Assembly (NCBI GenBank): GCA_002269645.1
Contig: NIVC01001504.1
Span: 186,001 to 250,000, forward strand
Length of the DNA: 64,000 nt
Source of the DNA: Macrostomum lignano
Lineage: Eukaryota
Direction of reading: 5' to 3'
A program made the translations under genes and the position numbers. The notes beneath the pieces were generated by a model. It saw only the letters and a list, made by a program, of their open reading frames with translations. It had not been told where the DNA came from and searched no databases. Shown here piece by piece: positions 1-64,000 of this stretch. Each line of letters starts with the position of its first letter. Position 1 is the stretch's first letter.

Positions 1-24
1 ATTGACTGTCTGCGATGCAGGCCT

Positions 25-615
25 CTAATGCCGTCATCCCTAATGCCATTATCCCTATTGCCGTCATCCCTAATGCCATTATCCCTATTGCCGTCATCCC
101 TAATGCCATTATCCCTATTGCCGTCATCCCTAATGCCATTATCCCTATTGCCGTCATCCCTAATGCCATTATCCCTAATGCTGTCATCCCTAATGCCATT
201 ATCCCATTATCCCAGAATATGGCAGTGTGACTAGCTGCCATTATCCCAGAATATGGCAGTGGGACTAGCTGCCATTATCCCAGGATGTGGCAGTGTGACT
301 AGCTGCCATTATCCCAAGATGTGGCAGTGTGACTAGCTGCCATTATCCCAAGATGTGGCAGTGTGACTAGCTGCCATTATCCCAGGATGTGGCAGTGTGA
401 CTAGCTGCCATTATCCCAGGATGTGGCAGTGTGACTAGCTGCCATTATCCCAAGATGTGGCAGTGTGACTAGCTGCCATTATCCCAAGATGTGGCAGTGT
501 GACTAGCTGCCATTATCCCAGGATGTGGCAGTGTGACTAGCTGCCATTATCCCAGAATATGGCAATGTGACTAGCTGCCATTATCCCAGGATGTGGCAGT
601 GTGACTAGCTGCCAT
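25..615. repeat. Two adjacent minisatellites in GPCR intron 2: a 15/30-bp unit (25-210) and a 34-bp unit (211-615)
   Basis: Units ccgtcatccctaatgccattatccctattg and gtgactagctgccattatcccaagatgtggcagt. Confidence 0.95.
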
Positions 616-645
616 CCCAGCCACCGAGAACCCGCCGCTGCGCAC

Positions 646-2448
646 CTGCCACATGTTGATGCTCCTGCGCAGCGACCTGGCGATGCGGATGTTCATAAAG
701 GTGATGGCCGTCACGGGGATGATGAAGTAGAACAGCGAGTACAGCACCCCGGAGTAGATCACCTCGTACAGCCCGGTTGCGGTGCCGTTGCCAGGCCGCT
801 GCATCCACGGCGCCAGGACGTAGCCGGAGACGAGGACCTCGCAGCCGCTGCCGTTCGCCGGCCTGGCCCGGTAGCAGCCGAACTGCTCGGCCGAGTTGCG
901 CACCAGCTGCGCCCGCTTCCACGCCTGACTGTCCGCCAGGTCATCCCCGATGGGGAAATCGAACACCTCCAGCTCGAAGAACTTCGGCACATTGTAGGCC
1001 GCGCTGAGCAGCAGCACCAGGCCGATGTTGCGGTACACGGCGCGGCCGGCGGGCTTGCCGTTGGCCACCGACAGCGGCCGGCAGACGGCCTGGTAGCGCT
1101 CGAAGGACACCAGCAGGGTGATGTAGATGGAGGCCAGCTGCATGGTGAAGCACACGGGCAGCAGGTACTTCACCGTGCTGCCCCGGCTCAGGTAGCAGAA
1201 GTACAGCAGCAGGCTGGGCACCTGGCGGAGTCACGGTGATTTATTCAGTCATACCTGGTAATACTCATAGAACCGCAGTCATACCTGGTAATACTCATAG
1301 AATCGTAGTCATACCTGGTAATACTCATAGAACCGCAGTCATACCTGGTAATACTCATAGAACCGCAGTCATACCTGGTAATACTCATAGAATCGCAGTC
1401 ATACCTGGTAATACTCATAGAATCGCAGTCATACCTGGTAATACTCATAGAATCGCAGTCATACCTGGTAATACTCATAGAATCGCAGTCATACCTGGTA
1501 ATACTCATAGAATCGCAGTCATACCTGGTAATACTCATAGAACCGCAGTCATACCTGGTAATACTCATAGAACCGCAGTCATACCTGGTAATACTCATAG
1601 AACCGCAGTCATACCTGGTAATACTCATAGAATCGCAGTCATACCTGGTAATACTCATAGAATCGCAGTTATACCTGGTAATACTCATAGAATCGCAGTT
1701 ATACCTGGTAATACTCATAGAATCGCAGTCATACCTGGTAATACTCATAGAATCGCAGTCATACCTGGTAATACTCATAGAATCGCAGTCATACCTGGTA
1801 ATACTCATAGAATCGCAGTCATACCTGGTAATACTCATAGAACCGCAGTCATACCTGGTAATACTCATAGAATCGCAGTCATACCTGGTAATACTCATAG
1901 AACCGCAGTCATACCTGGTAATACTCATAGAACCGCAGTCATACCTGGTAATACTCATAGAATCGCAGTCATACCTGGTAATACTCATAGAATCGCAGTC
2001 ATACCTGGTAATACTCATAGAATCGCAGTCATACCTGGTAATACTCATAGAATCGCAGTCATACCTGGTAATACTCATAGAACCGCAGTCATACCTGGTA
2101 ATACTCATAGAATCGCAGTCATACCTGGTAATACTCATAGAATCGCAGTCATACCTGGTAATACTCATAGAACAGGCTCAGCACGTTAATCACGAAGTTG
2201 CCCAGGATGAAGACGGCGTCAACCACGCATAGGGCGGACAGGATGGTGAAGAGCGGGCAGCGGCGGTGCCGGTTGGCCCGCTGCAGCACAAAGACGGACA
2301 GCACGTTGCCGATGATGCCGAAGATGGACAGGATGCCGGTGATGTAGAATGCCAGCACCGAGGTGGCCAGCTGGATGCTGTCTATGGCCGGAGCTGCAGT
2401 GGGCTTGTCGGCCAGGGACCAGTTGCTGGGCGGGCTTGTTGACTCCAT
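646..2448 (-). CDS. Rhodopsin-family peptide GPCR (FMRFamide/myosuppressin-receptor-like), 3'-partial; exons 2448-2155 and 1221-646, TM6-7 lie beyond the left edge
   Basis: TM1 GIIGNVLSV, TM2 LCVVDAVF, TM3 SFERYQAVCRPL, TM4 YNVPKFFE, TM5 FIIPVTAITFMN. Phase-0 junction TAC CAG|gtatga...ccgccag|GTG CCC; next donor TGG CAG|gtgcgc at 645. Confidence 0.88.
1246..2172. repeat. 30-bp minisatellite, 31 donor-containing copies, filling GPCR intron 1
   Basis: Minus-strand unit gtatgactgcg(a/g)ttctatgagtattaccag; period exactly 30 from 1254 to 2154. Confidence 0.98.
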
Positions 2449-3367
2449 GGCGATTGGCAGCGGCTGCGGGTCAGTGGAGAGAGTGCATAGCAACTGCATA
2501 GTAACCACTTAGCAACTGCATACTAGCCACTTAGAAAGCGCATAGTAACCATTTAAAAACCGCGTAGTATCCACGTAGAAACAACATAGTAACGCCTAAG
2601 AAACTGCTAATAACTGCTAAGAAACTGCATAAAAACTTAAAAACTGCATAGCAACGGCTTAGAAACCGCATAGCAACGGCTTAGAAACCGCATAGCAACG
2701 GCTTAGAAACTGCATAGCAACCGCTAAAAAACGGCATAGAGACAGCTTAATAGCCACTGAATGCGGCAAGGCGACAGTCCTTGGCAAATGCATGCAGCTC
2801 ATTAGTTTTGCTTGAGCATGCGAAATCATTAAGAAGTGGACAAACAACTTTTCTCTTCTTTGTTAGGAGCTTCTATTTTCTTTTGAACTCATCTCTTTTT
2901 CTCCCCTGTTTCCCTAGCCCGGCCCGATTCAGACTAATTTCTCATTGCAAGCGGGAAAGTGCGGGGCGATTCAACCGAGGCCCTGGCATCGATAGCCCCG
3001 TCAGCTCTGACAGCCGCCCACTCCTCCCGCCTTGGCCAACCTCGGATGAAATTGCACCTGGGGGCTAGCGCTGCAGACAGGGATTTTCCCAGCCTCCGCG
3101 CCCCGGCTGATGAAGCATCCGGAATCCTATGGATACGCAGCACAGCTGCTCCAGCTGATGTTAGCGGGGGGAGGTGCGCAAAATAAAATCCCCTTTTGCC
3201 AAAGTAGTTTTAATTGGGCATCATCAAATGCTTTGCGGATGCTGGGCAAGAAGTTTTGGAGGCTGGCTGATGCAGCAGCGGCTGACGGCTCGTCCCGAAT
3301 CGCTCATACAATCAATCATTGCCTATGATAGGATTATCAGCACTGAGGTCAGATGAGGGGATGTTAA

Positions 3368-3875
3368 GGTGCAGCTGAGTTGCAGCTAAGGGGCAGCTGA
3401 GGGGCAGCTGAGGTGCAGTTGAGGTGCAGCTGAAGGGCAGCTGAGGTGCAGTTGAGGTGCAGCTGAGGGGCAGCTGAGGTGCAGTTGAGGTGCAGCTGAA
3501 GGGCAGCTGAGGTGCAGCTGAGGTGCAGCTGAGGTGCAGCTGAGGTGCAGTTGAGGTGCAGTTGAGGTGCAGCTGAGGTGCAGTTGAGGTGCAGTTGAGG
3601 TGCAGTTGAGGTGCAGTTGAGGTGCAGTTGAGGTGCAGCTCAGGGGCAGCTGAGGTGCAGTTGAGGTGCAGCTGAAGGGCAGCTGAGGTGCAGTTGAGGT
3701 GCAGTTGAGGTGCAGTTGAGGTGCAGCAGAGGGGCAGCTGAGGTGCAGCTGAAGGGCAGCTGAGGGGCAGCTGAGGGGCAGCTGAGGTGCAGCTGAGGTG
3801 CAGCTGAAGGGCAGCAGAGGGGCAGCTGAGGTGCAGCTGAAGGGCAGCTGAGGGGCAGCTGAGGGGCAGCTGAGG
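3368..3875. repeat. 10-bp minisatellite
   Basis: gaggtgcagt/gaggggcagc iterations. Confidence 0.95.
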
Positions 3876-4511
3876 TGTGGGTGCAAGAACAAGCTCAATT
3901 GAAAATCCTGAAAGCGCTGCAAGCAGCTCGCGGCCGCTCTTGCACAAAAAATCTGCACTTCTTCCGCCTCCCCCACCACCACCGGTGTAAAATCTCAGAA
4001 GGCTTCTGCGGCAATTTCCTGGCAAGCAGCCACCCCGCCTGGAGAAAGCCAACACGGGTCGTTCCCGCTTCCCCCTTTTGCTCCCGCCCATTTCTCCCCC
4101 TGCTAGCAGCTCAGCCTTCACTCACTTGGCGCCCTCGGTTTGCTCGGAAGTGTCGCGTCCACCTGTCGGGTCCTCAAGCGGCGGGAGCAGAAATCGACGG
4201 CAAGATCGGCTCGGAAAACGCAGCGGACCGAGTCCTCAGCCTTGTCTTCCTCCTCCTCTTGTTCTGCTTTTTCTACTTCCTTCTTCTTTCTCGCCGTGGC
4301 ACAGTTTAAATTATTCAAGTCTCAGGGGCTGCTGAACTTGCCTGGCCCGGCCGCCATTGGCCAGGAGCCGCCAGCCAATCAGATGCGGCCGCCCTAATCA
4401 ACACTGACTGGGCCGCCTCGCTTTGGCAACTGGCAAGTTTAAGTCGCTCGAGAGCAGGCCGAATCGGCTGGCCCAGATAAGCCCGGCACAGGCATCTGTG
4501 AGCTGAGCAGC

Positions 4512-4513
<2 letters not shown>

Positions 4514-4580
<67 letters not shown>
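4514..4580. repeat. (CT)n microsatellite
   Basis: Perfect CT run. Confidence 0.98.
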
Positions 4581-4582
<2 letters not shown>

Positions 4583-4887
4583 CCTTTCTGCATTCTCCTT
4601 ATCTGTTCCTGATTGACAGGTAATCTTGACCGCCACACTTCTCATTCTTTCAGTTCTCTCAGGCCTTCTCTTTCAGTCTTCAATGGCCAGAGTAGCAGAT
4701 AAGCCCCCCGCCTGACAACCAGACCCCAAAGTCTCAAAGTCTAGCGTGATGTGGGCCAGCGGCTGCCAGCTTAATCAGATGGAGTGCCAGCAGCGCTGAT
4801 GCAGCTCCCGGCTTTGGCTTATCGTTGGGCTTCAGGAGCTTGCTGCTCCGTCTGGTGCACTTTCTTTGCTGAACTCAAAGTCTCTCT

Positions 4888-5160
4888 CAGGGTTTCACTC
4901 TCCGATTGACTTCTGGCTGGGTGTCACTCTCGGGAGTTCACTCTCTGATTGACTTCTGGCTGGGTGTCACTCTCAGGGTTTCACTCTCCGATTGACTTCT
5001 GGCTGGGTGTCACTCTCAGGGTTTCACTCTCGGATTGACTTCTGGCTGGGTGTCACTCTCGGGGTTTCACTCTCCGATTGACTTCTGGCTGGGTGTCACT
5101 CTCGGGGTTTCACTCTCCGATTGACTTCTGGTTGAGCGTCACTCTCGGGGTTTCACTCTC
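4888..5160. repeat. 43-bp minisatellite, ~6 copies
   Basis: gggtttcactctccgattgacttctggctgggtgtcactctc(a/g). Confidence 0.93.
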
Positions 5161-5714
5161 CAACTGACTGTCGACTAAATGTCACTCGGAGAGTGTCACT
5201 CTCTCTCTGTCCGGCAAATGACATGCGTAGGGAAAGTTTCGCTGCAGCAAAGCTTCTCCGAAAGCCATCAGGGAGAGCCCGACTGCCCGGTTGCGATCGC
5301 AGATGGCGCAGCTGCTCAGCCGGACCATGACTGATGGCTCCAGATGCCACCCTCCATCAACCTATCTCAAATTTGTAAGTCGCATCCGCCTGCTCATTCC
5401 AGCCTCCTAGCTTGTTCATCTTCATCCTGAGCATTCCAGCTGCTGCACTTCAGCTATCCATGGAGTGGTCACGTGACCCCCCATTCATCACCGGCCGGGA
5501 AATCGAAGCAAATTACCCGGCCTGATCGATGCCGGCCTGTCTAGCAGCTCGCGAAGGTGGGCGAGGCTGAGGGGGGAGGCTGAGGGGACGGGAAAAGTTC
5601 TGAGGAGAAGCAAAACAAATGGGATTTGTCCGGGGCCGGGGACAGGGGGAGACAGTCCGCATCTGTCTTACTGGGTGCGACTAATCTGCAGAGAGGGACC
5701 CGCTGGCAAATTCG

Positions 5715-6180
5715 GTGAATGCGCAGTGAATGTGCAGTGAATGTGTAGTGAATGCGCAGTGAATGTGCAGTGAATGCGCAGTGAATGTGCAGTGAATGCG
5801 CAGTGAATGCGCAGTGAATGCGCAGTGAATGTGCAGTGAATGCGCAGTGAATGTGCAGTGAATGTGCAGTGAATGTGCAGTGAATGCGCAGTGAATGTGC
5901 AGTGAATGTGCAGTGATATGCAGTGAGTGTGCAGTGAATGTGCAGTGAATGTGCAGTGATATGCAGTGAGTGTGCAGTGAATGTGCAGTGAATGTGCAGT
6001 GATATGCAGTGAGTGTGCAGTGAATGTGCAGAGAATGTGCAGTGAATGTGCAGTGAATGTGCAGAGAATGTGCAGTGAATGTGCAGTGAATGTGCAGTGA
6101 ATGTGCAGTGAATGTGCAGTGAATGTGCAGTGAATGTGCAGTGAATGTACAGTGAATGTGCAGTGAATGTGCATGAATGT
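5715..6180. repeat. 11-bp minisatellite
   Basis: gcagtgaatgt iterations. Confidence 0.95.
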
Positions 6181-6631
6181 GCAGGGCAGCACTGAATCGG
6201 CCGCTCACAGGACAGCCCAGCGGGGCGGCCAGCTTCAGCGAGCACTTTCTCGACAACTGGCCAGTCTAAGCCTTCAGAGCCTTGCTTTTAGAAGAAACAC
6301 GCAAAGGAAAAGCAGATTCTCAGCGGGCGCAACAGCCACGGGGGGGGGGGTGAGATGCCAGCGCCATCTCTGCCAATGGATTATCAGTGTTCACTGAGCA
6401 CCGGGTACCGGATTATCGACCCCCGTAGCTGATCTCTCACTTTCCGAGCGCCTCTGTCCACGAGAATCCAATTTCGAGTTTCCGCGCGCGCCGCCCGAGC
6501 TGCTCGGCCGCTCGGATCAGGTGGCGCCTCGATCGATTCCCCCCCCCCGACCCCGCCTGTCCCCTCGGATCCCCGGCACTGCGGAACCGCCGGCGGATCG
6601 GAGCTGCGAGAGGAGCTGGAGTGAGGGGAAT

Positions 6632-7190
6632 CGATTGATTGGCTAATCTAGCCAGCGGATTAAATAATCGAGTTGATTACTAATCTAGCCAACGGATTAA
6701 ATAATCAAGTGGATTGCTTATCTAGCCAATAGTTTAAATAATCTTGAGGATTGCTAATCTAGCCAATGGATTAAATAATCAAGTGGATTGCTAATCTAGC
6801 CAACGGATTAAATATTCGAGTTGATTACTAATCTAGCCAACGGATTAAATAATCAAGTGGATTGCTAATCTAGCCAATAGTTTAAATAATCTTGAGGATT
6901 GCTAATCTAGCCAATGGATTAAATAATCAAGTGGATTGCTAATCTAGCCAATGGATTAAAAAATCTTGTGGATTGCTAATCTAGCCAATGGATTAAATAA
7001 TCGAGTGGATGGCTAATCTAGCCAATGGATTAAATAATCAAGTAGATTGCTAATCTAGCCGATGGATTAAATAATCGATTCGATTGGTAATTTAGTCACA
7101 AGGATTAAATATTCGAGTTGATTACTAATCTAGCCAACGGATTAAATAATCGAGTGATTTGCTAATCTAGCCAATGGATTCAATATTAAG
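6632..7190. repeat. ~38-bp minisatellite with the GGATTGCTAATCTAGCC core
   Basis: ggattgctaatctagccaatggattaaataatcaagt; the same core occurs at 43060-43670 and, inverted, at 57755-58450. Confidence 0.92.
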
Positions 7191-7471
7191 TGGATTGCAA
7201 GTGCAACCTCCCAAAGTTTGACTTGTTTTTTCATTTTAGAAATATTATGGACTAGTGACATTAAAGTATTAAAATTTGTGCAATGCAAATCAAAATTATC
7301 GTTTAAAAATCTGTGTGTGCTACTGACTAAGTAGAGGAGACGCAACATTTTATTATCAGATAGCGAATCCTTTCACAGCTGTGAGTGCTGGTTCCGTTTC
7401 TGTATTTCCTATTCTGGCATCTTTCAGTTGCTTGCTTTAGTCTTCTGATACAGGAGATCCTTTGATACACT

Positions 7472-7685
7472 GCAGTCCCTGCACCCCTACAGCCCTGCAC
7501 CCCTGCACCCCTGCACCCCTGCACCCCTGCACCTCTGCACCCCTGCACCTCTGCACCCCTGCAGCCCTGCACCCCTGCACCCCTGCACCTCTGCACCCCT
7601 GCACCTCTGCACCCCTGCACCTCTGCACCCCTGCAGCCCTGCACCCCTGCACCCCTGCACCCCCTGCACCCACTGCTACCCCTGC
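7472..7685. repeat. 8/9-bp minisatellite
   Basis: ccctgcac iterations. Confidence 0.93.
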
Positions 7686-8061
7686 GCCCAAGCATTAATA
7701 ATATAAATGTAAATTGTGAAATATTATACACACAAAAAGCAGTTTCACAAATGTCTTCACAAGTTGCTAAAATTATTCTTTGTTAAATAATGGGATAAAA
7801 GCTGCTGGTCAGCAACAATTGGAAACACAAAAGTACAGATTGGTTGCTAACTTGTGGATTTACAACATGAAGAGTTCAGATAGCAGAACGGAAACGAGAG
7901 GAAACTTGGTCCAGGCCAAGTCAACGATTGTCAGCACAACACGACACATTTTTTTGTAAGCGAGATAGCGAACGAGGGAAATCAGAAATCGATAAATAAT
8001 AATCATCAGCGATATCGGTCTTTATTGGCTGAGAGGTCTGCCCACAATTTACAAGCCCAGT

Positions 8062-8290
8062 TAACCCCACTGTACAGCAGTAGGCTGCCCAGTCAGCCCC
8101 ACAGTACAGCAGTAGGCTGCCCAGTCAGCCCCACAGTACAGCAGTAGGCTGCCCAGTCAGCCCCACAGTACAGCAGTAGGCTGCCCAGTCAGCCCCACTG
8201 TACAGCAGTAGGCTGCCCAGTCAGCCCCACTGTACAGCAGTAGGCTGCCCAGTCAGCCCCACAATACAGCAGTAGGCTGCCCAGTCAGCC
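8062..8290. repeat. 32-bp minisatellite, ~7 copies, in the putative 3' UTR of the PAN-like gene
   Basis: cccacagtacagcagtaggctgcccagtcagc. Confidence 0.93.
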
Positions 8291-8309
8291 AGGCCGGCGT
8301 CGCTGAAGC

Positions 8310-8606
8310 TCAGGCGGTCAGCAGCTGGCCGGACTCGCAGGCGCCGGGCGTCAGGCCGGCAATCTCGGCAGCCGTGACCATCAGGCAGGCATCGGGCGGC
8401 TCGCGCTGGAAGAACGCGCAGCCGGAGGTGAACAGGCATCGCTGGGCGCAGGCTGTGAAGGTCGGCGAGCCGGAGTCCTCCGGGCGCAGGGACAGCAGGC
8501 TGCGGTTGGCGCACTGGCTGGAAGGCGCGATCCGCCAGCAGGCCGACGAACCCGACGGTGCCACCGCCGCAGTCAGCAGGAGAAGCAGTGCCAGAGTCAG
8601 GTGCAT
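8310..8606 (-). CDS. Small secreted Cys-rich protein, PAN/Apple-like (98 aa)
   Basis: Signal peptide MHLTLALLLLLTAAVA; CAQRC-x5-C-AFF-x7-CL pattern; GC-rich codons; acceptor cctgtcag 13 nt before the ATG; donor GAG|gtgagt at ~8980; AATAAA on the minus strand at 8021-8026. Confidence 0.7.
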   Translation of the reverse strand: MHLTLALLLLLTAAVAPSGSSACWRIAPSSQCANRSLLSLRPEDSGSPTFTACAQRCLFTSGCAFFQREPPDACLMVTAAEIAGLTPGACESGQLLTA

Positions 8607-9144
8607 CGTTGAGCTGCGACTGACAGGAATGAGAGGGGCGGAGCAGCTCCCTGAGTAACTCTCGCCCAAGAGGCCCAGAGCCCGCTGCGAACCAAATGAA
8701 GAGTCGAAGCTTGGGGATCGTGGCAACTTTAGGAAGGCCTTTTCACAATGATTCATATGGGTAAACAGCAAGAGTAACTATACTTTTCTATATATAGTAA
8801 AACGCTTCGGCATCTAATTAGCGTTTTGAAAGCAGGGAATTCCTGAAATAAAGCAAGCACTACTGTTAGTAAGTGGCCGTAAGTATGAAAATTCTCTTGA
8901 GAACTCTATTTCCATTGCATTTTTCTGGAATCTGGAAAGCTCCCCATCTCGCCATTGCATTTCACAGCGGAGAAACTCACCTCAAGCCGTGAGAAAAGTG
9001 GAGCGAACCAAGGCGGATGCGAAGCGGCAGTCCGTGGAAAAACTCAGTGTTTTCAGTATGCAGTGAGATCCCCTAACTCTCTCTCTGCCCTGGACAGCCC
9101 AACTCTGAATTCCGCCAGTTATGAAAGCTTGTTTGCTTATTCGA

Positions 9145-9158
9145 GTTGGCATGGCAAC
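9145..9158. promoter_or_regulatory. RFX X-box-like palindrome
   Basis: GTTGGCATGGCAAC, one mismatch to GTTGCCATGGCAAC, upstream of the putative 5' UTR exon of the PAN-like gene. Confidence 0.35.
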
Positions 9159-9579
9159 GCACGAACTGCATAATGAGAGCCGCGGTGCCGGTGACTGTTT
9201 TCCATTGGCAGGCCATTGTGGCCCAGTGGTCTCTCCAGCGCCGTCCCTCCGTACCTCGGGGGGGGGGACTCCGGAATGGCAGCTGGTCTGCTGCTCCTGC
9301 GGCCCCCCCCAACCTCCTCACGGATTATCGAGACACTCAAATTTGCTATTGTGAGAAAATTGTACAGAAATTGCTATTCCAAATTCCTTCCGACCTCTTT
9401 AGCATTGTTGGCAGCTTTCCGCTACGGCAGCTGGAGTGGCTTGATTGAATTATCCAATGCTGTAAATGCCCGCATCTTTGCTGTATTTTGTTGCTATGCA
9501 CTGGCTCAGCTGGTTACCTGATTTATGACGGGCTGAATGCGAACTAATGTCAATGTATCACATTATTCATGCACCAAAA

Positions 9580-9805
9580 CGGTCATGCATCAAATCGGTC
9601 ATGCATTAAATCGGTCATGCATCAAATCGGTCATGCATCAAATCGGTCATGCTTCAAATCGGTCATGCATCAAATCGGTCATGCATCAAATCGGTCATGC
9701 ATCAAATCGGTCATGCATCAAATCGGTCATGCATCAAATCGGTCATGCATCAAATCGGTCATGCATCAAATCGGTCATGCATCAAATCGGTCATGCATCA
9801 AATCG
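9580..9805. repeat. 16-bp minisatellite, ~14 copies
   Basis: ggtcatgcatcaaatc. Confidence 0.95.
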
Positions 9806-9889
9806 AATAATTAGTTTAAATAATAATTATTTATTGTTATTTTATCGAATAATTGTGCTTCTTCCTCTCACGTCCCTTCTCCCGCTCAA

Positions 9890-10435
9890 ACCTCCACCAT
9901 CTGCTCCCCTCCACCATCTGCTCGCCTCCACCCTCTGCTCCCCTCCACCGTCTGCTCCCCTCCACCATCTGCTGGCCTCCACCCTCTGCTCCCCTCCACC
10001 ATCTGCTCTCCTCCACCGTCTGCTCGCCTCCACCCTCTGCTCCCCTCCACCATCTGCTCCCCTCCACCATCTGCTCCCCTCCACCGTCTGCTGGCCTCCA
10101 CCCTCTGCTCCCCTCCACCATCTGCTCTCCTCCACCGTCTGCTCGCCTCCACCCTCTGCTCCCCTCCACCGTCTGCTCCCCTCCACCATCTGCTGGCCTC
10201 CACCCTCTGCTCCCCTCCACCATCTGCTCTCCTCCACCGTCTGCTCGCCTCCACCCTCTGCTCCCCTCCACCATCTGCTCCCCTCCACCATCTGCTCCCC
10301 TCCACCGTCTGCTCGCCTCCACCCTCTGCTCCCCTCCACCCTCTGCTCCCCTTCACCCTCTGCTCCCCTCCACCCTCTGCTCCCCTCCACCATCTGCTCC
10401 CCTTCACCCTCTGCTCCCCTCCACCCTCTGCTCCC
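9890..10435. repeat. 17-bp C-rich minisatellite
   Basis: ccctccaccatctgctc and variants. Confidence 0.95.
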
Positions 10436-10861
10436 AGAGGGTTGCCAGTAAAGGTTATTCAATTCAAATTTTCATATTCTGGCGCTGCCCTCGTCTAAAC
10501 AAGCCGCACAAGCCGCACAAGCATTCTTCCATTTCGCTAAAAGTTCTGGTTGCATTTCTGTATGACTTGCAGGGCAGACATACCTACAGAGCTATCTCAG
10601 GGCTTGCTCAGTGTCAGGTGTCGGGTGTCGAAGCGATGCGCTGTGTGAGTTTGCACTGTGGGTTCATCCATTCGGGAGTAAACAGAAGTTTTGACACTGC
10701 ATTTGCGCTTTCAGCAATGAAGTTTTACCAGCTGCTTCAAGTAATTTCACAGGCTTCCTTCACCCGCAGTTCCGACGTACAGAAGATGAGATGATAAGAT
10801 GTAAATGCTAAAAGACTTCCCATCTCGCCAATGCATTTTTCTGCGGAAACCAGCCACTTTC

Positions 10862-11070
10862 CTGCCCACACCCTCACACCCTCCAATCCACACCCTCACA
10901 CTCTCCTGCCCACACCCGCCCACCCTCCAGCCCACACCCTCACACACTCCTGCCCACACCCTCCCACCCTCCAGCCCACACCCTCACACACTCCAGCCCA
11001 CACCCTCCCACCCTCCAGCCCACACCCTCACACTCTGCAGCCCACACCCTCCCACCCTCCAGCCCCACCG
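10862..11070. repeat. Degenerate C/A-rich repeat
   Basis: cccacaccctc.. iterations. Confidence 0.85.
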
Positions 11071-11634
11071 TCCCATCTTGAACCCACTGACCAGTTTTTG
11101 TTCAACCAACATCAAACCCCTCATCTACAGCTCAGTCCCTCTCCCCTGTTCTCCCATCCAATATCGCGGTCGCTGCAAGTAGTATAATCGACCCTATTTT
11201 GGTAAACCCACGGGAGAAAGAAAACCGAGAAGATGCGGGGGCGTGTGAAGCTCGTGTTAAGCCTCACTTGAGTGAATAAAAACTGTCGCTTTTGGCAGCT
11301 TAAGTTGCAGGCCATCTTTAATACCGCAGCAACTCCGAGAGCAGCCCTGGACAGGCGGGGCCTCGCTGGGACGGCCAGTAGAACAGGCAGATGAGGGCAG
11401 TCGGAGCCTCGAGGCGTGACTGAGGACTGGCGATGACCCTCTCCGAGCTCGGGCAGGCTCGAAGGACTTTATGGAAGGGCGAGGGGTGGGGCGAAACCGT
11501 GCGTGCCGCTTCTCTCCGAGCTGCTGCTGCTGCTGTATCTTGTCATCCACTCGACACCTCTGTCGGTTTTTCGGATTTTATTTCCCCTAATGCTCCGTAC
11601 ACCCCGTCCTCCGAGCTCCACTTGTCCTTTCGCA

Positions 11635-11905
11635 TCGGTGCTTTGTTCTCCTCGGTGCTTTGTTCTTCCCGGTGCTTTGTTCTTCCCGGTGCTTTATTCT
11701 TCCGATGCTTTGTTCTCCTCGGTGCTTTGATCTCCCCGGTGCTTTGTTCTTCCCGGTGCTTTGTTCTTCCCGGTGCTTTGTTCTTCCCGATGCTTTGTTC
11801 TTCCCGGTGCTTTGTTCTTCCCGATGCTTTGTTCTTCCCGGTGCTTTGTTCTTCCCGATGCTTTGTTCTTCCCGGTGCTTTGTTCTCCCCGGTGCTTTGT
11901 TCTTC
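11635..11905. repeat. 17-bp minisatellite
   Basis: gctttgttcttcccggt. Confidence 0.95.
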
Positions 11906-12504
11906 CTGGTTTCTCAGTTCTCCTTGGTGCAGAGCAGTCTCTAAAGCCGGTCTCCAAACTGTAACCACAAAGCCAGCAAAAGGAGGCTATCGAACTAAAA
12001 TAGCTTCTTCGGTCAGTGCGCATTATCAAACGAGACGAAAAACTTTTTCAAACTTTAAAAATCGCTGCAGATAAAATTTCTTCCACTCCAGTAACAGCCA
12101 AACAATCAGCCCGGGCCACTGACTCCATCTTTGCAGCGCTTTTGTTGAAAGCTGTTGGCTAATAGAATTGCTTTGATCCATCTGGGCTCGAGGGGGGGGG
12201 GATTCGATCTCAGCACCAGCTCAGTTCGGCCGATTTCGACTGGCGTGTCAGCCCGGCTGAGCTGCAGGAGCAGGCAAATTTGGTTGCTTTTAATGGTGCC
12301 GTGCGTGCAGCAATTATTGCCAGACCTTTGATGCGGCCCTTTCCAGCTGATTTGTTGACAAAGCGGAACCGTCCATTAATGGCGACCGATCTCCATTCTT
12401 CAGTTAATTTATCCCCTGACTTCTGGCTGACGGCGGCGCGCTGACATCTGTCAGTGGCAAACATGTTCATGTATCTATGCTTTTGTCCGTGGCTGCACCT
12501 ATAT

Positions 12505-12715
12505 GCTTGTGTCTGTGGCTGTCTGTCTGTCTGTCTGTGGCTAGCTGTCTGTCTGTGGCTGTCTGTCTGTCTGTGGCTGTCTGTCTGTCTGTCTGTGGCT
12601 GTCTGTCTGTGGCTGTCTGTCTGTGTCTGTCTGTCTGTTTGTGGCTGTCTGTCTGTGGCTGTCTGTCTGTGGCTGTCTGGCTGTGTTTGTCTGTCTGTCT
12701 GTGGCTGTCTGTCTG

Positions 12716-12746
<31 letters not shown>

Positions 12747-13047
12747 GGCTGTCTGTCTGTGGCTGTCTGTCTGTGGCTGTCTGTCTGTGTCTGTCTGTCT
12801 GTCTGTCTGTGGCTGTCTTTCTGTGGCTGTCTGTCTGTCTGTGGCTGTCTGTCTGTGTCTGTCTGTCTGTCTGTGGCTGTCTGTCTGTGTCTGTCTGTCT
12901 GTCTGTGGCTGTCTGTCTGTCTGTCTGTGGCTGTCTGTCTGTGGCTGTCTGTCTGTGTCTGTCTGTCTGTTTGTGGCTGTCTGTCTGTGGCTGTCTGTCT
13001 GTGGCTGTCTGGCTGTGTTTGTCTGTCTGTCTGTGGCTGTCTGTCTG

Positions 13048-13082
<35 letters not shown>

Positions 13083-13483
13083 GGCTGTCTGTCTGTGGCT
13101 GTCTGTCTGTGGCTGTCTGTCTGTGTCTGTCTGTCTGTCTGTCTGTGGCTGTCTGTCTGTGGCTGTCTGTCTGTGTCTGTCTGTCTGTCTGTCTGTGGCT
13201 GTCTTTCTGTGGCTGTCTTTCTGTGGCTGTCTGTCTGTCTGTGGCTGTCTGTCTGTGTCTGTCTGTCTGTCTGTGGCTGTCTGTCTGTGTCTGTCTGTCT
13301 GTCTGTGGCTGTCTGTCTGTCTGTCTGTGGCTGTCTGTCTGTCTGTCTGTGGCTGTCTGTCTGTGGCTGTCTTTCTGTGGCTGTCTGTCTGTGTCTGTCT
13401 GTCTGTTTGTGGCTGTCTGTCTGTGGCTGTCTGTCTGTGGCTGTCTGGCTGTGTTTGTCTGTCTGTCTGTGGCTGTCTGTCTG

Positions 13484-13514
<31 letters not shown>

Positions 13515-14049
13515 GGCTGTCTGTCTGTGGCTGTCTGTCTGTGGCTGTCTGTCTGTGTCTGTCTGTCTGTCTGTCTGTGGCTGTCTTTCTGTGGCTGTAT
13601 GTCTGTCTGTGGCTGTCTGTCTGTGTCTGTCTGTCTGTCTGTGGCTGTCTGTCTGTGTCTGTCTGTCTGTCTGTGGCTGTCTGTCTGTCTGTCTGTGGCT
13701 GTCTGTCTGTGTCTGTCTGTCTGTCTGTCTGTGGCTGTCTGTCTGTGTCTGTCTGTCTGTCTGTGGCTGTCTGTCTGTGGCTGTCTGTCTGTGGCTGTCT
13801 GTCTGTGGCTGTCTGGCTGTGTTTGTCTGTCTGTCTGTGGCTGTCTGTCTGTGGCTGTCTGTCTGTGTCTGTCTGTCGGTCTGTGGCTGTCTGTCTGTGT
13901 CTGTCTGTCTGTCTGTCTATGGCTGTCTGTCTGTGTCTGTCTGTCTGTCTGTGGCTGTCCGGCTGTGTTTGTCTGTCTGTGGCTGTCTGTCTGTGTCTGT
14001 CTGTCTGTGGCTGTCTGTCTGTGGTTGTCTGTCTGTGGCTGTCTGTGGC

Positions 14050-14100
<51 letters not shown>

Positions 14101-14102
14101 AT
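12505..14102. repeat. 1.6-kb compound (GTCT)n/GTGGCT microsatellite
   Basis: GTCT runs punctuated by GTGGCT and GTGTCT; no stop codons in any frame, which explains the long ORFs here. Confidence 0.97.
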
Positions 14103-15525
14103 GTTCTAGCTGACCTTTGAACTCGCAAAAGTTGTAGGCCCCGAACGCAAATGGAAAGACTTGCAAAAGCATTTTCACCCGTAGAAAGCATGCAGATGGC
14201 CTCGCAGCAGCACAATAGGCTATCCGTTTGAAAGTCAACTCTCGTGGGAGTCGCGGAGGCGGCAGCCTTTTCAGATTTCTCCAGTTCTCTTCGGTCGGAC
14301 ATCGAAGGCGGGTGCCGCTGTGGCGCAATGCTCTAATTTTCGAGTTTCCGAGAAAGCAGGGGAGGCCTTGCAGTCCTCACTTCCCTTCAATTTGCTGCCC
14401 TTCCCCTCCCATCCCGGGCGGTTTGCACTGCATGCAGTTTTCCATATTTCTAAGCTCGTAGCTCTCAGCTATCAACTTGAATCCCTCAAAACTGCTACTG
14501 CAGAGCAAGGACTCCTAGTGGTCCTTGCTGCAGAGTCACAGGCCAAAAATCTTCCCACCTCTTTAATGTATTTTCTAGCTATGGCATGTCTTCTCTAGAT
14601 TTTAGCAGGTTTTCTAGTCTAGTAGTCCTCGTTTAACACACACAACTCGGTATGCATAGTGGAAGTCCTGAAGCTGAGATGCTGGCAAATAGTGGAAATT
14701 GGGCTGGCCCTCAAAAAATGTCTACAGAACAACGACAACTTCTGGCGGCCCTTGTGAAAGTCAGGCCAGACTGGGAGGCCAAAGCAAGCAGAATTGATGG
14801 CGGTCGCCCGCACCTGCACTGATTGGGCAGTGGCGGTCAGAAATCCCTACAGCAGCCAGATCGCCCAGGTATCCGGATATAATACGCCCTACTTGCAGCG
14901 CCGCAGGGTTTCGCAGGTTGAGGCCCCCCTCTCCCCAGCCGCACTCTCAGCTGTCCCGCAGCCCCTGCCTCTGAAACACAGCACTGCTCGCAGCCCCAAC
15001 TCCAACTTGTACCCGAGAAGATCAGACGCGAGCGAGCCTCGACTCTGAGTAGGGAGGGGGAGAGCTTCGTGAATTGCGCAGCTCCCGTCGTGTCCTTTCC
15101 AACCTCGGGAATTCGAGCCCAGGGCATCGGGCGGGAGTCCCGAGTCGAGTCGACATCGCCGAGTCATCAGCGGGAGCAGCAGAGTGGCATAAAGCAATTT
15201 GAGCAGCTCCCCCCTCTTGTTTTCCCCGGGCAGCGGCCGCCCAGAACTCCCCCTCCCGCTCGGCACTTAATCCACTTCTGGGAAAACAATTAACCCATCT
15301 GATCGCTGCAGCGATAGCGCCGAGCTTAATGGGATAAAAAGGATTTGAAGTTCGAAGATCTCCGACCCGCCTCATCCCCCCGAACTCGGCCCGGGCCGGG
15401 CTTGCTCGCTCCTGAGGAGCAAATAAAACTCTTTGTCAAAGAAGCCGCATGCAGTTTCTGCTCAGTCGGAATCTCAGCGCACTGCAAACTGCCCCGCCGC
15501 CGAGCGCCTTATCGCTGGCTCAAGC

Positions 15526-18500
15526 ATGAGAATTTCTGCGTGGGCGGTAAGTATATATCTCCTTTTTCAGCGCAGCAGCTCAATTATTATTAGGGAAATT
15601 AGTATACATTATTTTCTTTTATAAAGCAATCGGTTGTTAGACTTGCTGGGCGATTGACAGAACATGCAGGGATCGCAGTAGTGCAGTAGTGCCTTTTTTC
15701 AAATGCGAATGATTTGTCCACCTGTCAGGTGACTTGACCTTCACGCTTATTTAGGCAACCCTCTTTTACTTTTTTGTGGTGGATCCAGGGGTCAAAGGAG
15801 TTGCTGACCCTTTGTAGAAAACTAGGGATCAGTTAATTCTAAACCTGCCATTTTCTTGTTTAGTATAATTACATAAATCTACGAGTATATCGCATAGGCT
15901 AAATATTTGATAATCATCCTTAACATTATTAAAAAACGGTAGATCAAAATAGGTGAAGGCAAGCGGATTCCTAATCAAAATCTGTATCAATAGCAATTGA
16001 TACACCCTTGTTTACCGCATGGGGTGAATTGAAACGTGGATGGTCCATGGTCGATCCTGCAAATACACATGAGTCGTCCTTGGTATATTTAAAAAGTTGC
16101 ATACTTTAGAATGTCTAAGAGCAGAATAAAAAAACTTTGTCTATATTTGGGTATAGAAATTCGCTTAAATTAACCAGTAGCTAAGCTAGCATCGATAATT
16201 TGTAGTTAATGAATCAACGAGCAAAACCATAATATATATTTGGTACCCAGAATCATACACGTACGTAGAACGTGGCACCTAAATTAGAACGCAGTCATTT
16301 CCACTCATTTTTAGAGGCCCGTGCTGGCACGTTACTAAATTTAACTCTTTTGAAATAATTTGACTAAAATATCCAAACAAAATATTATTTGAAATTAAAT
16401 AACCTCTATTGCTTTGTCAACATCTTTATAAATAGGCATTGTATTTTTTGCTTTACTATCTGCTAAAATTTAACTTGTGAGTGTTTTCAGAGTTTCGCAG
16501 AAAATGTCTGTTCAATTTCATTGGGACCAAGCGTTGTTGTATGCATAAGCAGTTTGACTTGATGCACTGGTAGGTGTTAGATATGTAGCATGTATCTTAG
16601 AAACAAGGGAATGATGCTATGCAGGCTTATAATAGGGAGTGTCTACGTTAAAAAAGACTTTAGGCCTAGTCTCAGTCTCAGTTAATTTTTTAGTTTTGGC
16701 ACTAGCCACTATCTATCTTGTCCTTGTTTGTAAAAAGAATGCACACTATTTCTAAAACTTACCTTTTTGGATATTTTCCAAACATTCAACAAATAATGCT
16801 TCTGGGTATTCTTATTGAGGTATGTAAATTTTGATGAGTGAATATTTTAAAGTATAAAAACATGAAAAATGCAACTAATACCATTGGCATTATAAAAGGA
16901 ACTAAGAATGTAAACAAAATAATTTTTTAATAATTTGTTTCAATATATGATGAAGTTTGGCTAATGTTTAGTTTGTACAATTTAATTCTAAAAGCAAATA
17001 CTTTTTTATGCTTTCATGAGTCTATTTTTGTTATAAGTCAACAAAGCTACTATTTTACATTAAAGTATTAATGTTAAATATCTTAAGTATCAAACATTTG
17101 ATCATACTTAAATCCTAGCCATGTTAATTTTTGTACCTTTTGTAATCACTTTTTAGTTAAAAAGGGGGCCTTATTTTAACTCATGTTGAAAATTGTCAAA
17201 AAATCAGCTAAAACTTTACAGCAAAATTCCATTTTAAATTTAATTATACATTTTATGTGACCTATTATGTGCTAAATTATTCTGATTAGCATTTGTTATA
17301 TGCTATATTCATAACTGTATATATTTATTGTTTATGTGTGCTAGAATTTTCTGCCATAATGTACACCTTCCTGAGTGTAAAATCCTAGGACTGATATAAG
17401 TCATATGCAACCAAATGTAAAGAAAGTTGTTTCGTTGGGCCTATTTTGAATTTTTCCTAATTGACTGGGCTCGCGTGCATATTGCTATATTAGGATATAG
17501 AGTTAGAAATTAGGTGGTCGCCAATTATTTTTCCCAAAAAAAATAATAAAAGTCAATAACAAATATAGGCTATAGCAATTGAGTAATTTGAGTTAAGTAG
17601 TTCAACAATTAATTAATACCCTGAGCGAGCACTGGGACAACTGACTGTAACTGTGGACTGTGGTGTGGTGGCTACCCACTGGAAGATAGTTGGAATGTAA
17701 ATAATGATAAAGACCTAATGAAGTGTAATTGGAAGAACCTAAGGCTGAGACTCTAATACTGAAAATACGGTGCAAATGAAAGCTGTTATCTCAAGGATGC
17801 TAAGCTACGCTAACTCACGACCCAGCAGTCCAAATCCAAGTTGCCCGTCAACCGTCCCAGCGCGACGCTCTTTCTAATTTAAATATATTTCGTATAAATT
17901 AAAGATTAACAAAATAACGTACGAATTATACTACTACAATTGCAATAATCAATATTTAAAATCAATTTATAATTTCATTACACAAATTTTATGCCTTATC
18001 TTATTAAGTGTAGGTATGGCAATCTCCTAGTAAGTGTTGGTTTACTTTTTTTCAATTTAAGAAATGTTCTATTTATATACATAGTTTTGCATCCGTTGGC
18101 CAGATTAAATTCCTTTTTATTAGAGCTATATGCCTAATTCATACTCAGGATTATATCATTAATGCCAGAAATTTCTGGCACAAATTTGTAATAGCCAATG
18201 CATATTTTGGTGCATAATTTTTTTGAAAATTCTTGTGGTATATATATATATACTTGAATTTTAGTATATAACATGCACTATATGGCACATATACACTTAT
18301 TCTGAACCTAGAAGAGGCTGTGTTATGCCATTATAGTTTGTATAAGCATAAGAAATCAATTTAAACCAGTGTCAAGATTGTGTATCAATTTGGAACAAAA
18401 TTTGCTTCCCTAGCTCCTGTATACCAATCACCAATGTATGCCAATGGACTTAAACACACAAAAATACACCAAGACAAAAACAAAAAAGACAAACTATTTA

Positions 18501-21500
18501 AGGCTTGTGATTTTTTAATTTTTGCAAAAAAAGATGAATAAAGAGTTGTTAATATTCTATTAAACTATAAGGAACTAGTTTATTTTAAATATTTTTGTTC
18601 ATACATACAAAACCTCCAAAATTCGGTTGGCCATGCAACTTAGTTGTGACAAAATGCGACAAAAATGGGACATAGTTTTTGGCTAAAAATGTGACTTACA
18701 TGTAAAAAAAACCCTAGTGTAAGTAGTATAAAGCAAATTAACGCTACTTTGGGTAAATGGCAGGAGTAACTATGACTGTCTTATTAAGTCAAAATGCCTC
18801 ATCAGCTACTTAGTACTACTACCTGGGGTTTTTTAGGTGGGCATTTTTGCAACTTCCTTGTTTGGCCACCAAATCAGTTGGCTAGATTGGCCAACTCGGC
18901 CGACTGTTGCGCACGTATGTTTTTGTTATATTTTAACTTTTTAGAAAAGTTAAATATAATTTTTATTTAGTTTTTCAATAATTTTTAGGATGTATTCTTT
19001 TGAGTCAAAATTTAGCTATTTTCATTTTCCAATATACTAAAAATCAAAACTATCCTATATACTAAAACTAGTTGTCTATGTATGTAGCTATGCAATAGAT
19101 TTAAGAAAAATGGCTTAACTGATTTTCTTCAAACTTGCACCATTCAATCAGGAATTTTCCTGTAATGGTACATGCATTGTGGCTAAGAAATTACTCAATG
19201 TTTAAGGGATTAAATATAAAAAAAACATGATTTTTGCAAAGGTCAAGTAGACTTTTCAACTTGAAATGCATTGTAAAAAAACTGACTGGCTGAATTTTGA
19301 TTCTAATAAAAATTGCATCATAAAAAGTTGAAAACAGTGTCAAAGAAAATCACACAAGACTTGATTAAAAAATTACATAACCATATTGCTAATTTAAATT
19401 GAAATTGAAATTGATGCTCACTGACTAAGAAGTTGATTTTGTCATAATTTTATTGAAATTGATGTTGACTGACTAAGAAATTGATTATGTCATACTTTTA
19501 CTCTAACTGACACGATGTAAGAATTGAATTATAAGGGCCACCATTTTTCTCTAATTGACAAGAGATAGCCTAGATGCAAACAGACTAGACTGCTAATGTA
19601 GCAACCTGGGTTTGAATCTTAGTAGTGCAAAATATTTTTTATATGCAATATGTCAAACATAAAAATGGCACCATGTCAAACAAAAGAGCCACCATGTCAA
19701 ACATAAAAGAGCCACCATGTCAAACATAAAAGAGGCACCATGTCAAACATAAAAGAGCCACCATGTCAAACATAAAAAAGGCATCATGCCAAACATAAAA
19801 GAGCCATGTCAAATATAAAAGAGACACCATGTCAAACATAAAGGAGCCACCATCTAAAACATATGAGAGCCACCATGTCAAACAGAAAAGAGCCAGCCAC
19901 CATGTCAAATATAAGGGAGCCACTATTTCAAACATAAAAGAGTCACCATATCAAACATAAACAAGCCACCATGTCAAACATAAAGGAGCCACCATGTCAA
20001 ACAAAAAAGAGGCACCATATAGAACATAAAAGAAAAGAGAGCTTAGAAAGGGATTATTGTACTACCTGAAAAGGCAATTATTGCATTAGCTGAGGAAATT
20101 GTTGAACTAGCTATTTGCTGTCTGGTGGATTCTTGCTATTTAGGGATACTGGCTATCTGGGGGAATGCTTAGCTGGGGGATGCTTGCTATCTAGGGGATG
20201 CTTGCTATCTGGGGGATGCTTGCTATCTGGGAGATGCTTGCTTTCTGGGAGATGCTTGCTTTCTGAGGGATGCTTGCTATTGGGGGATGCTTGCTCTTAG
20301 GGGGGGGGGGAATCTGAGAAGGGTTTGCTAGCTATCTACGCATTCTTTCTATCCAGGGATGCTTGCTGTCTAGGAGATGCTTGCTATCTGGGGGTCACAG
20401 GGATGCTTTCTATTAGAAAGATGCTTGCTGTCTGGGAAATGCTTTTGACTTTGGGGGAATTCTTGCTATTTTTATTGTAAAGGCTAATTTTGTTGTGTAC
20501 TTCTGTGACTTTTATAAAAAAGAGATTCATAGTAAACATCTTTCATCCATGACAATTTAAGTCAAGTAAGGTGAAAACTGAAAAAGGAATCAGTTCTTTT
20601 AAAAGTGTGGTTTTTTAATGGTTTGCATGAATGATTTTTGCTCTTTGCATATTAGGCATCCCAAAGGGGGGCATTAGATTGCTAGTATTTAGCTAAACTT
20701 TAACTTAGTAATTTTTGTACAAAACTGTGTACATTGGTTTGACTTGCAACTTGGTCCTACCTGCCACCTTGGCAATCTCTATATACTAGACTATATACAA
20801 AAAAGGCATGCTAGGCTATTCTGTATGCCAATGGTGTACTCCAGGTCCTTCTGTATACTGGAATTTTCTGCTTACATATATACCATCTAGAGTCTGGTTT
20901 TTAAGTTATAAAAACTTTATTATTTAAAGACAAATTTATAAAAAATTAATGTTGCATAAAGTTGTAAGTATATAGTTTGACAATTCTTTTGCAACTATAT
21001 TATAGATACATAAAAGGATAATGGCTTTATTATGTAAATGTTTGTGTTTATTCTGGAGTAAGCTAAGGGCTAGGAGATATCAGATTTACCTTGGGTACAA
21101 TGTGGCACACTAGTGGATTTTGCTTTGTGTACTTGGTGCACAATTGAAAATATTGTTGGGTAACTTCTGGCACATATGTAAGATGATCCTTACTATATTG
21201 CCTAACTGCCATCTCCTCTTCTATGGGCTTTGGTGATAACAGCAAAGATAAATGTCTAGCGTGGTTCTATGTTTAGGTACTATTAGTGCAAGGGATTCAA
21301 ACCTTCTTTTCTCATCTTATATAGATGGCTACAGATTGGGTAGGAATAGAGGTTATTTTAAGCAACAGATATGTGGGCCTATTATATGCATTTTCATTCA
21401 TGTTTTACATGAGTAAACTATGCCCATTTATGTGTATTTTGGGTAATTTTATGTGTATAAGCAAATGCACAAAATAGGTGTCTTTGGTACCATAGAAAGT

Positions 21501-24500
21501 ACACAATAATAATACAATATTGCAGACAGGTATAGGAAGAATGCTAACTATATATGTATATGCAAGTTCCTAAAATTTGTTTATTTATGCAAGTATTCTC
21601 AATTGTTATAAGGCTTTTATTTTGACTAAGGCCAAAAAATGGTGACTTAGCCAAGTTAAGGCTGAAGTGGGTTTTAATAAATAAAGTTTAGAAAAAATCA
21701 AGACAAATTGATCAGTTTATGCATAAAAATGCAAAGAATATTGCTGAGAATAAAATAAACTGATAGTAAATGGAGCAATTTAATAAATAAAAAAATTTAA
21801 GAATAAAAGGATAGTTACTAGTTAATTTTTTTTATTACTAGTGTAATAAAAGAGCAACTTAATTTGACATCAAGCAATGAAAGTTCATGCACTGTATGGC
21901 TCAATTTATGTAGCTATAAACAATAGCATTCCAAAATAGATTTAGCTGAAAATCAAAATACATTGAAAATAATGGATAGTTGTGTCATCTAAAAGCTTAT
22001 TGCATTGTTAGCTAGTTTCGTGCTAAATAGAACCAAGGATTTGTTCAGTGGCCTGCTTGATGACTTTCTGCTAATTGTAGATAGAGTTAACCTTGGCTAA
22101 AATTTCAATACAAGTGCACTAGGATATAGGCCTTTATTGGTCAGCTGTATGACCAATCTGAGAAGTCAATGACAATAGAGATTGCATTTGGGCCATTGTT
22201 AGGGGCTTCAAATAGTTGTTGATATTGGGTTAGACATCCATCCAGTATGTTGGAAGTCAAGTATCAATTAACAGAGGCTGCAAATTTGTAAAATTAGTGC
22301 ATACATGGCTTGTATAATTACTCTTGGCAGCATCTAAAGCCTCTTTGTTAGTGAGGACAGTCTAAATTTAAGGAGGTATAATGATTAAGAATACTGGAAT
22401 TAGGAACTATAGCTTAGTTACCCTTGCAATAGCAGAATAAGCTTATTTAACATAGCAATAAAAAATCAACTCTGAAATGGTCCAAAACCTGCTGTACCAT
22501 TGAATGCTTTTCTGAATGAAGTCAAAATGCAAGTCTCATCAGTTTCGTAAGGTCATCAGCATGTTCTGCTACTTGGATCACAACTCCAATGCCAATCCAG
22601 TTAGAACATTGGTAGACTCCTTCAATCTCTCTTGTTCCAGTTAAGTTGCATTCATGCCATACAAAAATTCAATTCTTCTACTTTTGTAGATTTGGAATTT
22701 ATTCATCTTGAAAAAAACAATAAATAGTTTGGAGACATTTTGCTTTCTATGAATAAATATACTAAAATGACTCAAAAAGTAATATTTTATCAAATATAGA
22801 CTAGTGAATTTCTTTATTTGATTTCGTTTTATATTTCAAAATTTGAAAATATACAAAAGTATTTTAATATTTTCACAATATAAATGTAAGTCATAGTAAA
22901 GCAAAATAATGAGTAAAACTATGCTGTTCTAGTAATATTCCAGGTTAGTAGGCCTAAGCCTTATGTTGACACAAAACACATGCTGAATATGCTATATAGC
23001 TAATTGAGAAGAATAGTTTTACTGTAATATTAAATAATAGTAAAAAGTGCCAAAGAAAATTTATAAAATACTAACATATGTATATTAGATGAAAGCATAT
23101 AAACATGCTAGTACATGTGTTGCATGCTATTAGCATTATAGTCCATTACTCAATATTTGAATAATTAACCATTTTTACAGTTTGCTTTAAGCAAAATATT
23201 GCATTGAAAATGCACTTACACACATCTAACAATGTGCATAGTATGTATGTTTTTTGTTCTCCATATGACATTACGTTCCAAATATGTGCATTTTATGCAT
23301 GTGCATGTTGCTTGGATATAAAGGCAACAAATTACTGCAGGGTATACTGAATACTAGTGGTGCTATAATGTCTCCTCATAGTGAATTTATGTAACTATAT
23401 AATTAGCTGATAAAAACAATTGCCATTCAAATGTGCTGCATATTTTTCTTAGAAAAACTTCTCCTAAACAAAAACTAAAGCTTCTTATCAATAAAACTTG
23501 AACCACCTTAGCAAAGCTAACTGATATTATCTGAAATATTTGTTTCAACTAAACTGTGAAATCATATGTATATCTACTTTCTGCCATTTGACAAAAAACA
23601 AATGACTGTTTAACAAAAAGGCTTTTAATTAAAAGGTTTTTGATGAAATGTCAATCTACTTTTAGACTAAACAGCCATATGCAGCCTTCAGATGCACCAT
23701 GCAATAGCTGTAGCTGAGCTGTTGGTTGAATATGTGGCCAAATTGTGGCAAGTGTAATCCATTATTTTTATTTTTATTATCTTCTACTTCTAAATAGAAG
23801 TATGCAAAAATTATCTTTTGCAATGTTATACTTAGTCAAATAGGTTTTCTAAGTATATTACAAATAAATTTTCTAAAAAACACCCAAAAGCAAGTGTTGA
23901 AAAAAATAATTTTAAAGAATATCTTATAATAATAATAATTGTTTTTGATTTTGATTGCTTCATTAGTCCAAAGCAATGTTTAGGGCCTAGTGTTAAATAT
24001 CTTAGCAATGAAGTCAACTTTTGCAGTGCTTGAGGTGTTATTTTAAAGCTAAAATGTATAAAAAATTAATAAACAATTTTGAAACAAGTTTATCTTATCA
24101 AGCTAATACTATGATAAAAAATCAATGGTAGGTCAAGATGATATGTAATTAGAGTGTTACTAAGAAATCTTTGAATTTATTTATCTTATATTTTAACTTT
24201 AATTAAAAATGTAAGTTTTTATAATTTGATACCAAACAATTATATAAATGTTTGTTTAAAAGAAAGTTAAACTAGGTTAGGCCTAGTTTTATTAACAAAA
24301 GTATAAATAACTTTTGAATATGACCTATTTAAATATGAATATCTCTTGGGAAAACTACATATGACTTATTTTTAGGTTAAATTTTAATTCTATTAAAAGA
24401 GTTTCTTTTAACAGTAGTTTAGTGTCTATAAATATCAAAAAGTAAAATTATTATTAGCTTCAAAGTCATTCCATAGAATCATACTTTTGAAATAATTCAT

Positions 24501-27500
24501 AAAATTTCTTAACATATAAATGGTACATTTCACTTTCAAGACCTTTTCTACATTGTATATAACTTCAAGATTAAAATACATATAATCTATTTTAAATCAT
24601 TAATTTCTCAATTTAATGATAAAAAACTTTATTTAAACTGTTTAAAGTTTTATCTTATATGTAGCTAAGAATTTTTTTTATCTTTAAAACTAAATCTGAG
24701 TTTTCTAAGAGATAAATTGTCAGAATGGAAAAACTGTACATTGAATTCACAATTGAAGATTTATTCCATAAAAGTCATTTAACTATTGGCTATTGGCTAT
24801 TAGCTATTGGTAGAAAAAATATTATTAAAACTTGTGCCTAGCATATTTTGGCAACAAGAAATCTTTATTTTGATTGATTATAACTTCTTCTATGTAATCC
24901 TATAGAAATAAAACCTAATGAATTTAGTAGAAGATATTTTTGTTATTATTTCATTTAAAGTTTTGAGGGAAAGGTTAAAAGTAATGTTTAGTAATAGACA
25001 AAGTTTGAGTAATTTTTTGAGTAGATTTTGAATAAGTTTTTAAGCTAAGCTTACAATACAAAAAGTAGAAAAAAATTAGTCATTAATACTATTGCAATTG
25101 TAGTCAACTATAAGTCTCTAGCATATTAAATGCAGATATTGTTTAGGCAAAATCAGAATTTTGCATATTCATAATTGCTAGCATTAAAACAATAAAATAA
25201 ATAAGTTTCAGGATAAAAAAGAACCAAAAAGCAGAGGGAACATCTTTATGCTTTGCATTTTGAATTTATATATGCATATTATTGATGCATAATTGAAAAA
25301 AGACAATTTGACATTCTTCATTAAATTTAGTTAATATTTCGAGATTTAGTATAGGTGGATTTTTTTACTAAAGTTAATCACTTATTTTGTAAAATTTACT
25401 TTTGTATAAAAAAAAAGCTAAACTTTGTTAAACCAAGTTAGATTTTGTTAGATCAAAGGCAAATCAATTCAGTCTAGTCAGCATAAGTGAGGCAAGGTAG
25501 ATGTGAAGCATATGTACACTATAAGGCCACTCCCAACCCATCACTTGGTTGTCAGTTAAGCTCTCTTATTGATGCAAGCAATTACCAAATTGTCTTCATC
25601 AAAGCATCTCTCATAGAAGTTGTCCTATTTGTTATTAATTCACATACTAATGATGGTCTTGGGTAGAAGAATGTGGCATTTATATAGTCACCCAGTCTAT
25701 CCACCAATAACTAGATAGTCACCCAGTCTACCCACCAATGACTAGATAGTCACCCAGTCTACCCACCAATGACTAGATAGTCACCCAGTCTACCCACCAA
25801 TGACTAGATAGTCACCGTCTATCCACCAATGACTAGATAGTCACCCAGTCTACCCACCAATGACTAGATAGTCACCGACTATCCACCAATGACTAGATAG
25901 TCACCCAGTCTACCCACCAATGACTAGATAGTCACCGTCTATCCACCAATGACTAGATAGTCACCCAGTCTACCCACCAATGACTAGATAGTCACCGTCT
26001 ACCCACCAATGACTAGATAGTCACTGTCTATCCACCAATGACTAGATAGTCACCCAGTCTACCCACCAATGACTAGATAGTCACCGTCTATCCACCAATA
26101 ACTAGATAGTCACCCAGTCTACCCACCAATGACTAGATAGTCACCCAGTCTACCCACCAATGACTAGATAGTCACTGTCTATCCACCAATGACTAGATAG
26201 TCACTCAGTCTACCCACCAATGACTAGATAGTCACCCAGTCTACCCACCAATGACTAGAAAGTCACTCAGTCTATCCACCAATGACTAGATAGTCACTCA
26301 GTCTATCCACCAATGACTAGATAGTCACCCAGTCTATCCACCAATGACTAGATAGTCACCCAGTCTATCCACCAATGACTAGATAGTCACCCAGTCTATC
26401 CACCAATGACTAGATAGTCACTCAGTCTATCCATTTCCCTCCGCTCCCGCTGGCCCCGCAGTTTGCCTTGTCGGTTTTGTCGGCCACCTCGCCGGCACCC
26501 AGCGCCAAGCCGGTCGAATCGGTGACGCTCCAACAGTTCGCCAACGCGAGCCAGGCCTCCCTGAGCCTGGGCTGTCGTCTCCCTGGCAACAGCTCCGACC
26601 GCGTCACCTACGTAGAGTGGCAGGTGCACGGCGACACCGTCTGCCGGCTGTTTCTGCAGCGCAAGCCGATGGAATTGGACGAATGCCGAAGCAGTCTGCA
26701 CAGCCTGGGCATCGGCATTAACGACGCGGGGGTCCAGCTGGTGCTGGCGCCGGTGCTTGCCCGTCATGAGGGCCGCTACCGCTGCCTGGCGTACGAGGAT
26801 TCGGACTCGTACGAGCTCGTGACCAATGTGCTAGTGCGCGGTGAGCAACGGGAACTGGGATTTCATGTCACGTGACCAATATGCTAGAGCGCGGTGAGCA
26901 GCGGGAACTGGGTTTTCATGTCACGTGACCAATGTGCTAGTGCGCGGTGAGCAGCGGGAACTGGGGTTTCATGTCACGTGACCAATATGCTAGTGCGCGG
27001 TGAGCAGCAGGAACTGGGTTTTCATGTCACGTGACCAATGTGCTAGTGCGCGGTGAGCAGCGGGAACTGGGTATTTCATGTCACGTGACCAATGTGTTAG
27101 TGCGAGTGAGCAGCGGGAACTGGGTGCTTCATGTCACGTGACCAATGTGCTAGTGCGCGGTGAGCAGCGGGAACTGGGTTTTCATGTCACGTGACCAATA
27201 TGCTAGAGCGCGGTGAGCAGCGGGAACTGGGTTTTCATGTCACGTGACCAATGTGCTAGTGCGCGGTGAGCAGCGGGAACTGGGGTTTCATGTCACGTGA
27301 CCAATGTGTTAGTGCGCGGTGAGCAGCGGGAACTGGGGTTTTATGTCACGTGACCAATGTGCTAGTGCGCGGTGAGCAGCGGGAACTGGGGGTTCATGTC
27401 AAAGCGTGTATCATGACACATCAGCTTTAATTTTAGCATCCTAAATTCGGATCCCGAAGTTGGCACCATGTTTTTGCCACACTGGATGGCGTCATGTTTT

Positions 27501-30500
27501 ATTTGAATCATCAATAATGTCATAATTCTTAGTATTTGAAGACTCACGAGTTGTAAAACTCGAATAATCTGTAAACATGGAGTCTGCAAGTCTGCTGGAG
27601 TTCGAGTCTTTCGGACTACGAATAAAATAATATGATACCTATCTCAGTTGTCAGGATGTTTGGCAACAGAAAATCATTTATACACAACTGTTCTACCCGC
27701 TGCGCATGGAAATATAAATCCCATTAATCTTATTTTTGGCAGACAAGCCGTTCAAGCCTACCCGACTCCAACATGTGGATGTCGGCCGCGACTGGGTGCG
27801 CCTAGGCTGGGAGCCGCCGCGCCAGCAAAGCCACTTGCCTGTCGACCACTACGAGGCCGCCAGCTGGCCCGACCTCGACGAGCCTGACAGCCGGAAACCG
27901 CCAGCCGGCGTGACCTGGCAGCGGGTCCGTGACAACAACTCATTTTTGCACAGCCATCGGTTCAGCTACCTGTCGGTCTACACCTCCTACTGCTTCGCCG
28001 TGCGCGCCGTCAACAGCATCGGAGCCGGCCAGCCAGCCGTCCGCTGCGGCATCCGCACTAGGGGCCGGCCACCTGAGAGAGGCGCCGTCAGCGCCAGGCT
28101 GGTCAGCGCCAACGCCACACGAGCGGCCTTCGTTGTGGCCTACCAGCCCGACCGCCTGCACGGCCGCCTGCGTCAGGTGGAGCTGCTCTGCCAGCTGATG
28201 CGCTACCGGGAGCTCAACGTCGCCTTCGCACCAGAAGATCGGCAACTGTCGGCGCTGGGATTGAGGGCCTTGCTGCCGTCGCGCGCGTTTAACGATTCCA
28301 CCGAGCTGGTAGATTTCTACTTTAATCCAAGTTTACCTTGGAAATCCCCATCCCAAATCTCCCCTAATGTAATCCCCATCCAAATCTCCCCTAATGTAAT
28401 CCCCATCCAAATCTCCCCTAATGTAATCCCCCTCCAAATCTCCCCTAATGTAATCCCCATCCAAATCTCCCCTAATGTAATCCCCATCCAAATCTCCCCT
28501 AATGTAATCCCCCTCCAAATCTCCCCTAATGTAATCCCCATCCAAATCTCCCCTAATAAAATCCCCATCCCAAATCTCCCCTGATAATATCCCATCCCAA
28601 ATCTCCCTTAATCAAATCCTTATCCAAATCTTCCTTAATCAAATCCTTATCCAAATCTCCCCTAATAAAATCCCCATCCCAAATTTCCCCTAATCAAATC
28701 CCATCCCAGCATCCCCAATAACGTCGCACCCTAATCTCCCTAATTTTTCTCTTTTATAATCTTTAATCTCCCTAATGAAATACCGTATCTCTAATTGAAT
28801 CTACATTTGTATGAATTATTCATACAATCATAACTGATTCTGGCTCATACGCATACATCTTAGTTCCTATTCTGGAATTTCTTCCCTCTCATACAGGTGT
28901 GGCTTGCCGAAGATCTGCAGCCCTACAGCCAGTACCGGCTGATCATAAAGGCGTACAATGAGGAGTACGATGGACCGCCGGAAGTAACAAAATTCAACAC
29001 AACGGAGGGCCGTGAGTGCTTTCTCAGCCTTTCTCAGCCTTTCTCGGCCTTTCTCAGCCTTTCTCAGCCTCTCTCAGCCTTTCTCGGCCTTTCTCAGCCT
29101 TTCTCAGCCTTTCTCGGCGAGCGTCTTGGAAACAAATTCATTAAAGAAATCCATTTATTTGTCAACTTTTTAAATAAATCCTCTAATAACTGCCTCTGAT
29201 GTGCCGCTGACTCCATTGATAATTCCCTTTGACGTGCCGCTCACTCCGTTGATAATTCCCTTTGATGTACCGCTCACTCCATTGATAATTCCCTTTGATG
29301 TACCGCTCACTCCATTGATAATTCCCTTTGATGTCCCGCTCACTCTATTGATAGAATTCCCTTTGATGCGCTGCTCACTCCATTGATAATTCCCTTTGAT
29401 GTGCCGCTCACTCCATTAATAATTCCCTTTGATGCGCCGCTCACTCCATTGATAATTCCCTTTGATGCGCCGCCCCGCAGTGGCGCCGTCCCCCAGCCTG
29501 ATGCAGGAGACGCAGCTGCAGTTTGACACGAACGCCACTCTCACCTGGAACCAAAGACGGCGAATTCCCGGCCAGTTGCTATACTACAGGGTCCGCTACT
29601 CCCCCATCTCCTATCCGGCTGTCCAGTATCAGCTGAACGTGTCTGCCCAGCACAACCGAGTCGTGCTCACCAAACTGCAGCCCATGAGCGAATACCGGGT
29701 CTCCCTGGCCGCTGTCACCGGCCTGGGCCCGGGCGCCGAGTCCAACACCATCGTGGTGTCCACCGAGCCCAGCTGGCCCAGCTCGCCAAGGCAGGTGCAA
29801 ATCGAAACGGGCTTCGAGGCCGGCGCCGTGGTCTCCTGGGCGCACAGCCGCTTCACTATGCAGATTCCCAAATCCCGAAAGAGCTCGGGCATCCCACTCG
29901 AAGCGCCGGCTAGGAAATATCCCGCCCACCTGCTGGCCTTTCGCGTCAGCTGGGCCTTCCTGGACCCGGCCGGTCCCGGGGCTGCCAGCACCTTCGGGCA
30001 CATGGAGACCAAGCCTCTTAATGACATGTCCGGCTGCAGCTGCTCAGCCACGGACTGGAGGCCCCGCTCCCCCAGCACGCCCTGCCGGGATCAGCCGGAT
30101 CGGATTTGCGTGAGTTCTCAGACTGCATCCCCCCAGCATCCTCTATACTGCATCCCCCAGCATCCTCTATACTGCATCCCCCAGCATCCTCTATACTGCA
30201 TCCCCCAGCATCCTCTATACTGCATCTCCCAGCATCCTCTATACTGCATCTCCCAGCATCCTCTATACTGCATCTCCCAGCATCCTCTCTACAGCATCCC
30301 CCAGCATCCTCTCTACAGCATCCCCTAGCATCCTCTTTACTGCATCTCCCAGCATCCTCTATACTGCATCTCCCAGCATCCTCTATACTGCATCTCCCAG
30401 CATCCTCTCTACAGCACCCCCCAGCATCCTCTCTACAGCATCCCCTAGCATCCTCTTTACTGCATCTCCCAGCATCCTCTATACTGCATCTCCCAGCATC

Positions 30501-33500
30501 CTCTATACTGCATCTCCCAGCATCCTCTATACTGCATCTCCCAGCATCCTCTATACTGCATCTCCACAGCATCCTCTGTACTGCATCCCCCAGCATCCTC
30601 TATACTTCACCCCTCAGCATCCTCTATACTGCATCCCCCAGCATCCTCTATACTGCATCCCCCAGCATCCTCTATACTGCATCCCCTAGCATCCTGTATT
30701 CTGTATTCCTCTATTCATCCAAGGTGTGATCAGTGCCAATTATCCCATAATCCCAGGAGTGATCAATGCCACGTAGAAACCAGTGCAATGCTGAGTTTTT
30801 ATTGATATATTCCCAGTTTCACAGCCCTCCCTCATCTCTTACCCCCCCACCCTGCCAAACTCCAGGTGCTAATTCCATGGTCCCAGCTGGCCGCCGGACG
30901 CTCTCCGCCGGACGACTCAGGCGTGCTCACCCGGGTCAGCTTCTCCGTGCGCAGCGTCGGCCTGTCGCAGTGGTCGGCCGGCCGGCGCTATCCCGGCCAC
31001 GTGTCCGAGGATTGCACTACCGACATTCCGGCCGCGTACATTTTCCCCAAATCGGCGGCCTCCCATTCCACCAAGCAGCCGGTCATTGTGGGCGTCATTG
31101 TTGGTGGCTGCATCATGCTGTTGGCTATTGGGATCATCGCCTTCCTAATTTGGAAGTGGCTCTGCAGCCACCGTGGCTACCGCAGGCCGTTCGGCACTGC
31201 CATGGAAACGATGGAGTTCGTAGGTGAGGCTGCCTCTCATTGTGTTCTGCACCCTGTCAGGTCTTTGTCGCGTAGCCTTTATTGTACGCTTCAGGGTCAT
31301 GTCAGGTCATTGTACATATTAGGGTCATGTCGCGTCATGGAAGACTTTAGGGTCATGTCGGGTCATTAGACACTTTAGGGTCATGTCGGGTCATTAGACA
31401 CTTTAGGGTCATGTCGGGTCATTAGACACTTTAGGTTCATGTCGGGTCATTAGACACTTTAGGATCATGTCAGGTCATTAGAGACTTTAGGGTCATGTCG
31501 GGTCATTAGACACTTTAGGATCATGTCAGGTCATTAGAGACTTTAGGGTCATGTTGGGTCATTAGAGACTTTAGGGTCATGTCGGGTCATGTAAGACTTC
31601 GGGGTGGTTTCGGGTCATTGTTAATAATACTAGGGTTCGTGCCAGGTCATCGCGAGACTGTTGAACCAGGCACTTCAGGTCCTCTTGTAAGCCTCAGGGC
31701 CTTTTAAGTCAAATCACCCCTAAGTGCGGTCACCTTTGGTTCATCCCGACGCGAACCCGCAGAGCACGAGTACAACGGCACTCGCAGCTCCGGCTGCCGG
31801 CCCCAGTTCCGGCCGTACAGCCAGACGGAATTCAAGCCGCTCAGCATCCCGGATTTCAGGGAGCACGTGCTGGCCAGCCACGCCAACGACAACTCGGCCT
31901 TCCAGATGGAGTTCGACAGCGTGCAGCAGTCAACCCACCGGGACTGGCCGGCCCTGCACTGGAAGCAGCCGGAGAACCTGGCTAAGAACAGATACACAGA
32001 CATCTACCCGTGTGAGTGACACCTCAGGTGGGATGTGCGGTCAGCGCCTCAGTTATCTTCACTGACTCCTGTGCCACTCATCATGTGATCAACTTTAATT
32101 TCAGTTGATCACAGCCGGGTTATTCTGTTCAGCAATAGCAGGAAGAAGCGAGGGGACTACATCAATGCAAACTATGTCGACGTGAGTGGCTTGTTATTGC
32201 TCTCATTGCTAAAAGAAATTCCAGAATCCCAATAGCCATCCCAGAATCTCAACAGCAATCCCAGAATCCTAGTAGCAATCACAGATCCCAGAATCCTAAA
32301 AGCAATCCCAGAATCCTAATAGCCATTCCAGATCCCAGAATCCCAATAGCCATCCCAAATCCCAGAATCCTAATAGCCATTCCAGATCCCAGAATCCTAA
32401 TAGCCATTCCAGATCCCAGAATCCTAATAGCCATTCCAGATCCCAGAATCCCAATAGCCATTCCAGATCCCAGAATCCTAATAGCCATCCCAGAATCTCA
32501 ACAGCAATCCCAGAATCCTAATAGCAATCCCAGAATCCCAATAGCCATTTCAGATCCAGAATCCTAATAGCAGTCCCAGATCCAGAATCCTAATCGCAAT
32601 CCCAGATCCAGAATCCTAATAGCAATCCCAGATCCCAGAATCCTAATAGCCATCCCAGAATCCTAATAGCCATCCCAGATCCCAGAATCCTAATAGCCAT
32701 CCCAGATCCAGAATCCTAATAGCAATCACAGATCCCAGAATCCCAATAGCAATCCCAGATCCCAGAATCTCAAAAGCAATCCCTGTGATTTCTGATCACA
32801 AATCTCTGAGTCCCAATAGGAATCCCAGTGATCCAAATTCCAATCCCAATAGCGATCCCAATAGCCATCCCAGAATTCTAATAGCGATCCCAAATCCCAG
32901 ATCCCAATCTCAACCGCATTCAATACTGACCCTCCGCAGGGCTACCACCGGCCCAAGGCCTACATCGCCTGCCAGGGCCCGCTGCCGGCCACGTTCGACG
33001 ACTTCTGGCTGATGGTCTGGGAGAACAAGAGCAGCGTGGTGGTCATGATCTCCAACTTTGTGGAGCGCGGAAGAGTGAGTCGTCTGTAGGGCAATTAGAT
33101 GCGGCTGATGAAGCTTGGCCAGGGGTTTTATCGGGAATTATTAAGGCTATTGCTTGCTATAGATAATGCCCAATGTTTATTGTGAATTAAGAGCCTTGGA
33201 GCTGTGGATGAAGTGTTTATAGGGAAGCTGAGCTGTGGGAGAATTTCAGCAAGGCCGACCCCCCCCCCCGCAGCGCAAGTGCGACCAGTACTGGCCGGGC
33301 AGCGGGTCGCAGACCTACGGCCACATCTCGGTGAGGTTCATCAGCCAGGAGAGCAAGGCCGCCTATTGCCTGCGCAAGTTCGGCATCCGGGACACGCGGG
33401 CGAAGAAGTCCGTGAAGGAGCGGCTGGTGCACCACTACCTGTACTCAGAGTGGCCGGACTACGGCGTGCCCCAGTACCCGCTGCCGGTGCTCAACTTTGT

Positions 33501-35921
33501 GCAGAAGTCGATCAGGTCGTCTGATGACCACGGGCCTATTGTGGTGCACTGCAGGTGACTGCCCTGTTAATGCTCTGTTGATATATTGATACAGTAGCAT
33601 CTTTGTTGATAGATTGATACAGCAGCTCTATTGATATATTGATACAGTAGCAGCTCTATTGATAGATTGATACAGCAGCTCTATTGATAGATTGATACAG
33701 CAGCTCTATTGATAGATTGATGCAGCAGCTCTATTGATAGATTGATGCAGCAGCAGCTCTATTGATAGATTGATGCAGCAGCAGCTCTATTGATAGATTG
33801 ATGCAGCAGCAGCTCTATTGATAGATTGATACAGCAGCAGCTCTATTGATAGATTGATGCAGCAGCAGCTCTATTGATAGATTGATGCAGCAGCAGCTCT
33901 ATTGATAGATTGATACAGCAGCAGCTCTATTGATAGATTGATACAGCAGCAGCTCTATTGATAGATTGATGCAGCAGCAGCTCTATTGATAGATTGATGC
34001 AGCAGCAGCTCTATTGATAGATTGATGCAGCAGCAGCTCTATTGATAGATTGATGCAGCAGCAGCTCTATTGATAGATTGATACAGCAGCCCTAATATTA
34101 GCGCTGCTATTCCGCCATCCCCGCAAGCGCGGGCGTCGGCCGCACGGGCACGTACATCTGCATTGAGGCGCAGATCCGGCAGATTCTGCAGCAAAAGACG
34201 GTGAACGTGCGCGGCTTCCTGGAGCACATCCGGCAGCAGAGGATGCGCCTGGTGCAGACGGAGGAGCAGTACGTCTTCATTCACGACGTGCTGCTGGAGT
34301 TCCTGCTGTGCCCGGAACGGGAGGTGCCCAGGGACCAGCTGACCAGCTACATCAAGGGGCTGGACGAGCCCGGACCCTGCGGCTGCAGCAGGCTGGAGAC
34401 TCAGTACCAGGTGCGCACCTCGCTCACTCTCTTAATTCACAGTTAGCCTTTGAATAGCCACGCCCTGACCCCTAACCAACCCCTGCCCATTCCCCGTGTC
34501 TGATTCTCCCTAATCCCCTGTTTGATGCTCCCTAATCCCCTGTCTGATGCTCCCTAATCCCCTGTCTCCTGCTCCCTAATCACCTGTCTAATGCTCCCTA
34601 ATCCCCTGTCTGATGCTCCCTAATCCTCTGTCTGATGCTCCCTAATCCCCTGTCTAATGCTCCCTAATCCCCTGTCTCATGCTCCCTAATCCCCTGTCTA
34701 ATGCTCCCTAATCCTCTGTCTGATGCTCCCTAATCCCCTGTCTCATGCTCCCTAATCACCTGTCTAATGCTCCCTAATCCCCTGTCTGATGCTCCCTAAT
34801 CCTCTGTCTGATGCTCCCTAATCCCCTGTCTAATGCTCCCTAATCCCCTGTCTGATGCTCCCTAATCCCCTGTCTGATGCTCCCTAATCCTCTGTCTGAT
34901 GCTCCCTAATCCCCTGTCTAATGCTCCCTAATCCCCTGTCTCATGCTCCCTAATCCCCTGTCTAATGCTCCCTAATCCTCTGTCTGATGCTCCCTAATCC
35001 CCTGTCTAATGCTCCCTAATCCCCTGTCTGATGCTCCCTAATCCTCTGTCTGATGCTCCCTAATCCCCTGTCTCATGCTCCCTAATCCCCTGTCTAATGC
35101 TCCCTAATCCCCTGTCTGATGCTTCCTAATCCCTGTCTGATGTTCCCTAATCCCCTGTCTCATGCTCCCTAATCCCCTGTCTGATTCTCCCTAAACCCCT
35201 GTCTCATGCTCCCTAATCCCCTGTCTAATGCTCCCTAATCCCCTGTCTGGGTCTCCCTAATCCCCTGTCTAATGCTCCCTAATCACCTGTCTCATGCTCC
35301 CTAATCTCCTGTCTAATGCTCCCTAATCACCTGTCTCATGCTCCCTAATCCCCTGTCTAATGCTCCCTAATCCCCTGTCTGATGCTCATTAATCCCTGTA
35401 TCAAATCCCAAAGATGTCAAATTCACAAAAATCCCAACTAAAGCTCGACTGGGGTCCTCAGCCCCGCACCATAGCAACCAGTGCAGCTCCAACCCGCCGC
35501 TTCAACTCCCGCAGCTGTGCGTGTCCGAGCAGCCGTCGCCGCGTGACCGGATGGCCGCCAAGAAGCCGTGCAACGCGCGCAAGAATCGCTGCATCCTGCC
35601 CAGTGAGTCCGCGCTAGGTTAAACTATTCCTCCTGTTCACCCACATCAGTGATTTGCGCGCTTAGTTCTGTTTTTTTCACCTTCTCTGCAGTCGACTCCC
35701 GCCGCGTGAAACTGACGGCCGAGCCCGGGGTGGAGGGGTCCGACTATATCAATGCGTCTCACCTGCATGTGAGTGCGCTGCCCTGCCGCTGGGCTGGACT
35801 GACTGACAGACACACACACAGACAGACAGACAGACAGATAGACAGATAGACAGACACACAGACACACAGCAGAAAGACAGACACACAGCAGACAGACAGA
35901 CACACAGACAGACAGACAGAC

Positions 35922-35974
<53 letters not shown>

Positions 35975-36017
35975 CACAGACAGATAGACAGACAGACGGA
36001 CAGACAGACAGACAGAC

Positions 36018-36070
<53 letters not shown>

Positions 36071-36097
36071 CACAGACAGACAGACAGACACACAGAC

Positions 36098-36134
<37 letters not shown>

Positions 36135-38307
36135 CACACACACACACAGACAGACAGACAGACAGACAGACATACAGACAGACCAGAACAGGTGCTTAAC
36201 CCTCTCACCACCGCCTCTCTAGGGCTACTTCTCTATGAACGAGTACATCGTGACGCAGCACCCGCTCGAGGAGACCGTGTTCGACTTCCTGAAGATGATC
36301 TGGGATCACAACTGCTCTGTTGTGGTCAGCGTCTACACCGAAGACTCGCCCGATGAGCCGCCCCTGCCCAGCATCTGGCCCACGCCCGAGGACGACATGC
36401 GCGAGGCCGAGCACCTGCAGCTGTACTTTCGGTGAGACAGACCAACCCATCCCATTTCCATGGAATTATCCCATATCCCTGTTATCCCATTCTCATAGAA
36501 TTATCCCATATCCCAATTGTCTCGTTCTCTATAGTATTTTCATTTTGAAATCTCACCACTCTTACCCCTCAAATCCCCGCCCAGCAACGAGGAAGAATAT
36601 CCCTTCGCCACCCGGCGCGAATTCCTCATGGCCACTAAACGCGACGACTACAGCCTGGTGGTGTCGCTGTGGACTCTGAAGCGCTGGCCGGAGCTGCTGG
36701 GCCAGGCCATGGACATGATGAAGCTGGTCGGCGCCGTCTCCGAGCGCAGGGCGCCGCCCGCCGCGCCGCTGATTGTGATGGACACGTGAGCAGCGATTCA
36801 CCTACACTGCACTTTTAGCTGTCAGGGCTCGGTCGAATTGGACCTGCGACTGAGCCGAGCCCCCCTTCCCTAACTGCAGGTACGGAAGCAGCCACGCTGG
36901 CATCTTCTGCGCCCTGTACAGCCTGTACCACCAGCTGCAGCTGGAGCACTCGGTGGACGTGTACTCGCTGTTCAAGCTGTACCACCTGCAGCGGCCTGGC
37001 ATGTTCAACAGCTCGGTGGGTGCCACCAACCCGTCACCCGCTTCAGTGACCACCCCAGACCTCCACAAGGATCCCCCCAGACTCCACAAGGATCCCCCAG
37101 ACTCCACAAGGATCCCCCCAGACTCCACAAGGATCCCCACAGACTCCACAAGGATCCCCCCAGACTCCACAAGGATCCCCCAGACTCCACAAGGATCCCC
37201 CCAGACTCCACAAGGATCCCCCAGACTCCACAAGGATCCCCCAGACTCCACAAGGATCCCCCAGACTCCACAAGGATCCCCCAGACGCCACAAGGATCCC
37301 CCAGACTCCACAAGGATCCCCCAGACTCCACAAGGATCCCCCAGACTCCACAAGGATCCCCCAGACTCCACAAGGATCCCCCAGACTCCACAAGGATCCC
37401 CCAGACTCCACAAGGATCCCCCAGACTCCACAAGGATCCCCCAGACTCCACAAGAATCCCCTCAGACTCCACAAGGATCCCCCAGACTCCACAAGGATCC
37501 CCCAGACTCCACAAGGATCCCCCCAGACTCCACAAGGATCCCCCCAGACTCCACAAGGATCCCCCCAGACTCCACAAGGATCCCCCCAGACTCCACAAGG
37601 ATCCCCCCAGACTCCACAAGGATCCCCCCAGACTCCACAAGGATCCCCCAGACTCCACAAGGATCCCCCAGACTCCACAAGGATCCCCCAGACTCCACAA
37701 GGATCCCTTAGACTCCACAAGGATCCCCCAGACTGTTTCAGGCACTCTCTTACCCTCTCCAACCCCCATATTCGCTAATCTGTCTCCTGCTCTCCAATCC
37801 CCCCTTGCTAATCTGCAAGCCGCCTCATGCATCCCCTCCGCTCGTTGCCCCCAGGCCGACCTCCAGTTCATCTACGAGGTGATCACCTTCCACGCCTCAG
37901 TCAACTCGCCGAGCAGCAGCCTCCTTCCGCAGCGTCGCGACAACGGCGGCACCGGCGGCACCCTCGGCAGCCGGGGCGGCGACAGGCGGGAAGCGCAGCA
38001 GCTGCCGGCCCAGGAGGCTCTGCACATGTCCGAGCAGTTGAAGCAGCTGCAGCAGGAGGTTGAGGAGACCTGCGGCCAGGAGAAGCAGCTCGCCGAGTCG
38101 ACTGTGGCGACCGCCGTCCCCTCTGGTGACGCCGCCATCACCAACGGCTCCGATAGCGGAGCGGCTGCGGCTTCGATGGTGGCGGCGGGCGAGCCCGTCT
38201 CCTTTGGTGACGTCGCCATCGTCAACGGCTCCGATGGTGTTGAGGAGGCGCGCGGGGCTGCCAACGCGAACGGCGCCGTCTCGCTGACGCTTCCGAAGGA
38301 TGCATGA
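15526..38307 (+). CDS. Ptp99A: Receptor protein tyrosine phosphatase, Ptp99A/PTPRG-type catalytic domains (~1418 aa): signal peptide, Ig, FN3 x~4, TM, D1, D2
   Basis: Exons 15526-15546 (tentative), 26462-26840, 27743-28308, 28897-29011, 29481-30109, 30866-31223, 31763-32011, 32105-32181, 32940-33074, 33274-33554, 34128-34410, 35515-35602, 35692-35768, 36223-36431, 36585-36785, 36880-37015, 37855-38307. All junctions are GT-AG and phase-consistent (4257 nt). D1 motifs: [52 protein letters not shown]2: VMDTYGSSHAG, with the catalytic Cys replaced by Asp. Confidence 0.92.
18751..18814 (+). pseudogene. Degenerate 28S (LSU) rRNA fragment spanning the R2/I-PpoI target site
   Basis: gggtaaatggcaggagtaactatgactgtctta matches the universal GGGTAAACGGCGGGAGTAACTATGACTCTCTTA at 30/33. 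aaatgcctcatcagctacttagt matches AAATGCCTCGTCATCTAATTAGT at 20/23. The reference was recalled from knowledge, not searched. Confidence 0.85.
19555..19630 (+). pseudogene. Degenerate tRNA-like / SINE-head relic
   Basis: A-box-like tagcctagatg; anticodon-like arm ctaga-ctgctaa-tgtag; T-arm-like ctggg-tttgaat-cttag. No intact acceptor stem. Confidence 0.3.
19660..20030. repeat. ~23-24-bp degenerate minisatellite
   Basis: ccaccatgtcaaacataaaagag. Confidence 0.9.
20140..20465. repeat. ~18-bp degenerate minisatellite
   Basis: ggggatgcttgctatct variants. Confidence 0.8.
25683..26432. repeat. 31/29-bp minisatellite ending ~30 nt before the PTP Ig-exon acceptor
   Basis: cccaccaatgactagatagtcacccagtcta. 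Confidence 0.96.
26819..27401. repeat. 53-bp minisatellite, ~11 copies, spanning the PTP exon 2 donor
   Basis: gtgaccaatgtgctagtgcgcg|gtgagcagcgggaactgggttttcatgtcac. Confidence 0.97.
28345..28700. repeat. 27-bp intronic minisatellite
   Basis: ccaaatctcccctaatgtaatccccat. Confidence 0.92.
29020..29470. repeat. 10-bp (29020-29115) and 33-bp (29198-29470) intronic arrays
   Basis: ttctcagcct; gatgtgccgctcactccattgataattcccttt, whose last partial unit runs into the acceptor. Confidence 0.9.
30122..30700. repeat. 24-bp intronic minisatellite
   Basis: cccccagcatcctctatactgcat. Confidence 0.95.
31345..31600. repeat. 28-bp intronic minisatellite
   Basis: tcatgtcgggtcattagacactttaggg. Confidence 0.92.
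32220..32905. repeat. Degenerate ~27-bp intronic minisatellite
   Basis: cccagaatcctaatagccattccagat variants. Confidence 0.9.
33590..34090. repeat. 25-28-bp intronic minisatellite, in the intron that splits the catalytic HC-S codon
   Basis: gcagcagcagctctattgatagattgat. Confidence 0.95.
34505..35390. repeat. 22-bp intronic minisatellite
   Basis: tgctccctaatcccctgtctga. Confidence 0.96.
35805..36183. repeat. (GACA)n intronic microsatellite
   Basis: GACA runs; reverse complement of the 12.5-14.1 kb GTCT family. Confidence 0.97.
37055..37735. repeat. 21/22-bp intronic minisatellite
   Basis: cccccagactccacaaggatc. Confidence 0.97.
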
Positions 38308-40040
38308 CGGGTCGGGGGCTGTCGGATTTAAATTTCTATGCGACTGAAGTTGCGTGCAATGCGGTAATCCGGGGGCACTTCTGGCGTTACCGATCCTCAA
38401 AGATACTTTTCCATCTCCCAATTATCGCAACGCGTTATCCTTTGCATCGTTATCTCATCTCCCTGTAATCCCATCTCCCAATTATCCCATATCCAGCTAT
38501 CCCATATCCCAGGTATCCCATCCCGAGCCAGCTAACCTCATCAGCTCTCAACCATCCAACCTGTCACTGTTGATAATCATTGATCGAGACGCCCCCCAGA
38601 CCATTTGCTTTTTATAGCTAATCTGCAGCGTGCAGTCAAAATTTGTCTTTTAAATCGTGAAAATTGGCTTCGCTGTGGCCGCCTGCTAATTTAGGAGAAT
38701 GTTATATCGCAACTCAGCAGTTCATCTCTTCTGACCTCCCATCCCGACCGAATTCTGTTTAATTTGCGCTCATCTTTACAATTTTAAGTATTTTTTATCT
38801 GTTAGTAACAATCGTGCACAACTACTTACTTGCGTAGAGCTTATCAGTAGCCAATAACGCATATGCGCACCAATGCCTTTTTTCTGTATCGCTTTCCGCG
38901 CTCTTTTTGGCAGTGTTTTGTGCGACAGATTCTACCCGTCACGCCCAATTTATTTTCTCTGATCAGCCGCAGCCCTAGTCAGCCTGCGGGACCAACCCAT
39001 TGTTGCAAAGTAGTTCCCCTGTTCCAGCACCTGCCCCAGCTTCCTCCGCTAGCAAAATGAAAACTGCCTCAAATTCTCAGCGTTTCAAGCTGCTCACAGC
39101 CTGATGCTTTTGTATTAAACATCTGCTGCTTTTACTGTCCGTGCTTATTAGCTACCTGCGGCTTGCACTCGTGTTTTCTGTGGTTACTGTACATGTAAAT
39201 TTATTGCATCATTTTTATCCGATTTTCTACTGTGAATTCACTTTTAATCGCCGATTCAGTTCGATTGTTTTTTTAGCTTAGTGCTGTTTGTTTGGCACAG
39301 TTTGGTTGGCCAGGCGACCAGAGATGACTTGCATTTTTTATATGCCCCATCTTGAATATGACTATTAAATACATCACTTACTTAACTCAAACTGGTGGTT
39401 AAAACGCTTTGCTGAAGTCTGCCGGTACAAGACAGTCTGCTTTTTAAAAGAACGCAGATAAAACCATCGATACAGCTAATGTGGGTTCGAGTTCGGCTTT
39501 TTTCAGAGCTTTCTCACGGCTCCAAATGTCGAACAAATAAAAGCTTATGCGAAAATTGAAGCATCACCTTAAATTTTTTTGTTTTGTTTTTATCCAGCAA
39601 CTACAGGCTATGCAAAGTTCAGCTTTAAAACTAAGGATGCACTTATATTCTAAAGTCACCTTTGCAAAAACTAATCACCGTAAGCCGTAAGCTTTCTGTC
39701 ATACGAGATCTTAACTGGCGACATGCAGAATTCTGGTTCAAGGCGGCGGCACTCCTAATAATCTGAGAACCTGTTCAGAATTTATACATGTGACTCGTTA
39801 GAGATCCCATCTCGAATCTCCTCAATTGTTTATGCAACGAAATCTTCCATGCGTATTTTTGGTCAATAACTCCAAAAGAAAGACTTCTTAATGATGCAAA
39901 AGACTATAGAGCGTAAATAAGTAAAATATATTGTCTATTGTATATTATATATTTTATTGCCATTACAAAATGGCAATGTGGCGAGAAAAGTAAAAAAACG
40001 TTTTTATTTTCAATCGGGTAGAGATGCTCTTTTAATAAAT

Positions 40041-40171
40041 AATAGAGAAATGAAGGCCAACACCAACATAAGTTTATTATTATAGCCAACGCGTTTCGAC
40101 ACAAGCGGTCATCTTCAGTGGCTATAATAATAATTTACTTATATGTTGGTGTTGGCCTTCATTTCTCTATT
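40041..40171 (-). ncRNA. Minimal type I hammerhead-ribozyme-like hairpin with a ~50-bp stem I
   Basis: The minus strand reads UUAUUAUAGCCA-CUGAAGA-U-GAC(CGCUUGU)GUC-GAAA-CGCG-U-UGGCUAUAAUAA, with arms 40041-40088 and 40119-40171. Confidence 0.6.
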
Positions 40172-41373
40172 TTCAATCAGATATTTTATAGTTTAGAGCA
40201 TGGGGGCGAGTCAATAACACAATACCCCACTGGCTTAACGAGCTGGCGGGCTGGTTGCACCCACCCCCAGCTAGGCGAGCCAGGGGGTTTGAGTACCAAT
40301 GCACCAGAGATCACGCTGCGTGCAGGTCTGGCCGCCACAATATTTTATATTATTGCCCACCACATGTATCTTAGCCATAATGTGCTAAACTGGTTTTTGA
40401 CGGCATAGCGTGTGGTTGCTGGCGGTTACGGTGTATCGTTTTGAACAAGAAAAAAGGCACCAATTCAATTTAGACAAATTCTTTCGATTTATATAAACAT
40501 GTTTCACGGGACGTTTTTCAATTTAAATTTGACAGGCTCTCTGCCTCTCTGGATTACATTCTTATAAAGTTATAAACTTGTGTTTATCCTTATATAGAAC
40601 GAACTAAAGCTGCAAATTCTAATCAATGCGAAGATGCTTGTTATTAATTTTATTGCAGAAACAATGCTAAAACCAAATTTAATGTTTTTCTTAAATTGTA
40701 CCTGCCAACAATCAGTACAACTTATGTAGAACCATTTAATAGTTTTATTTTGAAACGCGTGAATTAGTCTATGTAATTTTGTATCAACATAAATTCGGTA
40801 AAAGCTTTATACTTTTATATAGACAAATTTATACATGATATTTCTGGAAATTCTGCCATCATGTATGTATAGATATCTGAAATGATTTTCTTCACGAACA
40901 TTTCTCTCTTATGCAGAAAATTTTTAAAGTCATGGATAATATGTTAAAGTTTAAACCTACAGTTTATTTACATTTAAAATTTATTGTTATTTCCAACAGT
41001 TTAATGCTAAGGACTACAGTGGTCCTTGTTTAATGCATGGATAAATAATATTTTCCATAAAGAGCAAGCAAAAAATGAATTAGGGGTCGATTTTGATATA
41101 AAAGAAATAAATTACCATTTACTTAAGCTTTGCCATTTTCTAACTGTAAAATTTATACAGTATAAATTTAAAATTTAATAAAATTTATTCATTTTGCTAT
41201 AAAGTGGAAGCACATAATATTTATATAGGAATATCATTTTGACCAAATTTCTATTATTGTATTTTGAAATTTATTTCGTTTTACATATTTTTGTTTGTTT
41301 CCTTTTAAACTGTAATAATAGTATTTGAGCTGATATAAAAATATTTTCAACTTTGAAAATCAGGCATGCTTGA

Positions 41374-44643
<3,270 letters not shown>

Positions 44644-45409
44644 GCGCGACTCGAATCCAGGACCTACAAAGAACTTCGCCTTCTTATTATTCTTATTGCA
44701 GTTGTTCTTGCTTTTTGTGCAACCGGGCAGAAATTTGATTTCTCAGCTTTGTTTATCGCTCTATTTATTTGCTTGTTTATTTAAAAAATTTCCCAGTCAG
44801 TCCAGCCATTCGAATAGTCAGACATATACAGCTTTTTTTCTCGTTTACCGCTTTTAATTTAAAAGCATTTTTTCAAATCTGTGCAATGTGTCTTAAAAAT
44901 TACTTTTTATCATTCCTTAGCCCCATGCAGTGCATGCGGTTAGCAACTGTACCTGCCGCACGCTGCAATCTTTTGAACATCCTTGATGAGCCTCACAACT
45001 GAGTCTCCTGAATAGCACCCAACCAAAGGTCGTACCACGTCGAATCTCTGTGTCCGGATCTCCACAGTTTTTTACTCTCTTTCTACTGAATAATAAACTT
45101 CTGTGTTGTCAGCGATGGCTGCTGCTCCCGCCGCTCCTCCATCGCCTGTTTTATCCATTTATTTCTCTCTTGGCCTGTTGTTGCAGCCAAAATATTGCTG
45201 CCATCGGTGGGCCTACTTATCAGCTTATAACTGAAGTAGTATGCACGGGATATTAATAGATTTTTATCCAAGCCAGGCCGAAAATATTCGGCTTTGTTGA
45301 TTAAACATCGGCCTGAAGTTTTGTCAGCAAAGATTTTTGACCGCCTTGTTTTGCCTTTCTTTACCGACAGCCGTGCGCTGGGCGATGGCGGCTCGTTGCA
45401 TGCTGCGAA

Positions 45410-45860
45410 TGGGGGAATTTCTCACTTTCTGAGTTGCTGAGCGGGGAATTCCTCACTTTCTGATTTTCTGAGCGGGGAATTCCTCACTTCTGAATTGCTG
45501 AGCGGGGATTCCTCACTTCTGAATTGCTGAACGGGGGGAATTTCTCACTTTCTGAATTGCTGAGCGGGGAATTCCTCACTTTCTGAGTTGCTGAGCGGGG
45601 GGAATTCCTCACTTCTGAATTGCTGAGCGGGGATTCCTCACTTCTGAATTGCTGAGCGGGGGGAATTCCTCACTTTATGAATTGCTGAGCGGGGAATTCC
45701 TCACTTTCTGAGTTGCTGAGCGGGGAATTCCTCACTTTCTGATTTTCTGAGCGGGGAATTTCTCACTTCTGAATTGCTGAGCGGGGGATTCCTCACTTCT
45801 GAATTGCTGAGCGGGGGGAATTCCTCACTTTCTGAATTGCTGAGCGGAGAATTTCTCACT
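45410..45860. repeat. ~30-bp degenerate minisatellite rich in GGGGAATTCC
   Basis: gctgagcggggaattcctcactttctgaatt. Confidence 0.92.
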
Positions 45861-45943
45861 CTATAAATAGTAATATCTCAAATTCGTAATAAAAATCTCG
45901 CGCTGGCTGAATCGTTCTAAAAGTGGAATTTTCACCTAAATGA

Positions 45944-46365
45944 AAGAATTTCGCACTTGCTGAATGGAGAGTTTCTCACCTAAACAGGGAATTCCCCACC
46001 TCGTCAGTGAAGAATTCCGCACTTGCTGAATGGAGAGTTTCTCACCTAAACAGGGAATTCCCCACCTCGTCAGTGAAGAATTCCGCACTTGCTGAATGGA
46101 GAGTTTCTCACCTAAACAGGGAATTCCCCACCTCGTCAGTGAAGAATTCCGCACTTGCTGAATGGAGAGTTTCTCACCTAAACAGGGAATTCCCCACCTC
46201 GTCAGTGAAGAATTCCGCACTTGCTGAATGGAGAGTTTCTCACCTAAACAGGGAATTCCCCACCTCGTCAGTGAAGAATTCCGCACTTGCTGAATGGAGA
46301 GTTTCTCACCTAAACAGGGAATTCCCCACCTCGTCAGTGAAGAATTCCGCACTTGCTGAATGGAG
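45944..46365. repeat. 66-bp near-perfect tandem repeat, ~6 copies
   Basis: gaagaattccgcacttgctgaatggagagtttctcacctaaacagggaattccccacctcgtcagt. Confidence 0.97.
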
Positions 46366-46804
46366 AAGTCTTATCTTTTAAACGGGGAATTTTTCAACTT
46401 GTAAATGGGAATGCTTTACCCTTCTAACTAGAAAATTTCGCCCTTGCTAGATAGGGGAATTCCTTAATTTGCTAAGCGGGAGAACTTCTCACTTCTTAAA
46501 TGTTAAAATATTAAAATTACTCCATTTCTGCTGATTCGAGGGAATCCCCTTGCAGATTAGGCAACACTGGGAGTACGCCACTTGAAAACAGAAACACGAA
46601 CTCCAAGAACACTTTTAGTTGCATTTACTCTGCAAACAAAGCCGAACTTGCAGGAACCCGGACAAAGAGAGACCTGCTTGAAACTACTTTTAGTAGCCAA
46701 TGCTTTCCACACTCGATAATCAAAGCGAATAGCAACTCCAAGAGTCTGTAAGCATGGTGAATGTAATTCCATCCGTCTATGATTAAACAGTTAAATAACT
46801 AATC

Positions 46805-47582
46805 AGAGAGAGTCAGCATCAGAGAGAGTCAGCATCAGAGAGAGTCAGCATCAGAGAGAGTCAGCATCAGAGAGAGTCAGCATCAGAGAGAGTCAGCATC
46901 AGAGAGAGTCAGCATCAGAGAGAGTCAGCATCAGAGAGAGTCAGCATCAGAGAGTCAGCATCAGAGAGAGTCAGCATCAGAGAGAGTCAGCATCAGAGAG
47001 AGTCAGCGTCAGAGAGAGTCAGCATCAGAGAGAGTCAGCATCAGAGAGAGTCAGCATCAGAGAGAGTCAGCATCAGAGAGAGTCAGCATCAGAGAGAGTC
47101 AGCATCAGAGAGAGTCAGCGTCAGAGAGAGTCAGCGTCAGAGAGAGTCAGCATCAGAGAGAGTCAGCATCAGAGAGAGTCAGCATCAGAGAGAGTCAGCA
47201 TCAGAGAGAGTCAGCATCAGAGAGAGTCAGCATCAGAGAGAGTCAGCATCAGAGAGAGTCAGCATCAGAGAGAGTCAGCATCAGAGAGAGTCAGCATCAG
47301 AGAGAGTCAGCGTCAGAGAGAGTCAGCATCAGAGAGAGTCAGCATCAGAGAGAGTCAGCATCAGAGAGAGTCAGCATCAGAGAGAGTCAGCATCAGAGAG
47401 AGTCAGCATCAGAGAGAGTCAGCATCAGAGAGAGTCAGCGTCAGAGAGAGTCAGCATCAGAGAGAGTCAGCATCAGAGAGAGTCAGCATCAGAGAGAGTC
47501 AGCATCAGAGAGAGTCAGCATCAGAGAGAGTCAGCATCAGAGAGAGTCAGCATCAGAGAGAGTCAGCATCAGAGAGTCAGCA
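46805..47582. repeat. 16-bp minisatellite, ~48 copies, just downstream of the VIAAT stop codon
   Basis: agagagagtcagcatc. Confidence 0.98.
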
Positions 47583-47639
47583 GAGCCGTGGCCCCAGCCC
47601 AAACCACAGATCCGATCACGCAGTTGTCGCTGCCGCAGC

Positions 47640-50600
47640 TCAGGCCCTGGTGTAGGCGAAGGGGATGCTGGAGTTCGCCTGCTGCTTGCCGGTCATCTTG
47701 GCGTGCAGCGCGTAGCCGCTGATGAACATGCCGACGCTGCCGCACAGCACGCCAACGGCGATGATGAAGGCGTCGAACAGCCGGGTGTACAGCGGGCTGG
47801 CGTGCCGCTTCAGCACCAGGTGGAAGTAGGCGGGCCACACGAAGGACAGCATGGTGCCGGTGAAGCTGCCGATCAGGCCGCACAGCAGGGCGAAGTGCGG
47901 CACGGTGATGGCCACCACAAAGGTGAACAGCACCAGCAGGGCCCGCGGCAGCACCGCCCAGCACTTGAACTCCCGCTTCTCGTTCCAGCAGCTGGGCAGC
48001 GGCCGGCCCGTGAAGAGGCTGTTTTCCAGGAAATTGGCAGCTGCGAAGTAGGGCAGCGGGTAAGAGAAGAGCGCCTTCAGCGCCAGCGCGATGTTCACCG
48101 ACACCCGCAGCGGCACATTCGTCAGGTTGTTGGTGATCTCCTCCTTTGTGCTGTCGGCGAAGGTCACGAAGCCGATGTAGCCGAACAGGGCCTTGAAGAT
48201 GGCCGACAGCAGGTGCGTCCAGTTCATCATGCAGGCAAAGCGGCGCTTGTCGATCAGGCTGCCCTCCAGCGTCGGCAGAAAGATGTGCGACGTGTAGGAG
48301 AAGACAATGATGCCCAGCGAGATGGGGAATGTATAGATGTCTATGTGGAACTGCACCTGCGGGATGGGAAATATGCAGATGTCTATGTAAAAACTGGGGA
48401 ATGTGCAGATGTCTATGTATCAAACTGGGCAATGTGCAGATGTCTATGTATGAAACTGGGGAATGTGCAGTTGTCTATGTAAAAGCTGGGAATGTGCAGA
48501 TGTCTATGTAAAAACTAAGGGAATGTGCAGTTATCTACTTAAATGCTGGGAATGTGCAGATGTCTATGTAAAAACTAAGGGAATGTGCAGATATCTATGT
48601 AAAAGCTGGGGAATGTGCAGATGTCTATGTAAAAACTAAGGGAATGTGCAGATATCTACTTAAAAGCTGAGGAATGTGCAGATGTCTATGTAAAAGCTGG
48701 GGAATGTGCAGATGTCTATGTAAAAGCTGGGGAATGTGCAGATGTCTATGTAACAGCTGGGGAATGTGCAGATGTTACTATCAGTAGTCAGCTGGCCTCA
48801 CCTTGGCGGGCTGCCAGTCGGCGGTGCGGGTGAGGCAGTAGACGATGATGATGCCGTTGATGATGACGTGGGTGACGGTGTTCCAGAAGGAGATGAGGCT
48901 CACGTGCCGCAGCGAGGTGAGCGCGGCGCACGGCAGCAGGCAGACGAAGCTGACGCTGACCCAGAAGGTCTTGCTGAGCCCGGCCCCTGGGAAGCAGAAG
49001 TACAGCAGGTCGCCGCACAGCACCAGGTAGAGAATGCAGGTCATCAGCGCCTCCGTGATGGCCGCCGCGTTCACCACCTGGCCGCCCAGCTGGCCGCGGA
49101 ATACGAACTCGGCGATCTCCCGGTAGCTTCCGCGCACGCGGACGCCGTTCTCGTACAGGCAGTCCACCAGCACGCGGCCCGTGTAGCAGCAGACGAAGGC
49201 CACGAAGACGATGCCCAGCACCGACCAGTAGCCGCCGTGCATCACCGCATACGGCAGGCTGACCAGGAACATCCCCTGTGGGCGGTTCGGAATCTCACTC
49301 GGAATCTCACTCAGATTCTCACACTGAATCTCACTCCGAATCTCATTCCGAATCTCACTCGGATTCTCACTCGGAATCTCACTCAGATTCTCACTCCGAA
49401 TCTCACTCAGATTCTCACTCAGATTCTCACTCCGAATCTCACTCCGAATCTCATTCCGAATCTCACTCAGATTCTCAAACGGAATCTCACTCATAATCTC
49501 GTCTGGACTCCCTCTTGGAGCCTCACTCGGAATACCACCCTGAATCTCACATGAAATCTCACCAGGAACAGGAATCTCACCTGGAATATTATCTAGAATC
49601 TTACGAGTACCTGGAATCTCACCCGAAGTCTCACCCGGATCCTCATTATAGAGAAACCATAAGAAAACGTTAGAGTTAAATCGCAATCTCACTCGGAATC
49701 TCACTCGGAATCTCACCTACTCGAATTCCGATCCCCAAGCTCATCTCTGCCTTCCCATTATTTGGGAAAACTCAGAATCCTCAGCCTTTTCTCTTCAAGC
49801 ACCCCAGCAGGCGCTGAACTCAAGTTTCTAATCAATCCCCGCCCTCTGCAGATTCCTGAAGGTCCGGCCTGTCCGATCCGTCACCGGCCGAGGCGCCATC
49901 CGCCATCCATCTCCCCCCGATCAGCAGCCCCTGATAGACTGGCCGCCGGACGTGAGCAGCATCCCCCCAGCCTCCCTAATCAGCTGCCCGGTGATCGATG
50001 AGGCACTCGGTGTCCGCACTTCCTCAGGCGTGGCGCGAACACTGGCAGCACCTGGCCACCTCTGCTCCGGCTGGAAGATGGGATCTTATCTCCTCTTGAA
50101 AATCCCCTCTTAAACTCGATTCCCCATCGAGCTGCACTGCCGACTCCACCGCCCCTCCTGAGGCTCCCATCAGGATTTAAGCGACAGGGGATTTCTAATT
50201 GGAAGTAATGATTGATAAATCAATTCCCCAGGGGCACCCGGGGCAGCGCAGATAAGCACAGCCGATGGATGCGAAGGGGATCAAATCTGGAGAACGGGAG
50301 AGATGAGGCAGAGACGAAGCGAGGCAAACGCAAGGGGAATCAAGCGGGGCAGCAACAAAGGATCTGCCGGGCTGCACAGCGGCAGCAGGTGGCCTGGGGC
50401 CGGCCGAGTTCTCAATATCCGCGAATGAGGGAGGCTGAGAGGAGATGAAGAGAGCTGAGGGATTTCTCTGAGCCGAGCCCGCGGGGTGAGGCTGGCTCGA
50501 TTTCGACACATTCTTGTTTGCGGGGGCTGCGGCGCCCCCCCCCCCCCTCGCTGAAGTGTTTGCTCTGTTTCGAACTCTTGCCAGACTCTGAGCTCTTTGA

Positions 50601-51796
50601 GAAGCAATTTCTTGTTGCTAGCGAAGACCTCGGACCGGCTCAAGCAGACAGGGAACTGCCATTTCCGGCTGGGATTTCGGGGAGCACGCGAATCCGCCAT
50701 CAATGAGAGGCCGTCAGCCTGGTCTGAGAAACAGAGAAAGTTTGCAGAGGGAAGCTGAGGGGTGGCTCAGTTTGGGCCAATTCTCACCTCCGCCGCGCCT
50801 GCTTGCATTATTAATGAGCAGTTTGCGCGACAGTTCCCATCCCGATCAAAGTCCCCATGGACTCAAATCCCCTTTTTTATGAGTAGCTGCAGCAGCCTCT
50901 CTTCTCAACCGGGATGGCACAGTTTCCCAAACTATTAAATTCCACTCTAACGAGCAGTTGAAAGCTTGATGCAGCTCAGCGGGGAGTCTGCGGGACTGAT
51001 GAGGCTCCCCGATTGCTAACTGCAGCGGAAGCTGACCGGCACCTGGTGGCTGGGTGAGATAAAAAACAACTTTAATTATCTTCTAGTTCTCTGAGAAGCT
51101 GATGATGCCGATTGGCACCGAAGGTAGGGGGGGGTCTTCAAGCTGCCAGGTGGTCAACTTATAAATCAATCAATTTTTGCAATCAATGGGTGACACCAGA
51201 ATAACTTGCTCTGCAGAGACTTTCCCCTGGCAACGCTGTGAGCACGAAATAACCATCAATACAAACCAATGCAGTCTTTGAAGACAGGCCCGTGTGCTAG
51301 TAGCACTGTATGACTGTAAGACTGTAAGGCTGTATGACTGTAAGACTGTAAGACTGTATGACTGTAAGACTGTAAGACTGTATGACTGTATGACTGTAAG
51401 ACTGTATGACTGTATGACTGTAAGACTGTATGACTGTAAGACTGTAAATCGTCACATTTTTGCTACAGCTGGTAACTGTACCTTCTCACCAGCACAGCGG
51501 GGGGGGCTCACCTGAATGGCGTTGGTGACGTTCCAGCCGGCCTGCCACTCGTTGATCTGGTCCCGCCCCGAGCCGCCCGCCGTGAACTCGCCGTCGTCAC
51601 CGCCAGCCCGACCGTCGACCGCGCCGTCGTCGGCCTCCTCCACGAAGCGGTGAAATCCCTGCAGGCTGTCCGTCGCGCCGCCGCCGCTGCCGACACCGCA
51701 GCTGCCGCTTCCGCTGCCGTCCTCAGGCAGCTTCGGCCTGGTCAGGAAAGTCCGCAGACGCTGCTGCGGCACCGAGTGAGAGCCGTAGCCGCTCAT
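47640..51796 (-). CDS. SLC32A1: Vesicular inhibitory amino acid (GABA/glycine) transporter, ~491 aa; exons 51796-51512, 49275-48802, 48356-47640
   Basis: WQAGWNVTNAIQ|GMFLVSLPYAVMHGGYW, CCYTGRVLVDCLYE, SYTSHIFLPTLEG, LALKALFSYPLPYFAA, VPHFALLCGLIGSFTGTMLSFVWP; phase-0 GT-AG junctions. Confidence 0.95.
48357..48775. repeat. ~31-bp minisatellite filling VIAAT intron 2, homologous to the first codons of exon 3
   Basis: Unit gggaatgtgcagatgtctatgtaaaactg versus exon ggggaatgtatagatgtctatgtggaactg. Confidence 0.95.
49288..49715. repeat. 12-bp degenerate minisatellite abutting the VIAAT exon 2 acceptor
   Basis: gaatctcactc(c/a/g) variants. Confidence 0.9.
51305..51445. repeat. 8/9-bp repeat
   Basis: gactgtaa/gactgtat. 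Confidence 0.9.
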
Positions 51797-52134
51797 TGCC
51801 GCTGCATCGAATTCTGGGGGCTGGGGACTCGCTCGAGCTGGCGCGCCGGGGCAGCTGCTCAATTTAATTTGAGTCCCGCCTGCCTCACCCCACCCTGCAG
51901 GCTCCGGCCAATGGGGGCGACTGACCTCCCCTCCTCGCAAATCTGACCATCGCCTGCGGGGCTGCGAGCCGCTGCAAATGCGGTTCCCGTGTTGACCCCC
52001 TCCGCAGCTGTCCGAGTTCCCGCCGGACACTTGGCCGGGAAGAATTTTAATCCGCATGATGCCTGATTGTTTGATTGACACTGGCCAGGGCTGGGCCGAT
52101 AGCCCCATCGGCCCCTCGGGGAAAATGCCGCTTG

Positions 52135-53645
52135 ACATCTGACACATCCATCTGACATCTATCTGACACATCTATCTGACACATCTATCTGACACATCCA
52201 TCTGACATCTATCTGACACATCCATCTGACACATCCATCTGACACATCCATCTGACACATCCATCTGACACATTCATCTGACACATCCATCTGACACATT
52301 CATCTGACACATTCATCTGACACATCCATCTGACACATCCATCTGACACATTCATATTACACAGGAATATGACACATTCATCTGACACATTCATCCGACA
52401 CATCCATCCGACACATCCATCTGACACATCCATCTGACACATCCATCTGACACATCCATCTGACACATCCATCTGACACATCCATCTGACACATCCATCT
52501 GACACATTCATCTGACACATTCATCTGACACATCCATCTGACACATCCATCTGACACATTCATCTTACACACCCATCTGACACATTCATCTGACACATCC
52601 ATCTGACACATCCATCTGACACATTCATATTACACAGGAATATGACACATCCATCTGACACATCCATCTGACACATCCATCTTACACACCCATCTGACAC
52701 ATCCATCTGACACATCCATCTGACACATCCATCTGACACATCCATCTGACACATCCATCTGACACATCCATCTGACACATCCATCTGACACATACATCTG
52801 ACACATCCATCTGACACATCCATCTGACACATCCATCTGACACATCCATCTGACACATTCATCTGACACATTCATCTGACACATCCATCTGACACATCCA
52901 TCTGACACATTCATATTACACAGGAATATGACACATCCATCTGACACATCCATCTGACACATCCATCTGACACATCCATCTTACACACCCATCTGACACA
53001 TCCATCTGACACATCCACCTGACACATCAATCTGACACATCCATCTGACACATTCATATTACACAGGAATATGACACATCCATCTGACACATCCATCTGA
53101 CACATCCATCTGACACATTCATCTTACACACCCACCTGACACATCCATCTGAAACATCCACCTGACACATCCATCTGAAACATCCACCTGACACATCCAT
53201 CTGACACATCCATCTTACATAGGAATATGACACATCCATCTGACACATTCATATTACACAGGAATATGACACATCCATCTGACACATTCATCTGACACAT
53301 CCATCTGACACATTCATCTGACACATCCATCTGACACATCCATCTGACACATCCATCTGACACATCCATCTGACACATTCATCTGACACATTCATATTAC
53401 ACCGGAATATGACACATCCATCTGACACATCCATCTTATATAGGAATATGACACATCCATCTGACACATTCATATTACACAGGAATATGACACATCCATC
53501 TTACACAGGAATATGAAACATCCATCTGACACATCCATCTGACACATCTATCTGACACATCCATCTGACACATCCATCTGACACATCCATCTGACATAGC
53601 CATCTGACACATCCATCTGACACATCCTTCTGACACATTCACCTG
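52135..53645. repeat. 13-bp minisatellite (1.5 kb) with periodic higher-order interruptions
   Basis: tctgacacatcca, with recurrent ttcatattacacaggaatatga inserts. Confidence 0.97.
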
Positions 53646-54059
53646 ACTGACGCAAACCTGACGCCTAGCGTGATACGAGCACTTAAAATACAAAAATCTG
53701 ACACACACAACTGACACCCAACAGCGGCATCTGACACTAGCACCTGACACAAACCCCCTGACACCAGCACTTCGCAAATGACTTTATGAAAATACAGGAA
53801 AAGCAAAAACGTCAACTAGAAAAAATTTCTTCATTTGAAAAAACAAATTGTTTGTCAATCCATTGGTTTGAGTTTTATTAGCTGAAAAATTCAAAAGAAC
53901 TTTACTGTCGTAGTTCAAAAATAAAGATAGAAGTTTTCCCAGCTGGGCGCTGCAAGTAGTAACAAAGGCACTTAAAGGTAAACATCCGTATTCAGTCTGT
54001 TGAATCTGTCAGTGTATGTGTCATTGAACGTCAGTAAACTTGTCAGACAATGTGAAAGT

Positions 54060-54385
54060 GAATGCGTCAGTGGATGTGTCAGTGGATGTGTCAGTGAATG
54101 TGTCAGTGAATGTGTCAGTGAATGTGTCAGTGAATGTGTCAGTGAATGTGTCAGTGATATGTCAATGAATGTGTCAGTGAGTGTGTCAGTGAATGCGTCA
54201 GTGGATGTGTCAGTGGATGTGTCAGTGAATGTGTCAGTGAATGTGTCAGTGAATGTGTCAGTGAATGTGTCAGTGAATGTGTCAGTGAATGTGTCGGTGA
54301 ATGCGTCAGTGAATGTGTCAGTGAATGTGTCGGTGAATGCGTCAGTGAATGTGTCAGTGAATGTGTCAGTGAATGCGTCAGTGGA
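54060..54385. repeat. 12-bp minisatellite starting at the stop codon of the secreted-protein gene
   Basis: gtcagtgaatgt/gtcagtggatgt (minus strand: CAC TGA cacatt). Confidence 0.95.
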
Positions 54386-54968
54386 TTATCTTTCTGTCGC
54401 ATTCCTCAGCCAGCTCGTGCAGGATTTTCTTGTCATAGAAGTAGTTCTCGGTGCGGAAGGCCTCGAGGCCGCAGGCTTTGACGGTCCTGATGGCCGGCCT
54501 GTAGACGCTGAAGCCGGCGCAGCTGCCGGCAAACTCGAGCACCCGCAGCTGCACGTCGGTCTCCCGACAATAGAAGTCCATGAGGCTGATCTTGATGCTG
54601 TTGGGCTTGTCCGACACGCACTGGTTGGTGCGGTAGTCCGGCTGCAGCAGGCTGGGGTCGGAGACCTCGCATTGGCGCACCGGGCAGACGCGCCTGGCGT
54701 TGCCGGCCTGGTCGCAGGTGCACCGAGTCACGGTGGCGTTGCCGGGCCCTGGCAGCCGCAGGGACAGCGCGCCGCCCTCTCGCAGATGGTGCGCCAGTTC
54801 GGGACAGAGGTGGGTCACCAGCAGCTCCGGACTCTCCGTTGGCTGGGCATCTGCAGCCGTCAGCAGAAGCAGAAGACAGCAGCAGACGCGGCTGAATGAG
54901 GATGAAGCGAGGTCTGAGAGCGACATTTTGCCCGTGGTTCTGTGGCCGCCTGGCTTGAAGAGGGACAT
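54378..54968 (-). CDS. Uncharacterised secreted Cys-rich protein (start at 54968 or 54926)
   Basis: Signal-like CCCLLLLLTAADA; 10 Cys in the mature part; GC-rich codon usage like the other exons; possible 5' UTR intron (donor gcc|gtaagt ~55319, acceptor ~55008); minus-strand AATAAA at 53874-53879. Confidence 0.72.
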   Translation of the reverse strand: MSLFKPGGHRTTGKMSLSDLASSSFSRVCCCLLLLLTAADAQPTESPELLVTHLCPELAHHLREGGALSLRLPGPGNATVTRCTCDQAGNARRVCPVRQCEVSDPSLLQPDYRTNQCVSDKPNSIKISLMDFYCRETDVQLRVLEFAGSCAGFSVYRPAIRTVKACGLEAFRTENYFYDKKILHELAEECDRKIIH

Positions 54969-55434
54969 CCGACTAGCGCATATTTTATAACAGCCGAGCT
55001 GTCAGCTCTGCGGCCAATTAGACAGAACTGAGAGCCATGGAGCTCTGGCCCTAGAATATGGACAGGCAGCTGCAAGCTGTTGTGCGAATGGCGGGTCTCC
55101 ATGAATGAAGAGAAGCGTCACCCCGCCCCTGCCCTCCGTCCCTCACTGTCTGCACCGCGAGACGATAAAAAACGAAAACAGAAGGGGCTGCTTTGTGCTT
55201 TTGACAAACAAAGCGTGGGAGTTACTCCGGGACAGTCTTGCTACTGTTTGCTTTAGCAGAAGCCTGCTAATGCAGAGGCACAAATACCCGAAACAGGCCC
55301 GTACGTAACGAAAACTTACGGCTCAGGCTCATGCAGACACACAGAATTCCAGCAGTAGGCAGACACGGCGCAGGCATGCCCTGACTGGCATCAGCTGAGC
55401 TCATAAATACGCACAAATGCATAATACAGTGCCA

Positions 55435-56055
55435 CATATTCACAAAGATTTACACAGACTCACGCAGATTCACTTTGATTCACAGACTCACCCAGGCTCA
55501 CCCAGACTCACAAAGATTCACACAGACTCAGATAGACTCACACAGACCCACCCAGACTCACACAGACTCACTTTGATTCACAGACTCACCCAGACTCACC
55601 CAGACTCACACAGACTCACACAGACTCACACAGACTCACACAGACTCACACAGACTCACAAAGATTCACACAGACTCACACAGACTCACACAGACTCACA
55701 CAGACTCACCCAGACTCACAAAGATTCACACAGACTCAGACAGACTCACACAGACCCACCCAGACTCACACAGACTCACTTTGATTCACAGACTCACACA
55801 GACTCACACAGACTCACACAGACTCACAAAGATTCACACAGACTCACAAAGATTCACACAGACTCACACAGACTCACACAGACTCACACAGATTCACAAA
55901 GATTCACACAGACTCACACAGACTCATACACAAAGATTCACAGACTCACACAGACTCACACAGACTCACAAAGACTCACAAAGATTCACGCACTCACACA
56001 GACTCACACAGACTCACGCAGACTCACGCAGACTCACACAGACTCAAATAGACTC
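55435..56055. repeat. 10-bp minisatellite
   Basis: cacagactca variants. Confidence 0.95.
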
Positions 56056-56257
56056 AGCTGGATGAAAATGAATAAAGCGAGTCCAGGTGAATTCAACGCA
56101 GTTTTGCTAGAAAGCTTAACAAGTGTTGCCGGGTGTTGCCCATTCGTGGCTCTCATGCCAGGCTCAGAGACCGCATGGTGTCATCAGTAAACTGCCATGA
56201 ATAAACAGCGCAATTTCAAAGTTCAAAGTTCAACGACGGCCGACCAACTCCAGCGAA

Positions 56258-59388
<3,131 letters not shown>

Positions 59389-59719
59389 GCTGTATTCGAG
59401 AGTGACGCCTGTCGCTCAGCAGCTCTGAGTCAGAATTTTTGGCGACTCTCTTTATCTACCTGGCCCGGCCAGAGCGCACGCCTGAGAGATTGCGCGAGTA
59501 GCTCACGCTCAGGTAGGTGCCAGCCCGGGCCTGTAGGAGCGCGTCAGAGCCACCTGACCTTCGGATGAGCTTTCGCTTGGGGTCAGAGACGGACTCAACT
59601 GATAAGAGCTGCGGACTGAAGGCTGGCTGTGTGGTATGAAATTCTTTGGCAGCAACACATATTGTTCGGTGCGAGCTCTGCTGCCTCTGCAGTTATTTTT
59701 CGCTTGCTTCTGTGCACTC

Positions 59720-60545
59720 AATTCTACCTGCTTACTGTTCTACCTGCTCTCAGTTCTACCTGCTCTCTGTTCTACCTGCTCTCAGTTCTACCTGCTCTCT
59801 GTTCTACCTGCTCTCTGTTCTACCTGCTCTCAGTTCTACCTGCTCTCAGTTCTACCTGCTCTCTGTTCTACCTGCTCTCAGTTCTACCTGCTCTCTGTTC
59901 TACCTGCTCTCTGTTCTACCTGCTCTCTGTTCTACCTGCTCTCAGTTCTACCTGCTCTCAGTTCTACCTGCTCTCAGTTCTACCTGCTCTCTGTTCTACC
60001 TGCTCTCTGTTCTACCTGCTCTCACATCTACCTGCTCTCACATCTACCTGCTCTCTGTTCTACCTGCTCTCTGTTCTACCTGCTCTCACATCTACCTGCT
60101 CTCAGTTCTACCTGCTCTCTGTTCTACCTGCTCTCAGTTCTACCTGCTCTCTGTTCTACCTGCTCTCTGTTCTACCTGCTCTCACATCTACCTGCTCTCT
60201 GTTCTACCTGCTCTCTGTTCTACCTGCTCTCTGTTCTACCTGCTCTCTGTTCTACCTGCTCTCTGTTCTACCTGCTCTCTGTTCTACCTGCTCTCAGTTC
60301 TACCTGCTCTCAGTTCTACCTGCTCTCTGTTCTACCTGCTCTCTGTTCTACCTGCTCTCTGTTCTACCTGCTCTCAGTTCTACCTGCTCTCTGTTCTACC
60401 TGCTCTCAGTTCTACCTGCTCTCAGTTCTACCTGCTCTCAGTTCTACCTGCTCTCAGTTCTACCTGCTCTCACATCTACCTGCTCTCAGTTCTACCTGCC
60501 CTCAGTTCTACCTGCTCTCTGTTCTACCTGCTCTCTGTTCTACTC
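59720..60545. repeat. 16-bp minisatellite
   Basis: ttctacctgctctctg/cag. Confidence 0.97.
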
Positions 60546-60904
60546 TCTATTCTACTCCTTCGTAGTCACTGAAAGAAACTGTTGAGTTTCGGCTGAACTA
60601 TAGTATTGCATAGAAAATGACATGATGCGATTAAACAAATCCTTTCAACATGTATTTGAATGCGCTATTGATGAAATCATGCAGTGTGCTACAGGAAAGA
60701 GCTGTGCTAAACATCGCGAGTTACAGAGCTGGGCCTGAAAAAGGAATTGGGATAGACAGAGCCGCTTTATGAGGGAGTAACATTTCAGTATCAAAAATTT
60801 AAAGGAAAAAGTTCAGAGAAGCCACCGAGGACCGCGTGTAGTAGGAGTGACGTCATACTTTTAAAAAGTAAAGCCTTTTTTACAGCCTAACTGATTAATG
60901 ATTG

Positions 60905-61310
60905 ATTTGATGTTGACTAGATATTTTTAGATATTGACTAGAGGTTGATTAGAGATTGTTTATACATTGATTAGATACTGATTAGATATTGATTAGAGGT
61001 TGATTATATATTGATTAGATATTGATTAGATAGTGATTAGATATTGATTAGATGGTGATTAGATATTGATTAGATATTGATTAGATATCGATTAGATATT
61101 GTTTAGTTTTTGATTAGATATTGAGTGGATATTGATTGGATACTGATTATATATTGATTAGATATTGATTAGATATTGATAAGATACTGATTAGATACTG
61201 ATTAGATATTGATTAGATATTGATTAGAGGTTCACCAAAGATTGATTAGATAACTGATTAGATACTGATAAGAAATTGATTAGGTTATGATTAGACATTG
61301 ATTAGACATT
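60905..61310. repeat. 11-bp degenerate minisatellite
   Basis: gattagatatt. Confidence 0.9.
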
Positions 61311-62177
61311 TATTCAAAGTGCGCCTCGTCCATTTCCTACTATTTGCTGTCCTGGGGCAGAAATGACAGAACAGGAAAGCTCTACAAAGCGTGAATTTAT
61401 TCATTGCCAATCATTTTGCCATGGCTTGCTCTCGCCAGAAGTTACATCAGCCCTGCCAGCCGCTCCCCGGGGGAGGCATGGTTTGAGGACAGCTGAAGGG
61501 GCACAACAAACAGCAGCAGTTGCTGCGGAGAAGGCGGGCCGCTGAAGGCGGAGGCCACACAAGCAGCCGGCCAGACCTGCATGCCAAATTTGCCTCAGCC
61601 TGGGGAGCAGTGCGCGGCAGCTGCAGGCTGCTGGACCCCCTGCCTTCTCTTCATCTCGCCCTGTCTGCCAGCATCCACCACTCCCCAGCTGCCTTCCCAT
61701 CAGGGCGAGGCTCCATTGCTCTGTCCCGCTCCCCTACCCCCCCGCGCACTTTAGGACAACAGAAGGCTGGGAGCAGAGGGGGGCAAAGCACGGAGGATGA
61801 AGGGAAGAGGCTGAACTGCTGCTCCAGCGCGGATGGAGCGGCAGGACAAGCAGCAGCGGCAGCTGGGCTGCTCAAACAATGGCTGAGTCCTGAGGGGCGG
61901 CCAAGGCGCCCTCCACCGACATTGGCGGCCGGGGCGGCTGCACTTTTGCGATTCCCCACCGACTGCCGCACGCCCCGAAGCTGCGGAGCTGCTCCATCAC
62001 TGACACAAGCGATTGCAAAACACCTGGCAACCAGGGGGGGGGGTTACTGGCTTGACTGCTGGGGACATTGCTGGTGTCGTTTGGGCGCATTTGTAGGAAG
62101 AAATGGCTGTGAAAAATTGTGTTCGCGAGTCCTCAGTTCAGACTGATGAAGATCAGAGTGTCAGCATCGCGGGAGCT

Positions 62178-62363
62178 TCAGTGCAGCCGGGTTTTCTCCC
62201 GGCGCAGGCCGCCCTCCGGCGGCTCGCGGGCGGCCTCCACGGGCCGGCCGTTCAGCGTGAGCTCATAGCGGGTGCCGCCGCGGCCGCCCGGCACGATGCT
62301 GATGCGGCCCTTCTGGCCGTCCAGCTCGAAGTCCAGCGTGGAGCCGGTGTCGCTGAAGTCGCT
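62178..62363 (-). CDS. Terminal coding exon of a FAIM-like (Fas apoptotic inhibitory molecule) protein; upstream exons lie beyond the right edge
   Basis: Acceptor aacgcag|AGC. SDFSDTGSTLDFELDGQKGRISIVPGGRGGTRYELTLNGRPV aligns by eye with the FAIM C-terminal GEFVDDGTETHFSIG..I....G....G..HTL.VD.R.I. Confidence 0.55.
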   Translation of the reverse strand, partial: SDFSDTGSTLDFELDGQKGRISIVPGGRGGTRYELTLNGRPVEAAREPPEGGLRREKTRLH

Positions 62364-62371
62364 CTGCGTTA

Positions 62372-62530
62372 TTTGGGTTGGGTTGGCTGCATTGCGAGAC
62401 ATGAGATCCGGGTGGTTGGGTTGGCTGCATTGCGAGACATGAGATCCGGGTGGTTGGGTTGGCTGCATTGCGAGACATGAGATCCGGGTGGTTGGGTTGG
62501 CTGCATTGCGAGACATGAGATCCGGGTGGG
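62372..62530. repeat. 38-bp minisatellite, ~4 copies, abutting the FAIM-like acceptor
   Basis: atgagatccgggtggttgggttggctgcattgcgagac. Confidence 0.93.
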
Positions 62531-62739
62531 GTGCAGATGAGCCAGCTGGAGCTCTGCTGGCCGGCTTTTGCCACAAAGTTGACGAATACTTGCAGGTTTA
62601 TCAAACAGAGTTCTGTGGAGATTTTCACTTTTATTTTCTACTAGAAGATATTTTTTTCTGGTTGGATTTTTTCAGCCAAATTTGTCTATGGTAAAACCAG
62701 ATTTGTTGTGTGAAATATGCAAACCTCTGTGACGGGGGG

Positions 62740-64000
62740 CGATGACCAGCACAGATGGGAGGGCGATGACCTGCCCAGACGGGAGGATAATGACCAGCAC
62801 AGATGGGAGGATAATGACCAGCACAGATGGGAGGATAATGACCAGCACAGACGGGAGGATAATGACCAGCACAGATGGGAGGATAATGACCAGCACAGAT
62901 GGGAGGATAATGACCAGCACAGATGGGAGGATAATGACCAGCACAGACGGGAGGATAATGACCAGCACAGACGGGAGGATAATGACCAGCACAGACGGGA
63001 GGATAATGACCAGCACAGACGGGAGGATAATGACCAGCACAGATGGGAGGATAATGACCAGCACAGACGGGAGGATAATGACCAGCACAGATGGGAGGAT
63101 AATGACCAGCACAGACGGGAGGATAATGACCAGCACAGATGGGAGGATAATGACCAGCACAGATGGGAGGATAATGACCAGCACAGACGGGAGGATAATG
63201 ACCAGCACAGATGGGAGGATAATGACCAGCACAGATGGGAGGATAATGACCAGCACAGACGGGAGGATAATGACCAGCACAGACGGGAGGATAATTACCA
63301 GCACAGAGGGGAGGATAATGACCAGCACAGACGGGAGGATAATGACCAGCACAGATGGGAGGATAATGACCAGCACAGACGGGAGGATAATGACCAGCAC
63401 AGACGGGAGGATAATGACCAGCACAGACGGGAGGATAATGACCAGCACAGACGGGAGGATAATGACCAGCACAGATGGGAGGATAATGACCAGCACAGAT
63501 GGGAGGATAATGACCAGCACAGACGGGAGGATAATGACCAGCACAGATGGGAGGATAATGACCAGCACAGATGGGAGGATAATGACCAGCACAGATGGGA
63601 GGATAATGACCAGCACAGATGGGAGGATAATGACCAGCACAGACGGGAGGATAATGACCAGCACAGATGGGAGGATAATGACCAGCACAGATGGGAGGAT
63701 AATGACCAGCACAGATGGGAGGATAATGACCAGCACAGATGGGAGGATAATGACCAGCACAGATGGGAGGATAATGACCAGCACAGACGGGAGGATAATG
63801 ACCAGCACAGATGGGAGGATAATGACCAGCACAGACGGGAGGATAATGACCAGCACAGATGGGAGGATAATGACCAGCACAGATGGGAGGATAATGACCA
63901 GCACAGATGGGAGGATAATGACCAGCACAGATGGGAGGATAATGACCAGCACAGATGGGAGGATAATGACCAGCACAGACGGGAGGATAATGAGCAGCAC
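62740..64000. repeat. 24-bp minisatellite, >50 copies, continuing past the window end
   Basis: gggaggataatgaccagcacaga(t/c). Confidence 0.98.

What the first reader, a model, noticed from the sequence alone, without database searches (positions are those of the whole stretch)
48315..48801. VIAAT intron 2 appears to be made of tandem copies of exon 3: candidate intron gain caught in the act
Seen: the last 40 nt of the intron align to the first 42 nt of exon 3 with the period ending exactly at the splice site (31/40 identical; plus-strand exon CAGCGAGATGGGGAATGTATAGATGTCTATGTGG-AACTG versus intron CTGCGGGATGGGAAATATGCAGATGTCTATGTAAAAACTG). On the sense strand the acceptor cccatcccgCAG is the copy of exonic CCCATCTCGCTG, so one T-to-A change creates the AG. 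The rest of the intron is ~13 copies of a 31-nt sub-unit, and even the donor end (gtgaggccag...atagtaacatctgcacattcccc) resembles GTGCAG...ATAGACATCTATACATTCCCC. The spliced junction is AAG|GTG, a protosplice site. From memory, vertebrate SLC32A1 has only the AIQ|GMF intron (intron 1 here); this needs verifying. Inference: de novo intron birth by exonic tandem duplication followed by minisatellite expansion.
Basis: partly seen in the sequence, partly recalled or inferred. Interest (0 to 1): 0.85.

Follow-up and report, generated by a model that had tools for sequence, protein, structure and literature searches.

The report
Intron built from copies of its exon
In the flatworm Macrostomum lignano, one intron of the GABA/glycine vesicle transporter gene consists almost entirely of tandem copies of the start of the next exon, so it most likely arose by exon duplication, which is a known but rarely well-preserved way of gaining an intron.

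Summary
On the minus strand the window carries the Macrostomum lignano VIAAT/SLC32A1 gene. Its second coding intron (48801..48357, 445 nt, GT-AG) holds an 18-nt lead and 14 tandem units of 29-34 nt. These units are homologous to the first 42 nt of exon 3. The last unit aligns in register up to the acceptor (28/36 ungapped, 31/40 with one gap).

The similarity is far above chance, and the unit occurs nowhere else in the window. The exon is the source, because it encodes the conserved V.F.ID..FPISLG motif.

None of nine other taxa examined has an intron at this site (annelid, brachiopod, two gastropods, spider, tardigrade, hemichordate, rotifer and an unidentified spiralian). Seven of them share intron 1 (AIQ|GMF); the brachiopod model starts just after that site, and the rotifer record and spiralian contig do not reach it.

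Best reading (about 0.6): a 42-nt exonic tandem duplication was turned into an intron and then expanded as a minisatellite. Main rival (about 0.3): a flatworm-specific intron already existed and acquired an amphioxus-style "mirage" array, or absorbed an exonic duplicate.

No M. lignano paralogue or sister-species DNA could be reached, so the two are not separated. "Caught in the act" is overstated, because the copies are 14-22% diverged. This is a new member of a known kind, of moderate interest.

The parts
51512..51796 (-). VIAAT coding exon 1 (ATG ... WQAGWNVTNAIQ), followed by the donor GTGAGC
   Evidence: ORF and junction located. The NAIQ|GMF boundary is shared with Capitella, Saccoglossus, Trichonephila, Paramacrobiotus, Candidula and Elysia.
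49276..51511 (-). Intron 1 (2236 nt), at the ancient bilaterian position. It contains 8-mer and 12-mer minisatellites and more than 1 kb of unique sequence.
   Evidence: Its 12/13 match to the start of exon 2 is not above chance.
48802..49275 (-). Coding exon 2 (GMFLVSLPY ... TADWQPAK), ending CCAAG before the donor
   Evidence: Translation. Identical to the M. lignano UniProt models.
48784..48801 (-). Intron 2 donor and 18-nt lead (GTGAGGCCAGCTGACTAC). The CCAGCTG part already resembles the inter-unit junction of the array.
   Evidence: An in-frame TGA at the 7th intron codon shows the intron must be removed.
48391..48783 (-). Units 1-13 of the exon-derived minisatellite (29-31 nt each, consensus TTACATAGACATCTGCACATTCCCCAGCTT). 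Each unit carries a cryptic acceptor-like TTCCCCAG.
   Evidence: TRF period 30, 13.6 copies, 86% matches, 121-nt higher-order period. Units listed. Identity to the exon core is 16-22/26.
48357..48390 (-). Unit 14, the edge copy. It extends through CCCATCCCGCAG to the acceptor and is in 42-nt register with the exon copy. It supplies the polypyrimidine tract and the AG.
   Evidence: 28/36 ungapped and 31/40 gapped identity to exon 3 nt 1-42. The tail alignment is 14/18. The decamer match is 8/10 against a background of 0.0006-0.003.
48315..48356 (-). Source segment: the first 42 nt of exon 3 (GTGCAG TTCC ACATAGACATCTATACATTCCCCATCTCGCTG), encoding VQFHIDIYTFPISL
   Evidence: The peptide is conserved in nine aligned sequences from seven other phyla and the M. 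lignano paralogue.
47640..48356 (-). Coding exon 3 (VQFHIDIY ... FAYTRA, stop)

Best explanation
Intron 2 of the Macrostomum lignano VIAAT (SLC32A1/unc-47) gene is a lineage-specific spliceosomal intron that was made from coding sequence.

Inferred steps:
1. A 42-nt (14-codon, in-frame) tandem duplication of the segment GTGCAG...CGCTG arose at what is now the start of exon 3.
2. The upstream copy was turned into an intron. Its first bases, sitting behind AAG, gave the donor (AAG|GTG, later GTGAGG). Its pyrimidine-rich coding end (TTC CCC ATC TCG CTG) gave a ready-made polypyrimidine tract. One CTG-to-CAG change gave the acceptor. Alternatively, the duplicated exon-2 AAG gave the acceptor.
3. 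A roughly 12-nt-shortened 30-nt sub-unit of that copy then expanded as a minisatellite to 13 further copies, with a 4-unit higher-order period.

Shown: splicing from 48802 to 48356 restores the ancestral reading frame exactly.
For: - The whole intron except 6-18 nt at its 5' end is alignable to the first 42 nt of exon 3.
- The similarity is far above chance, and the unit is found nowhere else in 64 kb.
- The last copy continues in register through the acceptor. The decamer match is 8/10 against a background of 0.0006-0.003. This argues that even the acceptor region is exon-derived, which a boundary-spanning duplication of an older intron does not predict.
- The exon copy encodes a conserved motif, so copying went from exon to intron.
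- The site carries no intron in Capitella, Lingula, Saccoglossus, Trichonephila, Candidula, Elysia, Paramacrobiotus, the rotifer Didymodactylos or an unidentified spiralian contig. The nearest foreign introns are 8 and 14 codons upstream and 19 codons downstream.
- The predicted junction gives an ungapped alignment, and the intron has an in-frame stop.
- Of 53 minisatellite arrays in the window, this is the only one with a copy inside a coding exon.
- The mechanism itself is established elsewhere (PMC3265369, PMC3443670, PMC2891723, PMC4974935).
Against: - There is no sequence from M. lignano paralogues, homeologous copies, other Macrostomum species or any other flatworm. The intron could therefore predate the duplication.
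- The intron's 5' end does not keep a recognisable GTGCAGTTCC copy. It looks like an ordinary array unit.
- This genome makes minisatellites everywhere (38% of the window). In the neighbouring P450 gene an array begins exactly at a donor site, so arrays can reach splice sites in introns of unknown age.
- A 42-nt first-stage intron may be too short to splice in this species. This was not tested.
- There is no RNA evidence for the junction. The UniProt gene models agree with it but are predictions.
Confidence: 0.6

Rival explanations
1. A flatworm-specific intron already existed at K|V. A minisatellite then arose from a tandem duplication spanning its 3' boundary (last ~10 nt of the intron plus the first ~32 nt of exon 3). 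This is what is called a 'mirage' in amphioxus. The array expanded until it made up nearly the whole intron.
For: - Boundary-spanning minisatellites in pre-existing introns are documented (PMC3087553).
- Minisatellites are extremely frequent here: 55 arrays and 38% of the window.
- The P450 intron 57355-56615 is 685/741 nt array, starting at the donor.
- The comparative data only show that the intron is younger than the flatworm split from other phyla. They do not show that it is as young as the repeats.
Against: - It needs the old intron's last 10 nt to resemble exon nt 33-42 by chance (8/10, background 0.0006-0.003).
- It leaves at most 18 nt of non-array sequence for the old intron.
- It needs a separate, unexplained intron gain in addition to the duplication.
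- None of the other 52 arrays in the window has an exonic copy.
Confidence: 0.22
2. A short older intron lay immediately upstream. A purely exonic 42-nt duplication occurred next to it. A new CAG then shifted the acceptor 42 nt downstream, so the first exonic copy was absorbed into the existing intron and expanded there.
For: It explains the exon-derived acceptor decamer as well as the best explanation does, and it avoids the need for a functional 42-nt intron.
Against: - The duplication would have to begin exactly at the first exon base.
- Only 18 nt, itself partly unit-like, would remain of the old intron.
- No outgroup has an intron at this site.
Confidence: 0.1
3. The interruption is not a functional intron. 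It could be an assembly artefact, or a minisatellite insertion that has disabled this gene copy (a pseudogene among several redundant copies in a polyploid genome).
For: - M. lignano assemblies are redundant, and four near-identical protein models exist (PMC5730564).
- No RNA data were available.
Against: - The boundaries are canonical: AAG|GTGAGG ... polypyrimidine-CAG|G.
- The reading frame is restored exactly and the rest of the CDS is intact.
- The units are diverged and show higher-order structure, unlike a collapse or expansion artefact.
- Gene models from an independent earlier assembly use the same junction.
Confidence: 0.05

Closest known systems
[quoted passage not shown] 2011, PMC3265369; Drosophila cases, PMC2891723; potato RdRp, PMC4974935; review PMC3443670)
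   Same: - A lineage-specific intron at an AG|GT proto-splice site.
- Intron sequence homologous to the adjacent exon, in tandem register.
- Splicing restores the unduplicated coding sequence.
   Different: - The acceptor most likely comes from a point change at the end of the duplicated exon piece rather than from a second AGGT, although the AGGT version is not excluded.
- The founding copy later expanded into a 14-unit minisatellite, so the intron is about ten times the size of the duplication.
- The intron-less ancestral state is shown only in other phyla.
'Mirage' minisatellites at intron/exon boundaries in amphioxus (Adh3 and globin genes; PMC3087553)
   Same: - A minisatellite inside an intron whose units contain sequence of the adjoining exon.
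- Units carry cryptic splice-site-like motifs.
- Edge units differ from the homogenised interior units.
- The structure has been proposed as raw material for intron gain.
   Different: - Mirages sit in ancient, conserved introns, and their units include genuine intron sequence. Here the intron position is not conserved, and even the acceptor-proximal part looks exon-derived.
- The units are 30 nt here, against 150-160 bp in the globin genes (10-72 bp in Adh3).
- Length polymorphism is not known for this locus.
Introns arising from tandem arrays in human genes (Zhuo et al. 2007 PNAS, cited in PMC3087553; paper not held, recalled from memory)
   Same: Tandem repeats that contain splice-site-like sequences provide the donor and acceptor, and the repeats between them become intronic.
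   Different: Those arrays are largely exonic and the introns are alternatively spliced. Here the array is wholly intronic, and retaining the intron would truncate the protein.
Transposon-derived introns (Introners; PMC9860276)
   Same: A young, lineage-specific intron whose sequence origin can be traced.
   Different: There are no dispersed copies in the window, no terminal inverted repeats and no target-site duplication. The sequence source is the gene's own exon.

Membership tests
VIAAT / SLC32A1 / unc-47 gene | Aa_trans (PF01490) transporter with best matches to annotated vesicular inhibitory amino acid transporters, and the conserved AIQ|GMF intron | tested here: met
   - 97% identity to the M. 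lignano Aa_trans protein A0A1I8H881.
- 45-57% identity to the VIAATs listed from many phyla, all carrying PF01490.
- The intron-1 position is shared with six other taxa.
[quoted passage not shown] | The intron position is absent from outgroups (a novel position) | tested here: met
   No intron at the K|V-equivalent site in Capitella, Lingula, Candidula, Elysia, Trichonephila, Paramacrobiotus, Saccoglossus, Didymodactylos or contig L008. No flatworm outgroup was available.
[quoted passage not shown] | The intron sequence is a tandem copy of the adjoining exon sequence | tested here: met
   28/36 ungapped and 31/40 gapped identity in 42-nt register. The array consensus matches the exon at 22/26. 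Null scores are far lower.
[quoted passage not shown] | Both splice sites come from the duplicated AGGT proto-splice site | tested here: inconclusive
   - The donor sits at AAG|GT.
- The acceptor region aligns to exon 3 nt 25-42 (14/18, no gap; needs CTG to CAG). It also aligns slightly worse to the end of exon 2, CAGCCCGCCAAG, with two gaps.
[quoted passage not shown] | Splicing restores the ancestral coding sequence | tested here: met
   The predicted junction gives an ungapped alignment with nine homologues, and the unspliced frame hits TGA after 6 codons. There is no RNA data, so actual splicing is inferred.
[quoted passage not shown] | A close relative or paralogue retains the unduplicated, intron-less state | not testable with these tools
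Mirage minisatellite (amphioxus type) | The repeat unit spans a pre-existing intron/exon boundary, so it contains genuine intron sequence plus exon sequence | tested here: inconclusive
   The units contain 26 nt of exon core plus a 4-5-nt linker. The only candidate 'intron part' (CATCCCGCAG) is itself 8/10 identical to the next exon bases.
Mirage minisatellite (amphioxus type) | It resides in an evolutionarily conserved intron | tested here: not met
   The position is unique to M. lignano among the taxa examined. Conservation within flatworms is unknown.
Mirage minisatellite (amphioxus type) | Allelic or somatic length instability | not testable with these tools
   Only one haplotype is available.
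Transposon-derived intron (Introner) | Dispersed near-identical copies, with terminal repeats or a target-site duplication | tested here: not met
   The unit is absent from the rest of the 64-kb window. There is no flank similarity other than the exon copy. A genome-wide test was not possible.

The most novel reading that the evidence does not exclude
Minisatellites seeded from exon sequence may be a recurrent route of intron birth in Macrostomum lignano. Its genome is 15% simple and tandem repeats overall (PMC5730564), and this window is 38% tandem arrays. Gene redundancy from recent genome duplication would let disrupted copies persist until they are spliced. A genome-wide scan would then yield many young introns whose source sequence, splice-site origin and age can be read directly.
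Probability: 0.15. Interest if true: 0.8.

Novelty: new member of a known kind. Interest (0 to 1): 0.5.

Why it matters
Most introns are too old to show how they arose, so cases with a readable sequence footprint are few and are repeatedly cited (PMC4974935, PMC3443670, 10.1101/051292).

In this case the donor, polypyrimidine tract, acceptor and body of an intron can all be traced to 42 nt of conserved coding sequence. A pyrimidine-rich codon run served as a pre-adapted 3' splice region.

The case also links intron gain by tandem duplication with minisatellite dynamics, in a genome unusually rich in such arrays. M. lignano has transgenesis (PMC5730564), so the proposed steps could be re-enacted experimentally.

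If the rival holds, the locus would instead be, as far as I could find, the first 'mirage'-type boundary minisatellite reported outside amphioxus. That is a smaller result.

Tried and rejected
1. I tried three ways to obtain M. lignano paralogue or homeologue DNA, or cDNA, and all failed. A second protein search centred on the junction returned only unrelated short fragments.
2. I tested whether intron 1's 12-mer array is also exon-derived. This would have shown exon-seeded arrays in an ancient intron. A 12/13 match to the start of exon 2 exists, but other CDS windows score higher against the whole intron, so it is within chance.
3. Protein fragment P0148 starts exactly at the V of the junction, which hinted at a shared intron in another organism. 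Its contig shows uninterrupted coding sequence across the site, so the start is only a gene-caller GTG start.
4. I considered a mobile-element or dispersed-repeat origin. The unit occurs only at this locus in the window.
5. I considered a functional RNA in the intron. There was no meaningful Rfam match (the only match, below its family's gathering score, lies on the opposite strand inside exon 3), and the fold is no more stable than shuffles (z = +1.1).
6. I tested the classical AGGT-duplication alignment of the acceptor region to the end of exon 2.
7. Copying from array to exon is rejected, because the exon peptide is conserved across phyla.

Full report
**What is there.** The region lies in a three-coding-exon gene on the minus strand.
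- Exon 1 is 51796..51512 (ATG ... NAIQ).
- Intron 1 is 51511..49276.
- Exon 2 is 49275..48802 (GMF ... DWQPAK).
- Intron 2 is 48801..48357.
- Exon 3 is 48356..47640 (VQFHIDIY ... stop).

The spliced 491-aa protein is a vesicular inhibitory amino acid (GABA/glycine) transporter. It is 97% identical to a Macrostomum lignano Aa_trans protein (A0A1I8H881). The differences are a frameshifted stretch in that older model. It is 45-57% identical to the VIAATs listed from molluscs, annelids, arthropods and hemichordates. Four near-identical M. lignano models and two 73-78% paralogue models all read ...PAK|VQF... or ...PQK|VQF... across the junction. The window is therefore M. lignano.

**Check of the observation.** Intron 2 is 445 nt, with GTGAGG at its 5' end and CCGCAG at its 3' end. 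The unspliced reading frame hits TGA at the seventh codon.

TRF reports one array (48365-48775) with period 30, 13.6 copies and 86% matches. It also reports a 121-nt, four-unit higher-order period. Split by hand, the intron is an 18-nt lead plus 14 units of 29-34 nt. The consensus is TTACATAGACATCTGCACATTCCCCAGCTT.

Exon 3 begins GTGCAG TTCC ACATAGACATCTATACATTCCCCA TCTCGCTG.
- The array consensus matches the exon at 22/26 in the core.
- The last unit continues past the core through CCCATCCCGCAG, against exonic CCCATCTCGCTG.
- The last 36 intron bases therefore match exon bases 7-42 at 28/36 without a gap, in exact 42-nt register ending at the splice site.

**Is it more than chance?**
- The 25-nt unit with up to 3 mismatches is found 11 times in the window. 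All are here: ten intron units and the exon copy. None is expected from shuffles.
- The exon 42-mer scores 21 in local alignment against the intron. The best of 151 other CDS windows against the intron scores 10. The exon 42-mer against the rest of the window, both strands, scores at most 12.
- The 3' decamer match (8/10) has a background frequency of 0.0006-0.003 in this sequence.

The one overstated detail is the donor end. The first 48 nt align better to neighbouring array units (22.5) than to the exon start (15.5).

**Direction of copying.** The 42 nt encode VQFHIDIYTFPISL. An alignment with the M. lignano paralogue and with Capitella, Lingula, Candidula, Elysia, Saccoglossus, Paramacrobiotus and Trichonephila is ungapped across the junction. 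It conserves V...[IV]D...FP[IV].[LV]G. The exon is therefore ancestral, and the intron units are copies of it.

**Is the intron shared?** I mapped exon structures by tblastn of each annotated protein on its own genomic locus.
- Capitella, Saccoglossus and Trichonephila have only the NAIQ|GMF intron.
- The Lingula model (397 aa, starting just after that site) is a single exon.
- The gastropods Candidula and Elysia have an extra intron 8 codons upstream (CFTK|).
- The tardigrade has introns 14 codons upstream and 19 codons downstream.
- A rotifer protein of 254 aa sits on an 866-nt contig and is uninterrupted across the site.
- A metagenomic spiralian contig is also uninterrupted across the site.

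Intron 1 is thus ancient. Intron 2 is unique to the M. lignano lineage among everything I could examine. The vertebrate structure was not checked directly. The deuterostome Saccoglossus stands in for it.

**Background in this genome.**
- 38% of the window is tandem array: 55 arrays, almost all with private units and sharp edges. The published genome-wide figure for simple plus tandem repeats is 15% (PMC5730564).
- Introns dominated by arrays are normal here. In the neighbouring CYP2-like P450 gene, one intron is 696/830 nt array and the other is 685/741 nt array. The second array starts at the donor itself. An intron made mostly of array is therefore not, on its own, evidence of a special origin.
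- Of 53 arrays tested against their flanks, only the VIAAT intron-2 array has a copy inside a coding exon.
- The apparent match between intron 1's 12-mer array and the start of exon 2 is within chance.

**Most likely history (inferred).**
1. A 42-nt in-frame tandem duplication of GTGCAG...CGCTG occurred.
2. The upstream copy became the intron. It begins with GT behind AAG. It ends in a pyrimidine-rich coding run (TTC CCC ATC TCG CTG) that can serve as a polypyrimidine tract. A single CTG-to-CAG change gives the acceptor.
3. A 30-nt derivative, about 12 nt shorter, then expanded as a minisatellite. The edge units (unit 14, and unit 1 plus the lead, which keep GCTG) escaped homogenisation, as is usual for arrays.

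A variant is the classical Rogers form. There the unit is shifted about 12 nt to the left, so that the duplicated exon-2 AAG is the acceptor. It aligns slightly worse (8.5 with two gaps against 10 with none), but it is not excluded.

**Rivals.** The rivals are an older flatworm-specific intron that later acquired a boundary-spanning 'mirage' minisatellite, as described in amphioxus (PMC3087553), or one that absorbed an exonic duplicate by an acceptor shift.
- Both need an additional unexplained intron gain.
- Both leave at most 18 nt for the older intron.
- The mirage version also needs the 8/10 decamer match to be coincidence.

I put the duplication-born reading at about 0.6, the two pre-existing-intron readings together at about 0.3, and artefact or pseudogene at about 0.05.

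**Age.** Units differ by about 14% from one another, and the edge copy differs by 22% from the exon. The near-identical M. lignano gene copies differ at about 2 of 396 residues. The founding event is therefore older than the latest genome duplication and is not nascent. Three interior units are identical, so array turnover is more recent.

**Other checks.** There was no meaningful Rfam match (the only match, below its family's gathering score, lies on the opposite strand inside exon 3), and the fold is no more stable than shuffled sequence. This gives no support to a structured-RNA reading.

**Comparison with what is known.** Tandem genomic duplication is an accepted intron-gain mechanism. It has an in-vivo demonstration and many indirect cases (PMC3265369, PMC3443670, PMC2891723, PMC4974935). 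Boundary minisatellites and their possible role in intron gain have been described in amphioxus (PMC3087553).

This locus is a new and unusually legible member of that kind. It adds the later minisatellite expansion and a probable point-mutation acceptor. It is not a new category.

**The decisive missing piece.** What is needed is the state of the K|V site in the M. lignano paralogue and in other flatworms. No collection available here holds that DNA.

Noticed in passing
window 1-64000: 38% of the window lies in tandem arrays (55 merged arrays, periods 8-148 nt). Nearly every array has a private unit and sharp edges, and most introns and intergenic spacers carry one. This is well above the 15% reported genome-wide for simple plus tandem repeats.
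   Followed up: partly
window 56615-57355 (minus strand; P450 exons 59388-58483, 57652-57356, 56614-56258): In a CYP2-like cytochrome P450 gene, one intron is 685/741 nt a 30-mer array whose first unit begins at the donor (TTCAAG|GTTTGTG...). Every unit therefore carries a donor-like G|GTTTGT. Whether this intron position is conserved was not tested.
   Followed up: partly
window 6629-7198 (+), 43049-43666 (+), 57759-58454 (-): Three separate arrays with different periods (37, 37 and 20 nt) share the core GGATTGCTAATCTAG. This is a dispersed minisatellite family, possibly carried by a mobile element. One of the three fills the other P450 intron.
   Followed up: partly
window ~15500-25500: A 10-kb AT-rich block (GC 0.22-0.37, against about 0.5 elsewhere) contains no ORF of 80 or more codons. 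Its nature is unknown.
   Followed up: no
window 46802-47576 and 52136-53647: The VIAAT gene is bracketed by large arrays. A 16-mer array of 48.6 copies starts 64 nt after the stop codon, probably in the 3' UTR. A 13-mer array of 116.6 copies lies about 340 nt upstream of the start codon.
   Followed up: no
window 49276-49850 (intron 1, 3' part): The 12-mer array GAGATTCCGAGT ends 13 nt before the acceptor. One UniProt model (A0A1I8I3I1) translates this array as an N-terminal extension (MSEIPFENLSEIRNEIR...), which is an annotation artefact.
   Followed up: yes
L008 1-1687 (JGI metagenome 3300027544, VIAAT-like gene of an unidentified spiralian): The contig has three insertions. Direct repeats of 16-26 nt flank each one, at start-to-start spacings of 165-254 nt. 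The repeats are (near-)copies of the adjoining coding sequence (74-95/291-312, 849-874/1103-1128, 1278-1293/1443-1458). I found no canonical GT-AG solution by eye. They could be odd introns, eliminated sequences or assembly loops.
   Followed up: partly
window 574-2508 (-), 26400-37000 (+), 42557-42961 (+): High-GC3 ORFs mark other genes. There is a GPCR-like gene (FERYQAVCRPL), a receptor-type protein tyrosine phosphatase with several exons ([16 protein letters not shown]) separated by array-filled introns, and an EF-hand protein ([13 protein letters not shown]). The names come from motifs seen in ORF translations and were not searched.
   Followed up: no
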